A stretch of 64,000 bases of DNA. Origin: a virus. The notes beneath the pieces are model-generated. The model saw nothing but the letters and a program-made list of their open reading frames with translations, made no database searches and was not told where the DNA came from. The position numbers and the translations under genes were made by a program. Numbering within the stretch: position 1 is the stretch's first letter; every line of letters begins with the position of its first letter. The stretch is taken from positions 1 through 64,000 of IMG/VR virus record IMGVR_UViG_3300027905_000001. The stretch is one strand, 5' to 3'. Of this stretch, positions 1 to 64,000 are shown one piece after another.

Positions 1-296
1 CTTCCTCCACTTACACCTGGGTCAAGGATCGTTGCGGTGAATTGGGGAGTGCTGGATTTTACGAGCGCGATCATGGATGAGAGTTGGGCCGCTGTCATTG
101 TGCCCCATTCGACGGTGTACTTGCGTTTGTTGGCGATGTACTGGAGGTTCATTGTGCCTGCTGCGTTGCGTTTGCTGTCGCCAATCATATAAATTGAGTT
201 TGTGATCTTAGACGCCTCCGGTACGTTTGTTCCATTAACGGTTATAGTTGCCACGGCATCACATCCTTTCATTTTAGGTATAAGAAAAACCGCCAT
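1..296 (-). CDS. Tail-module protein, 5' part only (ORF runs off window start); start uncertain (ATG at 296, 272 or 188)
   Basis: Open minus-strand frame from window edge to about 296; called by position downstream of tape measure, no domain recognised. Confidence 0.3.
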   Translation of the reverse strand, partial: MAVFLIPKMKGCDAVATITVNGTNVPEASKITNSIYMIGDSKRNAAGTMNLQYIANKRKYTVEWGTMTAAQLSSMIALVKSSTPQFTATILDPGVSGG

Positions 297-348
297 GACA
301 GCGGTTGAACTTTTTTGGATTACACCAAAGTCCTTGAAGGAATCCAGC

Positions 349-1161
349 CTATCCAGTAACGCTCGATGTGTTCAAATTCCTAAGTACAGGTATAACGTTT
401 TCGTAATATCTAAAAGTTTCCACCTCCTTACTGCTACTCCTTGATTTATCATGGAATAACTTTCCGTATTCCTCAGTTTTAAGGCCATGTCTATTCGCGA
501 GTATCCCAACCATGTTGGCGCTTATCCCTAACTCCTTACCTATGTCTGTTGCTGAAAATGTTTTCATGCCAGCTTCGGGCAACGGTAGCAGGAATTCACC
601 TGTGATAATTTTAGTCGCATGGCTTTCTAGAACTTGTCTATATGTTCCGTCATATCCCCCAGCTATTTTCAGAAGAATAGCGGCTTCGCGAGCTCTAGCG
701 TTTGCCTCTCTGGTTTTTGATGCGCTCTTTTGGTATTCTGTCATTTCGATTAGTTTAGACTTGTCCGCCACATATGCGCCAGTTTGACGTATTTCAGGTA
801 GAACATCACGGCGTATCCATTTTCTGAATTGAATACCCATAGGCTTGTCGGTGTATTGGAGGAAACCATAGAGGCCGTCTTCGTAGAATATGGTTAATTG
901 GGTTGTTTTGTTTGGTACTACCATAGAAGTAGTAGCACTTTTTACCATTTCCTTGAAAGACTTAAGGACCTCGCCTCTCAATACATCATACTCGACACCT
1001 AGTTCGAATTCCTCTGCGCTGATGCAATCTTGAATAGTTTTCGAAGCGTCTGCATAATCGAGTAATGATACAACTTCACTAGCTATCCAGCATGGTTTTC
1101 CATTCCAGATAAAGGTGTGAACTTTGGTTCCGTTAAATTCTTTGATTATTAAATTATTCAC
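349..1161 (-). CDS. Phage antirepressor (Bro-N N-terminal domain plus KilA-C C-terminal domain)
   Basis: 270 aa; Bro-N-like core (FYEDGLYGF...FRKWIRRDVLPEIRQTGAY) and KilAC-like C-terminus. Confidence 0.8.
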   Translation of the reverse strand: MNNLIIKEFNGTKVHTFIWNGKPCWIASEVVSLLDYADASKTIQDCISAEEFELGVEYDVLRGEVLKSFKEMVKSATTSMVVPNKTTQLTIFYEDGLYGFLQYTDKPMGIQFRKWIRRDVLPEIRQTGAYVADKSKLIEMTEYQKSASKTREANARAREAAILLKIAGGYDGTYRQVLESHATKIITGEFLLPLPEAGMKTFSATDIGKELGISANMVGILANRHGLKTEEYGKLFHDKSRSSSKEVETFRYYENVIPVLRNLNTSSVTG

Positions 1162-1301
1162 TTTCTTTTCGCTCCTTTATTTGCCAACACTTGATAAAAG
1201 AGCATTCATTCTGTTATACTTGTAACAAAGTAAGCCTTTATTAAGGTTGGTTTTAGTTGTTTGGAAGATTCGTTGTTCTTGGTCGGAGAGCGAATCTTCC
1301 T

Positions 1302-1475
1302 TTAATTTTGTCTTTCTTTAGTTTTGAGCCATTCTGAGACAGCATCCTTGTCAAATCTAATGATGTTTCCTTGCTTAATGAAAGGCATACCGGCTTTTCG
1401 CCATCGCTCACTTGTTCTTCTGCTAATCTCAAGCCATTCGCATAACTTGTCAACCGAGATAAATTCCTTATCCAC
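1302..1475 (-). CDS. Excisionase/AlpA-family HTH (HTH_17-like) DNA-binding protein, GTG start, 57 aa
   Basis: Frame not in ORF track (under 60 aa): VDKEFISVDKLCEWLEISRRTSERWRKAGMPFIKQGNIIRFDKDAVSEWLKTKERQN; AAAGGG RBS upstream of GTG. Confidence 0.65.
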   Translation of the reverse strand: MDKEFISVDKLCEWLEISRRTSERWRKAGMPFIKQGNIIRFDKDAVSEWLKTKERQN

Positions 1476-1506
1476 CTCTCACACCCTTTCATATACCTAC
1501 ATGTAT

Positions 1507-1536
1507 ATTATACACGACAGCATACGACATGGTCAA
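1507..1536 (-). promoter_or_regulatory. Sigma-A-type promoter for the HTH/antirepressor operon (TTGACC-18-TATAAT)
   Basis: -35 TTGACC at 1531-1536 and -10 TATAAT at 1507-1512 on the minus strand, about 30 nt upstream of the GTG start. Confidence 0.5.
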
Positions 1537-1619
1537 GGTAAATTATGCAAATAAAACTCTTTACATAACCTTGTCCATAGCTGTATGATGAGGGAAATAT
1601 TAGAAGTTGGAGGAAAGCT

Positions 1620-2291
1620 ATGAATGATGAAATAGTAGGTTACGTTTGCCCTATTTGCGATACGCCAAACCCGTTGTCAACGAATTACTGCCTTAAGTGT
1701 GGGCATTGGCTATTGGATACAAATACTAAAGCAAGGCCTATTGCTAAGAGAGAATATAAACGGTATTTTAAGAATAACTCGATCGGAAGTAAGGTAGTAT
1801 CAATTATTAAATGGTTAGTGGTTGCCATACTCCTTATCTTCGTTGTTATGGTCATACTTGTTGCTTGCCATCTTCCTAGCTCGACGACTAATAACGTTCC
1901 TGTTACAAAACAAGTCGCTACGTTAAGTCCCGCCGATTTCAAAACCCAAAGTATTACTATTCCTTATGACGACATAGCCCGCCAGACTGAAGATTACGTT
2001 GGTAAAAAAACAATACTCACAGGCCAAGTGATACAAATCGAAGAAGGGCCTAATAATCAAATCATAATGCGGGTAAATATGACTAAAGGTCAATACGGAA
2101 TTTATAAAGACACAGTATGGGTAGATTACACTTACAAGCAAGGAGAGAAACGCTTCCTCGAAAAAGACATCGTGAATATATGGGGATCCGTTACGGGTCG
2201 AAAAACATACACATCAGCAATGAAGGTTGACATAACGATTCCAGAAATAAACGCATATATAATAGAGATGGCCCCACAATCTAACACTTGA
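1620..2291 (+). CDS. Membrane protein with N-terminal zinc ribbon and one transmembrane helix
   Basis: 223 aa; CPICD...CLKCGH zinc-ribbon motif, hydrophobic stretch VVSIIKWLVVAILLIFVVMVILVA; GGAGG RBS; divergent from the HTH gene. Confidence 0.6.
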   Translation: MNDEIVGYVCPICDTPNPLSTNYCLKCGHWLLDTNTKARPIAKREYKRYFKNNSIGSKVVSIIKWLVVAILLIFVVMVILVACHLPSSTTNNVPVTKQVATLSPADFKTQSITIPYDDIARQTEDYVGKKTILTGQVIQIEEGPNNQIIMRVNMTKGQYGIYKDTVWVDYTYKQGEKRFLEKDIVNIWGSVTGRKTYTSAMKVDITIPEINAYIIEMAPQSNT

Positions 2292-2296
2292 TAAAA

Positions 2297-2337
2297 ATAA
2301 CCTCAATTCGTTAATTTAGCGGACTGAGGTTATTTTA
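2297..2337. terminator. Hairpin plus T-run between convergent genes (likely bidirectional terminator)
   Basis: ATAACCTCA ... TGAGGTTAT stem followed by TTTT. Confidence 0.5.
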
Positions 2338-2340
2338 TTG

Positions 2341-5187
2341 CTACTTTGGATAGTTAAAACTCGAATCGTAACCCTGATTCGTCGAAATTCTATCATTCTC
2401 ATTCACCGTATAGGGTCTTATGATTCTCGCAAACGTGCGCCCGTCGATACTCACGTTAACTTGCATCATTTGCGATTGACCAGAATTACCACCGCTCCCT
2501 GATGTACTAGGATTGGAGTTGCTACTAATTATGCTTCCAAGTTGCCCGAGAGGTATTACTGCTTCGGGGCCAGCCTCCCCAATCATTGCTAATTGCGGTG
2601 CGGTCACAACTCCACCTGATGCAAGCGCAGGAATTGCCGACGAAGCAATACTAGCACCAACGCCAGCCAATGCCGTTCCGGCTGCCGCAATTCCTCCTGC
2701 AATCAAGTCTGTTCCACCAGTCGCGACAGTTAGCCCAGCTAGTCCAGCCGCGGCCAAGACACCTTTATTATTGCTGGCCCAATTCCCTATCCCTGTACCA
2801 ACGTTTGATATTGTTTGACCTGCCGCACTCGCTAAGGATGCTATAGATGACATCGCACTGCTGACAGCGGAGGAAAATGATTGCTCAACCTTCACCGCCC
2901 AAGTTGATACCATGGATTCAGTTGCACCAAGGGTAGCGTTCCACGCGTTTTGGAATTCTGTTCCGAACAATGACATGGCTGAGCTCGCGCTATTCGCAAA
3001 GGTCGAGAAATCAGAGGTTGCCGATGTTTCCCACGAGTGGATAGCTTGTGCTGCGGAATCGAAACCCGAATTGAAATCTTTTTCTAAAGTTGCTGCGAAC
3101 GCGCCGAGCGCCAACGAGGCGGCACCTTCCCAGCCGGAGATAGAGTTTCCGACGGATTCAAAAGCTTTTACAGCGCCAGTTTCCCACGCGGATATCGAAT
3201 TATTTATGGCGCTAAATTCTTTTTCTGCTGCGGTTTCCCATCCTGAAATAACCTCTCCAACTTGTCCAAATGCACTCGCTGCGCTTGATTCCCAATTTGA
3301 TATGGATTTTTCGACCGCACTCATATCTGCGATTAAATCAGCTTTCCAATCAGATACTTTATTTCCAATTGCATCTAAAGCCGAACTAATATCATCAGTC
3401 AGCGCAACGTCCACGTTAACCAAGCTAGGAGCAAATGATCTAACCTTATCTTGGATCTGACTGAATACCGGCTCAGTTTGATCCTGTATGTGGCAAGGTA
3501 TCATAAATGGGGCCGATGTGGGAGGGGTCGGAGGCGGCGGCATCGGCCCAAACATAACGGGTATCACTAATCCTTTATTCTTATCATTCCCCAACCCACT
3601 CAACGAATTAGCCAACCCCGATGGCACAACCGGAGGTGTTGGTGTGCCACCCGAGCCTCCTGCGCCACCTGAGCTATTACCCGAGCCTGTATCCTTCGTG
3701 ATATTATGCAATTGGTCGAAGCTCATGACATTCGCGTTCAGCGTCTTGCCTAGTGCTTTTTGCTTATCATTCAGTCCATCCGTCGATGTGCCAAGTCCAT
3801 CAGTAGACTTTGCTGCCCCATCTGCTGCCGTGCCTGTATTACTAAAGGCGTTCGACCAGTTAGCGGCCCATTGCTGCCCGATATTGCTAAAATCTCCTGA
3901 GACTAAATCCTCGAATACAGTGCGAACATCCCCCACAAAAGCGGTAATATAACGAATAGCAACGGCTAAGTCGTCACCTATCGTTATAAATACTTCTCCA
4001 ACGTCTGCGCCAACCTTTTCCAGCTCAGTTAATGCCGGAATCAAAGCATCGGACAAATTACGCTTCATTTGCTCCCAGTCTGCATTAAGTTTAGCCTGTC
4101 TATTCGAGAGAGTATCCGCTTGAGTGCCGTAATAACCAGTCGCGTCGCCAGTCTTTGCCATAATAGCTTGATAGGCCATTAACGCAGTTTGTGCGTCCGT
4201 CATAGTCTGGCCTTGTTTAATAACACCTTCGCTTAAGGCACGATTCTTAAGGTCAGTAGCGGTTATTTCAATGCCTAGACTTTTCAAGCCCCTCGTTTGT
4301 CCTTCCATGCCCATCTGTAACGACTGGAACACTTCTGACGGATCAACTCCGCGAAGCTTGCCTAAGTCATATGATAATTGCGTAATGTGCTCAGACATGT
4401 CCTCCGCTTGCTTGGGGTCGAAGCCCTGCATACTGGCGTTCATATATTCCTTGCCCATCATACCCTTGAGTGTCTGCTCGTCTACACCGTAAGAATCACT
4501 GAGTTTCTTGGTGAACACTTCTGCATCGTCACCCATTGAACCCATGGCGGCAGAGAATTGTCGCTGTGCATCTTGGGTAGTGGCTGCATAATTAGTAATG
4601 GCTTTGCCAGCGTTATATATTTTGTCGATGAACATAACTGCTAATCCAAGCGCAAATAATTCAGGTAGCGCGGTGTTAATTATGTCGCCAGCTGCTGATA
4701 ACTTCATTGCCATGCCTGTACTTGAATCACCAATCACGGCAAATGCTTCTGATAAAGTTGTCTTGAGATTGTTGAATTTTGTCATTGTTGCTGAGGTGTA
4801 CGCTTCTGCCGCATCTGCTGAGGCTGTAAAGCTCTTAACTGCACCCTTGGCGAACTCAACATGGACATCAGAAGCGTTTTGTAGGACTTTTTCGTACACC
4901 CCAATATCCACGCCAGCATCAGCAAAGGTCTGCCTTACTCGTTGTTGAAATTCTTGTAAATTCTCGCCGGATTGCATAGTAAAGTCGGCGATTGTCCGTT
5001 GGCCAGCGGCTATTGAAGCAACAAGCGAATCTGTATTCATTTTTGGAATAGCTATTCCTTTTAGGCCAACGAGTGCCTCGTTTTTAAATGTTAGTATGGA
5101 TTGTTGTGCGCCTTTTAGGGTTGTTTGGAGTTGCGAAGAATCTGCCCCAACGCGAGCAACTATATTTCCGACTACATTATCTGCCAT
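2341..5187 (-). CDS. Tail tape measure protein
   Basis: 948 aa, Ala/Gly/Ser-rich with tandem SxWE repeats and C-terminal MIGEAGPEAVIPL-type motif; last gene of the tail assembly block. Confidence 0.9.
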   Translation of the reverse strand: MADNVVGNIVARVGADSSQLQTTLKGAQQSILTFKNEALVGLKGIAIPKMNTDSLVASIAAGQRTIADFTMQSGENLQEFQQRVRQTFADAGVDIGVYEKVLQNASDVHVEFAKGAVKSFTASADAAEAYTSATMTKFNNLKTTLSEAFAVIGDSSTGMAMKLSAAGDIINTALPELFALGLAVMFIDKIYNAGKAITNYAATTQDAQRQFSAAMGSMGDDAEVFTKKLSDSYGVDEQTLKGMMGKEYMNASMQGFDPKQAEDMSEHITQLSYDLGKLRGVDPSEVFQSLQMGMEGQTRGLKSLGIEITATDLKNRALSEGVIKQGQTMTDAQTALMAYQAIMAKTGDATGYYGTQADTLSNRQAKLNADWEQMKRNLSDALIPALTELEKVGADVGEVFITIGDDLAVAIRYITAFVGDVRTVFEDLVSGDFSNIGQQWAANWSNAFSNTGTAADGAAKSTDGLGTSTDGLNDKQKALGKTLNANVMSFDQLHNITKDTGSGNSSGGAGGSGGTPTPPVVPSGLANSLSGLGNDKNKGLVIPVMFGPMPPPPTPPTSAPFMIPCHIQDQTEPVFSQIQDKVRSFAPSLVNVDVALTDDISSALDAIGNKVSDWKADLIADMSAVEKSISNWESSAASAFGQVGEVISGWETAAEKEFSAINNSISAWETGAVKAFESVGNSISGWEGAASLALGAFAATLEKDFNSGFDSAAQAIHSWETSATSDFSTFANSASSAMSLFGTEFQNAWNATLGATESMVSTWAVKVEQSFSSAVSSAMSSIASLASAAGQTISNVGTGIGNWASNNKGVLAAAGLAGLTVATGGTDLIAGGIAAAGTALAGVGASIASSAIPALASGGVVTAPQLAMIGEAGPEAVIPLGQLGSIISSNSNPSTSGSGGNSGQSQMMQVNVSIDGRTFARIIRPYTVNENDRISTNQGYDSSFNYPK
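2877..3330 (-). repeat. Tandem imperfect coding repeats inside the tape measure gene (repeated ISGWE/SAWETGA peptide units)
   Basis: Repeated peptide units around residues 620-770 of the tape measure; explains spurious antisense ORFs. Confidence 0.5.
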
Positions 5188-5721
5188 TTAATCACCCCCT
5201 ACCGTCATTGATGCTATAGCCTTATTAAGGCCGCTTCCTATTTCGCCAAGCATAGTCTGCTTTATCTCTTCAAAATGTTCGGGTAATGCTTTTTGAAGGA
5301 AGTGCGTTCCCTCCCGTTCGGTCAGACTACCATTTGCTATTCCTACCTCGCGTTCAGCAGTTCCCTTGCGTGGTATAACTCTCCTCGGTCCCTTGTAGCT
5401 CGTGAATCCAAGGTCGAAGAATCTGGCATACCACGTTGTCTTTATCCTATACACCGTTTTCCCTTGTGGAGTTTTTTCTATCTTGAGCGCCATTGCTTTT
5501 TTTAATGTTCCGCTTATGTGCTGTTCGGTTCTGCCGTATCTGCCAAGGAAATCTACCCCTTGCTGGTTGATAGGCACAAGATTTGCCAAGGCATAATTCA
5601 TAGCCATACTTGCACCTGATTTAGCAGCCTTAGTGATAAGAGATTGTGAGACATTGCCGAGTTCTTCAAATTTAGCTGTAAGTTCGTCGATTCCGTCAAT
5701 AGTTGGCTCGTAATCGCTCAT
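5188..5721 (-). CDS. HK97 gp10-like tail-component protein (likely start at internal ATG 5721)
   Basis: WYARFFDLGFT motif resembling gp10-family yARfvEfGT; GGAAGGAGG RBS before MSDYEP; stop abuts tape measure start. Confidence 0.5.
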   Translation of the reverse strand: MSDYEPTIDGIDELTAKFEELGNVSQSLITKAAKSGASMAMNYALANLVPINQQGVDFLGRYGRTEQHISGTLKKAMALKIEKTPQGKTVYRIKTTWYARFFDLGFTSYKGPRRVIPRKGTAEREVGIANGSLTEREGTHFLQKALPEHFEEIKQTMLGEIGSGLNKAIASMTVGGD

Positions 5722-5799
5722 ATTCACCCCTCCTTCCCATTCCTGCGCATTAGACAATAACCCGCCAATTACTCTCCAATATACAGGCAAGAGCAGGGC

Positions 5800-6444
5800 C
5801 TAGACCCCGCTCCTCAACGCCACAATTGTATAAACCTGCCCGCAATACTTAATCTTCATAATTCCCGGTCTGATCGCGTATGTCCCGTCTTTAGGCTTCA
5901 ATAACGTTCCGTCTATCGACAACGCTACGTCAGGCTGAAATAGTTTCTCGCTATCATTTTGCATTTTGTAGAAGTAACTAAAAATGCCAACATCAAAAGA
6001 CGGTGTGAGTTTCAAAGGGATACTAAAGTTCGAGCCAATGATTATAGGTCGACTACCGTTCAGCATTTCGGTTTTTTGCTTGAGAAGGTTGAATATCTCT
6101 TCGCCAGTCTGAGGTTTTTTGTCAATACCCTCTATGATACTGTCATAAAACTCTTGCGGCTTGGACGCTTGAGCAAAAACCCCTGTGTAGTAGTCATTCC
6201 GAATGTCACGGTAAAACTCTGTTTTTTGCTTTTCTTGATATGCCTCAATAATAAGGTTGTATTCAACAGGAGTTAAGTCCCAAAACTCATCAGGTCTTAT
6301 TCCTGCTCGTATAGCGTTTTTATAGACAACTTCCCAGTCCCAACCTATTGCAGGATCGTCTGCGGAGTTTCCGGTGCTGGTTCCGGCGTTACTGGTTTCT
6401 CCACCGCCGGTTGTTCGTTTTTTGGGAATGTCGCCGCGATACAC
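5800..6444 (-). CDS. Tail assembly chaperone extension (T-like part, expressed by -1 frameshift as a G-T fusion spanning 5800..6695)
   Basis: Frame opens in the -1 frame overlapping the G 3' end; no independent RBS; continues IPKKRTTGGGE after the slip site. Confidence 0.6.
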   Translation of the reverse strand: MYRGDIPKKRTTGGGETSNAGTSTGNSADDPAIGWDWEVVYKNAIRAGIRPDEFWDLTPVEYNLIIEAYQEKQKTEFYRDIRNDYYTGVFAQASKPQEFYDSIIEGIDKKPQTGEEIFNLLKQKTEMLNGSRPIIIGSNFSIPLKLTPSFDVGIFSYFYKMQNDSEKLFQPDVALSIDGTLLKPKDGTYAIRPGIMKIKYCGQVYTIVALRSGV

Positions 6445-6695
6445 TCAAATACTTTCTTGATAGCAGCATTAGGATCGCTGTAATCATCAACTAAATCCAT
6501 AGCTTTATCGGCAGTAATTTCCGGCAGCTCGCGTTTAAGTGATTCAGCAAGGATTTCCCCGACCTGCTGGAAGGATAGCTCTTTCAGATTCCATTTATCA
6601 ACATTGAGGTCAAATACTTTTTCAAGCTTAGCGATTCCCTTCATACCTAATCTGAGTGTTCTATCTTGGTCGAGTGTGTAAATTACTGGTAACAT
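6345..6695 (-). CDS. Tail assembly chaperone (G-like, short form)
   Basis: 116 aa acidic protein between major tail and tape measure; contains slippery heptamer near its 3' end. Confidence 0.65.
   Translation of the reverse strand: MLPVIYTLDQDRTLRLGMKGIAKLEKVFDLNVDKWNLKELSFQQVGEILAESLKRELPEITADKAMDLVDDYSDPNAAIKKVFECIAATFPKNEQPAVEKPVTPEPAPETPQTILQ
6417..6423 (-). other. Programmed -1 ribosomal frameshift site, slippery heptamer A_AAA_AAC
   Basis: AAAAAAC in the G zero frame (cca aaa aac); -1 slip reads aaa aaa cga into the downstream frame. Confidence 0.6.
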
Positions 6696-6895
6696 TATTG
6701 CTTTCCTCCTATTTTCGTTTGTTCTGGCGCAATGTCGGCAGTTACATTACTTACCAATGCCGCCACTTTGGACTGACTAGCAATTAACTGGTCCAGTCTT
6801 GACCTTATATCAACAAGTGCATCGAATAGCTCATTTACATCTGCTGCGAGCTTTGCGGCCATGTCAGTTTGGGCACTCATTTTAAATTCCTCCAT
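6695..6895 (-). CDS. Hypothetical small structural-module protein (66 aa)
   Basis: ORF between major tail and chaperone genes, coupled start/stop overlap. Confidence 0.45.
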   Translation of the reverse strand: MEEFKMSAQTDMAAKLAADVNELFDALVDIRSRLDQLIASQSKVAALVSNVTADIAPEQTKIGGKQ

Positions 6896-6936
6896 TTTAT
6901 TTTATGTAAGGGAAGAGGGGGTTTCAAGCCCCTCTG

Positions 6937-7668
6937 TTAAGTCGTACGTACAGCGGTGATGGTATACGTTTGCGAAGAGTAGCCTGCACCCGAAATGACC
7001 AGCGAAACTAAATGTGATCCAGCCGTTGAAAATGCAATAGCCGGGGATGCTGTACCTACTGTAAATGCAGCACCTTGGATAACTCCATCGACGTACAATG
7101 TGCATTGCAACGATTCTGAGGCTGTTGGTGTAAATGCAATCGACGTTGATGTAATGAAATCATATCCATATGACATTGTGGAGCCGCTAAAACTTGGCGA
7201 GAACGTGCCACTTGTGCCGGACGCTGTTAGTCCTGTTAGCGCAGGAGCAGGGACGGTAGCAAACGAAGGTTCGCCGTTTATCGTCAGCGTACACTTGAAT
7301 GTTGCCGCCTTTGTTACGTCCAAATCTCCACCCATTTGCAGGTCGCTTATCATGCATGTTGCAGACCAACTCGCTCCTACGATTGACGGGAAAGTAATCG
7401 TGCATAAGGCCATTTCACTAGCAATAAAGTTTGCATTCAGTGTCATTTGCCCGGCATCTGCTGTATCAAAAAGACCTTCAACGCCAAATGTTCCAGCGTC
7501 TGCAAGTCCGGCCATGATCTGCTTGAACCCGTTCGGACTGGATAGGGTCGTTACGTCAATGGCGGTGCGCTTCATCTGCGGAGTGGATAACTTGGTTAAT
7601 CCACCGATGTTGGTTGCGCCGATGGTAAGCGTTGCTCCTATGCCAGAGCTAATATTAGACAAATTCAT
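6937..7668 (-). CDS. Major tail protein
   Basis: 243 aa, Thr/Gly/Ser-rich beta-type sequence with Ig-like C-terminal portion, directly upstream of chaperone genes. Confidence 0.7.
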   Translation of the reverse strand: MNLSNISSGIGATLTIGATNIGGLTKLSTPQMKRTAIDVTTLSSPNGFKQIMAGLADAGTFGVEGLFDTADAGQMTLNANFIASEMALCTITFPSIVGASWSATCMISDLQMGGDLDVTKAATFKCTLTINGEPSFATVPAPALTGLTASGTSGTFSPSFSGSTMSYGYDFITSTSIAFTPTASESLQCTLYVDGVIQGAAFTVGTASPAIAFSTAGSHLVSLVISGAGYSSQTYTITAVRTT

Positions 7669-7677
7669 CGCCCTTTC

Positions 7678-8130
7678 TTAGTTTTGATTTTGGCTAGGGT
7701 TGTGCGTTACTGTGATGTCGAGCACGCCTTTGTAAAGTCTCACCCTAACCTCTTCGATTTTGGGTATTAACTCGTGATAATCGTCCTCGACTTCGATTTT
7801 TTGGATGTACTGCCCACCTACATACTGGAATACAAGCGATTCTAAGAAATCTCGGATTCGTTGCTGAAGGTCAAGTAATAACCATCCGGCATTGTGGTAA
7901 ATCTCAAGGCGATAGGTACTTATGAATTGAGCGATATTACCCACTAAATCCATTTCATGAGAGCGCCCCACGCGGTTGAATGTTGCATACGGTATACCAG
8001 GAGGATCAAAAACTCCGATATAGTAAAGTTGGTACTTTTGATTACCGTTACTATCCGTGTAGATGAAATCCGTGATGGTTGGGTTAACTTTCATGAAAGC
8101 GAACAACCCAGTTTCGAAGGATTGGTTCAT
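7678..8130 (-). CDS. Tail completion / head-tail joining protein (tentative)
   Basis: 150 aa, by position between head closure and major tail genes. Confidence 0.45.
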   Translation of the reverse strand: MNQSFETGLFAFMKVNPTITDFIYTDSNGNQKYQLYYIGVFDPPGIPYATFNRVGRSHEMDLVGNIAQFISTYRLEIYHNAGWLLLDLQQRIRDFLESLVFQYVGGQYIQKIEVEDDYHELIPKIEEVRVRLYKGVLDITVTHNPSQNQN

Positions 8131-8138
8131 TGCTTCAC

Positions 8139-8456
8139 CTACGTTTCTAACTTACAGAGAATTCTCATTTCCCTATTCAATCCGCCGACATTAAGGACAG
8201 TCTGAATAAGATACCTCACTCCGTTAAACAACACGTACATGTTGGATTGGGGAATCGGACTGTAATACAACTGAAATTCACATTCCGTCTCAGTGTGCAT
8301 GCTTGATGCCCCTTGATACATCCTGCCAGTGTTTGGCACGTATGCCACAAATCCAAACGTGATGACATCGACAAACGCATTGACTTCGCTGCCTACTAAA
8401 TCCTGTCCACTAGCTCTATTTTGCAGAGTGATGGAGTGAATCCGGTCATATCTCAT
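8139..8456 (-). CDS. Head closure / head-tail adaptor protein
   Basis: 105 aa; size, position and YVLFNGVRYLIQTV-type motif. Confidence 0.55.
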   Translation of the reverse strand: MRYDRIHSITLQNRASGQDLVGSEVNAFVDVITFGFVAYVPNTGRMYQGASSMHTETECEFQLYYSPIPQSNMYVLFNGVRYLIQTVLNVGGLNREMRILCKLET

Positions 8457-9039
8457 AACGGCAATGCCTCAGTTCTACCGTCAATGGTTGATAGTCAGTA
8501 ATGTTCATGAGAGCTATTTTCATCTTAGTGTAGGATTCCGTCATGAAGGGCTGATTATCTGGATCATAACCAAAATTAGCCTTACAGTACGTTGAGATGG
8601 CCCGTCTGACTAGGGGATCGCCACTGTCGAGTACGTCTTGAGCAACCCCTGCTTTAACCAAATCCGCTTGAGCAGCATTGATAAGGTCCTGCACTTCTGG
8701 ATCAAATGAAGTATTCGATGGATCGAGCCTAAGATAAGGCTTAATGTCATTTAGCTGCGGTCCGGTGCCAACGGTAAAAATATTCGTCGCATATTGTGTT
8801 GTGCCACCATGTGTTATTTGCCATGATATTTGATACTGCGTGCCAGTTATCAGAGCAGAAACGTCATACTGATAAACGCCAGTCACATAATTTGCAACTG
8901 GCGTATTGACGGGAACAACAACAGCTCCCGTGGCGAGATTGATAACGCCATAGGAGCCGTCAGAAGAGGCGAGAATAACGCTTGTAGCGCTGGTTAACTC
9001 GCCTCTGTGGTTTGTGCAGTTAAGAGTTTGGAGTGCCAC
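8446..9039 (-). CDS. Head-tail connector (gp6-like) protein
   Basis: 197 aa; C-terminal STYCKANFGYDP region typical of gp6-like connectors. Confidence 0.55.
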   Translation of the reverse strand: MALQTLNCTNHRGELTSATSVILASSDGSYGVINLATGAVVVPVNTPVANYVTGVYQYDVSALITGTQYQISWQITHGGTTQYATNIFTVGTGPQLNDIKPYLRLDPSNTSFDPEVQDLINAAQADLVKAGVAQDVLDSGDPLVRRAISTYCKANFGYDPDNQPFMTESYTKMKIALMNITDYQPLTVELRHCRYEI

Positions 9040-9054
9040 AAAGACCCCTCCTTA

Positions 9055-9645
9055 TTAGCCTGGAACGTCAAGCATAATGTCTAGTAGGTTACCTGCCAAC
9101 GCCGATGCTAGCGTGACCGTGTTGTTGCAGAGGTTAACCGAATCAAACGTTGTGGTAGGAGTAGTTGTTTCGAGCACGTTGTTGTTATACGCCTTGCTCA
9201 CCATATTCTTGGCAAAGGTATAAGGCAGTCCAAGCACCGATCCTATACCTACACTCACGCCATCACCCGCTCCAGAAGAGACTGGCAAGACAATTTGTGT
9301 AATGGTGACAAAAGCTTTGGTCCCGACTACAACAGTAGTTCCGTTAAGCGCGACTGTACTCGTTATGACGTTGCCGCCAATGTCTGTGCCTGTGATAACA
9401 ACGTTGCCTGTACTGGTGGATATTGCGCCCTTAACAACGTGATTGCGAGGAACATCAGGGCTTGTGATGCCTGTCGTAATTGTTTGGATAGCTGCCGTGA
9501 GCGCTGTATTTGCAAGCACGTAAACGTTACTTGCGGCAATCGGCGATATCTGATAGTCCACCTTTTGGAGCCATAGGCAATTTGTGCCCGCAACATTGGT
9601 CTGAATTACTTCGCCCATAAAGGGGTTGAATGGAGCAGTTGACAT
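9055..9645 (-). CDS. Hypothetical head protein (possible decoration protein)
   Basis: 196 aa Thr/Val/Gly-rich, immediately after capsid gene. Confidence 0.4.
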   Translation of the reverse strand: MSTAPFNPFMGEVIQTNVAGTNCLWLQKVDYQISPIAASNVYVLANTALTAAIQTITTGITSPDVPRNHVVKGAISTSTGNVVITGTDIGGNVITSTVALNGTTVVVGTKAFVTITQIVLPVSSGAGDGVSVGIGSVLGLPYTFAKNMVSKAYNNNVLETTTPTTTFDSVNLCNNTVTLASALAGNLLDIMLDVPG

Positions 9646-9710
9646 TGGATCACCTCATTCTTTCGTAATGGGAAAGGCCCTCCTCTGATTAGAGAAGAGA
9701 GCCTTATAGA

Positions 9711-11030
9711 TTAAGCGTGTGGAGTAGCCTCGACAAACGCCTCAGTCTGAGATACGCCGCCATCTCCCAATAACCAACCTTTATAGTAGACATCATTGGA
9801 GCCGAATCCCCATTCATACGATTTTTCAATCAAAACATCAGCAGACATATTGAAGTGGTAGAAGCTTAAGTCTCCAAAGAGAATCACGCCGTCAGCGATA
9901 TAAGGCGACATGATGACAGGATTACCGAGCAATCGTCCAACGATGGCCGTTTTCTGATAATCAACTTGCTCGCCGAGCGCGGTGCTTAACCCCCATTGTG
10001 GATTTTCAAGGAAGATCGGACGACCTACGGCATCCTTAATAGCGCATACGCCAGAGTAGAGGGTGTTACTGGACATTACCCAGAACGCGCCAGGATGATA
10101 AGGGGCCTTGAGTAAGGCTTTAGTGCCGGTGAATGTATCGTAGCTTAATCCTGCGATTCCTTGACCACTCTTGCCATATACATATTGGTTTTGACCTGAG
10201 CCAGCACCACCGGAACTAATCCAAGAAACTGCATTGAGGATACCCATAGGCTGCGAACTGGACTGACCAAGGCCGTTCAGTAACGCATTTTCGACAGCGA
10301 TCATGAGCTTTTTAAAGAGTTTGTCCACGATATACGCTTCAAAGGCATCGATGGAGAGTTGTTCAACTACGCGGGATACTTGAACCATTTTGATGAGGTC
10401 CCAAGCCATGAGAGAGAGATAACCCAAGGTATCAGTCCCTTGTGCTCCCGGAGCCATGACCATTGTTCCTTCTCCGGTCCATGCAGCATCCCCGAAAATG
10501 TTTTCAACGGCGATCTTGAGATTTCCCTTGACATTTGTTTTGCTAACAAAGGGATAAACAGCAGAAACGATGAGCATCTTTTGCACAACGAGGTCGAGGG
10601 TAATTTGCGGAATAGCTCCACCGGCGCTGGACGATCCAGAAGTGAAACGTAGCTCCTTAATATTACGATTGTTGCCAATGGCATTACCGGCATTGAGCAA
10701 GGAGCGTTCTTCGTCATTTAAGTCTTGAGCACCGTACTTGAGCATGCTGAAGAACGCATTGCGATACTCTTTAGTAGCACGAGTTTCGTACATTTTAGCT
10801 TCAGCAGTAGTAAGGCCACCGGCTGCACGGCTTTCGACGACAGGGATAACCGGAACTTGCTTGTTCTGGACTTTATTGCGAAGCTCAATCTTGGCAAGAA
10901 TGCCGCGTTTTTCTTCGCGTAAATCCTCTACCTCTTTGGAAACGACAGCCACATCCATTTCGGCACCTTGGTCGATTACTGCTCCGATTTCATCCATGCG
11001 GGCTTCGATTTCTTTAAGACGTTTTAACAT
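9711..11030 (-). CDS. Major capsid protein, HK97 fold
   Basis: 439 aa; N-terminal coiled-coil delta-like segment, then capsid-like core. Confidence 0.85.
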   Translation of the reverse strand: MLKRLKEIEARMDEIGAVIDQGAEMDVAVVSKEVEDLREEKRGILAKIELRNKVQNKQVPVIPVVESRAAGGLTTAEAKMYETRATKEYRNAFFSMLKYGAQDLNDEERSLLNAGNAIGNNRNIKELRFTSGSSSAGGAIPQITLDLVVQKMLIVSAVYPFVSKTNVKGNLKIAVENIFGDAAWTGEGTMVMAPGAQGTDTLGYLSLMAWDLIKMVQVSRVVEQLSIDAFEAYIVDKLFKKLMIAVENALLNGLGQSSSQPMGILNAVSWISSGGAGSGQNQYVYGKSGQGIAGLSYDTFTGTKALLKAPYHPGAFWVMSSNTLYSGVCAIKDAVGRPIFLENPQWGLSTALGEQVDYQKTAIVGRLLGNPVIMSPYIADGVILFGDLSFYHFNMSADVLIEKSYEWGFGSNDVYYKGWLLGDGGVSQTEAFVEATPHA

Positions 11031-11060
11031 TTATTTCATCCCTTCTTTTTGCAAAAATAA

Positions 11061-11083
11061 AAACACCTTATTTCAAGGTGTTT
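11061..11083 (-). terminator. Hairpin with T-run between protease and capsid genes (possible partial terminator)
   Basis: AAACACCTT ... AAGGTGTTT stem followed by TTTTT on the minus strand. Confidence 0.35.
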
Positions 11084-11961
11084 TAGAGCATAGTTCTTAT
11101 CTTGAGAATTTGACGCTTACGCTGTTCTTCAGCTTTTGTTTGCAGGTCTTTGGTTTCCTGCTCCTTTTGAGCTAGTGCGCGAGCTTCTTCGTCAGCAAGA
11201 CGCTTGGCTTCTTTAGCCTTTGTTTCCATATCCTTACGGTGAAGCTCTTTGTGCCGTTGCTCTTGCTCACTTTTCAGACGGCTTCGAGCACTGACGCTGG
11301 TATCCTCGTATGCTGGGAAGTCAACCACGGATACGTCATAAATCTTGTCAAATTTATAGATAGTCCGTGTCTTGGTTTTTTCATCCCAGTTATCACTCTC
11401 GGTACTGAAAGCGAAGGACATTTTATCTAGATTGCCACTCCTGACAAGTTCGTGAATATCACTAGCTTGTGTCGTATTAGCAAGCCTAGCGACTACTCCC
11501 ATGCCTTTAGCGTCTACTGTAAGATCAAGCGAACCTCCTTTTGTGGAGGCTAAAGGCGGAACGTGCATGCTGTGATTGTATTTCAGGACCACATTAGACA
11601 GGTCAACGCCCTCAAGCGCATTATGGTCAATCCGTTCGTACCATTGATCGCCCCGCCAATCTATAAATAAAGGGGTTGTGGTATCAAACACGATAGGACG
11701 TCCCTCAAGTACCTTTTGCGCTGGTTGATCATCAGTGCCACCTAATAGGCTTGCCCGAACCTCTACGGCCCTGTATTCGATCTTATCCACCTTGGAGCGT
11801 TTACTGTCAACCTCGGGATCATCTTCTTCGGGATCATCATCAACCATGGGATTACCATCTTCATCCTGCACCATCGGATTACCATCATCGTCAAGAATTT
11901 GGTTTCCCTCATCGTCAAGTGCCAGGATACATTTTCCTTCGGAATCTAGTTTCTTTTTCAC
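11083..11961 (-). CDS. Prohead protease (HK97 family) with coiled-coil scaffold-like C-terminus
   Basis: 292 aa; MSFAFS and SVVDFPAYEDT motifs; N-terminal acidic repeats; K/E-rich C-terminus. Confidence 0.75.
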   Translation of the reverse strand: MKKKLDSEGKCILALDDEGNQILDDDGNPMVQDEDGNPMVDDDPEEDDPEVDSKRSKVDKIEYRAVEVRASLLGGTDDQPAQKVLEGRPIVFDTTTPLFIDWRGDQWYERIDHNALEGVDLSNVVLKYNHSMHVPPLASTKGGSLDLTVDAKGMGVVARLANTTQASDIHELVRSGNLDKMSFAFSTESDNWDEKTKTRTIYKFDKIYDVSVVDFPAYEDTSVSARSRLKSEQEQRHKELHRKDMETKAKEAKRLADEEARALAQKEQETKDLQTKAEEQRKRQILKIRTML

Positions 11962-12032
11962 GTGCTCACCACCTTTCTGATTTATTTAGTCTTGTGAGGT
12001 TAGAGGGTTCGCGTGGCTGATTAAGCGGATGT

Positions 12033-13436
12033 TTATTCTTTAGCACCTTCGCCACCCCCGTTTTCATCTACAATAGGTTCTTTTGTTTTGCCATCATCGT
12101 TATTTGGTGCAGGAGGTTGCTTTGCTGTTTTTGACATATTAAGTTGGTAGTCGTTTTTGATATTCACATCCACGAAGTTTAGGGATTCTACTGTGCGTTC
12201 GCCGCCAACTTGAGGAGCATAACCAAACAATTCCCTGTACTCATTTATTGAGAAGATCCCCAACGGTCCTGCATATTGGAGAATTTGCGTTTTGGTCAAG
12301 TCGCTTGTGTGCTCAATACGGTTAGCTGTAAAAATAATCTTGTTTCCAAACCCTCTTTGCCTGTCAGTGAATACCTTATAGGTAAATGCTTCAGAATACT
12401 GTTTCAGGATTGGTGATATAACAGAGTTAAACACAGCGTTGAACTCAGATTCGTTGTATTCGGAGAAAACGAATTTTGCATTGACATTGTAGTACCCAAA
12501 TACTTGACGTTGTATGGCTTCCATCTGAGGTGCGTCCAGCAAGACCGCTTTACCGTCAATCGGCTTGAATTCCCCCATAGAATCGTCCGTGACAATAATC
12601 CCACCATTGTTGTTAATGTCAAAAAACTTACTTAATAACTCATTTGCCTTAGCCTTTAAATCCGAGACTTTTAGAACACCCGGGAATTTCAAGCTACCAC
12701 GAATATTTGCAGGGGCATTTTCAACTGCCTTAATAATGCCGTTGTGGACGGTATTAACCAACTCTGTGAGTGGGCGTATTGCTTGGTCGTTGTAGCTTCC
12801 CATGAGATCATTTTCGAAATAATCACGCTTGATATGGATAATCTGCTCATATGGAACTATGATTTCTTCCCCGCCTCGGAAGTTGAATTTGACGAATAAG
12901 TTTCCTGTTTCGTCGTCAGTTATGACTTCCTTCGATTCCATGTAGGTTACGAACGATGAATTGAGAGGGTAGAAACCTAACGTATTACCCATACTAGGGC
13001 CGGGGTTTTCGTCCTCCTTGAGGTATACCCAGCCGTTGTTATGGATAAGGAGGTTTGTCGTTAATTTAAAAAGGAACTCCGATGAGTTCATGTAAGGGTT
13101 GGGTTGGCCGCTCAGGAGGTTGGCTATGTTGCTATTCTGAGGGATTGTATCAGTAGCCGTGCTACCGTCTGCCCTTGTGCTGGTTACATATCGAATATGC
13201 TTCACGTCTGCCTTTGCTACATGCGTCGCTATGGCTCTTAGACACATGCGCATAAGGTAGTTGTAATAGATTGAGCCGTTGGTATTTGAGGCGACCGGGA
13301 GATACCCGTTGAGCGTTCTGAATTGACCGAATACTGGGGGGGATTGCTGTTGCTGGGGTTGGGTTTTCTTGGGGAACATGCCGGAGAACATGGAACGTAT
13401 TTCTTTGATCATTAGATGTGAACCACCTCCTTTCAT
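12033..13436 (-). CDS. Portal protein
   Basis: 467 aa, position between terminase large subunit and protease, portal-like composition. Confidence 0.8.
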   Translation of the reverse strand: MKGGGSHLMIKEIRSMFSGMFPKKTQPQQQQSPPVFGQFRTLNGYLPVASNTNGSIYYNYLMRMCLRAIATHVAKADVKHIRYVTSTRADGSTATDTIPQNSNIANLLSGQPNPYMNSSEFLFKLTTNLLIHNNGWVYLKEDENPGPSMGNTLGFYPLNSSFVTYMESKEVITDDETGNLFVKFNFRGGEEIIVPYEQIIHIKRDYFENDLMGSYNDQAIRPLTELVNTVHNGIIKAVENAPANIRGSLKFPGVLKVSDLKAKANELLSKFFDINNNGGIIVTDDSMGEFKPIDGKAVLLDAPQMEAIQRQVFGYYNVNAKFVFSEYNESEFNAVFNSVISPILKQYSEAFTYKVFTDRQRGFGNKIIFTANRIEHTSDLTKTQILQYAGPLGIFSINEYRELFGYAPQVGGERTVESLNFVDVNIKNDYQLNMSKTAKQPPAPNNDDGKTKEPIVDENGGGEGAKE

Positions 13437-13458
13437 GCATAGTCACGCTGGCTGTGAG

Positions 13459-13626
13459 CTAGTTACAAATTGGAGTTTTCTTTGAAGTTGGAACGCTAGT
13501 GATTTGCTGGCAAAGTAGAAGTATCGTTTTTGCTATATCGCAAGCAGCTTCGCCACTCACCTTACCTAATTCCTGAATTTTTTGAAGGTGCTCGATTTGT
13601 CCTTGAATGATTTTTACATAGTCCAT
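13459..13626 (-). CDS. Hypothetical small protein (55 aa) in the terL-portal gap
   Basis: ATG-started ORF MDYVKIIQGQIEHLQKIQELGK; RBS spacing suboptimal. Confidence 0.3.
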   Translation of the reverse strand: MDYVKIIQGQIEHLQKIQELGKVSGEAACDIAKTILLLCQQITSVPTSKKTPICN

Positions 13627-13685
13627 TATTATCTACCTACTTCCTTTTAATTTGGGCATAAAAAAATCACTCTATATGAGTGGTG

Positions 13686-15386
13686 TTAAATTAAACTGTC
13701 GAATATCTCTTTTTTCCTCAAGTAAACCGTATACGCATCCAGGAGACTAAGTGCCCCATCAATGAATCCTTTTGACTTGACCTTAACTGGGGTTATATTA
13801 GCGTTTCGGTCAGTTTCGACAGCTAAATTGCACAAGCAAAATTCGAGCATTGGGTTTTTATTGTAGTTAATTCTCTTCATTCCAAAGTCTGCACCCATGT
13901 CTTTCAACGGCCTATTTAACGTCTTCCCACCTTGAATAACCTTGGCATCCTCCTTGACCATCGCACTCCCAAAGCCCTCATTTTCCATTTCCTTAATCCA
14001 GTATTCGGAATTCCAAAAATCATATCCTATGGTTTGGATATACAAGTTATAATCATCACGCATATCCACGAACCAACTTGTTACATATGAATAATCAACT
14101 CTATTTCCCGGTGTCAGCGTGAGTAATCCGCGATCTATCCAAGCCTGATAAACAACTTGCTTGGCAGGTGGTGCGTTAATGAACGTTTCGGATGGCATCC
14201 AATACATTTGGTGGCAGAGGAATTTATTTTCTAGCCTCGGAAATAATAACGTCGCGCTCGTTAAGTCAGTCGTGCTACTAAGATCAACCCCTCCGACACA
14301 GTAAAGTCCTTTGATTTCTTCAAGCTCAAATGTTTCCTCATTCCGAATTGTACTGTATTCAAGGAACGCATTACTCAGCGTACCAATGACGTTAAAGTCT
14401 TTAGTCAAGACAGTATTCTTAAAAGTTCGGTCAACCGCCGCTTTCCTAACGTTTTCCCTCAGCGTTTTGACAACTTTAATAGTTCCAAGCCCAGGGTTCG
14501 CCTTTACCCAAACTGATTCATTCTTGAAATCGTCATCCTTGTCCAGTATATAAAGCAAAGGTAGAAAATGTTCGTCCTCGTAACCCTCTATCCCGTTTAT
14601 TACATTAACCGCATATTCGAACTGGAAGTCAAAGATACTCTCACGAATGAATCCGGCAGTCGTTATGCACCACATTAACGGTTGATCCCTAGTGCCGAAA
14701 GACTGTTTCATTACGTCATAGAGTTCTCTTGTACGCATTCCATGTAATTCGTCCATAAGACAAACGTGTGTATTCAATCCGTCTAGACTATTTCCATCAC
14801 TGGATAATGGCTCAAACTTACTAAATGTCGCGGGGAAGCTTAGGTCAGTTCGACGCTTTTTGATGTGCTTTTGAAGAGAGGTTGATTGCCTGACGATGTT
14901 CGTTGCTTCCGCAAAGATGATTTTTGACTGATCGAGCTTCGTGGCTACGCTGTAAACCTCACTGCCGCCTTCGCCATCCCCGACAAGCCCATACAATCCA
15001 AGCGCTGCCGCCAGACTACTCTTACCGTTCTTGCGACCAACTAGTAGTAATACTTCTGTATATTTCCTAAGACCTTCTGAATTAACAAACCCATAAACCA
15101 ATTGGAGCATTGCCTTTTCCCACAAATCCAGCACAAATGGCTTCCCTATCCACTTCCCTTTACTCTGCTTGCATAACGTTTCAACGAAGTCAATCGGCTT
15201 AGTGCCCTTCTTAATATCGAAGTGGTACTCGCCTGGATTGCTCAAGTCATCGACTATCTTTTCATAGGCTTTCTTAACATAAATACATGCTACTATTTCG
15301 CCTGATTGGATTTTATCGTTGTATTCTGTGATGTAGTTAACAAAAGGCTCACTGAGCGTAGCGTTGGAGGAATTCGAGCAAGTCAT
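13686..15386 (-). CDS. terL: Terminase large subunit (likely start at ATG 15386; track start 15410)
   Basis: Walker A GRKNGKS, Walker B-like LMDELH, C-terminal nuclease-like region; GGGGAGG RBS before MTCSNSS. Confidence 0.9.
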   Translation of the reverse strand: MTCSNSSNATLSEPFVNYITEYNDKIQSGEIVACIYVKKAYEKIVDDLSNPGEYHFDIKKGTKPIDFVETLCKQSKGKWIGKPFVLDLWEKAMLQLVYGFVNSEGLRKYTEVLLLVGRKNGKSSLAAALGLYGLVGDGEGGSEVYSVATKLDQSKIIFAEATNIVRQSTSLQKHIKKRRTDLSFPATFSKFEPLSSDGNSLDGLNTHVCLMDELHGMRTRELYDVMKQSFGTRDQPLMWCITTAGFIRESIFDFQFEYAVNVINGIEGYEDEHFLPLLYILDKDDDFKNESVWVKANPGLGTIKVVKTLRENVRKAAVDRTFKNTVLTKDFNVIGTLSNAFLEYSTIRNEETFELEEIKGLYCVGGVDLSSTTDLTSATLLFPRLENKFLCHQMYWMPSETFINAPPAKQVVYQAWIDRGLLTLTPGNRVDYSYVTSWFVDMRDDYNLYIQTIGYDFWNSEYWIKEMENEGFGSAMVKEDAKVIQGGKTLNRPLKDMGADFGMKRINYNKNPMLEFCLCNLAVETDRNANITPVKVKSKGFIDGALSLLDAYTVYLRKKEIFDSLI

Positions 15387-15645
15387 CTTTAGTTTCCTCC
15401 CCTTTCGCATCAGGTAACATCTTAAGTAGCTTATCCACTAAATTAGCATAAGCCCTAGTCCCGGAGTAGTACATGGTCACGTCTTTAGCCTTTGCTGTGC
15501 CGCCGTTTATTTTGGCACTAAGCTTTTTGATGATAATGTTTATGTCTGCCATTTGAGCTATGAAGTCGCGGGCTATGTTGCGTTGTTCAGGTTGGATTAG
15601 GGATAGGAGATCGTCGAGGGGGTTGAGTTCGATTGTTGGTTCCAT
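15349..15645 (-). CDS. Hypothetical protein (98 aa) overlapping terL start
   Basis: ORF with 3' end overlapping terL by about 38 nt; no motif recognised. Confidence 0.45.
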   Translation of the reverse strand: MEPTIELNPLDDLLSLIQPEQRNIARDFIAQMADINIIIKKLSAKINGGTAKAKDVTMYYSGTRAYANLVDKLLKMLPDAKGEETKDDLLEFLQRYAQ

Positions 15646-16011
15646 ATTTTAGCCTCCGTATAAAACCAAAAAAGGCGGCTACCAACACATTCCGTTATGG
15701 AGTGCATTGATAACCGCCTTTTGCAGGTAGGTTATGTTATTAAATTAAATGTTGATTTGAATTTGCACCACGCAGGAGCCTTGGTCATTAACCCTAATTC
15801 GCTAATAACTCTGGCCTTACCGCTCTCTCCCACTTTGCCTATCATGGCATCACTGAAGCTTTCATACGTGGTTGATGCCCATATAATCGTCCTGCCTCTT
15901 TTGCTTTCGAAAAAACACTTAGCGCGCCACGTTTTGCGATCGTCCTCTGAGATTGTGTTATACTCACAACCAATACAACTCAAATATCATCATCCTCTCG
16001 TTTTCGAGTCG

Positions 16012-16146
16012 TTAAATCTTCTCCTTAACAGTCGTCTCTACCGTCTTAACTTTTCCGTCATGACAGACAATCTTGACTTCTCCATAGTCGGGGAGTGTGA
16101 TCGTTTTATCCTTGCCGTCGTGGGATAGTGTGATTTTGTTTTGCAT
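16012..16146 (-). CDS. Hypothetical small protein (44 aa), translationally coupled (TAATG)
   Basis: MQNKITLSHDGKDKTITLPDYGEVKIVCHDGKVKTVETTVKEKI; GGAGGT RBS; ATG overlaps upstream stop. Confidence 0.45.
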   Translation of the reverse strand: MQNKITLSHDGKDKTITLPDYGEVKIVCHDGKVKTVETTVKEKI

Positions 16147-17018
16147 TAGTTACCTCCGTTGGGTGATTTCCACAAGTCTCGTTCACGGCACAAAGGACAT
16201 CTACTCAAGCCGTTATCTTCTTTGCTCTTGCAATTATAGCAGGTTATTGGTCGCCATCTGCTGTATTTAAAGCACCTCAACCCATCGCAACTTTCGCCGA
16301 TTGCTTCGGCACAATTCTGACATGACTTTTCTTTTACTTTTATTTCGATTGGCTCCCATTTATTGAGATTGGTACATTTGTAATATTGTCGGCAACACCC
16401 CTCCTCAACATTTCTGCAAGTGGTACAGCCCTTCGCTTGTTTCTCTTCACTGGGCTCACTGCTTGCCCCCATTTTAATTAGTGCTTGTCCGAGTTCGAGG
16501 GCTTCTTGTGGGGTTAATTTTTGATTAAGCACGTAGTACGTGCCATGCATCTGAACACGAACGCTGTCAATGCACCCACGGTCAACCTTCAGTGTCATAT
16601 CATCTTTAGTTATCTCGACATTTTCTATCTCGCCATCCTCATCATTGGCATTGTAGATGGCGTTTATTTGTTCCATGCACTCATTAAAGGTAATAGCTCC
16701 ACTATAAAGAAATGCCAGCCATTTAGACGCTTGTCCTTCTTTATCCACTGGCTTATATGTAATTTTAACGTTGGACATTTTGGGTTCCTCCTCTAACTTC
16801 TTTATTGCTAACTTAAGTTCTTCGAGTACGATTTCAATTCCGTCAAGTGGGTGATGTTTATCGAAAACATGATAACAACCGTCTGGAAGTCTTTTGTATC
16901 TATTTGCCTTTTTCCGCTTTTCGCTCAAGACTTTTATTAACTTCTCTATTCCGAAGCAAATACAGGTTAGAGACGTGATCGTTATTATGCAAAATGCCAA
17001 GGTTAGCATTAGTTGCAA
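16146..17018 (-). CDS. Membrane-anchored Cys-rich protein
   Basis: 290 aa; N-terminal hydrophobic helix; C-terminal third with many CxxC pairs. Confidence 0.5.
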   Translation of the reverse strand: MQLMLTLAFCIITITSLTCICFGIEKLIKVLSEKRKKANRYKRLPDGCYHVFDKHHPLDGIEIVLEELKLAIKKLEEEPKMSNVKITYKPVDKEGQASKWLAFLYSGAITFNECMEQINAIYNANDEDGEIENVEITKDDMTLKVDRGCIDSVRVQMHGTYYVLNQKLTPQEALELGQALIKMGASSEPSEEKQAKGCTTCRNVEEGCCRQYYKCTNLNKWEPIEIKVKEKSCQNCAEAIGESCDGLRCFKYSRWRPITCYNCKSKEDNGLSRCPLCRERDLWKSPNGGN

Positions 17019-17341
17019 CCCTCCGATTCCTGCACTATCTCTACTCGCTTATCACAAATAGGACAGTGAATAGTCGGTCTGCCAACAAGCTTCCTGCTTA
17101 TGTAAAGTTCAATCTTGCCACACCTTGGGCAGTCGCCGTATGTCATAATTCTAGGGTTTTTGACGCTTCCGTGGCCTACAGTTGGGATTAGTTGGCCTTC
17201 GTTTTTAGCTTTACACTTCTCCTTAGATCTATTTATGAAAATTATCATTGCCCACGAAAAGGCAACGCAAGATGCCATAAGAAGTATCCACGCAATCTCA
17301 AGAAAGAAGTTTGCTATCTGCTGGTTCATGCCGCACCTCAC
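17009..17341 (-). CDS. Small membrane protein with C-terminal zinc ribbon
   Basis: 110 aa; transmembrane segment IAWILLMASCVAFSWAMIIFI; CPRCG...CPICD. Confidence 0.5.
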   Translation of the reverse strand: MRCGMNQQIANFFLEIAWILLMASCVAFSWAMIIFINRSKEKCKAKNEGQLIPTVGHGSVKNPRIMTYGDCPRCGKIELYISRKLVGRPTIHCPICDKRVEIVQESEGCN

Positions 17342-17859
17342 TTCGACTTCAATAACCTAAACTTCTGTTTCGCATATTCAGGGATGAAATTATCTAAATC
17401 CTTTTGAAACAATAGGTAGAGATTGAGTGACAATCTATTCGACGAAAAGAAGTAGATCGGATTGAAGTACCATTGAGTGATTACATCATCACCAATCTTT
17501 ACCTCGATCTTAGCCATAATTCTTTTCTTAACCATCCTATTAAGGAATAAAACAGTATGTCTTTCGGTATCTCGGATTACGTTTGCCATTTGCGGTATGT
17601 CCATTGCCTTTATGCCACCATTGCCACGGTAGCCGATCATATTAGTTGTCGAGTAAACTTTCTTACTTAACAAAAACAGATTAGCTATATCAGACTTGGT
17701 TATTTCGTTTGGCAATTCTACATCCTGAAACGTTTTGACGAAACTGCTTTTATTCCAAAAGAGATAACCTTTTTCTTCGTCGAACATATCTTTGAAGTAT
17801 GTCTTCTTTGTGCTCACAACGTTACCATGGTCATCTGTTATTTCGGTCGCCCTTATCAT
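17338..17859 (-). CDS. Hypothetical protein (possible winged-helix DNA-binding protein)
   Basis: 173 aa ORF coupled to downstream gene; weak resemblance to RepL-like winged-helix proteins. Confidence 0.4.
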   Translation of the reverse strand: MIRATEITDDHGNVVSTKKTYFKDMFDEEKGYLFWNKSSFVKTFQDVELPNEITKSDIANLFLLSKKVYSTTNMIGYRGNGGIKAMDIPQMANVIRDTERHTVLFLNRMVKKRIMAKIEVKIGDDVITQWYFNPIYFFSSNRLSLNLYLLFQKDLDNFIPEYAKQKFRLLKSK

Positions 17860-18020
17860 CGAATCACCTCTAAAATCGTGGGTACATTTAAGGCGTTCTA
17901 TGTACCTGTAAAATTTGACTACCTAAAATGCTGAAACCCTTGGTATAAGCGACTTTAAGGGTTCTGGATTAAGTAAATCATGCAAACTCACATATATTAT
18001 ATACGTGTGAATCTGCATGA

Positions 18021-18329
18021 TTAGAGTTGTTTTGCGTCTACCTTCTCCACCCAAACTATATCCCCATTAGCATCGAACTTCAGCTCATCATCATGCCTAG
18101 CTCTAGTTTGTTCGTGGCACTTCCTGCATAGGAGTTCGAGGTTATTCCAGCTATAGCACTTCTCAGGGTTGTTAACGGTGTCCCATGCTGTTATAGGGTC
18201 CTTGTGGTGGACTTCTTCGCCTTTGGATCCGCATTGCTCACAGAGACCGAACTTAGAGGCAAAGAAAGCTTTGCGGCATTTGATCCAGGCGCTTCGTCCG
18301 TAGAATAGTTTGAGTTGGCCTTGACTCAT
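18021..18329 (-). CDS. HNH endonuclease (terminase-associated type)
   Basis: 102 aa; CEQCG...VHHKDP...LELLCRKCHEQ (HNH with zinc-binding Cys pairs). Confidence 0.85.
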   Translation of the reverse strand: MSQGQLKLFYGRSAWIKCRKAFFASKFGLCEQCGSKGEEVHHKDPITAWDTVNNPEKCYSWNNLELLCRKCHEQTRARHDDELKFDANGDIVWVEKVDAKQL

Positions 18330-18871
18330 TGGGTATCGTTTGCGATATCAACCGCATAGGGGAGTATCATTACCTTTAAGTTGGGGCATTGGGATTGTAG
18401 ATCGTTGCGCAGCCTTTCTATATCGTCACAACGTAGTAATGCACCAAGTTTCAGGACTAATGTATCGCTATTCATGATAGTAGCGGTGCTAATGATATAA
18501 TTAGTCTGAAAACTCATCTTTTTGTTAATCTCTTCAAGCATCGATTTCACATCTCGCTCAGAGTATTCCTTTTCTCTACGCCATGTTACGGTTATTGCGT
18601 CGTTGCTTTCTTGTACTTGGACATTATAAGTTGGTGTAGATTCCGCAAGGCCAAGTAAGTCAAATCGGTTTGAGTAGCCCCTGTATATCATACTTCTAGT
18701 CATAAAGTCGTTCTCAACGGCTACGACAAGAACATCCCTAAGTACCTCAACTACTCCTTCTGGATTAGATTGCAAAAGGTCTTGGCTTATAGAGAATGTT
18801 CCTCTTCTGTCGAGCAGGACGCTTTCTTTGCGCTTGTTTTGGCAGAAAACGTTTTTACCTAAGTTACCCAT
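18326..18871 (-). CDS. Hypothetical protein (likely start at ATG 18871; track start 18919)
   Basis: ORF with GGAGTGAGG RBS before internal MGNLGKN; no motif recognised. Confidence 0.5.
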   Translation of the reverse strand: MGNLGKNVFCQNKRKESVLLDRRGTFSISQDLLQSNPEGVVEVLRDVLVVAVENDFMTRSMIYRGYSNRFDLLGLAESTPTYNVQVQESNDAITVTWRREKEYSERDVKSMLEEINKKMSFQTNYIISTATIMNSDTLVLKLGALLRCDDIERLRNDLQSQCPNLKVMILPYAVDIANDTQ

Positions 18872-19047
18872 TTTCCTCACTCCTTCTTGTTCGGTTAGGT
18901 CATCGTCTCTAGTGTTCATGCAATTACCACCTTTTACCTATACTTACGAGAACATAAAATTACTTACCAAGTTTTTGCCGAATTTCTGGGGTGAAATCAA
19001 AAAACACCACTCAGTATCACGAGCCTTTGGTACACGGCAGATGGTTT

Positions 19048-19099
19048 AACCCCCTGGTATAGGGGTTGGGGGGTGCCTTTATCCCCTCTTTTATACCAG
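19048..19099. repeat. G/C-rich nested inverted repeats downstream of terS (possible packaging-site or structured element)
   Basis: AACCCC(19048-19053)/GGGGTT(19062-19067) hairpin nested within CTGGTATA(19054-19061)/TATACCAG(19092-19099). Confidence 0.35.
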
Positions 19100-19230
19100 T
19101 TTTCGACATAGTTGGGGCATCAATCCGGCATTTAACAACTTCCAGCGCTTGGTTAGCGCATCCGGCTGGCTATTCACCGCCTAAGTTATTCTTAGCCTCA
19201 CATCTCACCCCTGCCTCAGAAGTCTCCTGC

Positions 19231-20130
19231 CTAGATACTATCCTCAGCAGCCTTGCGCCGGATCTCTAAGTCAGCCTCATTAACTGCGGTCCTGCGCTCT
19301 GCAAGTTTAAGATTAGCGTCATCAACTTTGCGCCGATGCTGATCCGGAGTGAGGTCAAAGAAGTCCGCCAGCCGGTCAAGTGCCTTATGCTTGTCGTGGA
19401 ACTTAATAGAGATACCATCCTTAGTCTGCCGAATCTCCTGCACCATCGAAGTGTCCACCTGGTCGCTGTTTTTGATCCTAACGAAGTTGACATCCTGCAC
19501 CTGGTACTGACCGTCCGGGCCGACTACGCGCTGGCCGTCGAGATATACCCAATCCTGAGTGGTCCCGAACTCAAAGAAGTCTCCAGGATCGGACATTGCT
19601 ATTTTTTCGTAGACCTCCAGTACATCGCGCTTGGTAAGAAAGATGTCCTGAGCTATATCACCTTTCAGCCGCCGGATCTCTGCCGCAACCTTAACGTCTC
19701 TTAACATCCGGCTGCCCTGGACATGTGCGCCGGCCTTTGGACACCCTGCTTTTATTGCGGCCATCGTTGCGTTGTGATCCTTGACAAAGTGTAGCGCGAA
19801 TAGCTGCTGCTTTTCTGTGAGCGGCGAACTCTCTACTATATAATGCGTCTCGCTCCCGGCTGCTTCTTCCGGCCGTTTCTTTCCCTGGTCCGTTGCCGCT
19901 TTCTTCCGGCCGGACTTCTTGTCCGTTGCAACGCTCTTCTTTTGCGTTGCATTGCGTTGCTTGCCTTGCGTTGCGTTCTGCGTTGCATCGTTGGCCGCTT
20001 CTGCTTTGGCCCAGTTCTCTCTGTTCTTCCGGCTGCGGATCGTGCCCGCGCTGATTCCGTGTTTTGCTGCAAGGTCCCGAAGCGTAATCTCTGTCGTCTC
20101 GTATTCTGCGCGTATTACTAGCCAATCCAT
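19231..20130 (-). CDS. terS: Terminase small subunit
   Basis: N-terminal HTH (ITLRDLAAKHGIS), low-complexity basic linker, conserved LTEKQQLFALHFV...NATMAAIKAG core. Confidence 0.8.
   Translation of the reverse strand: MDWLVIRAEYETTEITLRDLAAKHGISAGTIRSRKNRENWAKAEAANDATQNATQGKQRNATQKKSVATDKKSGRKKAATDQGKKRPEEAAGSETHYIVESSPLTEKQQLFALHFVKDHNATMAAIKAGCPKAGAHVQGSRMLRDVKVAAEIRRLKGDIAQDIFLTKRDVLEVYEKIAMSDPGDFFEFGTTQDWVYLDGQRVVGPDGQYQVQDVNFVRIKNSDQVDTSMVQEIRQTKDGISIKFHDKHKALDRLADFFDLTPDQHRRKVDDANLKLAERRTAVNEADLEIRRKAAEDSI
19928..19994. repeat. Tandem imperfect TTGCGTTGC repeats inside terS (coding for NATQ-type repeats)
   Basis: About seven overlapping copies of GCGTTGC/TTGCG between 19928 and 19994. 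Confidence 0.5.
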
Positions 20131-20173
20131 TTACATTTTCACAACCCTCCCTACATGTTTGCTACTATATATC

Positions 20174-20202
20174 TTGCATATGTCTTGACACCATGATATA
20201 AT
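20174..20202 (+). promoter_or_regulatory. Sigma-A-type promoter for the plus-strand island (TTGCAT-17-TATAAT), overlapping TTGACACCATGATATAA motif
   Basis: -35 TTGCAT 20174-20179, -10 TATAAT 20197-20202; shared motif also present at 21448. Confidence 0.5.
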
Positions 20203-20236
20203 AAGTTAAGATCTAATTTTGAAGGAGGTAAACGGC

Positions 20237-20632
20237 ATGACAAAGCTCGAAATTGCTAAAAACATTAATGCCATCAAGGATTTAGGCCGCATTATTGCAA
20301 CGAATTGGGAGATGGACTTTGTTGAAGGAGGAATCTATGACAATAAGGGCAATGTCGAAAGCTGGACTGACCGTGATAATTCAAAAGTGGCCTTTAAGCC
20401 CGAAAGCACCGGCACGATAACTTATGTCCTTCAATGCAATAAAGTCCCCTGTCACGTAGTAGACTACACTAGCACTGATGAAACTCGCGCCCTTGGCGCT
20501 ACTGGCTGTGAAGATGAAGCTGAATGCCTGGTATTACCTGAAACAAAAATGATAATTACCTACGTTTCCACTGAAGATGATTTCAACGAAATGGGATATT
20601 ACTTAGTGGAAATGGAGATTGTCAATGAGTAA
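20237..20632 (+). CDS. Hypothetical protein (131 aa)
   Basis: GAAGGAGG RBS 8 nt before ATG 20237; no motif recognised. Confidence 0.6.
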   Translation: MTKLEIAKNINAIKDLGRIIATNWEMDFVEGGIYDNKGNVESWTDRDNSKVAFKPESTGTITYVLQCNKVPCHVVDYTSTDETRALGATGCEDEAECLVLPETKMIITYVSTEDDFNEMGYYLVEMEIVNE

Positions 20633-21230
20633 TCGCCATGGACACCCCCTTACTTCTGAACAAAAGGGAGCGAGGGAGATTGAATATCGGAAAATGGCAT
20701 TGGAATTTCATAAAGAAACAGGACGTTCGCCCCGGATGGCAGACTTACCTTTTCCTTATAAAATCTTTAAGGTTCACGACACGTGGAATGCATTTCTTGA
20801 AGATTGCGGGCTAGAGGTTAACCGTTTAACCACGGACGTTGAGAAATATTCTTTAATATTCGATTACAAGGAATTAGCTAAAAACTTAGAACGGACTCCT
20901 TACGCATTAGAATTTTATAAAAAATTTGGTTGCCAATACGCAGTCCGCAAATTATTTGGATCATGGAATGCATTTGTTAAAGCTTGTGATCTTAAATTAA
21001 ATAGATTCACAGGAGCAGAAAAAGAAGAACTTGTGGAACGCGTCTTGAAATTAGCTAAGAAATTAGGTAAAACACCTACAACTCGTGAATTTAATGCACA
21101 CGCAAAGAAAAGTAATCTATGCACGACGATGGTTATATGTCGGTATTTCGGAACATGGACGGAATGCCTTGAGTTTTGCGGGTTAGAGCCTAACCAAAAT
21201 AAAAATTTTAAGCGTAGAAAGAAGGATTAG
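20619..21230 (+). CDS. Protein with three tandem ~55-aa repeats (tentatively homing-endonuclease-associated HTH-like repeat)
   Basis: Repeats ending WNAFLEDCGLE / WNAFVKACDLK / WTECLEFCGLE. Confidence 0.55.
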   Translation: MSMSNRHGHPLTSEQKGAREIEYRKMALEFHKETGRSPRMADLPFPYKIFKVHDTWNAFLEDCGLEVNRLTTDVEKYSLIFDYKELAKNLERTPYALEFYKKFGCQYAVRKLFGSWNAFVKACDLKLNRFTGAEKEELVERVLKLAKKLGKTPTTREFNAHAKKSNLCTTMVICRYFGTWTECLEFCGLEPNQNKNFKRRKKD

Positions 21231-21232
21231 CG

Positions 21233-21397
21233 ATGGCAGAAACAACAACCGACGACCGCGAACGCATGACACTACGCATCCCCCAGGACATTTGGCGCAT
21301 GATCAAAATGGACCTGATTGACAAAAAAGAAAAGTCGGCCAATGAGCTTATCACAAACTTAATATATGAGCACTACAAAGTACCCCGGCCGCAATAG
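21233..21397 (+). CDS. Ribbon-helix-helix (CopG/Arc-like) DNA-binding protein, 54 aa
   Basis: Not in ORF track (under 60 aa); MAETTTDDRERMTLRIPQDIWRMIKMDLIDKK...; GAAGGA RBS; start overlaps upstream stop. Confidence 0.55.
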   Translation: MAETTTDDRERMTLRIPQDIWRMIKMDLIDKKEKSANELITNLIYEHYKVPRPQ

Positions 21398-21447
21398 CTG
21401 GGGGTTTTCTTTACCTAAAAATACTTAATATTTATTGTCTTAATGCC

Positions 21448-21476
21448 TTGACACCACGACATAAAAGATGTATTAT
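21448..21476 (+). promoter_or_regulatory. Sigma-A-type promoter (TTGACA-17-TATTAT) with long GC-rich leader
   Basis: -35 TTGACA 21448-21453, -10 TATTAT 21471-21476; shares CTTGACACCAYGAYATAA with the 20185 region. Confidence 0.55.
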
Positions 21477-21648
21477 TAACACATGGAAAACAGCACTCCA
21501 GCCCAATCCAGTGCAACAAACGCTTCCCCCGGCCAATTGCGGTCCGGGTCCGCCAAGAAGCCGAGAGAGAAAAGTTGACCGTGTGTCAGGGAAGAAGATT
21601 AATCCCGACAGGCTACAAAGGGAGCCGGGGAAAAAGGAGTTTTAAATT

Positions 21649-21858
21649 ATGAAACAAACTTATTACAGCGTTGGTTATTACTCAGGAAGATCGAACAGCA
21701 CTAGCACGGCGTTTTTTGATACTAAAGAGGCGGCTGAAAAATTTGCAGATCATGATTACAGGGATAACGTGGTAGCGCATCACGTGAGCAAGCCTGAGAC
21801 GATTGCGAAATACGATGAGCTAGTTGCTATGACGGCGTTTGAGCTTAGAGACCGTTAG
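21649..21858 (+). CDS. Hypothetical protein (69 aa)
   Basis: AAAAAGGAG RBS then ATG; no motif. Confidence 0.55.
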   Translation: MKQTYYSVGYYSGRSNSTSTAFFDTKEAAEKFADHDYRDNVVAHHVSKPETIAKYDELVAMTAFELRDR

Positions 21859-21971
21859 GATTTGCAGATGGCACCGGCCAGCACCCGGTGTAATGCACTA
21901 GCAGGCGTCCAAAGTCGCCGCAAATGCATCCCGACAGCTCGCAAGGAACGGGGAAAAGGAGGTCAGGACAG

Positions 21972-22418
21972 ATGCTCTATCACAGATTTACTAACTCATC
22001 AAACGTAATGTCCAACTGGGGTCACGCAATGTTTGCGGCCAACAGGGACGCGGTCGAAAATTACGGTAGTAAAGAGTTTATCTTTAAATCATCTAGGGAC
22101 AATAGCAAAACGATCAAGTCGCTCAAATCACTGATTATCAAAACTTGGAAGTACGATCAAAAAAATGGCTTTACCGGGGACTTTGGCAACGGCTGCACAG
22201 ATGATTACTACTACAACGTCAAGGATAATGCAGTGGACGCTATTAGTATTTACAACAGCTTTGACCCGTCTAGCGTTGTGGAGAGCGCCGATGCTTGGGA
22301 CTCCGAGCTTTATCAATGGTTTTGGGAGCGTATCGCGGAGCCTAACGGCATTATGGCAGTTACAACTCAAGATGGGGCAATAGTATTTGATGCAGACTTA
22401 ATTAAGGAGGTATGTTAA
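21972..22418 (+). CDS. Hypothetical protein (148 aa; track start 21924)
   Basis: GGAAAAGGAGG RBS before ATG 21972. Confidence 0.55.
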   Translation: MLYHRFTNSSNVMSNWGHAMFAANRDAVENYGSKEFIFKSSRDNSKTIKSLKSLIIKTWKYDQKNGFTGDFGNGCTDDYYYNVKDNAVDAISIYNSFDPSSVVESADAWDSELYQWFWERIAEPNGIMAVTTQDGAIVFDADLIKEVC

Positions 22419-22679
22419 ATGTCTAATGAGGATGACGTTATGTTTTTCAAAATAGCAAAGGTTAAAGCCGCTATCAGCAGGGTCCTAGACGGGTGCGTAA
22501 ACGAGTTGCCGGATATCCAGTTTGGATGGAGCGGATCAGTTATCGAGGTTTATTTATCCGGCGGTAATTATCAAGTCCGCAACCTTATCGAGTCCCATTT
22601 TGTAAATAGCAGGAGGTATAAAGGCGTTACAATTACAAACAACGACACCAAAAAGCGTATCAGCTTTATTTTAAATTAA
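22419..22679 (+). CDS. Hypothetical protein (86 aa)
   Basis: AAGGAGG RBS, start abuts upstream stop. Confidence 0.55.
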   Translation: MSNEDDVMFFKIAKVKAAISRVLDGCVNELPDIQFGWSGSVIEVYLSGGNYQVRNLIESHFVNSRRYKGVTITNNDTKKRISFILN

Positions 22680-22700
22680 GAAATTGAAGGAGTGTTAAAA

Positions 22701-22919
22701 ATGAAACGATTAGACATTTTTAAAAGCGAAGGTGGATACAGATTAGCATTGGGAATCTACAACGACAGCCCCGTAATTGACAAGTCTCCTTGGTTCGAAA
22801 CCAAGGAAGAGGCCGAAAAAGCAAGGCGCGAAGTCATAGAAGAAGATGAGCGAGAAGCCAAAATTGAGCAGTATATCCAAGATGGCAATATCGAGGCCCT
22901 CGAAAACATGGATAAGTAA
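22701..22919 (+). CDS. Hypothetical protein (72 aa; track start 22692 GTG)
   Basis: GAAGGAG RBS before ATG 22701; acidic C-terminus. Confidence 0.5.
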   Translation: MKRLDIFKSEGGYRLALGIYNDSPVIDKSPWFETKEEAEKARREVIEEDEREAKIEQYIQDGNIEALENMDK

Positions 22920-23013
22920 TTGCAGAGGATTAGGAGCCTAAAAACTCCTAATAATGCGCTAGGCAAGCGGTTCCAAGCCCGCGCCAATCGCAATTTTGAA
23001 AGGTGGAGCAATC

Positions 23014-23250
23014 ATGAAATACACCATAGCTGAATACCACGGCATAGACCGGCACCAAATGCAAGCCCATACCGAGGAAATCATTACCAAGCTTGAATTT
23101 ATTCGAACAACATGCACGGATGCCGAATCGCTCGAATACACTGACGCCCAACTCGAATTTTACCGCGAAGAACTAGCCAGTAAATCCCTGCTTATGTCAT
23201 CATGGTGGGAAGTTGAGAACTACATGCGGAAAGGTAGGAAAATAGCATGA
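23014..23250 (+). CDS. Hypothetical protein (78 aa)
   Basis: AGGTGGAG RBS before ATG 23014. Confidence 0.5.
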   Translation: MKYTIAEYHGIDRHQMQAHTEEIITKLEFIRTTCTDAESLEYTDAQLEFYREELASKSLLMSSWWEVENYMRKGRKIA

Positions 23251-23438
23251 CCATCTACATCCATGAGTTTTACAAGGACAAGGAAAAGGCGCTCGCATTG
23301 GCTGAACTACCGGACGAACTAGATTATCACCGATTTGTCCACGGCTGTGAGCCTAAAAAGGTGAACATAGTCCCTTATTGGGCAGATTGCGACAAGTACA
23401 AGGCGAATAAGTCCACCATGACACTGTTTATTAGCTAA
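23247..23438 (+). CDS. Hypothetical protein (63 aa)
   Basis: Start overlaps upstream stop (ATGA). Confidence 0.45.
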   Translation: MTIYIHEFYKDKEKALALAELPDELDYHRFVHGCEPKKVNIVPYWADCDKYKANKSTMTLFIS

Positions 23439-23518
23439 CATCAAGGCTTTTAGCCTTGGCTCAGCCGCTTTTTGAGCGGTTCAGCGAGGACTAAAAACGA
23501 ATGAAAGAGGTAATTTAC

Positions 23519-24439
23519 ATGAGCATGATCAACGAACAACTAGCCCAACGATCAAAGGAAAACATGAGTTTTTCCGACTACAAACCCGGCAGCGCAACGG
23601 CTGAATTCAACCAGGAAATAGCCAACGTCACCACGTTAGTTGAATCGGCCAAGCTCAGGGTATCCGACGAAGGGAAAGCCAAGCTAGATCGTTTCCTAGC
23701 CTCTTACACCTCTCGTTATGCCGCATGGACCAATAAGCGCAACGCAAATGGTGCAGGACATGTTAGTGTTATGATCGCAGGCCCAGCTAACTACAACATG
23801 AGAGCGCACGAAAAGTACATGAGCCGTGAAGGTAATCTCTGGAAAGAATACGAGGAATTCCGAAACCCTGAGTATAAAATTTCCTCCATCGTCGCAGGTG
23901 ACAGAGTTATAAAATCCAATGATGTCAACGCTATTGAAAAATTGCAGGAGAAAATAGACGGACTTGAAAAAATGCAGGAATTAATGAAAGCTTGTAACGC
24001 CATCATCCGTAAAAAGAAGCTGACCGACGAAGAGAAGATTGCTGCAATGGTAGAAGCTGGAGCCAGCGAAAAAGCCGCAAAAGAAACCTTGACCCCTAAT
24101 TTTATGGGCAGAATAGGTTTTGCCTCTTATTCGCTCAGTAATAACAACGCAACGATCCGAAACGCCAAGCAACGAATATCCCAGCTTGAGAAGATCGCTG
24201 CACGCGGCACGCAAGAGACTGTCATAGAATCAGACGCGGAGGAAACAAACGGCATACGCATAGTTGACAATGTTGAAGCGCATCGGCTGCAAATATTCTT
24301 TAATGGCAAGCCATCGGCAGAAGTTCGAACACAGTTAAAGAAAAATGGATTTAGGTGGACGCCTAGTATTTCCGCGTGGCAGTCGTATCGAAGTGAGAGC
24401 GCAAACCGGGCAGCGCGTGAAATAGTGGCAGCAATGTAA
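23519..24439 (+). CDS. Hypothetical protein (306 aa) with conserved-looking C-terminal RLQIFFNGKPS...GFRWTPSISAWQSY module
   Basis: AAAGAGG RBS before ATG 23519; C-terminal motif resembles small domains seen in phage/conjugative-element proteins (tentative). Confidence 0.5.
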   Translation: MSMINEQLAQRSKENMSFSDYKPGSATAEFNQEIANVTTLVESAKLRVSDEGKAKLDRFLASYTSRYAAWTNKRNANGAGHVSVMIAGPANYNMRAHEKYMSREGNLWKEYEEFRNPEYKISSIVAGDRVIKSNDVNAIEKLQEKIDGLEKMQELMKACNAIIRKKKLTDEEKIAAMVEAGASEKAAKETLTPNFMGRIGFASYSLSNNNATIRNAKQRISQLEKIAARGTQETVIESDAEETNGIRIVDNVEAHRLQIFFNGKPSAEVRTQLKKNGFRWTPSISAWQSYRSESANRAAREIVAAM

Positions 24440-24523
24440 TTATATCGCGGGACCATCTTTGGCCCTGCTCCAAATGTCCGATTATGGGCACTTGGAGGAG
24501 AATCAAAATTTAGAGGTGATCAA

Positions 24524-24712
24524 GTGGCGGAAACGTGGTTCTCTCGACTTAAAACAGAGATAGAAGATTCGAGAGACTTGCAAGAAATTCTTGGTGTTAA
24601 AGTTATCGAGCATCTTTTGTGGAACAATATCTCTCGCGAACAATACGAAACTCTCTCTAGCCTGCGCGTAAAAAGAATCCTGGAAAATTGGCACGAAGAA
24701 TTTTTGGCTTAA
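24524..24712 (+). CDS. Hypothetical protein (62 aa)
   Basis: Short ORF with GGAGGAG upstream. Confidence 0.4.
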   Translation: MAETWFSRLKTEIEDSRDLQEILGVKVIEHLLWNNISREQYETLSSLRVKRILENWHEEFLA

Positions 24713-24767
24713 ATCCACGCCGGACTATTCCGGTTTTTTCCCAACTAAAATTAAGGAGGAATAACTT

Positions 24768-25382
24768 ATGTTTCATGCGTTCACGCTCGAACAAGCGAAC
24801 CTCAGAGAGGTCCAAGGTTGGAAGGTCGGCCAACATGTCCAAGTCAAAGAATGGCGTGGTACTTACGAAATCGAAGGCTACCACCAATACGGAAGGCAAA
24901 ACGAGTACACCACTGTATACCTTGCCAAGCTCAAGAAAGACGGTACTAAGAGCAAATACAGCGGCGATACACCTATCGCTAACCTCATGCCATTGGGAGC
25001 GGCACAACCAACAACAGACAGCGCAGGACGAACAGCACTGCAGGCGGCACAGGAGCTATTCGGTAGCGGCTTTGCTAAACACGGATGGTATAACACGGAT
25101 CGCGAATCACTGGTAAAGGTTGAGACGATCAGTAAGACAGGACGCGTCAAGGTGCAAGATATAAGCGTCAAGGCTGGAATTACGGCACGTTCAAAGACTG
25201 TAGATGGACATAAAGTTTACAGTCAAGAAGATCGCCTGGTAAACTTTGCGGATCTCGAATACGGTCTAAGTGGAGATATAAAAACATTCACGCCGCGCCT
25301 TTTTTGGGGTGAATGGGGCTTTTGGCATGATGGGGAAATTATCAAGGCCCCAGATATGAAGCTTACGTGGTTGCTAGATTAA
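24768..25382 (+). CDS. Hypothetical protein (204 aa)
   Basis: AAGGAGG RBS; last gene of the island, followed by terminator. Confidence 0.55.
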   Translation: MFHAFTLEQANLREVQGWKVGQHVQVKEWRGTYEIEGYHQYGRQNEYTTVYLAKLKKDGTKSKYSGDTPIANLMPLGAAQPTTDSAGRTALQAAQELFGSGFAKHGWYNTDRESLVKVETISKTGRVKVQDISVKAGITARSKTVDGHKVYSQEDRLVNFADLEYGLSGDIKTFTPRLFWGEWGFWHDGEIIKAPDMKLTWLLD

Positions 25383-25392
25383 CATAATTTAA

Positions 25393-25416
25393 AGCCGGAC
25401 ATCATCCGGCTTTTTG
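25393..25416. terminator. Rho-independent terminator closing the plus-strand island
   Basis: AGCCGGA ... TCCGGCT stem followed by TTTTT. Confidence 0.65.
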
Positions 25417-25439
25417 GCGTTCCCGTTATTATCTTTCCG

Positions 25440-25835
25440 GCTCCATAGGCTTATACGCCACCCTAGCCCATGCAAGCCCTAGAACGCCGTATAAGCCCCC
25501 ATAATCTCCGTGTGGTCACTATGCAACCTATCGTTATCCAAGGCCCTTATATACCGTTCTGTGTCCTATCATATCGCAAGCCCTACAAGACGTTTTAAGC
25601 CCTCGAAATATCAAAGGCATAACTATGTCAATCCCTAACTATTCAACGCCATACAGGTGCCATTCTGCGCCTGTGATAACGCTCTGCGCCTATGTGCCGA
25701 TACCCTAACGACGGCGGCAAAACGTCCTCTAATTACCTCAATTTGTCGCCTATTGTCGAAGTTCGCCTGATTTCACCCTGATTTTATGACCATATTTCGA
25801 CATTCCCAAAATTCTCTCGACATTCCCAAAATATC
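25440..25835. repeat. Repeat-dense non-coding region (iteron-like direct repeats)
   Basis: Seven or more AAGCCCT-type motifs (including GCAAGCCCTAGAACG / GCAAGCCCTACAAGAC), TCTGCGCCTRTG x2, TCGACATTCCCAAAAT x2. Confidence 0.6.
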
Positions 25836-25893
25836 GGTTTCTTGTAATTTTTATAAAATCGCTCCACCGAAAAAATATCCCCAGCTTGTAAAA

Positions 25894-26133
25894 TTATTCG
25901 TCCTCGAATCGACAACCGCGGTTACTCTTCATCATCCGATCTCTTGCCATAAACGCCATACTGTTCTCGAACTCTTCCCATTTTCGAGCTGTCTCGTATC
26001 GCTTGTATGCACTTAGGTATTCGTCGCAATATGAAGCAGGAACATTGGCGCAGCTAGAACAACTAGAACTAGAGCGTCCTATATCGCGATATATTCGGGG
26101 TTTGTAGCATCTGCATCGAGGCGGTTCTCTCAC
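25894..26133 (-). CDS. Small Cys-rich protein (79 aa), GTG start
   Basis: TAAGGAGGG RBS 8 nt before GTG 26133; CRCYKPRIY...CSSC...C. Confidence 0.45.
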   Translation of the reverse strand: MREPPRCRCYKPRIYRDIGRSSSSCSSCANVPASYCDEYLSAYKRYETARKWEEFENSMAFMARDRMMKSNRGCRFEDE

Positions 26134-26257
26134 TAGTTGCTCCCTCCTTAATCCATAGGCAATGGTCAACGTCATACTTCCTGCATAAGGCGCAGTTGGT
26201 TCGTTCAAGGCTTTTGTCTATTGCGCTGAATTCTTTGCAGCTTCTGTTCTCTCCCAT
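26069..26257 (-). CDS. Small Cys-containing protein (62 aa), overlapping the downstream ORF
   Basis: GAGGG RBS before ATG 26257; CKEF...CALC...HC. Confidence 0.4.
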   Translation of the reverse strand: MGENRSCKEFSAIDKSLERTNCALCRKYDVDHCLWIKEGATSERTASMQMLQTPNISRYRTL

Positions 26258-26293
26258 AAATTAGCCCTCATTTTAGGATAATTTTCGAACAAT

Positions 26294-26429
26294 ATTAAAG
26301 CATGCTTTTTTAGTTTGAATTAAAGCATGCTTTTTTGGTTTTTGTTTATGTAATTAAGGCATGCTTTTTCTATGTCTGAAATTAAGGCGTGCTTTTATGT
26401 ACCACCATCAAGATTAAGGCATGCTTTTT
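26294..26429. repeat. Five tandem copies of palindrome-containing site ATTAARGCRTGCTTTT (candidate protein-binding array)
   Basis: Copies start at 26294, 26319, 26353, 26381, 26413; each contains AAGCATGCTT-like palindrome. Confidence 0.7.
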
Positions 26430-26703
26430 GAGTAAAAAAGTGAACACCCTCAATTAAGAAGGTGTTCGAGTGAGAATAGAGAAGGAGGACAAAATTAAAA
26501 GCCCTTGCGAGCTTGTCAAATATTCAAAATAAAGCCGGTTCCAGATCGTAGAACCGGATTCTCCTTCTACACACGGTAGATGAGTTAAATAAACGAAGCA
26601 CCGAACGACCACGATACGTAGGTCAATTCGATGCTTCTCAATGTTATAATCATAAACCTTTTACAGCTCAAATGTGGTAATAAATCGGTAATATTCTGGT
26701 AAT

Positions 26704-27276
26704 CTATACGTATTTACTAAAATAAAGGTATCTTTGAAATAATGGCCCTAATATCTCCCACAATACTTCAAGCGCTTCTCTGTTAATCTTCCTTAACATT
26801 TCGTTTGTGATATAAACTCTACCAACAGAATGGCGCTCGTTAAACACAATCTCAATGTTCCTCCATGTCATGACTTCAAAGTATTTAGACCTAATAACGG
26901 TTTCCTGTTCCCTCGTTAATGCCTTCAGCGCTTCATCAATCTGCTCCATCTCAAGCGTCTTAAACCTCATCTTCGACCGATCCTCGTCAATCCAAGCCTC
27001 AACTAATTCCCTCGTAACCTCTCTGCGCCCTGCTATATGCTCGGTCGGCGAAGTTGTAGTTGTTGCGTGCGGCATACCGATAATTCTACTTACGCTGTTC
27101 TCGAATAACCATAGCTCTCCCGCGCTCAATGCTTGTTCCCATACCAGGATTCTCTGCATAGTTGTCACGACTTCTGCTTTATGTTTTTTATAGAGTTTCA
27201 AGCGTTCTTCGAGTATGTTTTGGGATTCTTTTATCATTGCTATGGTTATTACCTCCTCTCTACCGTTTTGCGCCAT
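26704..27276 (-). CDS. Sigma-70 region-4-like late transcription regulator (ArpU/RinA-like, tentative)
   Basis: C-terminal LTREQETVIRSKYFEVMTWRNIEIVFN...VGRVYITNEMLRKI resembles region 4 HTH; sits before the packaging module. Confidence 0.5.
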   Translation of the reverse strand: MAQNGREEVITIAMIKESQNILEERLKLYKKHKAEVVTTMQRILVWEQALSAGELWLFENSVSRIIGMPHATTTTSPTEHIAGRREVTRELVEAWIDEDRSKMRFKTLEMEQIDEALKALTREQETVIRSKYFEVMTWRNIEIVFNERHSVGRVYITNEMLRKINREALEVLWEILGPLFQRYLYFSKYV

Positions 27277-27619
27277 AACTTCCAGGCAAGCGGTTATTTA
27301 AAGCGTCGGAATTTGGATAAAGTTTATTTCTGTTTTTTTCCCAATCAGTGTGATCAACTTTTCCTGAGAGTTGGCGAGATAGTTCGCGCGTCTTTAAGAT
27401 ATCCTGCATTTTCCCGTTTTCAAATATTTCTATTTCTTCACTTTCAAACATCTCGAACCCTTCCTCAAAAACCTCGTTGATGAATTTCAACGTATACCCA
27501 TTATGGTAATCGTGCTTTATCATATTTCCTAACATGTGAACCTTTTTCTCGATTTCCATCCATCTGGCAATTCCGCTTCTTACATCATCTGCCTCAGAGC
27601 CAAACATTATCTTTTTCAT
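27260..27619 (-). CDS. Hypothetical protein (119 aa)
   Basis: GGGGGAAATTGAGGAA RBS then ATG. Confidence 0.5.
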   Translation of the reverse strand: MKKIMFGSEADDVRSGIARWMEIEKKVHMLGNMIKHDYHNGYTLKFINEVFEEGFEMFESEEIEIFENGKMQDILKTRELSRQLSGKVDHTDWEKNRNKLYPNSDALNNRLPGSYGAKR

Positions 27620-27634
27620 TTCCTCAATTTCCCC

Positions 27635-27799
27635 CTATCCCCTAAATACCATCGTTACAACAAAATAAAATATCGGAGCTTGCACAATCAAGAGGATGAA
27701 TCTTTTTAGCGGTTTTTCATTTCCGAAAATGTTCATTAGTACTATTGCCGTGTTTATTCCGAGTGCGTAGTAGCCACATATTTGTAAGGGTAGGTTCAT
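27635..27799 (-). CDS. Small membrane protein (54 aa, two predicted TM helices), ATGA-coupled
   Basis: Not in ORF track; MNLPLQICGYYALGINTAIVLMNIFG...; GGGAGGAAC RBS; ATG overlaps upstream TGA. Confidence 0.45.
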   Translation of the reverse strand: MNLPLQICGYYALGINTAIVLMNIFGNEKPLKRFILLIVQAPIFYFVVTMVFRG

Positions 27800-28191
27800 G
27801 ATTGTTCCTCCCTATACTTTTCTTTCAACCTAAGATATTCTTCGCGCTCGTGCTTCTCATGGCGTTCCTTCTGCTTTCTATCAGATTCCTCTCTGGCTAA
27901 CCTTCTAGCCTCGCGAAGTTTATCATAATCGTCTCCTCCGATAACACCGAGTTTCTTAAGCTCTTCAACTAGCCATTTTTGTCCATCTTTTTCAAAGAGA
28001 TATTGTTGAACGGAATGTGATTTATAAATCCTTATTTCACTGCTATCTCCGTCATCATCTTGCTTAGCAACCATCAATCCACCGTCTGTAGTGGCTATGG
28101 TTATCGCTTCTGCGAACTGAGCACAATGAATGAATGCGATTGTTTTACCTATGAGATCTTCACCTTTTTCGATAAAATACATTTTATTCAA
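27796..28191 (-). CDS. Hypothetical protein (131 aa) with charged coiled-coil-like C-terminus
   Basis: ORF track frame, operon context. Confidence 0.5.
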   Translation of the reverse strand: MNKMYFIEKGEDLIGKTIAFIHCAQFAEAITIATTDGGLMVAKQDDDGDSSEIRIYKSHSVQQYLFEKDGQKWLVEELKKLGVIGGDDYDKLREARRLAREESDRKQKERHEKHEREEYLRLKEKYREEQS

Positions 28192-28795
28192 CTTCCTCCG
28201 TTTCCCAATAACTCATTTCGGATTCCATTGCTTCGATAAGTTGTTCGATGGTTTCTATGGGTTCTTCATAACCAGTGAAGGCTTCGAATTCAGATTCGGT
28301 GGCCCTGGCTTCGTTGAAAATCTTGATTAACTTTGATAGTTTTATTAGATTTTCTTTCATTGCTTCATCCATTACCTCGGTTGGTCCGTCCCACTGCCCC
28401 AAACTCTTAATATCAAACACGATCCCCACACAGAAAAGCGCATCATCTTCCATAATCTTAAACTCGGCATGATGAATATCCGTCTCATATGCCCAGGCCA
28501 CTTCTCCTTCATTATGCCAAATAGCTTCTATCTGTTTACATTTCTGTTTCGCTAAAGCTGAATGAACGCATTCGCAATCACATTCCTCGAAAATTCCGTG
28601 TTCATCGAGGTAAATTGTCTTTCCATCAAAACATCCAACTTCTTCGTTAATAGCTCCCCTAAATTCTGCGTTGTCATCCGAATATCCGAACACTACGACG
28701 AACCCGAGTTCCTTAGCCCTTATTGTATCCACTTTGCTTATCTCATTACCCATTTCATTACCGTCCAACATCTCGGCAAACTCCTGTATATTCAT
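28184..28795 (-). CDS. Hypothetical acidic protein (203 aa)
   Basis: ORF track frame, operon context. Confidence 0.5.
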   Translation of the reverse strand: MNIQEFAEMLDGNEMGNEISKVDTIRAKELGFVVVFGYSDDNAEFRGAINEEVGCFDGKTIYLDEHGIFEECDCECVHSALAKQKCKQIEAIWHNEGEVAWAYETDIHHAEFKIMEDDALFCVGIVFDIKSLGQWDGPTEVMDEAMKENLIKLSKLIKIFNEARATESEFEAFTGYEEPIETIEQLIEAMESEMSYWETEEVE

Positions 28796-29025
28796 TACTT
28801 TTCCTCCTTAGCCGAATTCAAGTTCCTAATCCTAAATCCCAAACCCCTCAACTTCTCCCTAATCTCATTAATCGAAAAGCTGGACATATTCCTTATCTCT
28901 GGCAATCCGAGATACGACATCTTAGTCAAATCCTCAAGGGTATTGATTCCTGCATTTCTCAGGCAACGCAAAGTTCTTGCGGTTAATCCGAGCTCTTCGA
29001 TTGTTTTATTGAGCGTGTCGTTCAT
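28795..29025 (-). CDS. RNA polymerase alpha-subunit C-terminal-domain-like (helix-hairpin-helix) protein
   Basis: 76 aa; IEELGLTARTLRCLRNAGINTLEDL matches alpha-CTD HhH pattern. Confidence 0.6.
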   Translation of the reverse strand: MNDTLNKTIEELGLTARTLRCLRNAGINTLEDLTKMSYLGLPEIRNMSSFSINEIREKLRGLGFRIRNLNSAKEEK

Positions 29026-29035
29026 ACTTTTACTC

Positions 29036-29242
29036 CTATTCCATCTTTTGTTTCGGCTTCAATTTGCCGCGCTTCTTATCCCGAACATACTGGATGAACT
29101 CCTTCTTGATATACAGTAAATCCAAAACCTTACCGAACATCCATAAATAAGCTTTTATCCCCAGCGCAACGATAATCATGGCCATAATGAGTAGTGATAT
29201 CGTGACTATTATCCAAGCTGTCCAGTAGTTAATTGTTGTCAT
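29036..29242 (-). CDS. Small membrane protein (68 aa)
   Basis: Single TM helix WIIVTISLLIMAMIIVALGI followed by basic tail. Confidence 0.45.
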   Translation of the reverse strand: MTTINYWTAWIIVTISLLIMAMIIVALGIKAYLWMFGKVLDLLYIKKEFIQYVRDKKRGKLKPKQKME

Positions 29243-29544
29243 TATCCCAGCTCCCTTGGCTTAATCAACTCAGCCATAACCCCCAACCATATTGCATCCG
29301 CTACATTCGATGTTATCCATGCCGTAATACTAGCTGCAACCAGCGTTGCGAATAAGATCAACTTAAAATCATTTATCATCGTTGTCCTCTGCCTTCGCCT
29401 GGTTATTCACATCCGGCATTTTAAGATAATACAACCATAATATTCTTAGCATCCTGAGCATCGTCTCATTAGTCATCGTTGATTACTCTCATTAGTCCGC
29501 AAACAATGCAACGCTTTGACTTTTGGTAATAGCTCCACTCGTGC

Positions 29545-29964
29545 TTACATCTTTTCTGTTGTTTTGTCATACGCTTTCTCCTTTCGATAGTTCAACTCAA
29601 GCGTGGCGTAACCAATTATGTCGCGTATGGTGTCTTCTATCGCCTCGTCCTTTACTTGTGCAGGATTATTATCCAATTGTTCGATGCGGTTCAGCTTGTC
29701 CGATATGCGGATATAGAATCCTACCGGGCCATATTTGTCACGAAGTTGATCATAGGAATTTCCGTAGTCAGTGTTTTTACGTTCGATCAGATCAGCTATT
29801 GGATTAAGGATTTCGGAGAATTTGTTTTCCTTCGGAACTTCGATTGGCATCCAACATTTAAGCCTTGGGATGCATTGATTACATACTATCTGGGCATTAT
29901 CATACTTACAGGTTTTGCACGTTTTATTGATCATTTTGTTCCCCCTTAGCATCGAATATCTCAA
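29545..29964 (-). CDS. Hypothetical protein, tentatively DUF1599-like (nucleotide-modification-associated) with N-terminal Cys pairs
   Basis: CKTCK...CNQC then ERKNTDYGNSYDQLRDKYGPVGFYIRISDKLNRIEQL. Confidence 0.4.
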   Translation of the reverse strand: MRYSMLRGNKMINKTCKTCKYDNAQIVCNQCIPRLKCWMPIEVPKENKFSEILNPIADLIERKNTDYGNSYDQLRDKYGPVGFYIRISDKLNRIEQLDNNPAQVKDEAIEDTIRDIIGYATLELNYRKEKAYDKTTEKM

Positions 29965-30127
29965 GCCTCTTCAGCTCCATCTCGCCATTGACAACTCGAC
30001 TAAATATGTCGCAAAGGATAGCGTTGAGGTCGTTTCGACTTTTGATAGGCGTTGCTTCTGATCGCTTACCGCTGGCCGGAATATCTCCTGCGTAGTATTT
30101 GCCGTTGATGGCTAGGATTTTATTCAT
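29924..30127 (-). CDS. Hypothetical small protein (67 aa; track ORF 29924..30202 trimmed to ATG 30127)
   Basis: MNKILAINGKYYAGD...; upstream part of the track ORF overlaps MazG-like gene. Confidence 0.35.
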   Translation of the reverse strand: MNKILAINGKYYAGDIPASGKRSEATPIKSRNDLNAILCDIFSRVVNGEMELKRLEIFDAKGEQNDQ

Positions 30128-30654
30128 ACTTCCACAAAATATCCTTTCGAAATCAATTTCTTTTCGTGCAATATCCGTTGATCTTCGACCGATATCCCCC
30201 ACTTATCCGCAATAGTATAGATCATCGTGACCGCACTCTGCGCAACGTCGAATGCCTCTTCGATTAATCTTAAAGGATTTCCTTCGCCCGTCTTAAGTCT
30301 CGGTTTCTCTCCGCTCATTTGATTATTTTTACCGATTACTTGAAGTAATTCCCCTAGCTCCTCAATCAACTTGTAGGTGCATGATTCGATAGTTGGTAGG
30401 AGTCCATTGAGTCGGTCGAAGGATATAAATTCTATGGCATCATCTTCTCTGCCTTTCGCCTCAAACCACTCCCCATCCAGACAAGTTTTCCCATCGCAAT
30501 CAGGGTATTTTTTGCAGTTGTTGCAATCCCACTTTTGTTTCCACCCTGTTAAATCATAGACCGTACAGGCCATACTACATGCTAATGTTTCGTGCTTGGC
30601 ACAATTCTCGCATGTCATTTCTCGTTCTTGTCTCATTTCACCGCATTCTTTCAT
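30124..30654 (-). CDS. MazG-like nucleotide pyrophosphohydrolase with N-terminal Cys-rich extension
   Basis: IEELGELLQVIGK and EEAFDVAQSA (MazG-type EExxE helix pair); N-terminal CxxC clusters. Confidence 0.6.
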   Translation of the reverse strand: MKECGEMRQEREMTCENCAKHETLACSMACTVYDLTGWKQKWDCNNCKKYPDCDGKTCLDGEWFEAKGREDDAIEFISFDRLNGLLPTIESCTYKLIEELGELLQVIGKNNQMSGEKPRLKTGEGNPLRLIEEAFDVAQSAVTMIYTIADKWGISVEDQRILHEKKLISKGYFVEV

Positions 30655-30706
30655 TTTGTACCTCCAATTTTTATTTAATTATTGCTATTTAGTTAAACTT
30701 TACTTA

Positions 30707-31219
30707 TTAAAAATCTCCATATAATTCAAGATAGTCTAAAACTACACCACCACACTGACAAACAACATTAAATCCATCAAACTCGCTAATTGGTATACTC
30801 TTCCTTCCTCCTGAGAGTGCATCATTCCAAAACCGCATGAGCTCATCTAGTTCCAGCCTGTAGATTTTATACTTGGTTGTCATTTCGATGAGTAGGAAGG
30901 ATGTTCCGCCTTGAGCCTGCCAATTCTTTAGAAATTCAATTTGATGTGGTTCGATGTTGGATAAAGGGAATCGTTTTTGATCGTGGCATTGTTTGGCATC
31001 AAAGGCGACAGGTGCTCGTCCTTTTACTACTCCAATGTAATCTATTGTTGATTTTTCGCTTGGATAAGCTGACGTAACTTTTCCTTTTGACCAAATAACT
31101 TTCCAAGGAACCCAAACTTTTTGGATAAGAGCATCACCTTTGGCTTGGTATTGCTCGTTGGCATGTTCGATAAGTTGCTCTAGCCCCTTACCCCTATTAG
31201 CGTATAGCGTATTACTCAC
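30707..31219 (-). CDS. recU: Holliday junction resolvase RecU-like
   Basis: 170 aa; STIDYIGVVKGRAPVAFDAKQC...FLLIEM matches RecU core. Confidence 0.65.
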   Translation of the reverse strand: MSNTLYANRGKGLEQLIEHANEQYQAKGDALIQKVWVPWKVIWSKGKVTSAYPSEKSTIDYIGVVKGRAPVAFDAKQCHDQKRFPLSNIEPHQIEFLKNWQAQGGTSFLLIEMTTKYKIYRLELDELMRFWNDALSGGRKSIPISEFDGFNVVCQCGGVVLDYLELYGDF

Positions 31220-31337
31220 TACTTAATTCCCATCCTCCGATCCGTCTTATCCGCCGTTTTCACCATCGCTATTGTCACAATGTAAATAATAATGGCAATT
31301 GTGGATATTGCGCCTGTCCAAAACCCTTGCCACCACA

Positions 31338-31778
31338 CTAGGAATCACCTCTTTCCATGTACAATAAGACAGCCTTGCAAATGGCTCCTGACGCCGTATC
31401 GGCTACCACCCAATCATATTCAATAGTGGCTTTATATACAGTTTCGTCGCCGATACCTGAATAATGTTGGAGATTAGTTGGATAGAAACGGTCAAATAGT
31501 TTCATGGCATCCTCAATACTTCTTGACCAATCTTTTAAGCCATGGACGATATGTTTCATTTCATCAATTTCGCTAGCCTCTATTTGCCTGTATCTTTCCT
31601 TCATGATTTCCGGATTCCTAAAGGCTCTCCACGGTTCCCTATCGTTGGGTTTTTGGAAAATGACATAAAGGTAATCACCTCTTTTTTCTTCCCAAATTGT
31701 CCAACTTAAGACTTTTGTTGCTATTAATAGATTTAGTTTCGTGCCGGGTTTTAAGGTTAAAATCTCATCTCTACTCAC
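31338..31778 (-). CDS. Hypothetical protein (146 aa)
   Basis: ORF track frame, operon context. Confidence 0.5.
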   Translation of the reverse strand: MSRDEILTLKPGTKLNLLIATKVLSWTIWEEKRGDYLYVIFQKPNDREPWRAFRNPEIMKERYRQIEASEIDEMKHIVHGLKDWSRSIEDAMKLFDRFYPTNLQHYSGIGDETVYKATIEYDWVVADTASGAICKAVLLYMERGDS

Positions 31779-31984
31779 TCAACATTCCCCCTCTTCGCCT
31801 TTTTCTTCTTATTCAAAATCTTCTCACATACCCAGCTCATACACTCGCCACATGATCCATTGCACGCTTCTTTCAGCGTTTCACAAACTAAGCCAGCTCC
31901 ATCTTCGCGAGGTGCAGATTCGGGGCATTGTAGGCACTTACACGGACTTCTTACGCGCAGCTTCGATTTAGCTATAGTGATCAA
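31775..31984 (-). CDS. Small Cys-rich protein (69 aa)
   Basis: CKCLQCPE...CNGSCGEC; coupled to neighbours. Confidence 0.4.
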   Translation of the reverse strand: MITIAKSKLRVRSPCKCLQCPESAPREDGAGLVCETLKEACNGSCGECMSWVCEKILNKKKKAKRGNVE

Positions 31985-32004
31985 TCCTTTCTGTTTGTCG
32001 AATT

Positions 32005-32208
32005 TTAGAAGGGTAGCTTAGGTAATTCCTCTAGTAATGGGTTTCTACCATAAACCCTTACCTCGCATTCATCGCAGAAGACAGGGTTTATTGGCATCCC
32101 CCTGCATCCGCATTGTTCACCTTTACAGCAAAATTCTGGTTCGTATTCGTCGTAGACTTCTATTTCTTTGTGGCATCCATCGCATTCGTAGATTTTCAAC
32201 CGAATCAC
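32005..32208 (-). CDS. Small zinc-ribbon protein (67 aa)
   Basis: CDGCHKE...CCKGEQCGC...CDEC. Confidence 0.45.
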   Translation of the reverse strand: MIRLKIYECDGCHKEIEVYDEYEPEFCCKGEQCGCRGMPINPVFCDECEVRVYGRNPLLEELPKLPF

Positions 32209-32216
32209 TCCTTTTG

Positions 32217-32735
32217 TTAATTGATATAATTTGACATTAATTTTGCCCCGGCTTCTTGTACGACCTTAACCGCTTGTTCAAGTTCTTTATATACTCCTAG
32301 CCCTATCTGTTTTCGATTAATCATTAAGTAGGCTCGCCATTTTTTGGATGATTTGCGCCAACTAACGCCCCTAAATCCTGAATTAGTTTTGCATTCTGCT
32401 TTTCTATTTTGCATGTTTACTGAATGAGTTACATTTCTAAGATTCCCTTTTGTATTATTTAATGTGTCATGGTCAACGTGATCTACCACTAAATCATCGG
32501 GGCAATTGGTTATTAATCGATGTAGGCGTTTTGGTTTCAATCCTTCGCTAATCGACACATTACTTATGGCATAAAACGAACTTGTCCCTTCAGACCAAAG
32601 AGCATGCCACTTTGCACCACCTTTTTGGGCTATCTCTAAATCCTCCCTATCAATTAAAGTTTCCATCACAGATCCATCTTCTCTATCTAAAAATATTGCC
32701 ACTTTATCCCCTCTAAATTCGAATCTGTTTTTCAT
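32217..32735 (-). CDS. HNH homing endonuclease with AP2-type DNA-binding domain
   Basis: HRLI...DHVDHDTLNNTKGNLR (HNH) and SGFRGVSWRKSSKKWRAYLMINRKQIGLGVYKELEQA (AP2-like). Confidence 0.75.
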   Translation of the reverse strand: MKNRFEFRGDKVAIFLDREDGSVMETLIDREDLEIAQKGGAKWHALWSEGTSSFYAISNVSISEGLKPKRLHRLITNCPDDLVVDHVDHDTLNNTKGNLRNVTHSVNMQNRKAECKTNSGFRGVSWRKSSKKWRAYLMINRKQIGLGVYKELEQAVKVVQEAGAKLMSNYIN

Positions 32736-32783
32736 ATTCTCACCTCCTTTTCTTATCTATATTATACCATAAGCTTACCTAAG

Positions 32784-32812
32784 TTGCACTAAGGTTAAGC
32801 ATGGTATATAAT
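32784..32812 (+). promoter_or_regulatory. Consensus sigma-A promoter (TTGCAC-17-TATAAT) with flanking inverted repeat TATACCAT/ATGGTATA
   Basis: -35 32784-32789, -10 32807-32812; IR arms at 32763-32770 and 32801-32808. Confidence 0.6.
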
Positions 32813-32830
32813 ATAATTCGAGGTGAGGAA

Positions 32831-32992
32831 ATGGGAGATTTAAAAAACAGGCAAAGATATACAACTTCCTTGGATAATGAGCTAGTGGAAAAGCTCAAAA
32901 AGTTATCAGAGAAGACGAAAATTGCCCAATCAAAGTTACTGGATGAAGCAATAGAATTAGTTCTTAAGAAATATGGGAAGCCTGATAAGTAA
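32831..32992 (+). CDS. Ribbon-helix-helix (CopG-like) DNA-binding protein, paralogue of 38993..39172
   Basis: GAGGTGAGGAA RBS then ATG 32831; RQRYTTSLDNELVEKLKKLSEKTKIAQSKLLDEAIELVLKKYG. Confidence 0.6.
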   Translation: MGDLKNRQRYTTSLDNELVEKLKKLSEKTKIAQSKLLDEAIELVLKKYGKPDK

Positions 32993-33031
32993 GGGTTTCC
33001 CTTCCTTTCTGGTATTTAATTAGAATGATTA

Positions 33032-33446
33032 TCAAAAAGGAATGTCATCATCTAAGGAAACTCCGTGACCAAATGAGCCTTTAGCCTCACTTGAGCTATT
33101 CGAGGATTCCGATAAGTTGCTATTCTTCGGGCTAAGGAATTCCACTTCGTCGGCAATCACGTCGTATGACCTTTTTTTTATTGCCATCCTTATCCGTGTA
33201 ATCACTAATCTGTAGCGACCCTGTGACAAGGGCCTTATTTCCTTTTGCTAATGCGTTTGCACATAGCTCTGCAAGCTGTTTAAAACATTTCACGTTAATA
33301 AAATCTGTCTCTTTCTCGCCTGCGGAATTCTTAAACCTTCGCCCGACCGCTAGTGTGAAGTTGGAAATAGCAACGCCCGAAGTTCCATAGCGTAACTCAC
33401 AATCCCTCGTTAAATTCCCTGACAAAATAATCTTATTCATGCTCAC
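33032..33446 (-). pseudogene. ssb: Single-stranded DNA-binding protein gene interrupted by a frame change in an A8 run (33172-33179)
   Basis: N-terminal OB-fold frame 33132..33446; C-terminal frame 33032..33229 ends in acidic tail DDDIPF; one fewer A restores a ~137-aa SSB. Confidence 0.75.
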
Positions 33447-33615
33447 TTACCTCTTTCTGCTCAATCTCGAACTTAGCCCATAACCACACAATGATATTTA
33501 ACAGATCATCCTTGGTTGTTCCGTTGTGAGTTACTAGGTCTAACTCGTTTTGCACAACTTTAATCTTTTGATATTCTTCTAGCTCATCCCAATTTGGATA
33601 TTTCATTTTTGGCAC
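33433..33615 (-). CDS. Hypothetical protein (60 aa)
   Basis: ORF track frame, coupled to ssb. Confidence 0.4.
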   Translation of the reverse strand: MPKMKYPNWDELEEYQKIKVVQNELDLVTHNGTTKDDLLNIIVWLWAKFEIEQKEVSEHE

Positions 33616-33627
33616 ATCCTCATCCTT

Positions 33628-34032
33628 TTAGATCAAGTATCCTTTTCCCTTGCAACATTCGCACACCTTCCATTGAGTACACATACCCAAGTCGATAAAC
33701 CAACCCTCAAGAACCTCGGTTACCTTTAGCCCCATGCCTTTGTCACCCACCTCTTTTGGCTGTTTCGAACAAGGACTTATATTGCTATCACACTCACATT
33801 CATCGCACTCTTCACAGGCAGTAACCATCGGCATCTTGTCCCACAATATGGATTCCGGCGTTGCTGTGCATTTTTGCTCACCAAGCATTTGCTTTATCGC
33901 TGGATTAAGATTAATTGACCAAAAAAGCATAGCCTTGTTATCCTCATCGTGCCTTAGTGGATGCTTGCCTAAGTAAATGTGAGTCGGTCCACCTTCGAAT
34001 TCGTTGATTATTCTTGGATTCATTTTAAACAC
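33628..34032 (-). CDS. Hypothetical Cys-rich protein (134 aa)
   Basis: CEECDECECD and CECCKGKGY clusters. Confidence 0.45.
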   Translation of the reverse strand: MFKMNPRIINEFEGGPTHIYLGKHPLRHDEDNKAMLFWSINLNPAIKQMLGEQKCTATPESILWDKMPMVTACEECDECECDSNISPCSKQPKEVGDKGMGLKVTEVLEGWFIDLGMCTQWKVCECCKGKGYLI

Positions 34033-34048
34033 ACATCCTCATTATTTT

Positions 34049-34744
34049 CTATTGTCCTATTGGTTCGCTTATTTTCTCGAATTCCAGTACATACACCCAC
34101 GGATTTAAGCCCCATCCGTAGCCTCGTTTTTTGTTTAAATTATCCCAAAGTTCACTAAATGCATCCCTGGCCGTGAGATCAAATTCGGCAACATCGTCAA
34201 ATTTTCCATCACCTATTTTGTCGTGAAAATCAATACAACCTTCGCTTCTTGCGTCTTCCTCAGTTATGATCTGCAACCTCTCGGCTCTAATATTTGTCAC
34301 CTTCAGGAATAACCTAGCGGCTTTGCGTGGCATATAGATCGATGGCCGCCAGTAGTTAAAATGCTCAGGGTTATCATCTGCCCTGTATACTATTGGGCAA
34401 CCTTCAAAATCGTCGATATCAAGTTTTCCAGTTACTACCCGATAGTCCATATCAAGCTGTGACCACGTTTCTCGAACCCAAAGGATATCTCCGACATCAC
34501 GGGGTATTTTGCAATAATGACTTACCCGCCCATTATCCGACTCCCAGCACACGCACCCCTCGTTTTTGGAATTTGTCGAACTCGTGATTCTGCCAATAAT
34601 ATGATAATTTTCAGGCGGTTGATATTTAACTACTCGCCTTGTTTGAGTTTTCCTCCCTTCCAGAATCGCATTAATGGACTCACTAGAAAAAATTATCGGC
34701 TTTTCTTTAATCATTTTTTGCTCCTTTCTAGGCCCTCTATCCAT
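34049..34744 (-). CDS. ASCH/PUA-like domain protein (tentative)
   Basis: 231 aa; EGRKTQTRR motif near N-terminus. Confidence 0.45.
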   Translation of the reverse strand: MDRGPRKEQKMIKEKPIIFSSESINAILEGRKTQTRRVVKYQPPENYHIIGRITSSTNSKNEGCVCWESDNGRVSHYCKIPRDVGDILWVRETWSQLDMDYRVVTGKLDIDDFEGCPIVYRADDNPEHFNYWRPSIYMPRKAARLFLKVTNIRAERLQIITEEDARSEGCIDFHDKIGDGKFDDVAEFDLTARDAFSELWDNLNKKRGYGWGLNPWVYVLEFEKISEPIGQ

Positions 34745-34830
34745 CTCGCCTTATAGTTTTGTACCTATTTTAATTTATCCAAGCCCTAGCACCACTCTAT
34801 GGCCCTCTCATAGGATTATGCTCACTCCCA

Positions 34831-35490
34831 TCATGCGCGGATTACTCGCAATAACATCTCCTCAAATTCAATCTCCCTCAGCTCTCGAAGCGACCTTATG
34901 TTATCTCCCACGACAACCCATGCTTGCTTTATTTTTTCTTCAAGGCCAAAGTTCTCGTCAATATTTGCCATGATTCTGTCCATGACTTCTTCCGTTTCCT
35001 CGACTTCTCGCGCGGTCCATGTTGGTTCTGGTTCGGCTAGGTCGCCAACATCATGATACAAATATGATTCATCCTCAACTTTTTCGTCGAAACATTCTGC
35101 TTCATATGTCCCGTAACATTCTGAAACTTCGCTTTGTGATGTTTTAGGTTCGACTTTACCAACTTCCGCACAATCATCCACCCCCTCACTCTCCAACGCC
35201 TCAGACACATCTTCTCGCTCTTCTACGGCAACCTCAGCCACTTCCTCCGCACTCTCTTTAACTTGCTCGATGACCACCTTTCTTATCTTGATCTTCGCGT
35301 TAGCCTCCAACCCTTTTTTAAGCAAATAAGCTACACTTGTGCTAACGTCATACTTTCGCGCTACGTCGATGGTTAGCCCAATCGCGTTAAACTGTTCTAT
35401 TGTTGTTATTTCTGCTCGCAATTTGTTTGCATTTTCAGATATTTTTGACATGTTCAGCCTCCTCATTCTTGTTATAGTTGCGTTTTCCAT
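34831..35490 (-). CDS. Hypothetical acidic protein (219 aa)
   Basis: ORF track frame; highly acidic middle region. Confidence 0.45.
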   Translation of the reverse strand: MENATITRMRRLNMSKISENANKLRAEITTIEQFNAIGLTIDVARKYDVSTSVAYLLKKGLEANAKIKIRKVVIEQVKESAEEVAEVAVEEREDVSEALESEGVDDCAEVGKVEPKTSQSEVSECYGTYEAECFDEKVEDESYLYHDVGDLAEPEPTWTAREVEETEEVMDRIMANIDENFGLEEKIKQAWVVVGDNIRSLRELREIEFEEMLLRVIRA

Positions 35491-35701
35491 TGTCTGAGTA
35501 TCCTAATTCGTCCCAATCGAAGATACCCACGTTCGAGCCCATGTCATGTTTGGCTCTAAAATTGCAGATCCTTTTGGTGTTGCATCGTAATTCCTCCGCT
35601 ATTTGCCTGTCTGTAAGTCCGTTTAGCCATAGTTGCTCGATAGCTTCAGCTTCCATAGGGCTTATTGATTGTGCCATTTTCATTTTGTACCTCCCTAACA
35701 A
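35435..35701 (-). CDS. Small HTH protein (sigma region-4-like)
   Basis: LWLNGLTDRQIAEELRCNTKRI pattern. Confidence 0.45.
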   Translation of the reverse strand: MLGRYKMKMAQSISPMEAEAIEQLWLNGLTDRQIAEELRCNTKRICNFRAKHDMGSNVGIFDWDELGYSDNGKRNYNKNEEAEHVKNI

Positions 35702-36029
35702 GTTTTACTCCATAAAAATCCATCAACTTCGCACATGTAGGGCAAGGTATAGGATCAACCTCATCAGCGCATACTAGATACAACTCTGCACCTTCAAGGC
35801 TTTCCCTCGCATTAATGAGTGCCATTTGCTCTGCATGCACACTAGAACATTCGGCGTAATCTCCTACGTTATGCTCTATATCCAATCTGGAGCACGTAAC
35901 GCATGTTGTAGGGCTTGTATTCCATCCCTTTGATATAATCTGACCATGCAGGACGATTACGCATGCGTAGCGACGCTTGAGGCAGTTCGAGCAGGGTAAT
36001 AGTTTTCGTGCTTCGTCGAAGTAGTTCAA
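35646..36029 (-). CDS. dCMP/cytidine deaminase family zinc-dependent deaminase
   Basis: VHAEQMALINA ... PCPTCAKLM (HAE and PCxxC zinc-binding motifs). Confidence 0.8.
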   Translation of the reverse strand: MNYFDEARKLLPCSNCLKRRYACVIVLHGQIISKGWNTSPTTCVTCSRLDIEHNVGDYAECSSVHAEQMALINARESLEGAELYLVCADEVDPIPCPTCAKLMDFYGVKLVREVQNENGTINKPYGS

Positions 36030-36751
36030 ATGTTACCCTCCATAGCTTTTCTCAAATCATCCTTGATGTAATAATTGCACCCGTGCATCTTAAGTACCAT
36101 TTCGACATTCTCGCCAGTCTGTTTCCAGTCAATCTGATTCGCTCTTGAATCGTAATTCCAGCGACCAACTTTCCAAAGGTCAACGTGTTTATGGAGAATA
36201 TGGATAAAGTCAAGTGCATCGGCAGGAATGATGATAGGCTCAAGACTTACCCATGTTTTTATTCCAAGCGTTCTTGCCGTTATGATGGCAGCTATTCGAT
36301 CATCTACGGGTGCTGCGCCTTTTTCCCACCGTTCAGAGCATTTGCGGACAGTCAAGGTTGTCCCGAACGAATCACCCTTTTCGTACAAGCTAAAATCTCT
36401 ACTCGCCCTCATGCCGCCTTTTGTTAGAACGGTGAAGTTTGCTCCTGCGTTTTTGATGGCTTCGATAATTTCTTTGGTTGGAGTTGTGTCAATATCGCAA
36501 TAAGGATCTGTTGAAAAGCATAGAAGGATATTCTTGCCTTTGAACTTACCGCTTGATAATTGCTTTTTGGTCGCTTCAACTATTCCTTCGCGCGGTTTAA
36601 CGTCAGCGAAATCTTCGTTTGGTTTCCATCTGTCGTGCATCTTTTTGGCAAAGCAATAAGTACATAAATGTGAACATCCCTCGTAGATATTAAGAGCTAA
36701 GGGTGCATATTCAAGAGCTTTTCCGCTCGGCTTATAAATCGGATTGATCAT
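36026..36751 (-). CDS. Radical SAM enzyme (function unknown)
   Basis: 241 aa; CSHLCTYC (Cx3Cx2C) cluster near N-terminus. Confidence 0.65.
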   Translation of the reverse strand: MINPIYKPSGKALEYAPLALNIYEGCSHLCTYCFAKKMHDRWKPNEDFADVKPREGIVEATKKQLSSGKFKGKNILLCFSTDPYCDIDTTPTKEIIEAIKNAGANFTVLTKGGMRASRDFSLYEKGDSFGTTLTVRKCSERWEKGAAPVDDRIAAIITARTLGIKTWVSLEPIIIPADALDFIHILHKHVDLWKVGRWNYDSRANQIDWKQTGENVEMVLKMHGCNYYIKDDLRKAMEGNI

Positions 36752-36766
36752 ATTCTTCCTCCTCTA

Positions 36767-36949
36767 TTAGTCCCTATAGGCTTTTATACACTTCCCGATA
36801 TCCATTTGCGTACCTGCACTTTTTGCAAGAACTGAACCCACTAACACGGAATCAAGGAATTCCCTAGCCTTCTTAGCTTCGTCGGGCGTTAGGTAATCTC
36901 TATATGTTTTTCGTGGCTTTTTGAATTGTCGGGCTGTTTTACCGAGCAT
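36767..36949 (-). CDS. Hypothetical small protein (60 aa)
   Basis: ORF track frame between loader and radical SAM genes. Confidence 0.35.
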   Translation of the reverse strand: MLGKTARQFKKPRKTYRDYLTPDEAKKAREFLDSVLVGSVLAKSAGTQMDIGKCIKAYRD

Positions 36950-36961
36950 GGCTTGCCCCTC

Positions 36962-37471
36962 CTAATCTTTTTTTGTCCTGTGGTCAAAATCTTTGGCAAA
37001 TAATAAATGATCTACCGTCATGCCTAAAATCCTAGATACTGTAGCCTCGCCGTAATCTCCTAATCTTTCTTCAAGTGGTTTGGGGTAGTAGTTCGTCGTA
37101 AACCCCGTCAATAGATTGGCGCGATACCTTAGATCAATCAGCCGGTAATACATCGCTTGCACCCATTCTGTGGGTTTTTCCTTGCCGACATCGTCCAAGA
37201 TCAGAGCTTGAGCCTTGGCTAAAGTTTCAATCTTTGCCTCCATGCCACTTTCGTTTTTCCTGAACTGAGCATCCCTTAACTCTGCAAGTAAGTCGGCAGA
37301 CGATACAAACACAACCTGCACCCCTTTATCAAGCATGTCCTTGGCGATAATGCTGGCTAACATCGTTTTCCCTACTCCTGGATTTCCGAGCAATAAAAAC
37401 CCTTTGGCGTCCGATTCACTTTTGATTAATTCAGGCCATAGCTTTAAGTAATTAATTACACCCTTGTGCAT
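36962..37471 (-). CDS. DnaC/IstB-like helicase-loader ATPase (N-terminus probably longer; frame open upstream to about 37730)
   Basis: Walker A GNPGVGKT, Walker B LILDDVG; upstream 87 in-frame codons lack a canonical start. Confidence 0.7.
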   Translation of the reverse strand: MHKGVINYLKLWPELIKSESDAKGFLLLGNPGVGKTMLASIIAKDMLDKGVQVVFVSSADLLAELRDAQFRKNESGMEAKIETLAKAQALILDDVGKEKPTEWVQAMYYRLIDLRYRANLLTGFTTNYYPKPLEERLGDYGEATVSRILGMTVDHLLFAKDFDHRTKKD

Positions 37472-37730
37472 GTTTCGGTTTCCGTCGTTGACTTTATAAT
37501 TAGCAAGGCTGTATCTGAGCTGTTGAGATGTTAGCCCGGATGATTTTAGTTTTCTGGCCGCGTTCTTCTTAATCTTACAAACACACTCCTTGTAAAGCGT
37601 TAGTCCGTATAAGTCTTTTTCATCAGTGGCAACTATCTCCCGATCTTCACAATCAGAGCAGTTATATTTCTTTTCGACAGGTTTTAAACTGTATCCAGAT
37701 GTTCCAGTGTTGAAAAGGTTAAGTCTGTTC

Positions 37731-38651
37731 CTAACTTCTTCCTCTGAGGATTTCGGAGAGTATGGGGTCCGTTTCCCAAGGTTTAGAATCTCCTTGATCG
37801 ATTGAATTGCTTCCAGTTTTGTTACCTCCCTTGGCTTTTAAGTTCTTGCCCCATTTAACACAATTTCCCAGCCACGTATTAATCTGTGATCTTGGTTTAC
37901 TTTTTACATCAAGCGGCTTATCTAGTTTGTCGAAAGACCAGTCCTTAATCGCTCCCAAGATATCTATGGTTGGGTATCGTTCTTGAAGCTCTCGGTACAT
38001 TTTCAATTCCTTCGCCCTGTCAATCGGATAATCCTTAACTTTTTCAAGTGTGCGAATTAGGTCTATTTCATCAGGCAGAAGAATGAGATCATTTTCTTTT
38101 CTTTCTTTTACTTCCTTTCCTTTACTATTCTCTTCTTTAGGGATTTCTGTAGGAAATAATCCATCTTCAAGAGGATTAATGTCTACATTAACTACAGATG
38201 GTAGGTTGTTACCGTCAACATAAACCATATTTACAGTAAAATTATCAGTTTGCTTAGGTGGAGAAATAAGTAGATATTCAGATATGAGCGTTATCTCTTT
38301 GCGTCTTTCTACAGATTTGAAGTATCTTTTTTGGATTCCTCCGCTAGTAAGTATTTCGTATTTTAGATACAAGGATGAATTGAAAAATTCCCACTTAATG
38401 CAATCAGAAACTATCTCGGTGATAATATTAATGTCTACATTAACCTTACTGGAGAGTAGTAATTGTTCGCGCTCTGTCCATTTATAGAAATATCCTTCCT
38501 TATATATTTTCATAAGAAGTTTGATTAAAACCGCAAATCCAGTGATCTTATGCTTTGCTTCAATAAGCAAAACTTTGTCGTCTTGGTCCATGTCAATATC
38601 GAGGGGAAAATAATCCAATCCCTCTTTTTGCGGTCTTGCCAAGTCATTCAC
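37731..38651 (-). CDS. Phage replisome organiser (DnaD-like, Lin1244/Lin1753-type N-terminal domain)
   Basis: 306 aa; N-terminal FPLDIDMDQDDKVLLIEAKHKITGFAVLIKLLMKIYKEGYFYKW. Confidence 0.65.
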   Translation of the reverse strand: MNDLARPQKEGLDYFPLDIDMDQDDKVLLIEAKHKITGFAVLIKLLMKIYKEGYFYKWTEREQLLLSSKVNVDINIITEIVSDCIKWEFFNSSLYLKYEILTSGGIQKRYFKSVERRKEITLISEYLLISPPKQTDNFTVNMVYVDGNNLPSVVNVDINPLEDGLFPTEIPKEENSKGKEVKERKENDLILLPDEIDLIRTLEKVKDYPIDRAKELKMYRELQERYPTIDILGAIKDWSFDKLDKPLDVKSKPRSQINTWLGNCVKWGKNLKAKGGNKTGSNSIDQGDSKPWETDPILSEILRGRS

Positions 38652-38862
38652 CTTCCACTAAAGAAAAAATATCATCATATGGAATATCAAGCTCCTCAGC
38701 TATCTTCTTGGCTGTAGCAGGACTAGGGTTGAATCTGCCCTTTTCGATTGCATAAATACTTTCCTTGGACACTCCAACCTTCTTGGCTAAATCTGCAATT
38801 GACACGCCTTTTCTTATCCTTAACTCCGCTAATTTAGCTCGGTCGGTTTTAATTTTTAACAC
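38644..38862 (-). CDS. XRE-family helix-turn-helix transcriptional regulator
   Basis: 72 aa; LRIRKGVSIADLAKKVGVSKESIYAIEKGRFNPS (Cro/CI-type HTH). Confidence 0.75.
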   Translation of the reverse strand: MLKIKTDRAKLAELRIRKGVSIADLAKKVGVSKESIYAIEKGRFNPSPATAKKIAEELDIPYDDIFSLVEGE

Positions 38863-38942
38863 TTACTTACCTCCGTTTCCTTAATCATCCTACTTATACA
38901 TTATAACATATACTTGTACAAGTAACAATCAATAGGTATAAA

Positions 38943-38979
38943 TTGAAATAACTTTGTGTAGACTGTATAATACAAAGTT
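38943..38979 (+). promoter_or_regulatory. Consensus sigma-A promoter (TTGAAA-17-TATAAT) bracketed by 8-bp inverted repeat AACTTTGT/ACAAAGTT
   Basis: -35 38943-38948, -10 38966-38971; IR arms 38950-38957 and 38972-38979 flank the -10. Confidence 0.6.
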
Positions 38980-38992
38980 GGGAGGAGATATT

Positions 38993-39172
38993 ATGACTGG
39001 CGAATTAAGAAATAGAGAACGTTTTGGCGCTGCTTATGATAAAGATTTACTGGCCGGATTACGCAAATTATCAAAAGATACACGAATTCCAGCCAGTAAG
39101 TTGATTGATGAGGCGTTAGAGGATTTATTGAAAAAATATGGAGTTGAGGTGAAGAGAGAAAGCCAGGAGTGA
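38993..39172 (+). CDS. Ribbon-helix-helix (CopG-like) DNA-binding protein, paralogue of 32831..32992
   Basis: GGGAGGAG RBS then ATG 38993; RERFGAAYDKDLLAGLRKLSKDTRIPASKLIDEALEDLLKKYG. Confidence 0.6.
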   Translation: MTGELRNRERFGAAYDKDLLAGLRKLSKDTRIPASKLIDEALEDLLKKYGVEVKRESQE

Positions 39173-39213
39173 TTCCCTGGCTATTTTTTTACTCCCAATA
39201 CATCTGACTTTTC

Positions 39214-40440
39214 TTACTCGACCCCTATTCTAGCCCTTGCAATACCCGCATAAGCTTTTTCTTTGTCAATTCCGATAAAATGGCAACCTACACCCTTTGC
39301 GGCCAATGCGGTTGTGCCTGATCCAATAAAGGGGTCTAGCACCGTACCGCCTTGAGGTGTGACAAGTTTAATTAAGTACTTCATGAGATCAAGGGGCTTT
39401 ACGGTAGGGTGATTATTACCTTCGCCCCGTTCCCTCTTGGAGGCCTTAGCACAATAAAAGAATCTACTTGCCCCTCCCGAATCGCCATAACTAATCATTT
39501 CCGTTCCCTCTGGACGACTTTCTCTTGCGTAAGCATTAGCCTGATAACCTTTACTTGATACTCCCTTTTTAGCTCCAGTTCCACTTTTCAGTATGCCTGT
39601 TTGCTCATCCAGAACTGCAGCTGCTACTTCATCAAAAATTATGTTTGCGGGAAATCTTCCCAATGGATTACTTTGGCTTTCTGTTAAGTTGGTTCCCTTT
39701 CCGTTTCCATATACTGTATTTGGTGTACGTGGTGGTCTACCTCTATCGTCATTGGTCCCTATTCGGCTATCGTTGATATTGATCCCACCTGTTCCCCATT
39801 TAAGAACATTAGCCGCCACTGTCTTTTCGCTTAATGGTTTTCTGGCAACTACAATAGGTTCATGCGCAGGTTTTAGAGCCGTACCCCAACCGTCCCATTG
39901 CTTTGCTTCATCAGTTTGAGCATCTAGATCGAATGTTCCACCCAACTCATACGATGCTGGCCTATCTCCCTGCTCTAAATGGATGTTATTGAAACCCATC
40001 CCTTGCTGCTGAAAATTAGTCTTTTCCAGCTTGCAGTAATCCTTTGTATTAGCTGACCCGTAAAGCAGTTTACCTTCAATACCCTTGGCAATGTTGTAAG
40101 ACTTAGGGAATCCACTGCCATAAATCCACATGATCTGATCCCTGATCTCGAATCCAGCGTCTTCAATAGCACAAGCCATTCGGTGGTATGTTCTGCTCCC
40201 ACCGAAGGATAGTAGATATCCCCCAGGCTTTAGTACACGTAAAAATTCTTTCCACATTGCAACGTTGTAGGCAATTCCGGTATTGTCCCAAGACTTCCCC
40301 ATGAATCCCAATTCATAAGGCGCATCCGTTACGCCAGAATCTATACTATTTGCGGGTATTCCCTTCATAACTTCCAGGCAGTCACCTAAAATAATTGAAT
40401 CAAGCAAACTTTTACCCCTCCCTTTACTCAGCCTGTCCAC
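39214..40440 (-). CDS. DNA amino-methyltransferase (N6-adenine or N4-cytosine, beta-class motif order)
   Basis: 408 aa; DAPY catalytic-type motif near N-terminus, AdoMet motif VLDPFIGSGTT near C-terminus; no cognate nuclease adjacent. Confidence 0.75.
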   Translation of the reverse strand: MDRLSKGRGKSLLDSIILGDCLEVMKGIPANSIDSGVTDAPYELGFMGKSWDNTGIAYNVAMWKEFLRVLKPGGYLLSFGGSRTYHRMACAIEDAGFEIRDQIMWIYGSGFPKSYNIAKGIEGKLLYGSANTKDYCKLEKTNFQQQGMGFNNIHLEQGDRPASYELGGTFDLDAQTDEAKQWDGWGTALKPAHEPIVVARKPLSEKTVAANVLKWGTGGININDSRIGTNDDRGRPPRTPNTVYGNGKGTNLTESQSNPLGRFPANIIFDEVAAAVLDEQTGILKSGTGAKKGVSSKGYQANAYARESRPEGTEMISYGDSGGASRFFYCAKASKRERGEGNNHPTVKPLDLMKYLIKLVTPQGGTVLDPFIGSGTTALAAKGVGCHFIGIDKEKAYAGIARARIGVE

Positions 40441-40523
40441 CCAGCATCAATAACCCATCCAACTTATAGATAAAATAATCCTTCTGCTCCTTTTTGTTTT
40501 TATTCAAATGCCCAGCTTTGGCA

Positions 40524-40892
40524 TTATTCTATGAACCATTTACCGTACTTTAATTTTTGTCTAGTTACCGTCCATGTTCGCTCATTATCCTGCAAGCACT
40601 GATTGTCGGTATCCCTACCACGATAAGTACTTTTATCATTACCGCTCAATGTAACTATGACAGTTTTACCTTCGATCCATGCCGAAAGAGCTTCTTGCCA
40701 AGTGACTTCTTGAGGCACCGGCTCCCAATCCTCATCAAATAGCAGCTGTGTAGGCTCGTCGGTTGATCCTTGTCTCTGGAGCCTCTTGAATGAATTAAAG
40801 AAATATATTTCCCCGTTCTTCATCCTTTTATAAGGAGTTATTGCTTCTGGATTATTTAAGGCAAGTGTATATAATTCTCCAGTTTTAAGCAT
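40524..40892 (-). CDS. Hypothetical protein (122 aa)
   Basis: ORF track frame. Confidence 0.45.
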   Translation of the reverse strand: MLKTGELYTLALNNPEAITPYKRMKNGEIYFFNSFKRLQRQGSTDEPTQLLFDEDWEPVPQEVTWQEALSAWIEGKTVIVTLSGNDKSTYRGRDTDNQCLQDNERTWTVTRQKLKYGKWFIE

Positions 40893-40924
40893 TTAATCAC
40901 ACTCATTTCTCTCTATTATTATCT

Positions 40925-41571
40925 CTAAATGTAATCATTCACGTTTTTCCTAAACAATCCACCCATACTCTTCTGCCATACTGACTTATTATTTTTGCCA
41001 ATTTCCTGCTTGGTCATGACAGGTTTTGTCGCTGCTTCGAGTTCTGGCATGCCGGATTTTATTCTGGCGTTGAAGCATTTCCTTGAGATGTTATTGGATT
41101 GTGCGAGTTGGATGTAGCTCGTGGTCATAAGGCGCATCTCTTGGAAAATCTAGTATCAATTGGAGTAGTGGCTGCTATTTCGGCGCTCCATCCCCTGCCC
41201 ATTCTGGTAACAAAAGTACCCTTTGATATTCCGTTTCTCACAGCTATGTCCTCATATTCCTTGGGATATTTGCGCTTCTTTTCAGCCATGATCTTAATGA
41301 TCGTATCTCGCTCAATAGAAGGTATCTCTGACGCTTCTTTAGGTGACATGCCCCCTCTCGTTACGCGAGAATAAAACAATGACCTGCTTATGCCGTTTCG
41401 TTCTGCTATGATTAGCCATTCACCCCATTTGTGGTAGTTGACAGGGGTTGTTATAGCTCGCTCAATACTCCACGCTAGGTCACGCACTCTTGCTGTGACT
41501 ACTCTTTCGTTGATGCCATTTTGTGCCGCCATAGCATACTTGTCAGGATTGATATAGAAGGAGTAAGACAT
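40925..41571 (-). pseudogene. HTH-repeat protein (four NGIS-type repeats) split by a frame change at an A4/T4 run (41143-41146)
   Basis: Repeats 1-3 in 41125..41571, repeat 4 in 40925..41137; one extra T on the coding strand joins them. Confidence 0.5.
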
Positions 41572-41622
41572 ATTTACCTGCTTTGATTAATGGGGCGGCC
41601 TTTCAACCGCCCCTATATTTAA

Positions 41623-41862
41623 TTACTCAATCACTATGACCTTGCCTGATTCTAGCCACGTTTTTACACCTTCACATTCCGAACCTCCATTTATAGATTC
41701 ATAGAGGTATCCTTCGCAAAAACCATCGCCATCGTCACAGTTTTTGCAACCAAAGCAGTATTCTTCGGTTACTTCCCAGCACTCAGGATGGAGATGTACG
41801 CTAGATACTGTTCTGCCATCTGTTGATACCCACTCGACAGACTTGCTTCCTTTTTCAATCAT
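41623..41862 (-). CDS. Hypothetical small Cys-rich protein (79 aa)
   Basis: CFGCKNCDDGDGFCEG. Confidence 0.4.
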   Translation of the reverse strand: MIEKGSKSVEWVSTDGRTVSSVHLHPECWEVTEEYCFGCKNCDDGDGFCEGYLYESINGGSECEGVKTWLESGKVIVIE

Positions 41863-41986
41863 CTCATTGCACGCGAAACATCGTCGGGTCTTTCTGGTCC
41901 TTAAAATAGGTGAGCTCCTTATAAATGTGGCTATTTTACTCCCTCCTCGAATGAGGCAAGTGTGAGTTGCCGTTGTGTTTGGTTAC

Positions 41987-42731
41987 TTAAAAAGGATAAA
42001 GTTCTAGTGGAATATTTCTTCCAGCCTCCGCGATTACAACAATTTTTCCTGTCAACTCTTCGATTTCTCTAACCATTCTTTCTGCGTTGGAATTGCTGTC
42101 TGATAAATGAAGTAGCACTATCTTCTTCACTTGCGACAAATCATTAGCTCGCAAAAACTCTTTGACATGCTCAAGTGAAAAATGGCTTTCGAGTAGTCGG
42201 TTTTTCATGCTTTGGGGGATGTAGCCAGCTTCAATGTTTGCGTCAAGGGTATCTTTGCAGTAGTTTGATTCTACAAGGATATAATTTAGTGAATTAAAAC
42301 GATTGCGAATATAGTAGGTATCCGTACAAAAAATAAGTTTTTCGCTGGTTGGTTTGTATTGAATTAGGTAGCCGAAAGGCTGATCGCAATCATGTTGAGT
42401 GTCGAACGGTAAAACGATGAAATCTCCAACTTGAAACTGTACGCCAGCGTCAACCATTTGTGTTCTGTGGCTCTGAGATATGCCTATTTGCTTGGCTGTT
42501 CCGGAAGAGGTATAAATATCTACACCCGCCTTAATAACGTCCTTTGCGCTTCGTGAATGGTCAAAGATGTTCGTGGGTTATTAGGCACCCACGGATACGA
42601 GATAGATTAAAATCTAGGGATTGTTGTATTTTTTTAAAAGAAACTCCACATTCAATTAAAAGAGAACCGGTGTCGCTTTCTAAAACATAGCCATTTGCCC
42701 TTGATGACGAACTGATAACCTTGAGGTGCAT
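41987..42731 (-). pseudogene. MBL-fold metallo-hydrolase gene with frame change inside the HxHxDH motif; 5' end overlaps the HNH gene 3' end
   Basis: N-terminal frame MHLKVISSSSRANGYVLESDTGSLLIECG...ITHEHL then stop; C-terminal frame FDHSRSAKDV... (41987..42457); removing one T at 42563-42565 gives THEHLDHS. Confidence 0.65.
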
Positions 42732-43300
42732 TGTACTTTCCCCTTTCTCTCTTTAAATCTCCAAATGAATCCTCCAGCTTGTTTCCTAGTTAATCCTGGT
42801 TTGTATTCTGTCTCGCTTGCAACTTGAAGAATGTTCCTTCCGCATACTCCAGTTAACCTAAAGGCCTCTTGAGCGTTGGGATATTCGGCTAGTAGCTCGC
42901 CATTTAGGTTGTATTGTTGAATGGCATTAGGTCTTATGAATTTGTTGTATTTATTCATTCCTTTTAGCATGTTTGGATGAATAGATATTGCATGGATAAC
43001 ATTTTCGCTCCCAGATACCCACTCTAGGTTTTCAACCTTGTTGTTTTGCTTATTGCCATCCTTGTGATTTATCTGAGGCTTATTATTGACGTTGGCTATA
43101 AAAGCTTCAGCAACAAGTTTGTGAATTCTCGCATACCTTACACGTCCTTTATGAGTAAGGACTACGGAAAGATAATCCTTTTTACTGTTTTTATTAGACA
43201 AGATAAACCCTTCCCTTAATTTCTTGAAGCTTTTCAACCTACCCTTGGTTGATATTTGATATACACCCTCAAATCCCTCAATATCTTTCCATAGTTCCAA
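42680..43300 (-). CDS. HNH homing endonuclease with NUMOD4-type N-terminus
   Basis: WKDIEGFEGVYQIS...GRL (NUMOD4-like) and HKDGNKQNNKVENLEW (HNH). Confidence 0.75.
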   Translation of the reverse strand: MELWKDIEGFEGVYQISTKGRLKSFKKLREGFILSNKNSKKDYLSVVLTHKGRVRYARIHKLVAEAFIANVNNKPQINHKDGNKQNNKVENLEWVSGSENVIHAISIHPNMLKGMNKYNKFIRPNAIQQYNLNGELLAEYPNAQEAFRLTGVCGRNILQVASETEYKPGLTRKQAGGFIWRFKERKGKVQCTSRLSVRHQGQMAMF

Positions 43301-43357
43301 TTTTCACACCTCCCTAATTTACTTACTCCCTGAATTTATAACCTTTAAGTTCATAGC

Positions 43358-44380
43358 CTAAAACCCTGGGCCAGTGGTTTGATTATTCGCTTCCTCGGCC
43401 TTTTTATCCATCTCAACTATTTCAGCATCAGTAATCCCTTCTGGTTCCGTAACTGCTTCTCGGTCGCTTGAAACTTCCTCGCCTTGGATATCCACAACAT
43501 CTCCCTTATTAGCGTTTTCGGCAATGACCTGCTCGACCTCGGCTTCTTTAAATTCGTGTTCGAGCTGATTTAGTCGCATGTAATCATCATCAATCTTTTG
43601 ACTGTCAATGGTAATGTCTTTGTAGGCGGCAATAAAAACAGTTTTGAAGCACATTTTATCGAACCATCCCTCGACTTGCTCTTTACCGGCCGGCTTACCA
43701 TTTTTCCAGATTGTCTTTTCTCCGCCCCAAAACTCGGCAGAAGCTTTATCCGGTTTCCTCTTCTCGATATCCTTACGCGGCATAACAACAAGTTTGTTTT
43801 TCTCAGGATGATCAAAATAGATATGATAATAGAAACCTCCTACAATATCACCACGCTCAAAGTCGTTGGTGATCTCAAACTCATAATGTTCAACTTTATT
43901 GGCGTGGGATTTTTTATGCGATTTGAATTTATCCGTCGAATAAACAAGTTCGACCACAACGTCATCTGGCACATCTAAGCCATATTTAACTGCCTTGAGC
44001 TGCCTACCTCTGTATCCCGGCATGAAGGTAATGCCATATTTATTGAGTGCCCCTTGCTTGAAGGGGATTAGGCTAACGTGGTTCTCTTGTGTCGGGTCCC
44101 AGCCAATCCTAGCTGCCGCCACAACGCTCTGAGCAAGTTCCTCCATATTGATATTCCCCCAGGTGTAGGATAGTTGTTCCTGGTAATCTCCGGTCTTCTT
44201 GAGGCGCTTTTCCTCTGCCTTCTTGAGCATGGAATCGGCAACAATAAAGTAGTTTTGCGCTAAACGCTTCTGAAAGTTAGTTAGTGCAATATCGCCAACG
44301 CTACCTTTAAATTCAGCTAATACCTTGTTCATAAATCGTTCCGACATTGGTTGCTCTTTTACCGCTACTTCATTTGCCAT
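43358..44380 (-). CDS. recT: RecT-family single-strand annealing protein
   Basis: 340 aa; RecT-like core with PW...M..KT-type region and acidic C-terminal tail. Confidence 0.65.
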   Translation of the reverse strand: MANEVAVKEQPMSERFMNKVLAEFKGSVGDIALTNFQKRLAQNYFIVADSMLKKAEEKRLKKTGDYQEQLSYTWGNINMEELAQSVVAAARIGWDPTQENHVSLIPFKQGALNKYGITFMPGYRGRQLKAVKYGLDVPDDVVVELVYSTDKFKSHKKSHANKVEHYEFEITNDFERGDIVGGFYYHIYFDHPEKNKLVVMPRKDIEKRKPDKASAEFWGGEKTIWKNGKPAGKEQVEGWFDKMCFKTVFIAAYKDITIDSQKIDDDYMRLNQLEHEFKEAEVEQVIAENANKGDVVDIQGEEVSSDREAVTEPEGITDAEIVEMDKKAEEANNQTTGPGF

Positions 44381-46380
44381 TATTCTTGTACCTCCACTCT
44401 CAAAATAGGATCTTCCACACTGACGATCAACTTAATAACCTGCGAATTTACCCCCACAAAACTGCTCAAGCTTTCCGCGTTATCGACAAAAATAGGGCAA
44501 CTAACTCCATAAAACTCTGACAGCAAATTGATAATTTCTAATCCGGTATTAATTTTTCCACCGTTATTAGCACCATCGAATTCAACGAGCACTCCGTTCG
44601 TATCTACCAGTGTCCGACAAACTTCTTTCTCCGTCCCATCGTTCAGGGTGTCAAACAACTTGAACTTGACTGTTTCGAACTTGCTATTAATCCTATCTTC
44701 CAGCATTTTCACTTTCGCACTTGTGAACTGTTTAATCAGGAAATCGTGTCGTTCGTATTCGCTGAGTTCTTGTGCAAGTTTGCTTTCCTCTGCCTTTAGC
44801 TCATTAATGCGAATATGGGCCTTTTCGACTACTTCCTTCTGATTCAAGGTTTTGTTCAGGGCTTCAATTGTGTCTGCAATTTCTTGCTTTCTGGCTAGGA
44901 TTTCGGTTGTTGTATCTTCGACGGGCTTGTCCAGTTCGACGTTAATCCTGTCTAGAGTGGCTTTAAATACAGAATAAGTGCTGTCTGCATCATAATTAAC
45001 GACTGTCGGTTGTTGCTGCTCTGTTATTGCGGTTTCTAATTCGGAAAGGCGAATATTGATTCTTTTCAAAGATTCTTCCAACGTGCTGAGACTCGCAGAA
45101 TCTATTTCCTTTTCCTCGTTAAGAACTTCGGCCCTAGCCGCCTTATCTTTGCCCTTGGCGCGAATAGATGCCAATGCCTGAACTTTGTCCTTGTCGAAAT
45201 TCTCTTTCAGCTTATCTATCTTTTCTTGAGTTTTTCCTTCGGGCAAAGGTTGTTCGCAAGTTGGACAATTAAAGCCTTCTGGAGCTACAAATTGCCTCGA
45301 ATTTTCTTCGCTCCACTCTTTGCGAAGTTCGATAATTTTTCCAGCAATTGCATCAAGTTCCGCAATTCTTACAAGGGAATTAGAGCCTAACCTCGATACT
45401 TCCTTGGAAATGGAATACTTTTCACCTTCAAGATTTGCTTTTTCGTCAACCAACTTTTTGGATTCAGCCCCAGCTTTTACTTCAAGTTCTAACTTCCGCC
45501 CATTAATCTGATTCTGTAATGCATACGCCTGTTGCTGTTTCTGACGATACAAACTAGCCCCTTGAGCGTTTGTAGCTAGCTCTAATTCAATGCCCTGTAA
45601 AGTGGCTTTCTGCTCCTGTAGCGAGGTTTCTATAGCTGTGTAGTCAACCTCATCTACGGATATCGACCGTTGCTGTTCACTGATTCTGGCAGGTATCCCA
45701 TCAAGATCCTTTTTGGTGTTTTTGATCTTCTCGGCTATGACTAATTTGTGATTTTCGATTGTTCTGCCCGAATTGATTACGGTTAAAAGGTCCAACATGC
45801 TTTTATCGGATGCTGTTACGCATGAATCAATAACGCCTGAGTCTGATAAATTACCTGATATTTCGAACAGAATCTTGCGCCGTTCTTGCCAAGTCCAGCC
45901 CTTGCCATCCGTATTGAAAAAGAGGGGATTCGTTAGGAGTTTGAAGATATTTTCTTTTATGAGAAGGTTAATTTCTAGGACATAATCCTTGGCTTTCACA
46001 GGGACGTCGTTTACCCAGTAGGACGTTTCATTTCCGTCAAAGATGGTTTCTTGCGAACCTCTTTTTTTAACCCATTTTTCTGAGAGTTGGCGCTTTAGTT
46101 TTAGAGACTTGCCGTTTACAAGAAAGATTCCCTCGACGCTTGATTCAAGATGATGGATTTCGTTGCCGTCTTTGTCTTGTGGTTTTATTTGGTAGTCTGA
46201 TCTTCCGTCCGAATCCTTTCCAAATAAAAGCCACTGACTAGAGTTATAAATCGTGGATTTATAAGTTGCATTTCTTCCGTAAACATCAGCATTTTTTCCG
46301 TTTAACTCAAGGGTAAAATCCTCTACGCCTTTGAAATTAATTAGGTGCAGTGATTGTAATTGAATAATAGTTTGATTCAT
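44380..46380 (-). CDS. SbcC/Rad50-like ATPase with long coiled coil
   Basis: 666 aa; N-terminal P-loop-like YGRNATYKSTI, central coiled-coil, C-terminal ATPase lobe; adjacent to recT. Confidence 0.6.
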   Translation of the reverse strand: MNQTIIQLQSLHLINFKGVEDFTLELNGKNADVYGRNATYKSTIYNSSQWLLFGKDSDGRSDYQIKPQDKDGNEIHHLESSVEGIFLVNGKSLKLKRQLSEKWVKKRGSQETIFDGNETSYWVNDVPVKAKDYVLEINLLIKENIFKLLTNPLFFNTDGKGWTWQERRKILFEISGNLSDSGVIDSCVTASDKSMLDLLTVINSGRTIENHKLVIAEKIKNTKKDLDGIPARISEQQRSISVDEVDYTAIETSLQEQKATLQGIELELATNAQGASLYRQKQQQAYALQNQINGRKLELEVKAGAESKKLVDEKANLEGEKYSISKEVSRLGSNSLVRIAELDAIAGKIIELRKEWSEENSRQFVAPEGFNCPTCEQPLPEGKTQEKIDKLKENFDKDKVQALASIRAKGKDKAARAEVLNEEKEIDSASLSTLEESLKRINIRLSELETAITEQQQPTVVNYDADSTYSVFKATLDRINVELDKPVEDTTTEILARKQEIADTIEALNKTLNQKEVVEKAHIRINELKAEESKLAQELSEYERHDFLIKQFTSAKVKMLEDRINSKFETVKFKLFDTLNDGTEKEVCRTLVDTNGVLVEFDGANNGGKINTGLEIINLLSEFYGVSCPIFVDNAESLSSFVGVNSQVIKLIVSVEDPILRVEVQE

Positions 46381-46776
46381 CTATTTCCCATCCTTTTCAG
46401 TTTTATTTTTCCACCACAACGGAAGATTTCTCCTAAACAAGGGCTTATCTCCATCCCAACCGTCGATATTATAAATCGGTATCATCTCCATTAACGCGAC
46501 ATTATGCTCCCTATTGCACCCTTCCGACTGCTCCCAAGCCCCGCATAAAAATATTGCATCGCAGCTACTTACAAGCTCCTCGCAAAAGGTCAGAGCTAAT
46601 GCTCGTTGTTCTGGTACTTTGTCGCTGAGATAGGAAAAAGAGTGAACTGGCGAGATTGGGATAACGCCGAACTTTGTTAATGCTTGGCAGATGTGCGTGA
46701 TGGCTTGGAGGTTTTGCTTTTTGCCGTTGAAGGGGTGGCAGATATACACTTTTTTCATAATTGTCCTCCTTCGCAT
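46381..46776 (-). CDS. Nucleoside 2-deoxyribosyltransferase-like (DUF4406-type) protein
   Basis: VYICHPF...CDAIFLCGAWEQSEGCNREHNVA pattern. Confidence 0.55.
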   Translation of the reverse strand: MRRRTIMKKVYICHPFNGKKQNLQAITHICQALTKFGVIPISPVHSFSYLSDKVPEQRALALTFCEELVSSCDAIFLCGAWEQSEGCNREHNVALMEMIPIYNIDGWDGDKPLFRRNLPLWWKNKTEKDGK

Positions 46777-47183
46777 TCACACGGTCCGACCTGTTCTAAA
46801 TCTCCCTCGCATGGTCTATAATAGGGTTGAGATATTTTTTCTTCGTCCGGGGTTCCCTCTGCAAAGGGAGCCTCTTCTTTTTGCATAACTAAGCTAATAA
46901 GCGTTTCTCCTTCGTAATCGATAAAGTACAACTCACATTCAGCACCATTCATGGGGTCAACATAAGTAGTAGATGGTCCATGATAACAAAGCTCGGGAAA
47001 AACAAAGTCTAACTCGCTGTTAATGATGGCATCTACTTTGTCCCAACTCACATTCGGCATAGAAACTACTCTGATCACTGATGTTCCGTCGTTAAGGAAT
47101 TCAAGGCCAGATCTATGGATTAAGCTTGGATATTCGGCTAACCCTTGGACCGCTTGAAGTTGTTCGATTGTAAGTCTTTTCAT
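46755..47183 (-). CDS. Hypothetical protein (142 aa)
   Basis: ORF track frame. Confidence 0.45.
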   Translation of the reverse strand: MKRLTIEQLQAVQGLAEYPSLIHRSGLEFLNDGTSVIRVVSMPNVSWDKVDAIINSELDFVFPELCYHGPSTTYVDPMNGAECELYFIDYEGETLISLVMQKEEAPFAEGTPDEEKISQPYYRPCEGDLEQVGPCECEGGQL

Positions 47184-47403
47184 TTACTCACTCCCCTTCA
47201 TTCTTCATCATCCAGAAAACTCTCAAAAATCAACGTGTCTTCATACGTGTTGTCCGCCTTACCGTATAACCACCAATCCATCATTACGTTATACTACCTC
47301 TTTTCTTTAAAGATGCTTTATCCTAGCAATTTAAAGAAAGAGATATAACACATAATATGCTCTAGGTGGTTCGAGCTTTAGTTAACTAAAGCGTTTAAGT
47401 GAA

Positions 47404-48351
47404 TCATGTTAGTTTTTTACCAATTTCCAAGATAACTTTGGTAGTGCAAGCGTCACCAGCTCCTCGATACATTTGTGTGTCGCTAATTCCTGCAAGCATG
47501 ACCTTATCTATGATTAAGTCAGATATGCTCTGAAGCCTCCAAAACTCACGAGGAGTTAGCCTTCTTAATCTTCCTTCAATAAGTATCTTGGGTTGCCTAT
47601 TCCCGCCTTCACAGGGGGTTATGCAAGGACTTAAGCCATCAATTCCATATACTCTGCGAATATTGTCTTGACCATGTATATCCAGCATCCCGATGACATT
47701 AATCATTGTCATACCGCTGTGATTTCCCCCGCTATGTCCCCCTGCCGTTAATGTTCTAGCAACTGTGGTTTTTGTTGACTTGCCGATTGTAGAATATTCG
47801 TTAACTTCGTATTCGAGAGGAAATACTTTTCCAGTACCTCGTCCTCTAAGATGTCCGACAGTGAACACCCTCTCCCGATTTTGTGGGACTCCGAAGTTTT
47901 TGCTGTTGAGCAGTTCCCACTCCACGTCATACCCCAGTGCGTCCATTTGATAGAGTATTTCGAGGTAGTCAAATCCTTTATTGCTGGATAGCATTCCCTT
48001 AACGTTTTCATAGAGAATATACTTGGGTCGATATTCTTCTGGAGTCTCCCTGACGAGTCTAAATACTTCTGAAACAAGAGAACTTCTGTCTCCCTCAAGC
48101 CCTGCTCGCTTTCCTGCAATACTAAAGTCTTGGCAAGGTGCTCCGAAGCACCACATGTCTGCCCTTGGAATGTCTGTAGCATTAGTTGCTCTAATGTCTG
48201 CACCTTCTGGCTCCTTCCCAAAAATTATTTTGTATATTTGTCGTTTGTGCTTGTCCCATTCAACCGAGTAAACACATTTATGTCCAGCTTGCTCCATGCC
48301 CATTCGGATTGTGCCGATTCCACAGAAGAGATCGATGAAGGTTAAATTCAT
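47404..48351 (-). CDS. DNA (cytosine-5)-methyltransferase
   Basis: FCGIGT (motif I-like), PCQDFS (catalytic PC motif), ENV motif. Confidence 0.85.
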   Translation of the reverse strand: MNLTFIDLFCGIGTIRMGMEQAGHKCVYSVEWDKHKRQIYKIIFGKEPEGADIRATNATDIPRADMWCFGAPCQDFSIAGKRAGLEGDRSSLVSEVFRLVRETPEEYRPKYILYENVKGMLSSNKGFDYLEILYQMDALGYDVEWELLNSKNFGVPQNRERVFTVGHLRGRGTGKVFPLEYEVNEYSTIGKSTKTTVARTLTAGGHSGGNHSGMTMINVIGMLDIHGQDNIRRVYGIDGLSPCITPCEGGNRQPKILIEGRLRRLTPREFWRLQSISDLIIDKVMLAGISDTQMYRGAGDACTTKVILEIGKKLT

Positions 48352-48767
48352 ACGATTAACCCCTCTTTTATCAACATATCTTCTAAACTACGTCCAGTTG
48401 GCGTATACTGTTGGTGTATCGTTTCCTTTATGTCTTGGCTGTCCGTTGGCGCGGATAGCCTTTCTTCGCGTCCGGGTGCCCTCTTCAAGAAAAAGGTAAT
48501 ACTCGCTCCACTTGGATCATCAATGCCATACGCCTCATTAAATGTTCCATCTTCATCAAGAAGCACACTTGGCTTTCTGTAAACCGCGTCAGGGAATATC
48601 TTGTCTATTTCTACATCACACTCGTTGTAGTCGGCATTTGGTTGAGAGATGAAGTTAACCGTCCGCGAAATTCCTATGCCGCTGATGCTTGAATAAATGA
48701 ACAGTGATGGTACACGTTCACTGAGATTGACAATGGATAAAACTTGGTTATTGGTTAAGCCTCGCAT
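48348..48767 (-). CDS. Hypothetical protein (139 aa)
   Basis: ORF track frame, coupled to the C5-methyltransferase. Confidence 0.45.
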   Translation of the reverse strand: MRGLTNNQVLSIVNLSERVPSLFIYSSISGIGISRTVNFISQPNADYNECDVEIDKIFPDAVYRKPSVLLDEDGTFNEAYGIDDPSGASITFFLKRAPGREERLSAPTDSQDIKETIHQQYTPTGRSLEDMLIKEGLIV

Positions 48768-48927
48768 TTCCCTAACCCCCTCATATTCAGCGTTCTGACC
48801 TTTTCTGTGACACGATGCACTATCACCAAGCGGTCGGGGCAGTCAATTGAGATCAGCCACGCTTCGGGGTTAATGCCAAGCGCTTTGAGCTTTATCTTTT
48901 GTGAGCGAGTTGGACATTTTGCATTTT

Positions 48928-49185
48928 TCATCGTTCAATCCCCCACTGACAGCTATCCACATAAAGCGGTACAACCTGCCTCTGCGCCATCATGCGCGTA
49001 TCTACATAATCAACAACCTTATCCATCTCTGTATCCCTCATGCCCTGCATGATCAGTTGCCAGTCGTGATGATGCTCCTGCTTTTTAACCTTAGCTCGCT
49101 GACTGAGTTTTTCGCGCTTGTACGCTTCGATTTCGCGTCTGATGATGCTGCGCTTAAGGATCCAGCGCAGTAGTTTTTCTAGCAT
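48928..49185 (-). CDS. Hypothetical protein (85 aa)
   Basis: ORF track frame. Confidence 0.4.
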   Translation of the reverse strand: MLEKLLRWILKRSIIRREIEAYKREKLSQRAKVKKQEHHHDWQLIMQGMRDTEMDKVVDYVDTRMMAQRQVVPLYVDSCQWGIER

Positions 49186-49379
49186 TTTGATGCTCTCCTT
49201 TTTCGTTTATTTCTCACCTTTGCCCCTTTAGTAGCAAATGGGATAACAAGTTGAGAAAACCATACGCCGCCTTCATCCATCTCCCAAATTGTCCCGCATG
49301 GGCATGTAGTTTTTATCTGTCCATCGGGGAAATTCATCACTTTGCCGCAAGTGCAGATTTGGTCCTTTTGTTTGGTCAT
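49179..49379 (-). CDS. Small zinc-ribbon protein (66 aa)
   Basis: CTCGK...CPCG. Confidence 0.4.
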   Translation of the reverse strand: MTKQKDQICTCGKVMNFPDGQIKTTCPCGTIWEMDEGGVWFSQLVIPFATKGAKVRNKRKRRASKC

Positions 49380-49392
49380 AAAGGATGCCTCC

Positions 49393-49683
49393 TTAAATCC
49401 TTATACTTTCACCAAGCTCCTTTTCAATGCGCTCAACTTCAGACATCAGTTCTCTAAACCCCGACGCTCTGCTTTCGCGAATCTGACGATGGAGCAAGAA
49501 CTTATAGGCTTGATTGATCGTGCTCACTGAACCCTCAAATACTAACCTTTCATCCCCGGCCTTAGCTCCCTCGCGTGTCTCTGTACCCTTTTGATCGTTT
49601 TTGTGTGTGCTTTTGCTATACACCGTCCATTGGTAAGGGTCTGAGATGACGCAATACTTTTCGTTGACATCGATTCTTGCCAT
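49393..49683 (-). CDS. Hypothetical protein (96 aa)
   Basis: ORF track frame. Confidence 0.4.
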   Translation of the reverse strand: MARIDVNEKYCVISDPYQWTVYSKSTHKNDQKGTETREGAKAGDERLVFEGSVSTINQAYKFLLHRQIRESRASGFRELMSEVERIEKELGESIRI

Positions 49684-49937
49684 TAGTAACTCCTTCCACC
49701 CAACAGATTCTTCATTTGCGATAAAAACCTCATTCTTGGATTTGTGCTACGAGCCATAGCAGAGTTCATAACATCTTGGGATTCGCGCTTTTGCTTGCGG
49801 GTTTCTTTCTTGGACCCCCACACAAAATGACGAACGCAATGATAGGTTTTCTCCATGTAATCCCAATAGGATAGCCCTTGCTTTCTTGCAGCTTGACTGG
49901 CTTGGTTTGCCGTGTTATTGCTTTTCATTTTGTTCAA
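49683..49937 (-). CDS. Hypothetical basic protein (84 aa)
   Basis: ORF track frame. Confidence 0.35.
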   Translation of the reverse strand: MNKMKSNNTANQASQAARKQGLSYWDYMEKTYHCVRHFVWGSKKETRKQKRESQDVMNSAMARSTNPRMRFLSQMKNLLGGRSY

Positions 49938-50172
49938 CCTCTTTCTCGTCTTCGATGGCCTCGCTTAAATCAATCTGCCCCTTGGCTAATTCGATCAACT
50001 TGGCATTTTCAGCCTTGAGTTGGTCGAGTTCGTTTACTGGTTCATCTTTCCATCCAACTAACGTTTCGCCAGTTCCGGCACATTCATAACAAACCGCGTT
50101 ATATCCAGTTCCATAACCGAAAAATCCTCCACCATTACATTTTGAGCAAGGCGTTGTTATCGGTTTTTTCAT
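49915..50172 (-). CDS. Small zinc-ribbon protein (85 aa)
   Basis: CSKCNGGG...CYECAGTG. Confidence 0.4.
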   Translation of the reverse strand: MKKPITTPCSKCNGGGFFGYGTGYNAVCYECAGTGETLVGWKDEPVNELDQLKAENAKLIELAKGQIDLSEAIEDEKEVEQNEKQ

Positions 50173-50186
50173 GAACTATCTCCTTT

Positions 50187-50375
50187 CTACGCTACCTGAT
50201 ATCTCCTGATTAATCCGAGCGTAATCTCCGCCACTTGGACCGCATACGCCATGCTTGTCATCTTTCCAAGGTTGACATTATTAGCTCGTATGTCATTAGT
50301 GGTTAACGCCATGACTTCGCGAAATTCTGCGTTAGTCATTGAGCCTAATTTGGCTTCTAGGGTTTTTCTGAGCAT
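50187..50375 (-). CDS. Hypothetical protein (62 aa)
   Basis: ORF track frame. Confidence 0.35.
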   Translation of the reverse strand: MLRKTLEAKLGSMTNAEFREVMALTTNDIRANNVNLGKMTSMAYAVQVAEITLGLIRRYQVA

Positions 50376-50596
50376 GTTTTCGCCTCGCTTTCCTCGTTCT
50401 TGCGGTTAGCGAATTGGCAATTACCTACGCCAACCATCCCACCACATTCCTTTTCGCAATAATACTCAGTAGTCGGAGCTAAGACATGGCATTTGGGTAG
50501 ATTGCCGCATACCGCACATTGGCACTCCTTGCATGCTGGACCGCGTTCAATCCTCATTAATCTACTCCTTTCTACACAATCCTCAGCGGACACCAT
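50357..50596 (-). CDS. Small Cys-rich protein (79 aa)
   Basis: CKECQCAVCGN...C. Confidence 0.35.
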   Translation of the reverse strand: MVSAEDCVERSRLMRIERGPACKECQCAVCGNLPKCHVLAPTTEYYCEKECGGMVGVGNCQFANRKNEESEAKTCSEKP

Positions 50597-50854
50597 TCCG
50601 GGCTTGTCCTGGTATTAATCGACGGTATGCGGGTTGCACACTTCTTCGTGGACTGTGGCGCTTTAGGGTGATTGCAAAGGCTCTTTCTGCCTGAGCGTAT
50701 GAGCCATGGGCAGGTCTTGCATCTTGGTAGGATCATGGGGTTATCTCCTTTCGTCATCTAGTGATCCCATAAAAAACGAACGCCACCGCGAGGATAACAA
50801 CTATTAGGCTTATCACTTTTGTTCTCACCTCCCTTCGTGCCAACGTTTTCACAA

Positions 50855-51694
50855 TCACTCATTGGCTTTCACAAACCGTTCGCGCATATCGTCGATAAGT
50901 TTCAGATCGTTTTCGGTTAGTTGGGCATCATCAGGGACCTTCTCTGTCAACGCCTCCATAACGCTCTCATTCCACCTAATCTGATAGCCGCTATGCCCAT
51001 TCTTCACATAAGGGAATTCTTCGCCATAAGGTTTTCCAGCTTCCGTAATACGCCAATCCTTATTGCCTTTGGCATCTACTTGTTGTTCCAGTAATCCTTT
51101 AGCGAGTAATGCCTTATTCGCATTGACCGCACTAATTCCAAGACGTTTACCAACTTCGGTAGGATTTAAGTATCCGGTTTCGTGTTCGGCAGCAGGGAGA
51201 CATTTCGCAATATCCTGTAAATTTAGGCCGCTGTTTGTTTCTACTGCGCGAATACATGCGGCCTGGGCTATGCCGATACTTATACCTAGCTTTTCTTTGA
51301 GATATTCCGCTGTGTCAAATGCGTCTTTGATTGCTGGCCGGACGCGGGAAGATGTTCTCTTTTGCTTTGGCGCGGTTAACGTCTTCTCCATTTCCTCAAA
51401 CTTGGTCACGTAAGTTGCTGTGAAGAGTACGCCCTTTTCGCCTGTCATTTTGTTGGCTACCATGTCGCAGCCTTTGCGGGTTAGGAGGTAGCAGGGGCGG
51501 CTTTCGCCTTTGGCATCAATGTAAGTACTCGGGATGAAGAAATCTAACGAACGGAATTCTCCGTTGGTTAAGTGGGTTTCATACGTAGCGATCTTAGCGA
51601 GTAGGTCAGAATGCCTAACGTCTGTCATTTCGGCGGCATCCCGGCTGTCAATTACATAAACCCCGTCTTGGTTGATAACTTGCAATTTGTTCAT
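50855..51694 (-). CDS. Phage regulatory protein, Rha/antirepressor-like N-terminal domain
   Basis: 279 aa; VIDSRDAAEMTDVRHSDLLAKI near N-terminus. Confidence 0.55.
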   Translation of the reverse strand: MNKLQVINQDGVYVIDSRDAAEMTDVRHSDLLAKIATYETHLTNGEFRSLDFFIPSTYIDAKGESRPCYLLTRKGCDMVANKMTGEKGVLFTATYVTKFEEMEKTLTAPKQKRTSSRVRPAIKDAFDTAEYLKEKLGISIGIAQAACIRAVETNSGLNLQDIAKCLPAAEHETGYLNPTEVGKRLGISAVNANKALLAKGLLEQQVDAKGNKDWRITEAGKPYGEEFPYVKNGHSGYQIRWNESVMEALTEKVPDDAQLTENDLKLIDDMRERFVKANE

Positions 51695-51697
51695 ATT

Positions 51698-52363
51698 TCA
51701 CCCCCTCGCTAACCGCTTTTTGGCGATATTTGACTTTTTAATCAATAAGTCTCTAATTTGGTAGTAATCGAATCCAAGTTCATAAAGTACAGCAATCTTA
51801 TGTGTTTGATTCTCAACAAGTTCCATTTCGCCAGAAGTCATAAAGTCGAGTGCGACAGCCTTTTTATCCGCTCCACGTTCCTTACGGATACTTGCGGCAA
51901 TTTTACCAAGAGCCGCTTTGTAGGATAGGTCGATAAAAAGTTTGTAATCCCACTCGCTACGATTTGGATTTTCCTTAATCCTATCTAGCAAAGGTTTGCG
52001 AGTTGGTTTGAGTGTCATTTTACCGATTTGGCGTTTTTGAAGTTCGGTTCGCATTTCGTAGAATTGGCGAACGAGTTCGGTTTTGAAATCAATTACAGTT
52101 TCGGTATTTCTCAGGAAGGTAACTAAGAGTGTTGCTTGCTCCTCGTTCAGGTGATAAACCTTTCTAATTTGCGTACCACCTTTTGTTTCAAAGGGTGTCA
52201 TTTCAAATGATACCCTTCCGAACTTTTCGAGCCGTTGCTGATGCTTTTCAATCAATAGATAAACTGAACGGTTTGCAATTTTTGCATACTCAGCGATTAC
52301 ATCACTCGTTGTAAATGGTATAGCCTTGATAGAGTTCGGTTCAAGAAAAACTAAGTCACCCAT
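51698..52363 (-). CDS. Phage regulatory protein, Rha/ORF6N-like
   Basis: 221 aa; IPFTTSDVIAEYAKIANRSVYLLIEKH N-terminal motif. Confidence 0.55.
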   Translation of the reverse strand: MGDLVFLEPNSIKAIPFTTSDVIAEYAKIANRSVYLLIEKHQQRLEKFGRVSFEMTPFETKGGTQIRKVYHLNEEQATLLVTFLRNTETVIDFKTELVRQFYEMRTELQKRQIGKMTLKPTRKPLLDRIKENPNRSEWDYKLFIDLSYKAALGKIAASIRKERGADKKAVALDFMTSGEMELVENQTHKIAVLYELGFDYYQIRDLLIKKSNIAKKRLARG

Positions 52364-52662
52364 TAAAATCCTCTCCTTGATTTAGTTGGCCGCTTTTTGA
52401 TTCGACTCTTGAGCTTGAACCAAATTGATAATCGCGATAACTCCTTCACGAATCTTCTTAGAGCTATAAATTGGAGGAAGATACGTGACTTTATTTTTTG
52501 ATGCCAAATAATTTCTCTCCTTTTCGTTTTATGTGTATAATACTTTCGCAAATAGTAAATAATATTAACGTCGAGATCAAATAAAAAGGAATTGCTTAGA
52601 AAAAGCGTGGACAAGTATTGCGTAAATGTAAATACAATTTATAATGTAACGTGTAAGTAATA

Positions 52663-52905
52663 TTAACGCAATGCGTCCAACACCGCCTCGGATTGGGCTT
52701 CCATTTCTACGTCTGGGAACAACTCGTTAACTGGAGTATCAAACAAGAAAGATAGCTTCAGCATTAACTTGCCACTAGGCGTTGCGTTGCCGTTCTCAAT
52801 ATACCTTATCATGGTCCCAGTAACTCCGACGGCAGCGCCTACTTTATCCTGTGTGCCATAGGCTCTTCTTAGTTGTTTGAATCTTTCTCGTTTATGTCTT
52901 GTCAT
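52663..52905 (-). CDS. Cro-like XRE-family HTH regulator (first gene of early operon)
   Basis: 80 aa; QDKVGAAVGVTGTMIRYIENGNATPS HTH; divergent from repressor gene. Confidence 0.7.
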   Translation of the reverse strand: MTRHKRERFKQLRRAYGTQDKVGAAVGVTGTMIRYIENGNATPSGKLMLKLSFLFDTPVNELFPDVEMEAQSEAVLDALR

Positions 52906-52985
52906 TCTGTATCACCACCTTTGTCCTTGATAGAATATTATCACGTAAATCATATTAACGCAATATGTAAATTATACTTTCTTTT
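52906..52985. promoter_or_regulatory. Divergent promoter/operator region of the lysogeny switch (ATATTAACG operator-like repeats)
   Basis: ATATTAACG at 52953-52961, with related copies at 52660-52668 and 52560-52568. Confidence 0.5.
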
Positions 52986-53345
52986 ATGGAAATGAGGAAA
53001 ATATTTATGATTATCGGTATGGGCAGTAGAATTAGAGTTCTTCGACTTGAACGAGGGTTAACACAGGACCAAATGGCATATAAACTGGACATGAATCGTG
53101 CGAATTTCTCACATTACGAAAGAGACACATCTTCCCCACCGTGCGAAGTTCTGGTCAAAATAGCTGATATTTTAAATACAACTACAGATTTCCTTCTTGG
53201 ACGCACAGATACTAATCCACCCGATGCTGCAACAATCAAACAACTACAAGGAATTAATGAATTACCGCAAGACAAGAGAAGATTTGTAATAAATATAATA
53301 AATTCGATTATTTCAGAAATAATCGAAGAGGCTAAGGAGGAATAG
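52986..53345 (+). CDS. CI-like XRE-family repressor (probable start at ATG 53007)
   Basis: N-terminal HTH (LERGLTQDQMAYKLDMNRANFSHYE); start of integrase gene follows immediately. Confidence 0.7.
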   Translation: MEMRKIFMIIGMGSRIRVLRLERGLTQDQMAYKLDMNRANFSHYERDTSSPPCEVLVKIADILNTTTDFLLGRTDTNPPDAATIKQLQGINELPQDKRRFVINIINSIISEIIEEAKEE

Positions 53346-53347
53346 GT

Positions 53348-54826
53348 ATGCATGGAATACTATACCTGCGCAAAAGCAGAGAAGATGAGCAATATGAAAA
53401 AAATACTGGCGAAGATGTTCTGCAAACCCATCGCGAACGTTTGGTTATGCTCTGTAAGTCGCGGGAAATTACCTTCGACGAACGCGCAGAGGTACGAAGC
53501 GGTGATACGATCGCAGGTCGGCCTAAATTTCAGAATATACTAGATACGGATCTCCCCTCTGGTCAATACTCTTGTATCATTGTTACTGAAATTTCTCGAC
53601 TTGGCAGAGGGGACATGGAGGATGCAGGAAGAATATACAAAACCATAATCCACAACGAGATTAAGATTGTCACGCCGAATAAAATATATGATCCGTTAAA
53701 CCCTTCCGATCTTCGCCAGCTAAGGTTCGAGCTATTCATGTCTCGGGAGGAATACGAAAGCATTAAGGAAAGACTATGGAATAATAGAAATTACCGGGCA
53801 ACACAAGGTTATGCCGGCAATTATATTGTCACGCTCGGTTTTCGCCAGTCCAGGGGGATAGTCGAGATAATCCCCGAAGAGGAAAAATTAGTGCTTGAAA
53901 TATTTACGATGCGCTCTGAAAATTACTCCTATCAAGAAATAGCGGATTACTTTAATTCCAGAAATTTAAAGACAAAACGCGGAACAAAGTATCATGAATC
54001 TACAATATATAAGATATTAAAAAATCCCAGGTATATAGGAGTGGCTAAGTGGCAAGGCAAGGAATATATAGCTAAGCACCCTGCGATAGTCTCATTGGAC
54101 CTATGGAACTCTGCGCAGGATATCAACGCTGAAAGACATCACAAGAGACGAGGGTCAAAAAACGATAACCCTTATCTAGTAGAGCTATACTGTCGAGAAT
54201 GCGGGCAAAGGATGTACGGGGAACGCTCTACCCCGCAAAGGGTAATAGATGGTGTTCGAAAGCTATATAAAAGCAGAGACATCTATATTTGTAGGGGCAG
54301 AAAAAGCATCCCTAAATGTTGGCACCACATAGGAGCCAGCGTTGTTCACTCGACCATCCTTGATGAGCTTGGGAAGATAATATCAGATCCGCAGATTTTT
54401 CTTGAGTTAGTCAACGAGAGAGAATCAAGACTTGGCGTCGATACTAATGGTTTATCAGATCAAGTGGATGAATTAAATAAGCAAGTCAAGGATAAAAACA
54501 TCCTTTTGGTAAAAATAGAGAACGATTATGAAAAAGGCGACCTATCCGCTTTGCTATATACTAAACACGTTGAAAAAATATCCAAAGAAATAGCATCTAT
54601 TGAAGGTAGGATAAAAAAAATTAAGGCCGATTTATTAAAATCAGCCATTAAGATTAGTCCTCCTATGGAATTACAATCAATTTTGAAAACATTCCTAAAT
54701 AACTGGAACGCCTATCCTAATAGTGACAAGAAGCTCATCATTAGATCATTTCTTCCCAGGGTTGAGGTGAACAAGCAGGGTGAATTCTTTATCGCTATTA
54801 CTTTGCCTGATTCTATCGAAATTTAG
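53348..54826 (+). CDS. Large serine recombinase (prophage integrase)
   Basis: 492 aa; N-terminal resolvase-type catalytic region (YLRKSRED), recombinase domain, Cys-containing zinc ribbon, coiled-coil C-terminus. Confidence 0.85.
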   Translation: MHGILYLRKSREDEQYEKNTGEDVLQTHRERLVMLCKSREITFDERAEVRSGDTIAGRPKFQNILDTDLPSGQYSCIIVTEISRLGRGDMEDAGRIYKTIIHNEIKIVTPNKIYDPLNPSDLRQLRFELFMSREEYESIKERLWNNRNYRATQGYAGNYIVTLGFRQSRGIVEIIPEEEKLVLEIFTMRSENYSYQEIADYFNSRNLKTKRGTKYHESTIYKILKNPRYIGVAKWQGKEYIAKHPAIVSLDLWNSAQDINAERHHKRRGSKNDNPYLVELYCRECGQRMYGERSTPQRVIDGVRKLYKSRDIYICRGRKSIPKCWHHIGASVVHSTILDELGKIISDPQIFLELVNERESRLGVDTNGLSDQVDELNKQVKDKNILLVKIENDYEKGDLSALLYTKHVEKISKEIASIEGRIKKIKADLLKSAIKISPPMELQSILKTFLNNWNAYPNSDKKLIIRSFLPRVEVNKQGEFFIAITLPDSIEI

Positions 54827-54884
54827 CAAACGGGAAACCTTCCGACAATTTCAAAATAGGGAAGGTTTCCCGTTTGCGGTTTTA
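54827..54884. terminator. Strong bidirectional rho-independent terminator after the integrase gene
   Basis: Perfect 17-bp stem CAAACGGGAAACCTTCC / GGAAGGTTTCCCGTTTG, 16-nt loop, then CGGTTTT. Confidence 0.75.
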
Positions 54885-55145
54885 TATCTTTCCTTCATAT
54901 AATAAGGATTTCAAGAGTTCTATTCCGTCATTGAATCCCTGCTTATATGTATTTTCCAGAAGAGCATCCACTCTTGATGTTGATAATTCTTCATAGCGAT
55001 CAAAAATATTTCTTTCCTTACCCAGTAATCTTATTATGTCAACGCTCAAGGAAATGGATTCTTTTATCCACTCACTGTAATCAGTTGTTTCTTTTGTTTT
55101 TTGATAAGCAACGCCAAAGATTCTTTCCGGCATCAGCTTGTCCAT
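54882..55145 (-). CDS. Hypothetical protein (87 aa), convergent with integrase
   Basis: ORF track frame; weak RBS; lies in the probable boundary zone between the two elements. Confidence 0.35.
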   Translation of the reverse strand: MDKLMPERIFGVAYQKTKETTDYSEWIKESISLSVDIIRLLGKERNIFDRYEELSTSRVDALLENTYKQGFNDGIELLKSLLYEGKI

Positions 55146-55555
55146 GATAATATCAAGTATTTTTTCAGTCGGAATATTTTTTTCAATATCTATATCCTCA
55201 TCTCCTGCCTGAATTTATGTTTTACCAGTCTCTATATACTAGAACGTGTGTTCTTAATTTTCAAGGGGTAATTTGTCGCAAAAGAAATAAATCGTTTCTC
55301 TTCCCCTTTCTCTCGCTACCCGTAGGAACAAAGTCCTACAATCAGTCCTAGATATAATTCAGAATATTTATTTAAGTTATTGACAGTATACGCTATAACG
55401 TTTGTCGAAATCGCGTGAAATAAAGGAGGCCAAATGTGAATATTTTGTGATTATAAATTATACTTAAGTCTACATATTATAATACCTGCTACATTTTTGT
55501 GTTAGCAGGATTAATCCTATCCTCTGTGGAAGTATTTTCCTATGGTGGTGAGGCG

Positions 55556-55777
55556 ATGGATTTAGAAGATAAGTTAAAGGATAACAAAATACAATACATA
55601 CTAGACAAGCGTGATATGTCGCAAAAAGACCTTGCCGCAACGCTCGGGTGGTGGCCGAGTGACATAAGCGACATCGTTAACGGTAAGGTTAAGCGCCTTA
55701 CGCTCATTCGCGCTTCGATGATATCCGTTGCTCTCGGGTATTCGGTTGAGTATATTTGGCCTACTTTATTCAAGTAG
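55556..55777 (+). CDS. XRE-like HTH regulator (track start 55499)
   Basis: DKRDMSQKDLAATLGWWPSDISDIVNGKVKRLTLIRASMISVALG. Confidence 0.55.
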   Translation: MDLEDKLKDNKIQYILDKRDMSQKDLAATLGWWPSDISDIVNGKVKRLTLIRASMISVALGYSVEYIWPTLFK

Positions 55778-55914
55778 GCCAAATATTTTTTTATATTTTT
55801 TTAGTCATAAAATTAGACTTTCGTCTATATACTTTATCACACCCAGTAAGCCACCGTCACACCACGTCTTACACTATACTACGCCAGTCAGACAAAATTT
55901 TGAGAGGTGAGAAT

Positions 55915-56121
55915 GTGAAGAAAAGAAGAACTTTTTGGGACGGAGATGATCTTTGCTCAAAGCTAGACGCAATACCAGAAAATGAACTAAGTACCATAAT
56001 CCGCATGGCACTACGAGCATGGTTTAAGATCGACAGCAAGCCCGAACTAACCGTTACCGACGCAAGGCAGATAGCGCAGGAGCTGGTAAGGCAACGCAAA
56101 GTTGAAAGGAGCGAACGCTAA
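55915..56121 (+). CDS. Hypothetical small protein, GTG start (68 aa)
   Basis: GAGAGGTGAG RBS; ORF track frame 55756..56121 trimmed to the RBS-supported start. Confidence 0.4.
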   Translation: MKKRRTFWDGDDLCSKLDAIPENELSTIIRMALRAWFKIDSKPELTVTDARQIAQELVRQRKVERSER

Positions 56122-56281
56122 TGTTCTGGAAGAAATCCATTAAAGCCTCCAAACTCTCAGGGCTTATCAAGGAAATAGCTAAGGCGGCATCATTAGTACC
56201 TTATGGGGATGGCGCGCTGGACTTAGGTTGGGAGGAACTAACCGTCAGTGATCTACTCGAATGGATGGAGGAAAGTTTATA
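56121..56281 (+). CDS. Hypothetical small protein (52 aa), TAATG-coupled
   Basis: Not in ORF track; MFWKKSIKASKLSGLIKEIAKAAS...; start overlaps upstream stop. Confidence 0.35.
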
Positions 56282-56299
56282 GGAAGTGAGGTTGAAATA

Positions 56300-56527
56300 A
56301 TGGACATAACTAAAATCCAAAAAATCGTTCGCAAGGCTATCAAGGACTACGCCATTACCGCAAAGTACGATGAGGAAATTCTAGTATCATTTCTCAGCGT
56401 GGATATTTTCCGGGAGATCAACGAGGATTCCCCGGCACCTCTCTCGGATCCCAAGGCTCCCCCTCGCCGCAATACTAACCAGAATGCATTAGGTCTGGTA
56501 AATCACGAAGCAGGTGAAACGCCATGA
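56300..56527 (+). CDS. Hypothetical small protein (75 aa; track start 56261)
   Basis: GGAAGTGAGG RBS before ATG 56300; 3' end overlaps next gene (ATGA). Confidence 0.4.
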   Translation: MDITKIQKIVRKAIKDYAITAKYDEEILVSFLSVDIFREINEDSPAPLSDPKAPPRRNTNQNALGLVNHEAGETP

Positions 56528-57852
56528 GTGAAAAATCATCGTCCGTAAAGCCCGACCTGATCGGCTTGACATCCTCTACTCTGGTCAAACTTGGACGCTT
56601 TGCCCTACGTCATATCGGCAGTCCCAACAACTCCTATGCGAACAAGATAATGCTGAACTGGAAACGCAATGACATATGCACCGAAACCAAAGAGCGAGGC
56701 AAGGATTACACAGAGAAGAAATACCCTACGCTAGTGGAAAAGACAATGAAGGGTCATAATCGAGTACTTAGATACAAGATACCCACCGGTCTAAATCCGC
56801 AGAAAGTCATGAAATCCCTCTACGACATCGAGTTCGATCTCAAGTCAGAAGTCCTATTCAAGCGACTTGAGAACGATCCCAAAGCGCACTTCTCACTCAC
56901 TATCTTATCCGGCAAACTGTTAGACATTATCAACTACTCCAACGAGGCCAGTATTACTCCAGATGGCAAGGAGTTAAGCAAAGGTCTATGGATACCTCTA
57001 GGGTGGTCAAGAAGGGGCTTGGAACAACTTAATTTAGCCTCTAGCAACAGCCCTCATCTTATGATCGGAGGGGCTACAGGAGGCGGCAAGAGCATCCTTG
57101 GCAGGCTTATCCTTGCTACCCTCCATATCCGCTATAACCGTGATGAATGCCGACTATGGCTCTGTGACCTTAAACATGGCAACGGCACAGCAAGGCTAGG
57201 GAAAAACCCTCTCCTTGTAGATAGGACTATTTCTGATCCGGGCGAAGCAGAACAAATGATGGACGATCTCTCTGTGATTATTGGCGAGCGATATAATTTA
57301 TTTAAGGAGTATGAGTGCGACGATTTACAGGCGTTTAACGAGGAATATCCAAGATTGAGATTGCCGCGCATTGTGGTTTATGTGGATGAATTAACCAAAC
57401 TTGAGGGCAAGGAGTTCTCCAGGGCTCGTGAAAAGATGACTAAAGTCACGGGGGAATCCAGGGGTGCAGGAGTGCATGTTATTATCTCTTGTCACAGGCC
57501 CACAGCTAACCTTGTGTCCGGCACGATGAAGAACAATATCTCTGCCGTTGTCGCGTTTAATTGCAACGCTGTATCGGCTCGTGTGTTGCTTGGAGAAGAT
57601 CCGGAGGATTACAAGGCAGCCAGCATGATTGATCCAGATATCGAAGGTCGAGCATTGTTTAAATTTAAAGATGAGGTATTGCTGCAGGTCCCCTACATCG
57701 ACAACCATGCAATCAAGTCCCTTATGGCCAACTATCAAAAAGCGATAATTAAAGGTAAGGTCGAGCCAGTGATACAGGCTGTTATTTCCACTAGGGTGGT
57801 TGAGCACTCAGTCGGGCACTCACTCGGTCATACTATTGAGCACCCCCAGTGA
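56524..57852 (+). CDS. FtsK/SpoIIIE-family DNA translocase-like ATPase
   Basis: 442 aa; Walker A GGATGGGKS, Walker B-like VVYVDEL. Confidence 0.75.
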   Translation: MSEKSSSVKPDLIGLTSSTLVKLGRFALRHIGSPNNSYANKIMLNWKRNDICTETKERGKDYTEKKYPTLVEKTMKGHNRVLRYKIPTGLNPQKVMKSLYDIEFDLKSEVLFKRLENDPKAHFSLTILSGKLLDIINYSNEASITPDGKELSKGLWIPLGWSRRGLEQLNLASSNSPHLMIGGATGGGKSILGRLILATLHIRYNRDECRLWLCDLKHGNGTARLGKNPLLVDRTISDPGEAEQMMDDLSVIIGERYNLFKEYECDDLQAFNEEYPRLRLPRIVVYVDELTKLEGKEFSRAREKMTKVTGESRGAGVHVIISCHRPTANLVSGTMKNNISAVVAFNCNAVSARVLLGEDPEDYKAASMIDPDIEGRALFKFKDEVLLQVPYIDNHAIKSLMANYQKAIIKGKVEPVIQAVISTRVVEHSVGHSLGHTIEHPQ

Positions 57853-57966
57853 TTGTACTCAACGATTCAATGCGCTTTATAGGCTCCTTTGGTCATGCCG
57901 TGCGGTCCGTAAAGTGCTTTATTATCCTTACTTTTTTATTTTGTATTTATTTTATATTTTTGCGAG

Positions 57967-58605
57967 GTGAAAATTGTGAACTTAGTGGCATATGGCAAGC
58001 AACGAGACGAACGAATTATGGGGCTAGTAGGGCTTGGGACAGCCTTTACGCGAAGCCAAATAGAGCGAGTTATATTTAAGGGAAGTAAGCGTAAGGCTCA
58101 GACTAGACTGCAGGTGCTATCCGATTCAGGGCGACTAAAAAAGATTATCCGCAGTCCCCACGAACCAGCCATCTATTGCCTCAAAAAACCCCGAAATATC
58201 GATCATTATTTACTTATCAATGAAATCTATTGTGCCGTAATGTCTCAGAAAAAGTCTTGGCATATCGTCAAGTGGCAATGGTCATATCCAATTATGGAAG
58301 GTAAGATTTGGGCAGACGCAATGGTTGATATTTACGACCAACTCAATAAGCGTAGGCATGTTATATTTGTTGAGGTTGAGCGTTACGCAGACCGTAAGTT
58401 CGAGAAGGATAAAAAGTATTCAGCCATTACCAGCGCGAACTGGACGAAAGAAGAGTGGGCGATTAAGGAGCCTACAAGGATATTGTTCCCGGCAATCCTA
58501 GTTGTCACCGAATGCAAATTAGAGGTCAAAAGCGAGTTGGATTTCTTTGTTGCCACGATGGACCAAGTCAAAAAAGACATTTACTCTATTATCTTAAGGA
58601 GGTAA
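57967..58605 (+). CDS. Replication-relaxation-family-like protein (winged-helix N-terminus), tentative
   Basis: 212 aa; N-terminal LVGLGTAFTRSQIERVIF...RLQVLSDSGRLKKI; central VIFVEVERY. Confidence 0.45.
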   Translation: MKIVNLVAYGKQRDERIMGLVGLGTAFTRSQIERVIFKGSKRKAQTRLQVLSDSGRLKKIIRSPHEPAIYCLKKPRNIDHYLLINEIYCAVMSQKKSWHIVKWQWSYPIMEGKIWADAMVDIYDQLNKRRHVIFVEVERYADRKFEKDKKYSAITSANWTKEEWAIKEPTRILFPAILVVTECKLEVKSELDFFVATMDQVKKDIYSIILRR

Positions 58606-58609
58606 CACC

Positions 58610-58828
58610 ATGGGTAAACTAGGAAAAGTGACCACAAAGGCCACCTATGGAATCCTGAATCTGGCGATGAAACCTATTTACGATCAGATGAAAAAAGAGA
58701 GAAAAGAAGAAGTTAAAAGATGGAACAAATCGCTAGATATAGCTTCTCAGGATGCAATGGCCGAGGCTAGATATTTTGAAGTAAGGCAGCCGTTTGATTC
58801 GATTATCCACAAGCACCCATTGTGGTAG
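58610..58828 (+). CDS. Hypothetical small protein (72 aa)
   Basis: AGGAGG RBS then ATG 58610. Confidence 0.45.
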   Translation: MGKLGKVTTKATYGILNLAMKPIYDQMKKERKEEVKRWNKSLDIASQDAMAEARYFEVRQPFDSIIHKHPLW

Positions 58829-58848
58829 TAATGACAATAGTAATGACT

Positions 58849-58880
58849 TTTAGCCCCTTCGTAAACCGAGGGGCTATTTT
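58849..58880 (+). terminator. Rho-independent terminator
   Basis: TAGCCCCT ... AGGGGCTA stem followed by TTTTA. Confidence 0.55.
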
Positions 58881-59003
58881 AATGCCCTGACATAACGAAA
58901 CCCCAGCATTTGCCGGGGGTTAGTTTTTATTCTCTATTATTTATGGCTATTCGGATTATATGGTGGAAAATGAGTTTGGAATTTCCAGTTTTATAATAAA
59001 TAA

Positions 59004-59064
59004 TTACTACTATTATAGCGTTATCGCTTGACAAATTATAGCGATAACGCTATAATAGTAGTAA
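59004..59064 (+). promoter_or_regulatory. Consensus sigma-A promoter (TTGACA-17-TATAAT) embedded in a perfect 24-bp inverted repeat (operator-like)
   Basis: Arm 1 59004-59027 TTACTACTATTATAGCGTTATCGC; arm 2 59041-59064 exact reverse complement; -35 59028-59033; -10 59051-59056. Confidence 0.7.
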
Positions 59065-59124
59065 CAGCTAAAGATTACATGAACCCGACAGCCCATAAGG
59101 GGCGGGGCGAGAGGAGAATATAAA

Positions 59125-59985
59125 ATGGCAAATGAAGTCGTCAAGGAATACTACAAATGGGATGAAACAGGTGAAGCTTTTGGCATAAGTATAAGCTACG
59201 ATGCCGGAGATGACTGTGGTCCAGTTGCTGGGCTTAAACTAAGTGGTGGACAACCAAAAGAAGTCAACGGTCAAAATGTCGTTTGGTTCGAAAAAACAAC
59301 CAAAGGTCAGCCCGTCGCCATAAAGTATAACAGCCGTCCCGATTTAGCAGCCCTTGTGAACGAGTATAAAAAGTTTCAGGCTGAGCAACAAACAAGGCAT
59401 AATACCCGGGCTGCTGCACATCAAGCCGAGCGGGAAGCCATAGACAACCCTCTACTTGAGGACATGGAAGCAGAAGCTGTTGAATTGCGGAAAAAGATTC
59501 CGACCGGGCATATCGAGGTTGATGTCGAGGATAATGGCAATCTTGACGGCTATCCTAATTTAAAATACTCAGTAAACGGCGTTGAATTGCCTTGGGATAA
59601 GGTCAACCATATTGGCACTGCGAGTGCGATTCGCCCAGGCGCATTAGGTTCTTTTGCTCAAATTTATGTCGTATCTATCGCCAAGGATCAAATCGAACAA
59701 ATCAAAAAAGAGCAGGAAGAGAAATCGGCAATCAACCAAGCTAAAAAAGAGGCTTACCAAAGAGAATTAACTGGGACTATAATCCCTCCGGCGGCCTTAG
59801 AGGCTTACAACTATTACCACGGTGACGCAGAACTAGCATGGGAAAAAGAAGATGAATCCTCTTGGGCTCTTATTGAACGATGGACCACTTATATCGAGGC
59901 ACAACATGGGATTGCCCCTCGTAAATTACAGCACATGGTTTCGGAATCCGCGCGCGAAGAGAATTATGGGATCAATGAGGGTTAG
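59125..59985 (+). CDS. Hypothetical protein (286 aa) under the palindromic promoter
   Basis: GAGAGGAG RBS; no motif recognised. Confidence 0.55.
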   Translation: MANEVVKEYYKWDETGEAFGISISYDAGDDCGPVAGLKLSGGQPKEVNGQNVVWFEKTTKGQPVAIKYNSRPDLAALVNEYKKFQAEQQTRHNTRAAAHQAEREAIDNPLLEDMEAEAVELRKKIPTGHIEVDVEDNGNLDGYPNLKYSVNGVELPWDKVNHIGTASAIRPGALGSFAQIYVVSIAKDQIEQIKKEQEEKSAINQAKKEAYQRELTGTIIPPAALEAYNYYHGDAELAWEKEDESSWALIERWTTYIEAQHGIAPRKLQHMVSESAREENYGINEG

Positions 59986-60007
59986 TGGAGAGAGTGTTTG
60001 AAAAAAG

Positions 60008-60035
60008 AAAGAGCCGTAATCAATCGGCTCTTTCT
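60008..60035 (+). terminator. Hairpin terminator-like element
   Basis: AGAGCCG ... CGGCTCT stem followed by T-rich tract. Confidence 0.4.
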
Positions 60036-60077
60036 GGATAACTTTTTATTTCAATCCACGCCTTACGGCGACAATCC

Positions 60078-60106
60078 TTGATGGGATTTATTACCCATAA
60101 TATAAT
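60078..60106 (+). promoter_or_regulatory. Sigma-A-type promoter (TTGATG-17-TATAAT) with inverted repeat ATGGG/CCCAT in the spacer
   Basis: -35 60078-60083, -10 60101-60106. Confidence 0.5.
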
Positions 60107-60145
60107 CCAAATAGCAGTATATGTCAAGACTAAGGAGGGCATTTC

Positions 60146-60853
60146 GTGAAAAAGAAACATCGGTCTATTTCGCAGATACTTGATAGATCGAAATCTGCCG
60201 AATCAAGAAGAGCTATCACTATAAATTGGTCAAAGTCATGGGAAAATGAGACCATGGAACTCATACGTAACCTTGAACAGGCTGTAAGGGCCATGGATTA
60301 CGATCAGCTATGCATTAATACCAGGCAGCTTAAGGCGGTTACTCAAAAACGTTTTGGAGCCCTGCCAAATATATTTATGCACCTCACTAAGGCTGGTGCC
60401 GCAGAGAAAAACCCGGAAAAAGAACCCGAACCATTAGCCAATGCAGCTGTACAAGATATACACAAAAAGCAGGATGTCCCAAAAGAACCAGATGAGCCGA
60501 GCCATGCGGAGGAGCAGCATGTGCCCGGAATCTGCATAGACTGTGGTGTCAGTTTTAATGCTAAAACCAGCCGCCAAAAGCGGTGCCCCGAGTGCCAAGT
60601 TGAACACAACAAGGCGTTACGGTTAGCCGCGGCCAAGGCAACTCAAGATGTCAAAAGAGATAGGCCTCTTTTGGATATCATGGAGGGATACATTACGGTA
60701 AAAGAATGGGCGAGCAAGCACGGTAAGAGTCCGTCCAGCGCTCAGAATATATTGTCCAATTCCCCTACTCTTGTACCAGCTGCCAGAAAGGTGCGCAATC
60801 CTCGCGGCGGCGTGGATATCTGGGTCGTACCAAAAGAGACAATATGGCCTTAA
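60146..60853 (+). CDS. Hypothetical protein with C-terminal zinc ribbon (GTG start)
   Basis: 235 aa; CIDCG...CPECQ; TAAGGAGGG RBS. Confidence 0.5.
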   Translation: MKKKHRSISQILDRSKSAESRRAITINWSKSWENETMELIRNLEQAVRAMDYDQLCINTRQLKAVTQKRFGALPNIFMHLTKAGAAEKNPEKEPEPLANAAVQDIHKKQDVPKEPDEPSHAEEQHVPGICIDCGVSFNAKTSRQKRCPECQVEHNKALRLAAAKATQDVKRDRPLLDIMEGYITVKEWASKHGKSPSSAQNILSNSPTLVPAARKVRNPRGGVDIWVVPKETIWP

Positions 60854-60865
60854 TAAAATAAAGGA

Positions 60866-61054
60866 ATGATAGCGATGGAACTTAAAGACGTACTAACAGG
60901 TCCCGAAGCTGCGCAACTTTGGAGCATTGGAGAGTCAACAGTCCGCAATGCAGCTGCGGCGGGTAAATTCAACGAAGACGAAGCTCGAAGGGCAGGGAAA
61001 AACTGGCTAATCACCAGAGAAGGCATGAAAAGAGTATTTGGTGATCCTAACTAA
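60866..61054 (+). CDS. Small HTH DNA-binding protein (62 aa)
   Basis: LTGPEAAQLWSIGESTVRNAAAAGKF...WLITREGMKRVFG. Confidence 0.5.
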   Translation: MIAMELKDVLTGPEAAQLWSIGESTVRNAAAAGKFNEDEARRAGKNWLITREGMKRVFGDPN

Positions 61055-61161
61055 ATGGTCCATACCATTTAGTTACAATTATGGAAACAGGGTTTTGATC
61101 ATTCCACCATAAAATCCGCAGAGCCTATATTTCTTGGCTTTTAGGATATCTTCTGTATTTT

Positions 61162-61416
61162 TCACGCCTTATTCCTCCCATACTTCTTTTCGTACATTGG
61201 CTTAAGAATTGCATAAAAGTCGCAATCCTCCAATTTATTCCCATACTTATCCCTGAATTCAGCTTGCAGTTTTTGTCTAGGAATGTGGCAACTCCCTTTG
61301 TAAGGGCATTCGCAAGGCCCCTTGACCATCGTGTCGCCATAGCATTCTTTTTCTTTACAATCGTGATGTCCTTGGCAGATAGGATATTCCATGTAATGGC
61401 CCGAGCATTCTTTCAT
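61162..61416 (-). CDS. Small Cys/His-rich protein (84 aa)
   Basis: Multiple C and H pairs (CQGHHDCKEKEC...CECPYKGSCH). Confidence 0.4.
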   Translation of the reverse strand: MKECSGHYMEYPICQGHHDCKEKECYGDTMVKGPCECPYKGSCHIPRQKLQAEFRDKYGNKLEDCDFYAILKPMYEKKYGRNKA

Positions 61417-61781
61417 TATTTCATCTCTCTCCTAAAAATCTCATTAATCCTACCGACCATCTCCACCGGCAACGCAACCCGACACATCTCATAATTACTA
61501 TAATCCGAAGGAGATATACCAAGTGACTTAGCCATCTTTGAGATAGTTATCTGTAACTCTTTTCTCTTAGCCCTAATCGATATCATTTGTACTTCATTCC
61601 TACTATTTGCCTTGACCACTTCTCTTATTTCTTCTTCTCGGTATTCCCTGATCGATTCCTTGGTCTGCTTTGTTAAGCAACTGAGGTTACGGCAATCGTA
61701 TGTCCCGCCATGAGTTCCGTTCGGACCATCCCATAAGGCGAAAACGTATTTAGTCGGGTCGTTGCAGGTTTGACAGTTCAT
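61416..61781 (-). CDS. Zinc-ribbon plus C-terminal HTH protein (121 aa)
   Basis: N-terminal CQTCN...C; C-terminal LQITISKMAKSLGISPSDYSNYEMCRVALPVEMVGRINEIF. Confidence 0.45.
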   Translation of the reverse strand: MNCQTCNDPTKYVFALWDGPNGTHGGTYDCRNLSCLTKQTKESIREYREEEIREVVKANSRNEVQMISIRAKRKELQITISKMAKSLGISPSDYSNYEMCRVALPVEMVGRINEIFRREMK

Positions 61782-61967
61782 CTACTCATCCTCCTTCGTG
61801 CATCTTTTACCATTCCAGAACGCGCAATCAGCATAGCAACTCCAATTGTCTACACTAAATCCCATATAGCAATTCAATCGCTTCTGTTTATCTTGGGAAG
61901 ATTCCAATATTGGTTCTCTATCTTCCACCGACCCATTTATCGCATGCCAATTTTCCTTCATGTTCAT
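61782..61967 (-). CDS. Hypothetical small protein (61 aa)
   Basis: ORF track frame, coupled. Confidence 0.35.
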   Translation of the reverse strand: MNMKENWHAINGSVEDREPILESSQDKQKRLNCYMGFSVDNWSCYADCAFWNGKRCTKEDE

Positions 61968-62166
61968 TTATTTAACCTCCCTACATGTTCGCAAGTATTG
62001 CACATCCACCCTTGAAAGTAAGAATTCCAATACGATAAGCAACCACATTTTGGACAGAGTTTCATTTATTTCCCCTCTTTCTTCTTCTTTTTGAGTTCTC
62101 TAATGCAATCCTGCCTCAAATATCAGATTGGCCATTATTCCGTTGCGAAGTGGTTGGGGGTATTCT

Positions 62167-62421
62167 CTAAAATACACACTCGCACGGAAGTTCATCAAAA
62201 AAGCTCAATTGCTTACCATGCGTCTTGGCTAACTTCCAAAACTGAGCCGATGCAATATGCTCTGTCGCGGGAACATCATTACGCTTCATTTCTTCAAACA
62301 TTGGTTCCATTTCATCGAGATACATATCCGACTTTATGGAGTGACCTATTTCATTTTCTGCCTCTTTTGCCTTTAACCATATGTCGGGTCGCGTCATATA
62401 AACGATGTACCAATGTTGCAT
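62167..62421 (-). CDS. Hypothetical protein (84 aa)
   Basis: ORF track frame. Confidence 0.4.
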   Translation of the reverse strand: MQHWYIVYMTRPDIWLKAKEAENEIGHSIKSDMYLDEMEPMFEEMKRNDVPATEHIASAQFWKLAKTHGKQLSFFDELPCECVF

Positions 62422-62446
62422 CCCCGCCTTTAAACACCCAATGCAA

Positions 62447-63058
62447 TTAGCGTGTTTGAATGTGCCGTAGGTCCCAGGGGGGAGTTATTCCTATTTCTTT
62501 TGTGCTTTTTATTGTGTGATCCCAAAGAATAAGAGGGTAGTCCGTCTTGTATCCCCTTATGCCTAATATTGACGAACGTCTTTGCGCTCTGCCTTTTTCC
62601 TTCTCCGACTTGTCGAATCCGTAGTATATGGTAACTTCTTCGCAAATTCCGTCTTTGACAGGGAAATTTTCCTTGAGGTATTTATCGAAGGGAACCGTTT
62701 TTATTCTGTTTGTGCAAAGTATTTGTCCTGCTCCAAACTTGAACCCTCCTACTTCTCGGCATACATCGAATTGGTCTTTTACTTCCCATCCGTCCATATT
62801 TGCGTAGGTAATCGGAACGCCTATATAATTTGCTACATCACCCTTGAACCGTTTTATATCCGCATCCTCTACCCTTTTATTAATATCGTGATTAAGGAGG
62901 ATTAAATCTTTAGTTCCGTATTTCCTAGCTACTTCTATTGCTGTTTTTGCCGAACTATGTCCTCCAGAGTAACAAATCAAGCGTTTTATAATTATTTTAC
63001 CTCCCCTTCTCGATCCATTCAAGGACCGAATTTCTCTCAATTCTCCAATCTCTGGCAA
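62447..63058 (-). CDS. PAPS-reductase-family PP-loop ATP pyrophosphatase-like protein (start uncertain)
   Basis: PP-loop-like ICYSGGHSSAKTA; N-terminal 20 codons of the track ORF overlap the upstream HTH gene. Confidence 0.5.
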   Translation of the reverse strand: MPEIGELREIRSLNGSRRGGKIIIKRLICYSGGHSSAKTAIEVARKYGTKDLILLNHDINKRVEDADIKRFKGDVANYIGVPITYANMDGWEVKDQFDVCREVGGFKFGAGQILCTNRIKTVPFDKYLKENFPVKDGICEEVTIYYGFDKSEKEKGRAQRRSSILGIRGYKTDYPLILWDHTIKSTKEIGITPPWDLRHIQTR

Positions 63059-63176
63059 TCTTAAACGCCCTTAGTCCTCCACTTTTAATTGCCCTCTTGA
63101 CCGTTTGTTCGCTCACTTTTAAAAATGTTGCAAGTTCTTTAGGGGTTGTGATTTCTGGTAAATTATCAAGTACCAA
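62997..63176 (-). CDS. Excisionase/AlpA-family HTH (HTH_17-like) protein, TTG start, 59 aa
   Basis: Not in ORF track; (M)VLDNLPEITTPKELATFLKVSEQTVKRAIKSGGLRAFKIARDWRIERNSVLEWIEKGR; GGAGGT RBS 9 nt upstream. Confidence 0.55.
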   Translation of the reverse strand: MVLDNLPEITTPKELATFLKVSEQTVKRAIKSGGLRAFKIARDWRIERNSVLEWIEKGR

Positions 63177-63412
63177 CTATATCTAACCTCCATTCTATTA
63201 TATCTAAGTATATCACAAAATAGCATAGTTGTACATGTTAGCAAGGTAAAAAATGGTCAATATTTCTAGATACTTAGCCATTGTTGATAGTGACTTGCTT
63301 CGTCGTTCTTGCTTCGTTTATGGTTCGCGTATAGTTGTGATTTAGTAGCTCAACTTCGTCGTTCCCTTATAATCCGGTAAGAGGGAACGGAAACGTTTAG
63401 ATAGTTACCCCC

Positions 63413-63964
63413 TTACGCCACGCCTTGTACTCTTAACACTTTCATAATCTCATCCTCAAGGTTTTCTAGTTTTCCAAATTTGTAATTTATCCTATAGAGC
63501 CTTATGTTATTGTCCCTACAATACCTGTTCTTTAGGACATCATGAGCTACCGTATTCCCTCCCCACTCATCACCCTCTTTATGCTGCGCCCCGTCAATTT
63601 CGATTAAAAAGGGCCTTAATTCTCCTTGGATATAGAAATCGAACCTCAATAATTTACCGTTTAAGCCCTTTAACCCTTTAAATGTTTTTTCTTTCTGGAA
63701 TATAGCATTATACCTTGTTAATATTTCTATAGCCTTTTCTTCGCCGAATGATTTTCCCGTCATGCAATTTCGACAAATAGGGTTTTTGATTAATAGCTTT
63801 CTTTTAACAAGCATGGTGTTGTTGCATTTAGGACATAGGCATTCGATCTTGCCATATTTCTTACCTAGATTTATAAGTCCACTAACTTTTAACTTCTCTT
63901 GATTTCGTTCAAAGTTAATTTGATTAGTTATGGCTTTCTGTGCCTTAGATTTACTCAACCACAA
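63413..63964 (-). CDS. Endonuclease with N-terminal zinc ribbon and DUF559/Vsr-like PD-(D/E)xK core (possible homing endonuclease)
   Basis: CPKCN...CRNC; LRFDFYIQGELRPFLIEIDGAQH ... NIRLYRINY. Confidence 0.5.
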   Translation of the reverse strand: MWLSKSKAQKAITNQINFERNQEKLKVSGLINLGKKYGKIECLCPKCNNTMLVKRKLLIKNPICRNCMTGKSFGEEKAIEILTRYNAIFQKEKTFKGLKGLNGKLLRFDFYIQGELRPFLIEIDGAQHKEGDEWGGNTVAHDVLKNRYCRDNNIRLYRINYKFGKLENLEDEIMKVLRVQGVA

Positions 63965-64000
63965 ACACTCCTTATATACGTTCTTAAAGAAGATCCGGTA

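Follow-up and report, generated by a model that had tools for sequence, protein, structure and literature searches.

A ribbon-helix-helix gene with a candidate operator between divergent promoters, next to a nuclease gene in a Desulfosporosinus prophage

A small ribbon-helix-helix (RHH) gene, here called RHH1, lies in a Desulfosporosinus prophage, reverse-oriented within a leftward array of replication and recombination genes. Positions refer to the window, that is, the whole stretch of 64,000 nucleotides that was analysed. The following features make up the locus.

32217..32735, minus strand: free-standing HNH endonuclease gene, the first gene after promoter P_L and divergent from RHH1
32761..32769, minus strand: extended -10 of P_L, TGGTATAAT, with TGnTATAAT in 12/12 lineages
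32773..32784, no strand: candidate RHH1 operator GCTTACCTAAGT, a degenerate copy (4/6 pairs) of the clade's 12-bp palindrome ACTTACGTAAGT
32784..32789, both strands: shared -35 hexamer, TTGCAC on the plus and GTGCAA on the minus strand, 17 bp from the -10 on each side
32790..32799, plus strand: TAAG-G-TTAAG boxes in the spacer of promoter P_R, possible secondary RHH sites (a weak assignment)
32807..32812, plus strand: -10 box of P_R, TATAAT in sequence, 17 bp from the -35 in 12/12 relatives
32831..32992, plus strand: RHH1, an ORF of 53 aa with the SD GAGGTGAGG at 32820-28; the protein begins MGDLKNRQRYTTSLD
32975..33001, plus strand: RHH1 terminator hairpin overlapping the stop codon, GGGAAGCCU...GGGUUUCCC, then UUCCUUUCU
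33032..33446, minus strand: ssb, convergent on RHH1, its N-terminal ORF matching Pfam SSB with E=4.6e-27

An earlier note on this DNA had proposed a 53-aa RHH gene on the plus strand, with its own promoter, reversed inside a minus-strand array and convergent on ssb, and all of these points stand. RHH1 matches the Pfam family RHH_3 (PF12651) over residues 6-48 with 72.8 bits (cut-off 21.6; E=2.1e-20), and it is a member of phrog_3180 (E=1.4e-16), which carries the PHROG label 'Arc-like repressor'. Its predicted secondary structure is a beta-strand followed by helices at residues 16-29 and 33-48, the beta-strand-helix-helix order of an RHH-like fold. Modelled by AF2 as a monomer, with moderate confidence (pLDDT 68), the protein shows no beta-strand. 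Members of the superfamily dimerise and insert a two-stranded sheet into the major groove at repeated or palindromic sites; that RHH1 would do likewise is supported indirectly, by a conserved palindrome beside the gene and by its clade-wise co-variation with beta-strand residues. A PDB sequence search for homology to Arc or Mnt (E<=10) returned only noise. The kinship with Arc is at the level of the fold only, with a proposed Arc-like way of working outside the Arc sequence family. At the DNA level, megablast of window positions 31000-35000 against 50,697 phage records gave no match, tblastn with RHH1 gave none at E<=1e-3 and two weak matches, both informative, at E<=5, and an exact-protein look-up returned no record for P0001. 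Taken alone, RHH1 is an ordinary small phage regulator. We consider that it is probably a small Arc-like RHH repressor and part of a cassette of ~270 bp (32741 to ~33010).

The RHH1 transcription unit appears to be short. The region 32960-33030 folds with -17.9 kcal/mol (z=-1.8; stem in the terminator scan at 32991-33003), and the equivalent hairpins of relatives L001, L010 and L014 have z=-3.4 to -3.6. With this conserved hairpin the RHH1 transcript ends ~30 nt before the ssb stop codon, and the conservation of the terminator makes the RHH gene monocistronic. In the window a frame change at a T8/A8 run (33172-33179) divides ssb into two ORFs, the C-terminal one ending in DDDIPF; in relatives the gene is intact, with 137-140 aa. 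A whole-window Rfam scan at gathering thresholds found nothing in 32-39 kb, and no tRNAs were found. We also considered RHH1 as a type II antitoxin of the RHH class and rejected this, because there is no co-transcribed adjacent toxin gene, the neighbours being the divergent HNH gene and the convergent ssb.

Two promoters face away from each other upstream of RHH1. P_R consists of TTGCAC, 17 nt and TATAAT (9/12 consensus match), and P_L of GTGCAA, 17 nt and TGGTATAAT. Both have a -35/-10 spacing within the 16-18 bp of sigma-A (sigma-70 type) promoters, and this spacing is invariant across relatives. An alignment of 12 distinct relatives (61-90% aa identity), gap-free over 56 nt, shows three elements unchanged in 12/12: TGnTATAAT on the minus strand, TTG in the -35 and T-A---T in the -10 of the plus strand. 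The P_R -10 varies among TATAAT, TACAAT, TATACT and TATGAT, in which T, A and the final T are the invariant columns, and the shared -35 is the palindromic TTGCAA in 5/12 lineages. The P_R promoter had been described as 'perfect'; it is present as TTGCAC-17-TATAAT, but its -35 agrees with TTGACA at only 3/6 positions, which is also why a consensus scan did not list it. The promoter is supported all the same by the elements and the 17-bp spacing kept in 12/12 relatives. The general scan shows no excess of promoter-like sites in this region, with 39 found against 37 expected. The nuclease start codon (32735) follows ~26 nt after the extended -10 of P_L, and the P_L transcription start is a prediction. 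Given that the -10 boxes are placed 17 bp on either side of one -35 in 12/12 lineages, P_R and P_L, with predicted start sites, are close enough to compete. The TAAG boxes have the consensus mTAAGnTTAAGyAT, kept in most relatives, and the right spacer is 71% identical.

A palindrome lies at 32773-32784; it falls within the spacer of P_L, at 6 nt from the -10, and abuts the shared -35. The 12 relatives have a common layout of P_L -10, 6 nt, 12-bp palindrome, shared -35, 17 nt and P_R -10. Promoter spacers normally require no particular sequence. The palindrome stretch is nevertheless 86% identical, compared with 48% at neutral-like third codon positions of the adjoining gene, which argues for a protein-binding site rather than simple co-conversion. 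The palindrome is perfect in L039, L045 and L046. In the closest relatives, L014 and L020, it is worse than in the window (3/7 pairs in the 14-mer), and the site in the window's lineage may be weak or differently read. The 24-nt block containing it occurs once in the window; the regulator therefore appears to act locally. A search for CTTACSTAAG with one mismatch gave 12 sites against 5.9 expected (12 were reached in 3/100 shuffles), and we rejected the extra sites as further operators because none is in an obvious promoter region.

A second RHH gene in the window, RHH2, has a comparable setting.

38644..38862, minus strand: 72-aa HTH_3 gene, the first gene after promoter P_L2, followed by Lin1244_N and IstB-like genes
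38900..38928, minus strand: P_L2, with TTGTTA (38928..38923), 17 nt and TGTTATAAT (38908..38900)
38912..38923, no strand: candidate RHH2 operator, the perfect palindrome ACTTGTACAAGT in the P_L2 spacer
38993..39172, plus strand: RHH2, 59 aa, RHH_3 (60.1 bits, E=2e-16), phrog_3180, 49% identical to RHH1
39161..39182, no strand: hairpin after RHH2 with T-rich tails on both strands (terminator scan of both strands; -22.7 kcal/mol, z=-3.8)

That a paralogue with the same architecture lies here had been pointed out before, and it does share the promoter-palindrome geometry. P_L2 scores 10/12 with TG in the promoter scan and is conserved among orthologues. The palindrome ACTTGTACAAGT is kept in L075, L077 and L047 at the same position, 6 nt from ATTATA. 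The annotation of the HTH_3 locus derives from called genes and Pfam matches on an identical Logan contig, and the HTH_3 gene falls in PHROG transcriptional repressor/regulator families. RHH2 orthologues are also reverse-oriented beside a small first gene (the 72-aa HTH_3 gene; in L075 one of 55 aa without a Pfam match), followed by replication genes where the contig extends that far. RHH2 is probably a diverged copy of the RHH1 device, with GTAC instead of ACGT at the centre of its candidate operator, and would guard the promoter from which the small HTH gene and, behind it, the replication-type genes are read. It could also be the neighbouring HTH protein, rather than RHH2, that recognises the palindrome here.

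The geometry of ATTATA, 6 nt and a 12-bp palindrome ACT-N6-AGT is thus found again at RHH2 and its orthologues, and likewise at distant RHH_3 loci, including those of Bacillus phage LY4, Streptococcus thermophilus phages and Clostridium phage BG3P. The palindrome co-varies by clade with the beta-strand of the RHH protein: RYT(N/T)S goes with ACTTACGTAAGT, RFG(A/V)A with ACTTGTACAAGT, and (K/T)(T/P)ISNA with ACTAC(A/T)TGTAGT. For instance, LY4 and the S. thermophilus phages both have RKTISNA and the identical ACTACATGTAGT, despite hosts of different genera. As all relatives were identified through homology and have an ancestry in common, clade counts do not represent independent events. Scanning viral contigs for the DNA pattern TAAGCTTNCNTAAGTTGCA brought up no new locus, only the two known ones and two chance matches within coding sequence (L007, L008).

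The gene behind P_L, at 32217..32735, matches HNH_3 with 27 bits (cut-off 24.8; E=3.5e-6) and the phrog_99 HNH family with E=5.5e-34; PADLOC labels it 'homing endonuclease', and a nuclease motif of an HEG family is present. It had been named an 'HNH-AP2' gene divergent from RHH1, of which the divergence and the HNH part are borne out, while the AP2 match (25.3 bits) falls under the Pfam gathering score of 33.3. DNA homology to relatives ends at 32741, right before this gene. Among close relatives the first P_L gene encodes a nuclease in 14/14, of several HNH types or TnpB, and in distant relatives it is GIY-YIG, DUF559 or TnpB. Occupants of the site in relatives include HNH_5, HNH_2, DUF4379 with HNH, a phrog_374 HNH, a phrog_2340 endonuclease and TnpB. 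Among the S. thermophilus phages, CHPC1042 has the HNH gene, of which ~450 bp are missing from SW1151. The gene is therefore sporadically present or replaced at an otherwise conserved site and, by its motif and this sporadic presence, is a predicted free-standing homing endonuclease gene with putative cleavage and homing. The possibility that the nuclease neighbours are one family inherited with the RHH gene was rejected, as they have at least seven unrelated architectures by Pfam and PHROG.

On balance we favour a scenario in which the RHH protein binds the palindrome, represses P_L and regulates itself in the manner of P22 Arc. In this scenario, P_R would yield a short single-gene RHH transcript ending at the hairpin over the stop codon, and P_L would be read leftward through the HNH nuclease gene and further genes behind it. 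Dimers of RHH1 would occupy 12-14 bp at the palindrome (32773-32784) and would block RNA polymerase at P_L; relative to the predicted starts, the centre of this site is at about -24.5 for P_L and about -40.5 for P_R. Given that the palindrome is in the P_L spacer, the main predicted target is the promoter of the nuclease gene and not only the RHH1 gene. Since polymerase footprints and the -35 overlap, binding may also set the expression level of RHH1 itself, in either direction, and its autoregulation is plausibly exerted through this palindrome. The gene with its fold class, the promoter elements and their conservation, the conserved palindrome and its geometry, the co-variation by clade and the nuclease neighbours are observations, from which we infer the identity of the binding protein, the repression and its timing. 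The P_L genes would probably fire only while RHH is scarce, for instance just after infection; alternatively, leftward read-through from the upstream operon could interfere with the RHH gene and so trigger P_L. In a lysogen P_L would presumably be silent.

The palindrome could instead be bound by another protein, such as a host factor, a CI-like prophage repressor or, at the paralogue, the HTH neighbour, with the RHH protein acting elsewhere on phage or host genes, replication or partition. We think this unlikely. The link between the RHH1 protein and the palindrome is indeed inferential and the window's palindrome is degenerate, and RHH proteins are also reported from relaxosomes and partition systems. 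However, the palindrome is found together with the RHH gene in widely differing phages and hosts, where it co-varies by clade with the beta-strand of the protein, RHH1-type loci are without an adjacent HTH gene, and the uniqueness of the 24-nt block means that other targets of the same sequence are not visible in the window.

Repression of P_L by RHH1 need not be its principal effect if the protein were mainly a promoter-choice switch or activator that, from about -41, stimulates P_R in the style of lambda CI at P_RM and shuts P_L, giving a bistable mini-switch. The position of the palindrome centre ~40.5 bp upstream of the predicted P_R start would suit such a role, as would the poor -35 of P_R (3/6) next to a P_L with an extended -10, and the common -35 forces the two promoters to compete. 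Both start sites are predictions, though, the conserved TAAG boxes in the P_R spacer fit repression equally well, and we know of no RHH_3 activator; we regard this switch as quite improbable.

The operator proposed in the earlier note was a different one, an inverted repeat bracketing the promoter of the RHH gene and suggesting autoregulation, read here as simple repression of the gene by its own product. This repeat exists as described: TATACCAT (32763-70) and ATGGTATA (32801-08) are perfect 8-bp arms, the right one overlapping the P_R -10, and the extended imperfect repeat covers 20 nt with 75% complementarity. Yet it is 8/8 in the window only and 4-6/8 in all 11 other lineages, where the right arm is not conserved and compensatory changes are absent. 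Nor does it exceed chance: of the dinucleotide shuffles made from the 95-nt intergenic region, 6.9% contain a perfect 8-bp repeat with a gap of 3-40 nt, and the whole window has 128 repeats of this kind. The invariance of the left arm is explained by the extended -10 of P_L (minus-strand TGGTATAAT), a divergent promoter that the note does not mention, so that the repeat amounts to two -10 boxes pointing outward from the shared -35. The corresponding repeat of the paralogue, AACTTTGT/ACAAAGTT, is not kept in L074. Arms 30 bp apart would also be an unusual spacing among known RHH operators. Self-repression through TATACCAT/ATGGTATA is very unlikely, and the palindrome remains our candidate operator.

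That the cassette DNA is conserved by homing-endonuclease gene conversion or as a recombination arm, with the RHH gene as a passenger or orphan antitoxin-like gene, is the least probable reading: a selfish nuclease gene adjoins the cassette of every close relative, DNA homology breaks exactly at that gene, RHH1 has a weak match to Pfam Antitox_RHH (21.9 bits, below the 27.2 cut-off) and nuclease genes are reported at phage genetic-exchange boundaries (PMC10448857), but conversion should also homogenise third codon positions 50-200 bp away (48% versus 86% for the palindrome), conservation is maximal on promoter-defining bases, the monocistronic RHH1 has no toxin partner among its convergent and divergent neighbours, PADLOC found no defence-system match for RHH1 or RHH2, and NCBIfam gave the RHH proteins only sub-threshold matches (RelB-like, for RHH1 18.8 bits against a cut-off of 50, and aCcr1).

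Repression of P_L by RHH1 would resemble several known systems. In P22, Arc shuts off both Pant and Pmnt, which are divergent and overlap (PMC2724298). In the RHH1 cassette the candidate operator lies in the P_L spacer and abuts the -35, and, unlike in immI, no antirepressor is involved. Arc belongs to a different Pfam family than RHH1 (RHH_3), with no sequence relationship detectable in the PDB search. Its gene is the first of the operon that it represses, whereas RHH1 is monocistronic and divergent from its presumed target, and its operator is a 21-bp site with two TAGA boxes rather than a single 12-bp palindrome ACT-N6-AGT. Reg576 of the Bacillus plasmid p576 is an autoregulated RHH repressor of establishment genes whose motifs abut the -35 or sit in the spacers of sigma-A promoters with an extended -10, and it was proposed to allow a transient burst on entering a new cell (PMC6294495). 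The likeness to RHH1 lies in a Firmicute RHH protein, in self-regulation and in operator motifs next to the -35 or in the spacer, both of these predicted for RHH1, and in the extended -10. Reg576, however, is on a plasmid and uses direct pairs of TTATCCC heptamers at four promoters, whereas RHH1 is in a phage with one palindrome at one locus, and a sequence match is absent.

In type V-K CRISPR-associated transposons, Arc-like RHH genes (Arc_1, Arc_2; 53-72 aa) are upstream of cas12k and reversed relative to it (PMC9938897). This is again a small Arc-like regulator reversed beside the nuclease of a mobile element, the counterparts at RHH_3 loci being TnpB, HNH or GIY-YIG. Those RHH proteins belong to the PHA01623 superfamily and RHH_5 rather than RHH_3, and their hosts are cyanobacterial transposons rather than Firmicute phages; the title of PMC9938897 names the MerR-type CvkR alone as repressor. 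RHH1 is a direct member of the 'Arc-like repressor' genes of Firmicute phages (PHROG 3180 / PF12651), where phage annotations rest on homology only. The same reverse orientation is found in Bacillus phages LY4 and IEBH, S. thermophilus phages CHPC1042 and SW1151 and Geobacillus virus E3, and in CHPC1042 the RHH gene is the sole opposite-strand gene of 61. Literature searches on RHH_3/PF12651, on 'Arc-like repressor' with HNH and on S. thermophilus Arc-like proteins found no paper on function, operator or nuclease association, and no published binding, transcript or start-site work on RHH_3 family members.

The recurrence of a nuclease behind what is probably a regulated promoter suggests that homing endonucleases and TnpB are under transcriptional control of their own, or that they prefer this spot as a landing site; neither was found described for phages in the literature searched. 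We tentatively raise the possibility, which we hold to be doubtful, that selfish nucleases of Firmicute phages are served by a portable control platform, made up of an RHH_3 gene, its palindromic operator and the bidirectional promoter. If so, any homing endonuclease (HNH, GIY-YIG, DUF559/Vsr-like) or TnpB landing behind P_L would obtain a dedicated repressor, with a short burst of nuclease on infection and silence afterwards or in the lysogen, and the portable control would be the reason why the P_L spot is repeatedly colonised. In phages, such a platform would correspond to the Arc-like and CvkR regulators that CRISPR-associated transposons carry. Although the Desulfosporosinus host of this prophage has no more than 'Candidatus' status, the cassette occurs in culturable dairy and Bacillus phages (S. 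thermophilus CHPC1042; B. cereus LY4 and IEBH), and the prediction is therefore directly testable. The uncharacterised RHH_3 / PHROG 3180 family gains a proposed operator rule for such work, ACT-N6-AGT at 6 nt from a divergent -10, and natural specificity variants exist, including two orthogonal-looking copies within one prophage.

RHH1, a 53-aa ORF on the plus strand of the window, encodes a ribbon-helix-helix (RHH) protein as the earlier note had proposed. It matches Pfam RHH_3 (PF12651; 72.8 bits, E=2.1e-20) and also PHROG 3180, 'Arc-like repressor'; it is thus a member of a known, unstudied family (RHH_3 / PHROG 3180) and most probably works like Arc. Its reported neighbours were likewise found, as was the paralogue, RHH2 (59 aa, RHH_3, 49% identity to RHH1). 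The label 'HNH-AP2' for the adjacent nuclease holds for HNH_3, which passes the Pfam cut-off, but not for AP2, which falls below it.

32831..32992, plus strand: RHH1 (MGDLKNRQRYTTSLDNELVEKLKKLSEKTKIAQSKLLDEAIELVLKKYGKPDK), with GAGGTGAGG directly upstream
32217..32735, minus strand: HNH gene, phrog_99 match (E=5.5e-34)
33032..33446, minus strand: ssb
38993..39172, plus strand: RHH2
32784-89 (TTGCAC), 17 nt, 32807-12 (TATAAT), plus strand: P_R, the rightward RHH1 promoter

A hairpin with a U-rich stretch after it overlaps the RHH1 stop codon (predicted fold -17.9 kcal/mol, z -1.8), and three relatives have a more pronounced one (z -3.4 to -3.6); the RHH1 transcript is therefore predicted to be monocistronic.

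Relatives (contigs or phage loci, given L-numbers) were gathered by protein searches and contig look-ups and comprise 12 distinct lineages with 61-90% amino-acid identity, which align gap-free over a 56-nt block. They share ancestry, so lineage counts are not independent, and many of the contigs are short. The elements of P_R, previously described as a perfect promoter, are present and conserved, but its -35 matches TTGACA at only 3/6 positions, which is why a generic promoter scan missed it; that scan listed about as many promoter-like sites in the region as expected (39 vs 37). Conservation argues for P_R as a probable promoter: no lineage departs from TTG, from the 17-bp spacing or from the T, A and final T in the -10, which is only ever TATAAT, TACAAT, TATACT or TATGAT.

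The inverted repeat said to act as operator is present in the window, with arms TATACCAT (32763-70) and ATGGTATA (32801-08). When the 95-nt intergenic region is shuffled by dinucleotides, 6.9% of the shuffles contain a perfect 8-bp inverted repeat with a 3-40 nt gap, and the window itself has 128 such repeats. The repeat is 8/8 in the window only and 4-6/8 in the other aligned lineages, whose right arms include ATAATATA, ATGTTGTA and ATGCTGTA. Its left arm is invariant and reads on the minus strand as TGGTATAAT, an extended -10 box 17 bp from the hexamer that doubles as the -35 of P_R. The 'flanking inverted repeat' is therefore a pair of outward-facing -10 boxes; a repeat finder reports the entire region as a 20-nt imperfect palindrome around the shared -35 hexamer. 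The observation was largely correct, but the assignment of the repeat as operator, unsupported by conservation, was wrong.

The leftward promoter, P_L (TGnTATAAT), is found in 12/12 lineages, ~26 nt upstream of the nuclease start codon. The -35 hexamer common to both promoters is TTGCAC/GTGCAA in the window and the self-complementary TTGCAA in 5/12 lineages. Starts predicted from the -10 boxes lie near 32754 (leftward) and near 32819 (rightward). Three contigs that carry the RHH1 cassette also have, between 1 and 5 genes upstream of ssb, a gene whose product (245-486 aa) gives weak or faint Sigma70_r2/r4 matches (L010 7136-7873, L014 2774-4234, L021 1969-3192). If such phages supply their own sigma factor, promoter calls from the host sigma-A consensus need care.

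Between the -10 and -35 of P_L lies a palindrome with the consensus (A)ACTTACGTAAGT(T), a candidate RHH1 operator, which is perfect across 14 bp in L039, L045 and L046 and degenerate in the window (GCTTACCTAAGT, 32773-84, 4/6 pairs). A promoter spacer requires no particular sequence. Mean pairwise identity is nonetheless 0.86 for the palindrome stretch, against 0.70 for the whole RHH coding sequence and 0.48 for its third codon positions. Co-conversion would have evened out adjacent third positions too. The simplest reading of the alignment is that selection acts on the palindrome as a site of protein binding. The 24-nt core is found at a single position in the window. TAAG recurs at 32770, 32780 and 32790 (exactly 10 bp spacing) and again at 32796, and is mostly kept in relatives; these boxes (32770-32799) may serve RHH as additional subsites, or may just belong to the palindrome and spacer. 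The upstream block of L043 (AAGTTACGCAACTT) differs from its clade consensus (AACTTACGTAAGTT) by C>G at position 3 and G>C at position 12, a symmetric double change that retains the palindrome (6/7 pairs), with the same beta-strand as in L041.

When the DNA upstream of all collected RHH_3 loci was searched blind for 12-bp palindromes, ACT-N6-AGT sites that follow ATTATA + 6 nt came up in many lineages:

ACTTACGTAAGT: RHH1 clade
ACTTGTACAAGT: RHH2 clade
ACTACATGTAGT: Bacillus phage LY4 and S. thermophilus phages
ACTACTTGTAGT: L062
ACTTCTATAAGT: L050
AGTCATATGACT: Clostridium phage BG3P

Two further ACT-N6-AGT palindromes, ACTTCATGAAGT (L032) and ACTGATATCAGT (L025), lack the preceding ATTATA + 6 nt. 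The predicted DNA-reading strand varies with the palindrome (RYT(N/T)S, RFG(A/V)A, (K/T)(T/P)ISNA), and LY4 and the streptococcal phages, whose hosts belong to different genera, have RKTISNA and an identical palindrome in common. This co-variation is our main argument that the RHH protein is the probable binder of the palindrome.

RHH2 has a comparable layout:

38928..23 (TTGTTA), 17 nt, 38908..00 (TGTTATAAT), minus strand: leftward promoter from the promoter scan
38912-23: perfect palindrome ACTTGTACAAGT in the leftward spacer, separated from the -10 by 6 nt and touching the -35, as at RHH1

This block is kept in the orthologues L074, L075, L077 and L047, all reverse-oriented. Their first divergent gene is a 72-aa HTH_3 gene (L074, L077, L047) or a 55-aa gene with no Pfam match (L075), and replication genes follow where the contig reaches (L074, L075); RHH2-type loci have no nuclease at the corresponding spot. 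A second possible rightward promoter of RHH2 reads TTGTAC (38914-38919), 17 nt, TATAAA (38937-38942; TATAAT in L075 and L077). Its -35 falls within the palindrome, and it is additional to the scan's TTGAAA-17-TATAAT at 38943-38971.

Counted from the predicted starts, the RHH1 palindrome is centred (32778.5) at about -24.5 of P_L and about -40.5 of P_R, and polymerase footprints at the two promoters would overlap. Based on this overlap and position, we propose that RHH1 dimers would occupy the palindrome, block P_L and simultaneously set RHH1's own synthesis. Stimulation rather than repression of P_R by bound RHH1 would also fit, given a palindrome at about -41 and a weak P_R -35. The proposed block of P_L with autoregulation follows the same logic as P22 Arc, which represses both Pant and Pmnt, two divergent promoters that overlap (PMC2724298). 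It is also like Reg576, an autoregulated RHH protein whose operator motifs adjoin or lie within sigma-A promoter spacers, and which has been proposed to make expression transient upon entry into a new cell (PMC6294495).

The window resembles its relatives at the DNA level only from 32741 to about 33010 (33084 in L020), a match that ends a few bases short of the nuclease start codon. Unexpectedly, a selfish nuclease gene lies behind P_L in 14/14 distinct lineages:

Window: HNH_3 + weak AP2
L002: DUF4379 + HNH
L016, L038, L039, L045, L084: HNH_5
L046: HNH_2
L010, L083, and truncated in L001: phrog_374-type HNH
L014, L020: phrog_2340 endonuclease
L041 (1323-2411), L043 (1315-2403): TnpB

More distant RHH_3 loci have the following:

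L062: GIY-YIG + NUMOD3
Clostridium phage BG3P: NUMOD3 + weak GIY-YIG
L065: DUF559/Vsr-like nuclease
Bacillus phage LY4 (L078), 1273-2391: TnpB
IEBH (L086), 782-1900: annotated COG0675 transposase, probably TnpB

The TnpB genes of L041, L043 and LY4 have HTH_OrfB_IS605, OrfB_IS605 and Cas12f-like TNB domains. S. thermophilus phage CHPC1042 (L089, 1316-1989) has an HNH gene at the RHH-adjacent spot, and SW1151 (L085, 1350-1564) has the same locus minus ~450 bp of that gene, with flanks 95-99.7% identical; they resemble two alleles of one site, one with the endonuclease and one in which it is deleted. L080, a relative of the window's phage (69% identity in a 231-aa neighbour gene), has an intact ssb followed by neither a reverse RHH gene nor a nuclease. 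Either homing endonucleases and TnpB land preferentially at this spot, or the cassette is devoted to their control. The latter has a precedent in type V-K CRISPR-associated transposons, where Arc-like RHH genes lie upstream of cas12k in reverse orientation, a layout that TnpB behind the leftward promoter, putatively RHH-controlled, resembles (PMC9938897). Nuclease genes have been described where genetic exchange between phages has its boundaries (PMC10448857). Our literature search found no paper that connects homing endonucleases with RHH genes in phages.

The window is a prophage, and a protein identical to RHH1 is on record from 'Candidatus Desulfosporosinus infrequens'.

53348..54826, plus strand: serine recombinase
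52986..53345, plus strand: CI-like HTH gene, preceding the recombinase
52663..52905, minus strand: Cro-like HTH gene, divergent from the CI-like gene
30707..31219: RecU, further left in the leftward array

Two Rha-domain genes stand with the Cro-like gene, divergent from the CI-like gene. The long leftward array comes next, with methylases, replication-type genes and ssb, and is completed by small and large terminase, portal, capsid and a 948-aa gene with no significant family match. RHH1 and RHH2 are therefore co-oriented with the lysogeny genes and opposed to the lytic genes, which suggests that RHH1 would silence an otherwise constitutive internal promoter in lysogeny. In CHPC1042, RHH is the sole opposite-strand gene of 61 and no integrase or CI-type repressor gene is annotated, so a putative role in timing lytic growth must exist too. 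The leftward unit behind P_L ends in the window at a PHROG 36 'transcriptional regulator' (26704..27276), and that of CHPC1042 is followed by a 'transcriptional activator' gene; hence we speculate that the device may gate a later step of the phage programme.

As far as we found in the literature searched, this exact architecture has not been described previously. It combines a common -35, a palindrome in the divergent promoter's spacer, two diverged copies in one prophage and a constant nuclease neighbour, and culturable phages with the RHH cassette give a clear experimental route.

The ssb gene (33032-33446, minus strand) is broken at a T8 run (33172-33179) into an N-terminal ORF of 104 aa with an SSB domain match and one of 65 aa with the canonical DDDIPF tail; rejoining them requires a +1 shift, or A7 in place of A8. 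It is intact in relatives (137-144 aa), and the split sequence is identical in an independent Logan assembly. The split may stem from a genuine frameshift in a prophage that is decaying, from slippage during transcription, or from a homopolymer error common to both assemblies. L024 (Logan SRR6195974 contig, starting at window 32944) is an independent assembly of the same prophage, identical over 16.2 kb, and breaks within RHH1, perhaps because strains in that sample vary at the RHH/nuclease cassette. The leftward array also contains a second free-standing endonuclease gene (42680-43300, minus strand; NUMOD4 + HNH_3, 206 aa), which has no RHH gene next to it. Two plus-strand Twister-P5 ribozyme matches (21863-21919 and 22921-22982; 39.7 and 44.1 bits vs the Rfam gathering score of 37.6) flank three small plus-strand ORFs (21924..22919) within the plus-strand block that separates the early genes from the terminase.

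Follow-up and report, generated by a model that had tools for sequence, protein, structure and literature searches.

Probable early decay in the replication and recombination module of a silent prophage of Candidatus Desulfosporosinus infrequens

The prophage and its replication and recombination module

The window analysed here, a stretch of 64,000 nucleotides, is the start of scaffold 00h2 in the metagenome-assembled genome (MAG) of the peat bacterium "Candidatus Desulfosporosinus infrequens" SbF1, and a siphovirus-type prophage spans approximately 2–55 kb of it. The region from 33032 to 42731 is best explained, at a level that we would call probable for the reading as a whole, as the replication and recombination module of this temperate siphovirus-type prophage. 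All genes under study lie on the minus strand. The TerS, TerL, portal, protease and capsid proteins of the prophage give near end-to-end matches to their Pfam models, so there is no general degradation of the sequence. Nearly all of the prophage genes have "no detected expression" in 36-day metatranscriptomes, in which the host ssbA_1 gene is among the top transcripts. Elsewhere in the window, at 6417-6423, there is a textbook G/GT -1 frameshift site (A_AAA_AAC), a slippery heptamer from which the -1 frame continues into a conserved extension.

Two free-standing HNH endonuclease genes were identified from profile matches. The first (NUMOD4 plus HNH_3; 42680-43300) overlaps the start of a gene encoding an MBL-fold hydrolase with its 3' end and sits between this gene and a recT-like gene, two genes that are 1-3 nt apart in relatives. 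The second (HNH_3 plus AP2; 32217-32735) is located about 300 nt downstream of the phage ssb gene.

Frameshifts in ssb and in the MBL-fold hydrolase gene

ORF translations, homolog alignment and Pfam matches indicate that the phage ssb gene (33032-33440) is broken by a +1 insertion. Its N-terminal piece (33440-33132) encodes 102 aa in the 0 frame from ATG 33440 and ends in ...GNKKKVIRRDCRRSGIP followed by a stop, and the C-terminal 45 codons (SYDVIADEVEFLSP...DDDIPF) are found in the +1 frame, with the end of DDDIPF at 33035 and the stop codon at 33032-33034. Read directly from the letters, the run at the break is A8 at 33172-33179 (T8 on the plus strand). One A fewer in this run restores ...GNKKRSYDVIADEVEFL and gives a 135-aa SSB, which covers 100% of related SSBs of 129-136 aa at up to 83% identity. 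The Pfam SSB (OB fold) model PF00436 is matched over positions 1-93 of 104 (94.5 bits) by the protein as encoded and over 1-104 of 104 (106.5 bits) once one A has been removed. This full match and the end-to-end alignment bear out the preliminary description, according to which loss of one A would yield a full SSB ending in DDDIPF. As encoded, no single reading frame contains a complete OB fold, and the acidic C-terminal tip DDDIPF, which is conserved in every aligned SSB homolog, is present in the +1 frame only and hence out of frame with the fold. All ten of the aligned related SSBs (59-83% identical) are encoded by an uninterrupted single ORF, and the residue after their KK at this position is Y, N or R. 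At the run the 0 frame reads A_AAA_AAG, and a -1 shift at this heptamer leads to KKGHTT and a stop after four codons. As such a shift is unproductive, SSB could be restored only by a +1 or -2 shift or by loss of one A, and a programmed -1 shift of the dnaX type at the heptamer is ruled out.

The gene for the MBL-fold metal-dependent hydrolase (41987-42731; phrog_392, Pfam Lactamase_B_2), assigned from homologs and profiles, is likewise broken by a +1 insertion. It is divided into a 56-aa piece (42731-42561) and a remainder in the -1 frame, from which ORF callers retrieve 156 aa starting at ATG 42457; the public annotation lists two "(fragment)" CDS, SBF1_50076 and SBF1_50077. The break coincides with TTT at 42563-42565, where two T residues would give THEHLDH, that is, the HxHxDH metal-binding motif. 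The letters here, "cat ctt tga cca", are one base longer than the homologous DNA of the related loci L023 and L025 (CATC-AAGACCAT and CACC-AGGACCAT, respectively). Instead of one continuous ORF of about 247 aa that includes HxHxDH (PF12706 / PF00753; phrog_392), the gene as encoded stops at THEHL. When repaired, the 247-aa product covers 100% of homologs of 246-247 aa at up to 74% identity and matches Lactamase_B_2 over positions 3-199 of 200 (41.6 bits, cut-off 27); the match to phrog_392 has E = 1e-75. The earlier proposal of an extra T within this motif is therefore upheld by the L023 and L025 DNA together with the full-length match after repair. The run at the lesion is only T3, which is not a meaningful homopolymer, and an A7 run about 70 nt upstream of the lesion in the same gene is in frame. 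We also considered whether this protein could be the anti-Pycsar enzyme Apyc1 (PF23023) and rejected this identity, as the repaired hydrolase scores 17.5 bits over 43 residues against the Pfam gathering threshold of 50 bits. The Apyc1 family appears only among the precomputed hits of the hydrolase homologs.

The helicase loader and the HTH-repeat gene

A replication initiator (37731-38651), which profile matches place with Lin1244_N / DnaD-like proteins (phrog_2562, phrog_20437), precedes a gene for a DnaC/IstB-like helicase loader (36962-37816), and the last 86 nt of the initiator gene overlap the 5' end of the loader gene, the same kind of overlap being present in relatives. The loader frame is open for 292 codons, from 37837, just past the stop codon at 37838-37840, down to 36962, and comprises 284 codons when counted from CTG 37816. 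Alignment with seven homologs, up to 82% identical to the loader, reveals no frame break. The preliminary description had suggested a probable frameshift in T5 (37616-37620), close to a candidate ATG (37621-37623); both elements exist, but no frame change is needed, because the protein is colinear with homologs of 258-291 aa through this site and back to "SIKEILNLGK". A start at ATG 37623 plus one base was rejected, since it would cut the N-terminal CxxC...CxC zinc ribbon in half and the homologs are colinear upstream of it. The AAA+ core, with Walker A (GNPGVGKT) and Walker B (ILDDVG) motifs, lies in one frame with the N-terminal region, and the profiles agree (IstB_IS21, PF01695, 53 bits; phrog_50, E = 2e-47). 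The loader is a full-length ORF and not a fragment, contrary to the depositors' annotation.

What the loader does not possess is a canonical start (ATG, GTG or TTG) behind its ribosome-binding site, and none of these codons occurs among its 122 codons before ATG 37471. The ribosome-binding site GGGAGG (37825-37830), which is kept in relatives, is located 8 nt upstream of CTG 37816, and this CTG occupies the position of ATG in locus L021 and of TTG in locus L022, with the same ribosome-binding site and spacing. Non-canonical initiation codons (CUG, AUU) occur in bacteria, as in the case of infC, which uses AUU. The loader resembles such genes in having a strong GGAGG at canonical spacing before the codon, although here CTG is a candidate start only and may be a simple start-codon mutation that lowers expression. 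The loader gene is thus not frameshifted, and either it may be weakly translated from CTG or it may carry a third, milder lesion in the form of a start-codon substitution. A substitution is not a typical indel artefact, and the CTG therefore counts in favour of real mutations.

The fourth gene encodes a three-repeat HTH-like protein of 148 aa (41125-41571; phrog_1065, function unknown), which we judge to be complete from comparison with its family. It had been proposed that one more base in an A4/T4 run at 41143-41146 would restore a fourth repeat; a T4 run is present, but at 41145-41148, two bases away. Three tandem repeats of about 33 aa in a protein of approximately 140-180 aa are characteristic of phrog_1065, and the 148-aa ORF has this arrangement, with residues 1-142 matching positions 3-146 of the 192-position profile (E = 1e-37). 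Most of its best 150 matches are 140-180 aa in length and align end to end. The ORF is thus typical of complete three-repeat members, as are most of its 1403 relatives, and the gene is probably intact.

Adjoining it is a 70-aa ORF (40925-41137) that, from its translation and phrog_1065 match, contains one more copy of the repeat and a tail; its second ATG, at 41128, overlaps the stop codon of the 148-aa ORF (ATGA). It could be a small gene in its own right, or else a fourth repeat left stranded. The second of these options, in which the deletion of a single T from the T4 run has divided a true four-repeat gene, is in our view rather unlikely. The repeat copy is recognisable (E = 3e-10), the ORF abuts the 148-aa ORF in a neighbouring frame and lacks a good ribosome-binding site, neither of the two public annotations includes it as a gene, its tail (AATKPVMTKQEIG...) resembles those that follow the last repeat in longer homologs, and family proteins with more than three repeats exist. 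However, the nearest homologs (42-53% identity) are three-repeat proteins of 146-197 aa. Among these, P0196 (146 aa) and P0190 (154 aa) terminate at most a few residues from where the 148-aa ORF does, and the native-frame tail PIDTRFSKR matches PIDTSRWSKE in P0190. Moreover, the repeat of the 70-aa ORF matches the middle of the profile and not its missing C-terminus, an ATGA overlap is normal for coupled genes, and in Paenibacillus phages the gene next to the three-repeat homologs is an unrelated one.

Origin and significance of the insertions

The preliminary description had listed four disrupted genes, whereas we find two that are frameshifted, one with a non-canonical start and one that is apparently intact. 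Nor do we find the mix of insertions and deletions, all in homopolymers, that had been taken to indicate sequencing or assembly error, since both confirmed lesions are insertions and that in the hydrolase gene falls at a trivial T3. The SbF1 genome was obtained on the Illumina HiSeq 2000 platform by CLC co-assembly at about 34x coverage (PMC6372793, PMC6018796). Logan contigs from run SRR6195974 are 100% identical to the window over the 26 kb compared (27-12291 and 32944-46751), which includes all of the sites discussed here. The Logan and MAG assemblies probably have their DNA libraries in common; we infer the link between SRR6195974 and PRJNA412436, and no mention of the run was found in searchable papers. 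One of the 55 homopolymers of at least 6 bases in ORFs of at least 100 aa is out of frame, namely the ssb A8, and the other 54 are in frame, including the only other run of eight, an A8 in a serine recombinase gene. An error-prone platform with frame errors over many long runs, as expected of a homopolymer artefact, is thus not what is observed. Megablast of 13 kb of the window against 50,697 phage records and an exact search of GTDB species genomes with a 30-mer spanning the A8 run gave no match, an IMG/VR search for related loci with the radical-SAM protein gave spurious 24-residue matches only, and 5.8 billion clustered proteins contained no intact allele of either gene. With the initiator as the query, the only relatives among JGI metagenome contigs were about 70% identical and lay on short contigs; there was no second copy of the phage, and therefore no independent sample of the population. 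Exact look-ups of the initiator, read from its GTG start, and of the tape-measure protein retrieved no record.

Judged from the assemblies, the most likely reading is that ssb and the hydrolase gene carry genuine inactivating single-base insertions in a silent prophage, and we consider this probable. Given the platform, the identical assemblies, the 54 in-frame runs and the T3 lesion, genuine decay, which had been raised earlier as an alternative, fits better than homopolymer error. A broader artefact, which would have been introduced during library preparation, in sequencing or when a consensus was called for this low-abundance metagenome bin, and would leave the genes intact in the cells, is unlikely, although several observations leave room for it. 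The same MAG contains internally split host genes, namely dnaA (parts 1 and 2), dnaX, recF and hndD_3 (three parts), which are expected to be essential or active and so show a background of artefactual or unexplained breaks, and it consists of 971 scaffolds with 10% strain heterogeneity. The ssb lesion, like homopolymer miscalls of 454, Ion Torrent and Nanopore sequencing, falls in the longest run class of the window, and a Logan contig ends at 32944-32962, about 220 nt from it, a sign that coverage may be thin or heterogeneous at this point. Past each lesion the frame is perfectly preserved, and the lack of a second lesion in either gene fits a very recent mutation and an artefact equally well. 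On the other hand, Illumina indel rates are low at A8 and negligible at T3, two different assemblers produced the same sequence, the other long runs are in frame, and the lesions are located 33 and 42 kb into the scaffold, unlike the breaks in dnaA, dnaX and recF, each of which belongs to the first genes on its scaffold. An internal repeat was rejected as the cause of the Logan break, as no 21-mer from that position recurs in the window.

Two further explanations accept the letters as given. Homing endonucleases target highly conserved sites, and the lesions could be real and have resulted from the adjoining HNH enzymes, through error-prone repair of cuts or selection for cleavage-resistant sites. 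The first HNH gene is about 115 nt away from the hydrolase lesion, which lies in the most conserved motif of its protein, and the second is about 440 nt away from the lesion in ssb. When L023 and L025 are taken as the reference, the NUMOD4-HNH gene is an insertion. By a rough estimate made post hoc, both lesions would come to lie 500 nt or less from one of two such genes in 26 kb with a probability of about 0.01. Cleavage sites are only putative, however, homing is normally a matter of accurate gene conversion, silent changes or the insertion itself are the usual source of immunity, and replication slippage fully explains a change from A7 to A8, which makes this origin very unlikely. The stronger proposition, that the frameshifts are not random decay but repair scars or cleavage-resistant alleles and that selfish endonucleases actively pseudogenise neighbouring phage genes, is likewise very unlikely. 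We attach similarly little weight to the ssb A8 as a recoding or switch site, at which RNA-polymerase slippage, a +1 ribosomal shift or reversible DNA slippage would give full-length SSB. Transcriptional slippage is known at the A9 of Thermus dnaX, in IS elements and at endosymbiont poly(A) tracts, and A8 is at the lower edge of such run lengths. The +1 frame past the run shows no break and is conserved, the 0-frame heptamer is that of E. coli dnaX, and a G/GT site of the phage type occurs in the same window. Unlike the known cases, ssb would need a +1 shift, for which a stimulator (a rare or stop codon in the A site) is lacking, the shift is absent from all of the homologs, and its product would be the ordinary full-length protein and not an isoform. 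Furthermore, ssb is not transcribed in the available data, and the hydrolase lesion would be left unexplained.

Under the favoured reading of early decay, a slippage-prone A7 in ssb may have become A8 by replication slippage, which would truncate the OB fold before its last strand and remove the acidic DDDIPF tip that recruits partner proteins. The hydrolase gene would have acquired a point insertion of T, and because this lies inside HxHxDH no active hydrolase could be made. With the prophage silent and the host's own SSB highly expressed, such real mutations may have been tolerated or even favoured, and the prophage, with structural genes that still look intact, would be at an early stage of decay or domestication. 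The cryptic prophages of E. coli K-12 are an example of defective or domesticated prophages with frameshift pseudogenes. There too, single-base indels inactivate replication and recombination genes of a silent integrated temperate phage while other modules look intact; the present case differs in having two, possibly three, lesions with no secondary decay, and in coming from an uncultured metagenome bin known from assemblies alone.

Two broken genes are ordinary and are already marked in public annotation, since the depositors' MicroScope/GenBank annotation labels ssb, the hydrolase and the loader "(fragment)", and the observation has little importance beyond annotation hygiene. Useful corrections are that the loader is a full-length ORF with CTG at the conserved position of the start, that the HTH-repeat gene is not demonstrably broken and that the insertions are unlikely to stem from homopolymer errors of the platform. 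Should the lesions be real, this prophage no longer has an SSB of its own or the hydrolase of its recombination module, and it has perhaps also lost efficient expression of its loader. We would then be dealing with a defective prophage at an early stage, carried by a "rare biosphere" bacterium with transcriptional activity at zero growth, and this would have a weak bearing on viral lysis as an explanation of the stable low abundance of this bacterium.

Frameshifts in ssb and the MBL-fold hydrolase gene

Only two of the four early genes that the preliminary description proposed to be frameshifted, ssb and the MBL-fold hydrolase gene, are each one base away from an intact frame, whereas the DnaC-like loader has an open frame with CTG at the conserved start position and the HTH-repeat gene resembles three-repeat relatives. 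At 33172-33179 the run proposed in ssb was confirmed, with T8 on the + strand and A8 in the - strand gene. The 0 frame stops 15 codons past this run and the +1 frame encodes SYDVIADEVEFLSP...DDDIPF. Removal of one A yields a 135-aa protein that covers 100% of SSBs of 129-136 aa with up to 83% identity, shows invariant alignment columns before and after the junction and spans positions 1-104 of 104 in the Pfam SSB profile (1-93 for the fragment). Since the inferred intact allele, AAT AAA AAA AGG, already contains A7, the lesion appears to be a classic one-unit growth of a slippery run. A -1 shift at the 0-frame heptamer A_AAA_AAG was ruled out as a means of rescuing SSB, as it meets a stop after four codons; the protein is restorable only by a +1 or -2 shift, or by transcripts lacking one A. 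All ten aligned SSB homologs are uninterrupted, so that there is no sign of conserved recoding at the run among them. Slippage could return the A8 allele to A7, and a minor share of transcripts with A7 is conceivable; there is no indication that slippage or reversion is used.

A genuine programmed -1 frameshift is predicted in the same window at an A6 run in the tail-assembly-chaperone G/GT pair (5800-6695, - strand; slippery site 6417-6426). G (116 aa) occupies 6345-6695 and has the canonical slippery heptamers A_AAA_AAC and C_CCA_AAA in its frame, and the -1 frame stays open between 6444 and 5800; the T part was missed by gene callers.

The extra base proposed for the hydrolase gene at 42563-42565, within the HxHxDH motif, is borne out by DNA alignment with two related loci: the window reads CATCTTTGACCAT, compared with CATC-AAGACCAT in L023 and CACC-AGGACCAT in L025, and carries exactly one extra base. 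Repair of TTT to TT gives a 247-aa protein with 100% coverage of 246-247-aa homologs and identity of up to 74%, which matches phrog_392 ('metal-dependent hydrolase') and covers positions 3-199 of 200 in the Lactamase_B_2 profile; its score against the Pfam Apyc1 model, 17.5 bits, is below the threshold of 50. The run at this lesion is only T3; the gene also has an A7 run some 70 nt farther upstream, and that one keeps its frame.

Genes for an SbcC-like ATPase and a RecT-like protein are followed directly by the MBL gene in these relatives, the recT-like and MBL genes lying 1-3 nt apart, and the window contains an insertion between them, a free-standing NUMOD4 + HNH_3 endonuclease gene (42680-43300, - strand). 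Together with a free-standing HNH_3 + AP2 endonuclease gene (32217-32735, - strand), HNH genes adjoin both frameshifted genes. That such endonucleases cause the frameshifts, through repair scars or cleavage immunity, is speculative and very improbable.

The DnaC-like loader and the HTH-repeat gene

A frameshift in the loader, which had been placed at a T5 run beside an ATG at 37623, is absent. Traced back from its end at 36962, the frame stays open over 292 codons to just short of the stop at 37838-37840, with no ATG, GTG or TTG before 37471. Homologs of 258-291 aa (59-82% identical) are colinear with it from 'SIKEILNLGK' onwards, through the CxxC...CxC zinc ribbon and the A5 run, and DNA comparison aligns GGAGG and 8 nt followed by ATG in the related locus L021, TTG in L022 and CTG at 37816 in the window. 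On the strength of the open frame, the colinear homologs and the conserved start context, the loader is a full-length gene with CTG at the conserved start position, which is either a start-codon mutation or an uncommon, weak start. At 37731-37816 its 5' end shares 86 nt, out of frame, with the 3' end of the upstream replication-initiator gene; the corresponding overlaps in L016, L017 and L021 are 26-68 nt by called starts and are probably longer.

The T4 run reported in the HTH-repeat gene does exist, at 41145-41148, but the gene does not appear broken. Its 148-aa ORF aligns to positions 3-146 of the 192 in the phrog_1065 profile, and the best 150 of 1403 relatives, sought among 1.84 billion representative proteins, are mostly 140-180 aa long and align from residue 1 to about 140. 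Those nearest to it, at 42-53% identity, have three repeats in 146-197 aa; the native-frame tails are alike (PIDTSRWSKE in the homolog P0190, PIDTRFSKR in the window), and in Paenibacillus phage homologs three repeats are followed by an unrelated gene. Downstream, a 70-aa ORF whose ATG overlaps the upstream stop (ATGA) holds one more repeat. Because this ORF is uncalled in both annotations and its tail resembles those of longer homologs, a split four-repeat ancestor is kept as a reading, albeit a rather unlikely one given the three-repeat nearest relatives and the alignment of the additional repeat to the middle of the profile and not to its missing end.

The prophage and its source genome

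A siphovirus-type temperate prophage occupies approximately 2-55 kb of the window. Its late genes encode TerS (SBF1_50028 in Table S1 of PMC6372793, which lists SSB as SBF1_50059), TerL, portal, S78 protease, HK97-type capsid, connector, tail chaperone and tape measure (2341-5187). Beyond the tape-measure gene (1-2340) there are no distal-tail or lysis genes; a + strand membrane protein, HTH_17 and Bro-N genes precede the scaffold start. The early genes form an operon on the - strand (about 52.9 to 26.7 kb), next to a repressor and a large serine recombinase (53-54.8 kb; recombinase 53348-54826), and a second small mobile element (55500-61000) directly after the recombinase carries FtsK/SpoIIIE-family (56524-57852) and Replic_Relax (57967-58605) genes. 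Two paralogous ribbon-helix-helix (RHH_3) genes lie on the + strand within this operon, one between ssb and the HNH-AP2 gene (32801-32992) and the other between an N6/N4 methylase and a cro-like gene (38954-39172).

Three proteins of "Candidatus Desulfosporosinus infrequens", all named '(fragment)' by the depositors and encoded on a 123,551-bp contig, have exactly the sequences of the loader ORF (169 aa), the hydrolase piece (156 aa) and the SSB piece (102 aa). The order of the SBF1 locus tags identifies the window as the opening 64 kb of scaffold 00h2. The feature is an ordinary one, and the public annotation has flagged it already. The dCMP deaminase (35646-36029, - strand), also annotated as a fragment (SBF1_50065), is probably complete, because L022 has a similar 135-aa gene, which overlaps the end of a radical-SAM gene. 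The source genome was binned from an acidic-peat metagenome (971 scaffolds; strain heterogeneity 10%). Two native-soil and three 13C-SIP libraries were sequenced by Illumina HiSeq 2000, and the CLC co-assembly (k = 63) has about 34x coverage in the SIP reads (PMC6372793, PMC6018796).

Origin of the frameshifts and prophage biology

Homopolymer error, preferred in the preliminary description, is the less likely of the alternatives it raised, and an artefactual origin of the frameshifts now seems unlikely. Illumina chemistry argues against platform error, as do a window without Ns and Logan contigs (a separate assembly of run SRR6195974) that are 100% identical to positions 27-12291 and 32944-46751, every site included; both assemblies, however, probably derive from the same libraries, the link between this run and the project (PRJNA412436) being inferred. 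Among 55 runs of at least six bases in ORFs of at least 100 aa, that in ssb is the single one out of frame; the serine recombinase holds the sole other 8-mer (54613-54620), which keeps its frame. The third anomaly, the loader CTG, is a substitution and not an indel. The late genes are full length, and in a Pfam scan from TerS through the tail chaperone the models for TerS, TerL, portal, protease, capsid and connector were matched over nearly their whole length, the tail chaperone giving a weak partial hit.

On the other side, neither ssb nor the MBL gene has a secondary lesion, and the Logan contigs break at 32944-32962, where they overlap by only 19 nt, some 220 nt away from the ssb lesion; as no repeat in the window explains this break, it suggests thin coverage (the other contig ends are at 27 and ~65533). 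Host genes expected to be functional are also split internally among the entries of Table S1a of PMC6372793, including dnaA (parts 1 and 2, SBF1_1180001/2), dnaX (two fragments, SBF1_590001/2), recF (a 92-aa fragment) and hndD_3 (three parts, SBF1_3630003-5). Most of those listed sit among the first genes of short scaffolds. The splits point to some background level of frame breaks in the assembly, artefactual or unexplained. On balance we consider the frameshifts to be probably genuine mutations.

Prophage genes listed in Table S1 (PMC6372793) have 'no detected expression' or rank >1000 in all metatranscriptomes, and host ssbA_1 is among the top transcripts there. In a silent prophage, selection on its own SSB, hydrolase and loader would be relaxed. 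If the lesions are real, they represent a familiar early stage of prophage decay or domestication, and damage to the replication module would also shield the host from induction.

Follow-up and report, generated by a model that had tools for sequence, protein, structure and literature searches.

A candidate RHH repressor cassette between two early gene blocks of a Ca. Desulfosporosinus infrequens prophage

A small RHH gene, termed here RHH-A, is located within a prophage of Ca. Desulfosporosinus infrequens, for which a protein 100% identical to RHH-A is on record. With moderate confidence, its product is read as an Arc/CopG-type repressor encoded on a self-contained cassette of ~295 bp (38900..39194), which would gate both the XRE/replication operon and its own promoter. 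The cassette appears to be inserted backwards between two blocks of the leftward early genes of the prophage, and would consist of a back-to-back pair of sigma-A promoters, operator sites, and the gene itself, closed by a terminator lying over the stop codon. RHH-A is a small repressor-type RHH protein of a common kind, already recognised in phages and transposons. Since the basic mechanism and the association of small RHH proteins with nucleases have been described before (PMC10690162; bioRxiv 10.64898/2026.09.24.754181), the gain offered here is one of detail and scope rather than of kind. Under this reading, the suspected target of control shifts from the methyltransferase to the replication module. 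All positions refer to the window, that is, the whole stretch of 64,000 nucleotides that was analysed, and ~135 related loci were compared with it.

The RHH-A locus

The features of the locus and of its neighbours are as follows.

36962..38651, minus strand: replication module, behind the predicted leftward promoter
36962-37471, minus strand: DnaC/IstB-like loader gene of the replication module
37731-38651, minus strand: Lin1244_N / DnaD-like initiator gene of the replication module
38644..38862, minus strand: XRE/Cro-type HTH gene (72 aa, HTH_3 E = 3e-16), divergent from RHH-A
38900..38928, minus strand: leftward promoter of the XRE/replication operon (-35 TTGTTA at 38928-38923, 17-nt spacer, extended -10 TGtTATAAT at 38908-38900)
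38911..38924: perfect 14-bp palindrome TACTTGTACAAGTA in the spacer of the leftward promoter, touching its -35; proposed primary RHH-A operator
38943..38971, plus strand: P(RHH-A), the rightward promoter (-35 TTGAAA at 38943-38948, 17-nt spacer, -10 TATAAT at 38966-38971)
38950..38957: left arm AACTTTGT of the earlier-noted inverted repeat, within the P(RHH-A) spacer; sequence variant of the operator half-site
38972..38979: the corresponding right arm ACAAAGTT, covering the predicted P(RHH-A) transcription start
38981..38985, plus strand: ribosome-binding site GGAGG, 7 nt 5' of the ATG, seen directly in the sequence
38993..39172, plus strand: RHH-A coding sequence (ATG at 38993, 59 aa, Pfam RHH_3, phrog_3180 'Arc-like repressor')
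39161..39190: hairpin (stem 39161-39182) and T7 run, overlapping the RHH-A stop codon
39214..40440, minus strand: N6_N4 methyltransferase gene (E = 5e-32), convergent neighbour of RHH-A

A preliminary description had placed here an RHH-type gene on the plus strand, running against the operon, divergent from an XRE-type HTH gene and convergent on an amino-methyltransferase gene. This arrangement is borne out by the domain matches and by the flanking genes (38644..38862 and 39214..40440), both of which are on the minus strand. The XRE gene comes first in the leftward operon, and 8 nt of it are shared with the beginning of the replication initiator gene. The RHH-A and methyltransferase genes lie 41 nt apart with the hairpin between them, and the methyltransferase gene is judged to be the last gene of the upstream block, outside the RHH-A unit. 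A megablast search of 30-45 kb against GenBank phages gave no match, and an Rfam scan gave none at the locus.

The RHH-A protein

RHH-A matches Pfam RHH_3 (PF12651) with 60.1 bits (E = 2e-16) over profile positions 1-43 of 44, above the gathering cut-off of 21.6 bits. The PHROG 3180 profile, 'Arc-like repressor', is likewise matched by RHH-A (E = 4.1e-12) and by its paralogue RHH-B (E = 1.4e-16). A profile search for homologues returned more than 3134 RHH_3 proteins, and all of the 120 listed carry PF12651. The match to Antitox_RHH is weak (14.9 bits, under the Pfam cut-off of 27.2). In the AlphaFold2 monomer model (mean pLDDT 77.5), helices 17-30 and 34-48 are confident and residues 8-16 form a coil, which agrees with expectation, the ribbon being a feature of the dimer only. 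The top Foldseek matches of the model are CopG, StnY, SvtR, and Arc, all with E > 3, and a sequence search of solved structures gave noise only, apart from SvtR at E = 1. Purifying selection on the protein is clear across thousands of homologues, in which the helix residues are invariant.

RHH domains are common among antitoxins and ParG/omega-like centromere-binding proteins, and RHH-A could in principle be an antitoxin of a toxin-antitoxin pair or a partition protein of that sort. Sub-threshold Pfam matches, to Antitox_RHH for RHH-A and weakly to SoPB_HTH for RHH-B, point that way. However, RHH-A stands solitary between its own promoter and terminator with no co-directional toxin or ParA gene, as do most of its relatives, and such a function is extremely improbable.

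Promoters and terminator

The TTGAAA-17-TATAAT promoter reported earlier is present, and P(RHH-A) agrees with the consensus at 11/12 positions, making it the best site in 32-41 kb. Five sites at >= 11/12, P(RHH-A) included, are found in the 64-kb window, as against ~1.6 in Markov simulations. Its -10 hexamer is kept in window_A (the window's own copy) and in the related loci L001, L002, L018, and L019, and reads TATGAT in L079. Together with the leftward promoter, to which it lies back to back, it forms the two best sites in 9 kb. Moreover, conservation in the intergenic alignment is highest at the leftward promoter, which marks the left edge of the block common to relatives.

At the other end, the hairpin over the stop codon folds at -16.6 kcal/mol on the plus strand and at -15.3 kcal/mol on the minus strand. 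It is a strong predicted terminator for the RHH-A transcript, in which U7 follows the hairpin, and a weaker one for leftward methyltransferase transcripts, as the leftward face of the common hairpin has a poor U tract (UUUCUCUCUU).

These features bear on an idea raised in the preliminary description, namely that RHH-A controls the adjacent orphan methyltransferase, either in the manner of a restriction-modification C protein or through convergent, antisense transcription. The two genes are convergent at close range, and the poor leftward U tract might allow methyltransferase transcripts to run antisense into the RHH gene. The reverse, antisense action of RHH-A on the methyltransferase, is not supported, in view of the strong terminator (-16.6 kcal/mol and U7) that the RHH transcript would meet ahead of the methyltransferase gene. 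The C-protein likeness extends to a small DNA-binding protein, proposed to be autoregulated in the case of RHH-A, beside the gene of a DNA-modifying or DNA-cutting enzyme. However, restriction-modification C proteins are HTH proteins that act at C-boxes, and their genes lie upstream of the restriction gene in the same orientation, none of which applies to RHH-A. The word 'orphan' holds as far as the two larger ORFs scanned upstream of the methyltransferase (40524-40892 and 41125-41571), in which no restriction-enzyme domain was found. Furthermore, the block of similarity to relatives reaches no further than 39194, short of the methyltransferase gene, and the convergent neighbour differs in nearly every relative: L001 has DHH in this place, L002 a 48-aa ORF, and other loci MazG, SSB, or further genes, with no cluster larger than three among 49 loci. 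Control of the methyltransferase is thus regarded as very unlikely. The broader notion of a small controller beside a DNA-cutting enzyme fits RHH-B, whose divergent neighbour is an HNH_3 + AP2 endonuclease gene.

Candidate operators

The inverted repeat flagged in the preliminary description is real: AACTTTGT and ACAAAGTT are perfectly complementary, 14 nt apart, and enclose the -10 hexamer, and the pattern is unique within the 64-kb window. As ~14% of composition-matched simulations of the 130-nt spacer contain a perfect inverted repeat with 8-nt arms <= 30 nt apart, the repeat is not significant alone. Its left arm is semi-conserved as AAnTTTGT in 3/6 clade-A loci (window_A, L001, and L019), and L018 has the close variant AATTTATG at that position. 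In the intergenic alignment, the right arm is conserved in none of L001, L002, L018, L019, and L079. The repeat as a whole is not conserved even in an 81%-identical relative.

A better candidate is the palindrome TACTTGTACAAGTA in the leftward promoter. L002, L003, and L079 carry its 12-bp core, ACTTGTACAAGT, in perfect form and L001 in partial form, and its right half (ACAAG) is kept in 6/6 clade-A loci. A 12-bp palindrome is expected by chance in 7.5% of simulations of such an AT-rich spacer. Four half-sites fall within 68 nt at RHH-A, the sole such cluster in 64 kb, an enrichment that has to be read with the motif having been defined after the sites were already seen. In the wider family, the 14-mer abutting the -35 is palindromic in 117/189 cells, against 93 +/- 4.3 in column shuffles (0/2000 reach 117) and 21-81 in slid registers. 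Its sequence follows the beta-strand motif of the protein: SNA goes with CTACATGTAG, YTxS with CTTACGTAAG, and GSA with GTGAT...CAC. The conserved promoter palindrome, the covariation between operator and beta-strand, and the half-site cluster lend indirect support to repression at the own locus, and RHH-A is most likely a putative transcriptional repressor there.

On comparative grounds, the palindrome is proposed as a candidate operator of RHH-A and not of the XRE protein. The sites might be swapped, with an XRE dimer binding the 14-bp palindrome to autoregulate the replication operon and RHH-A binding the split repeat or elsewhere. Palindromes of 12-14 bp are typical operators of HTH dimers such as Cro and C proteins, the XRE gene is the first under the leftward promoter, and XRE/RHH pairs recur in 11/51 family loci. 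Additionally, L018 and L019, which have no XRE gene, retain an identical RHH-A beta-strand, yet possess the right palindrome half only, the left half being degenerate. On the other hand, the palindrome accompanies RHH-A with or without an XRE gene, since it stays perfect in three loci with a non-HTH divergent gene (L002, L003, and L079). Nuclease-paired cassettes without XRE also keep an equivalent palindrome at the same position, covarying with the RHH beta-strand, and Arc-like proteins beside tnpB bind just such promoter-embedded motifs. The exchange of sites is consequently considered unlikely, although it is the most probable of the alternatives weighed here.

Several other sequence signals were followed. 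Copies of the palindrome in the window (7 sites at <= 2 mismatches against 2.3 expected) are unconvincing as a regulon because none has a promoter-like setting. An outer TTATAC/GTATAA symmetry around the palindrome was dropped, being absent from L002. The exact conserved intergenic core ACAAGTNNCAATCANTAGGTATAA had no match in the viral contigs scanned.

A family of similar cassettes

Related RHH genes are typically solitary and inverted inside long opposite-strand phage operons. Both flanks are on the opposite strand in 34/57 distinct viral loci. Assigning strands by ORF coverage works for AT-rich viral loci and returns 'mix' for most GC-richer genome loci. The typical cassette of ~300 bp comprises back-to-back promoters, a palindromic operator specific to the clade, and the gene, followed by a terminator usually over the stop codon. 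The divergent gene lies at a fairly constant distance, mostly ~85-105 nt. Similarity between the window and L018, L019, L002, and L079 is confined to ~38888/38900 through 39139/39194. L018 and L019 have only the cassette in common locally (305 bp, 85.6% identity), and their flanking genes differ on both sides. In the window, as in L001, L002, and L019, the genes behind the cassette are replication genes. About half of the divergent neighbours family-wide are HNH, TnpB, LAGLIDADG, or GIY-YIG nucleases, OrfB_IS605/TnpB accounting for 5/51 loci.

The terminator hairpin over the stop codon recurs in 78/134 distinct loci, compared with 2/134 shuffled controls, and 53 of these 78 terminators have an A-rich 5' flank. 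Moreover, cassettes occupy module boundaries, as between methyltransferase and replication genes or between SSB and the next block. Such properties, along with the potentially bidirectional hairpin, would suit a cassette that is mainly a boundary element, in which the terminator and a convergent strong promoter insulate the early from the replication block while the protein is a minor autoregulator. Clear purifying selection on the protein, with thousands of homologues and invariant helix residues, argues against this, as does the covariation of operators with DNA-reading residues, which would be unexpected if the protein were incidental. A mainly insulating role is therefore held to be improbable.

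A wider proposal, put forward tentatively and with less confidence than the repressor reading of RHH-A itself, is that RHH_3 cassettes are portable repressor-gated promoter modules among Bacillota phages, docked by nucleases and splitting early operons. In this proposal, promoter-operator-repressor-terminator units of ~300 bp would spread whole among Bacillota phages, and the outward promoter would often rest on a single palindromic -35 (TTGCAA) serving both directions. Unrelated selfish nucleases (HNH, I-HmuI-like, LAGLIDADG, GIY-YIG, and TnpB) may repeatedly exploit this promoter. Phages themselves may use several mutually independent cassettes, for example those of RHH-A and RHH-B in this prophage, to partition a long early operon into blocks that are each gated on their own.

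The paralogous cassette at 32.8 kb

The second cassette of the window has the following features.

32217..32735, minus strand: HNH_3 + AP2 homing-type endonuclease gene, divergent, adjoining the left edge of the RHH-B cassette
32741..33043, plus strand: RHH-B cassette (promoter pair, operator-like 14-mer, coding sequence, and weak stop-codon hairpin)
32761-32766, minus strand: leftward -10
32772-32785: operator-like 14-mer AGCTTACCTAAGTT
32784-32789: -35 TTGCAC/GTGCAA, common to both directions
32789-32796: third half-site CTAAGGTT
32807-32812, plus strand: rightward -10
32831-32992, plus strand: RHH-B coding sequence (RHH_3 E = 2e-20, 72.8 bits)

The HNH_3 + AP2 gene is predicted to be driven by the leftward promoter of this cassette. 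An identity of about 50% between RHH-A and RHH-B, estimated earlier by eye, agrees with the alignment (52% over 48 aa, E = 2e-17). The beta-strand residues differ, being RFGAAY in RHH-A and RYTTSL in RHH-B, and no operator-like sequence is common to the two promoter regions. Because the operators differ, the two cassettes are probably mutually independent, and cross-regulation appears unlikely.

Proposed mechanism

In the proposed mechanism, RHH-A dimers would bind the palindrome TACTTGTACAAGTA in the spacer of the leftward promoter and at its -35, thereby silencing the XRE regulator together with the downstream genes for the initiator and the loader. Autoregulation would come from weaker binding at the related half-sites AACTTTGT and ACAAAGTT, located on either side of the -10 and start site of P(RHH-A). 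The near-consensus internal promoter would be controlled separately from CI/Cro, as the main CI/Cro switch is 14 kb away from the cassette and its candidate operators are not present at the RHH-A site; the candidate sequence ATATTAACG has three copies, two exact and the third a variant found by eye, all at 52.5-53.0 kb. RHH-A points the same way as cI and int, and from this orientation alone its control would most plausibly be exerted in the lysogen. The XRE protein may serve as an opposing, Cro-like partner, and the RHH-B cassette may play the same role for the next block, headed by the HNH homing endonuclease. The mechanism predicts a second, CI-independent checkpoint on phage replication.

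Relation to known systems

Among the known RHH repressors, CopG of plasmid pMV158 gives the best structural match to the RHH-A model (2cpg and 1ea4; rmsd ~1 A over 34 residues, E > 3). CopG binds a pseudo-palindrome over a promoter and so limits expression of the replication initiator, and the same is proposed for RHH-A. However, CopG is co-transcribed with repB, whereas RHH-A is divergent from the replication operon. CopG also acts in plasmid copy-number control and belongs to another Pfam family, RHH_1, for which RHH-A scores 16.1 bits, under the cut-off of 20.5. The Omega protein of pSM19035 regulates plasmid copy number, partition, and toxin-antitoxin genes from operators built of 7-bp units in direct and inverted orientation. 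Heptads are also seen in the RHH_3 cassettes, with two inverted and a third 10 bp further on, whereas those of Omega are contiguous, and RHH-A has no sequence-family match to Omega.

The immI region of P22, with Arc and Mnt, resembles the present case in having two paralogous RHH repressors in one temperate phage, divergent promoters with an operator (here a candidate) embedded between them, and a second control point apart from the main CI-type switch. The differences are that RHH-A belongs to another Pfam family, with no match to the Arc family PF03869 (P22 Arc/Mnt) at E <= 0.1 in the Pfam scan, and that the P22 proteins are adjacent and control the antirepressor, while the two cassettes described here are 6 kb apart and each would gate a different early block.

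The nearest parallel in arrangement comes from IS605-family elements, in which Arc-like RHH proteins were first noted by Zedaveinyte et al. (PMC10690162). In a 2026 preprint, ChIP-seq, mutagenesis, and reporter assays showed that those divergent from tnpB repress a bidirectional promoter by binding motifs over its -35 and -10 (Moon et al., bioRxiv 10.64898/2026.09.24.754181). Similarly, RHH-A is very small, is divergent from its presumed target gene, and has a compact bidirectional promoter with oppositely oriented candidate motifs over the -35 and -10 hexamers; moreover, RHH_3 homologues adjoin homing endonucleases. Unlike in those elements, the partner of RHH-A is an XRE regulator with phage replication genes rather than tnpA/tnpB, and the cassette lies outside any insertion sequence. 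The Arc proteins assayed are WP_094548610.1 and WP_003367503.1, with contact residues N5/N7/T9 (Moon et al., bioRxiv 10.64898/2026.09.24.754181). These contact residues occur in no sequence of the RHH_3 set compared, and the 120 RHH_3 proteins listed of more than 3134 include none with a name pointing to Petroclostridium or C. botulinum. RHH-A and the Arc proteins assayed may therefore come from different RHH subfamilies.

The cassette is compact and highly regular with sharp edges, and its operators change together with three or four protein residues. Such cassettes may offer a natural set of mutually independent repressor/promoter pairs for synthetic biology in Gram-positive bacteria. Furthermore, they may serve as a tractable system for the restraint of homing endonucleases and TnpB in phage genomes; in the Bacillus phages IEBH and LY4, RHH_3 relatives are divergent from a TnpB-type 'transposase'.

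Prophage setting

The window is a Candidatus Desulfosporosinus infrequens prophage. A protein on record from this organism (123-kb contig) matches RHH-A at 100% identity. The lysogeny module forms the right part of the prophage. From ~52.9 kb down to the structural genes, nearly all genes lie on the minus strand and run leftward in the order C5 methyltransferase, HNH gene, N6/N4 methyltransferase, replication genes, SSB, others, and structural genes. Two small plus-strand genes, encoding RHH-A and its paralogue RHH-B, break this run.

Main features of the prophage
32831-32992 (+), RHH-B
38993-39172 (+), RHH-A
39214-40440 (-), N6/N4 methyltransferase
52986-53345 (+), CI-like HTH gene
53348-54826 (+), serine integrase
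lysogeny module, leftward, Cro-like gene and two pRha-type genes

Three copies of ATATTAACG (52561, 52659, and 52951) lie in or beside the CI-like/Cro-like intergenic region, with none seen elsewhere in the window, and may serve as operators of the main immunity switch. Two Twister-P5 ribozyme matches above the Rfam gathering score (21863-21919 and 22921-22982, plus strand; 39.7 and 44.1 bits) sit in the plus-strand block separating the structural from the early gene blocks. A metallo-beta-lactamase-like gene (41987-42731, minus strand; family assigned by eye, neither ORF having a recorded Pfam match) is apparently split into two ORFs ~100 nt apart, an N-terminal one of 56 aa (ending ...ITHEHL) and a C-terminal one of 156 aa. 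A frameshift, pseudogene formation or interruption of the gene could account for this; a NUMOD4/HNH_3 endonuclease gene (42680-43300, minus strand) directly adjoins. To the right of the integrase, ~55500-61000 (plus strand) carries an FtsK/SpoIIIE ATPase, a faint Replic_Relax match, and small HTH genes, resembling a second mobile block of the small integrative or conjugative element type.

The RHH-A locus

All sequence features named in a preliminary description were found at the locus, and its interpretation proved partly right. RHH-A and RHH-B both score far above the Pfam RHH_3 cut-off and match PHROG 3180 'Arc-like repressor'; RHH-A has no match to the Arc Pfam family. Their paralogy, put at about 50% by eye, is borne out by pairwise alignment (52% identity over 48 residues). 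A structure model of RHH-A is consistent with the RHH fold, short of proof.

The expected promoter TTGAAA-17-TATAAT is present at 38943-38971 as the top consensus match in 32-41 kb, and is among five sites with at least 11/12 consensus positions in the whole window (~1.6 expected). Back to back with it, TTGTTA-17-TGnTATAAT (38928-38900) faces the XRE gene. A hairpin at 39161-39182 overlaps the RHH-A stop codon, with -16.6 kcal/mol followed by U7 on the plus strand and -15.3 kcal/mol with a poorer U tract on the minus strand. The inverted repeat AACTTTGT/ACAAAGTT flanks the -10 hexamer as described. Since ~14% of composition-matched simulated spacers contain a perfect 8-nt inverted repeat, its meaning had to be sought by comparison with relatives.

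Close relatives and operator candidates

Close homologues (63-84% identical) were fetched with their contigs. In the related locus L001, an inverted RHH gene lies between a divergent 72-aa XRE gene, with Rep_O and DnaB behind it, and a convergent DHH phosphoesterase gene in place of the methyltransferase. L002 and L003 have a 55-aa non-HTH ORF on the divergent side, ahead of a primase-helicase, and a 48-aa ORF on the convergent side. Relatives of RHH-B are inverted in all cases; one flank holds SSB, MazG or another gene, and the gene on the other flank differs from lineage to lineage. Bacillus phages IEBH and LY4 carry a TnpB-type 'transposase' divergent from the RHH homologue.

The most conserved DNA in the RHH-A clade is the leftward promoter, holding TACTTGTACAAGTA (38911-38924). 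Its 12-bp palindromic core is perfect in L002, L003, and L079 and partial in L001, while L018 and L019 retain the right half only. The AACTTTGT/ACAAAGTT repeat is not conserved: its right arm is unique to the window's phage; of its left arm, L001 and L019 keep AAnTTTGT and L018 a close variant. Because the palindrome is conserved and the repeat is not, TACTTGTACAAGTA is read as the candidate primary RHH-A operator. Both arms of the repeat are one-base variants of TACTTGTACAAGTA half-sites, and the repeat is plausibly a lineage-specific auto-operator. The four half-sites within 68 nt at the RHH-A promoters are the sole such cluster in the window, a count of limited weight as the motif was defined post hoc.

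A portable cassette

Nucleotide similarity to relatives has sharp edges, reaching over the XRE gene in L001 only.

Similarity blocks in the window
38900-39194, matches L018
38902-39193, matches L019
38888-39139, matches L002
38900-39139, matches L079
32741-33043, RHH-B block

L018 (3897-4201) and L019 (2659-2958), on contigs from one metagenome, have in common a 305-bp block of 85.6% identity, the cassette. The genes directly left and right of it are unrelated, one contig having an HNH gene and the other a DnaD-like gene. The cassette begins on the left with the leftward promoter's -10 hexamer and thus brings an outward-facing promoter to whatever gene adjoins. At the other end, a stop-codon hairpin with a T-run occurs in 78/134 distinct loci against 2/134 shuffled controls, the stem beginning within the coding sequence in 66 of the 78. 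This regular portable architecture, together with two probably independent cassettes in one prophage, makes the system worth following.

Family-wide survey

The survey took in 61 loci from viral contigs and 80 from genomes. Both flanks are on the opposite strand in 34/57 distinct viral and metagenome upstream regions, and the starts of the RHH gene and its divergent neighbour are mostly ~85-105 nt apart.

Divergent neighbours by class
XRE HTH proteins, 11 loci
PF01844-type HNH proteins, 10 loci
NUMOD4/HNH_3/NUMOD3 I-HmuI-like endonucleases, 10 loci
TnpB, 5-6 loci
HNH_3+AP2, 2 loci, including RHH-B of the window
LAGLIDADG and GIY-YIG, 1 locus each

Convergent neighbours vary among relatives, with a largest cluster of three. 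The comparison therefore points to the methyltransferase beside RHH-A as an incidental neighbour and to the divergent gene as the conserved functional partner. In the controller-like circuit proposed earlier, the promoter-embedded small repressor stands, as does the nuclease link for RHH-B; the methyltransferase link does not, and antisense control of that gene by RHH-A is judged wrong.

Two different RHH_3 genes (L034 and L062), each with its own divergent TnpB-type gene, lie on one 53-kb Bacillus phage contig, IMGVR_UViG_2639762527_000001; multi-cassette genomes thus recur outside the window.

Shared -35 hexamer and operators

The commonest architecture (42/110 loci with a detected promoter) has a single hexamer, usually palindromic TTGCAA, 17 nt from TATAAT on either strand. 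The -35 is therefore common to both directions, and simultaneous occupancy is impossible. Examples are L064 (3905-3992), L034, L044, and window 32761-32812, with TTGCAC. In the RHH-A clade (beta-strand RERFGAAYD) the arrangement is expanded, each direction having a -35 hexamer of its own. The 14 nt abutting the shared hexamer comprise two inverted heptads, often with a third 10 nt further. In this register 117/189 positions are complementary, against 93 +/- 4.3 in column shuffles (0/2000 reaching the observed value) and 21-81 in slid registers. Operator sequence and RHH beta-strand motif vary together, as would be expected of a protein that recognises the site beside its own gene.

Beta-strand motifs and putative operators
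SNA, AACTACATGTAGTT
YTxS, AGCTTACGTAAGTT
GSA, AAGTGATACCACTT or AACTGATATCAGTT

Proposed function

Promoters, symmetry elements, terminator, cassette boundaries, neighbour statistics, and family membership are all seen in the sequence itself. By repressing the leftward promoter, RHH-A would silence the XRE gene along with the translationally coupled genes for the replication initiator and loader; it would also regulate its own promoter. As the candidate CI/Cro operator is seen only at 52.5-53.0 kb, the near-consensus internal promoter needs its own control. Expression of RHH-A in the lysogen, from the orientation common to cI and int, is speculative. RHH-B would act likewise on the HNH endonuclease gene and those that follow it. 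Cross-regulation appears unlikely, given that RHH-A and RHH-B have different residues at DNA-reading positions and no half-site is common to their promoter regions.

Arc-like RHH genes are found beside TnpB, homing endonucleases, and toxin-antitoxin genes (Zedaveinyte et al., PMC10690162). For Arc-like proteins divergent from tnpB, ChIP-seq, mutagenesis, and reporter assays have demonstrated both binding to motifs over the -35/-10 of a bidirectional promoter and its repression (Moon et al., bioRxiv 10.64898/2026.09.24.754181). RHH-A may resemble these proteins, as well as P22 Arc/Mnt and CopG, in its mode of action; in contrast to insertion-sequence Arc-like proteins, it lies outside any insertion sequence.

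Variant clades

A large Oscillospiraceae/Clostridia clade (L079-L158, genome contigs) is marked by the N-terminus MAEPYLKYRTRFTSSLKNEL and by an upstream motif of another kind, ACACTATATAGnCACTATTTGCAACCAATTG. It extends to Serratia, Klebsiella, and Sodalis, with an occurrence on the Serratia fonticola plasmid pSR07_2. In the clade with N-terminus MLVHR (L029, L038, L043, L047, L049, L051, L078, L117, and L137), the RHH gene is co-oriented with its left flank, and with both flanks where scorable. It is the small divergent XRE gene that is inverted in this clade, reversing the geometry with the XRE/RHH pairing retained, and AACCTTATG motifs are repeated upstream.
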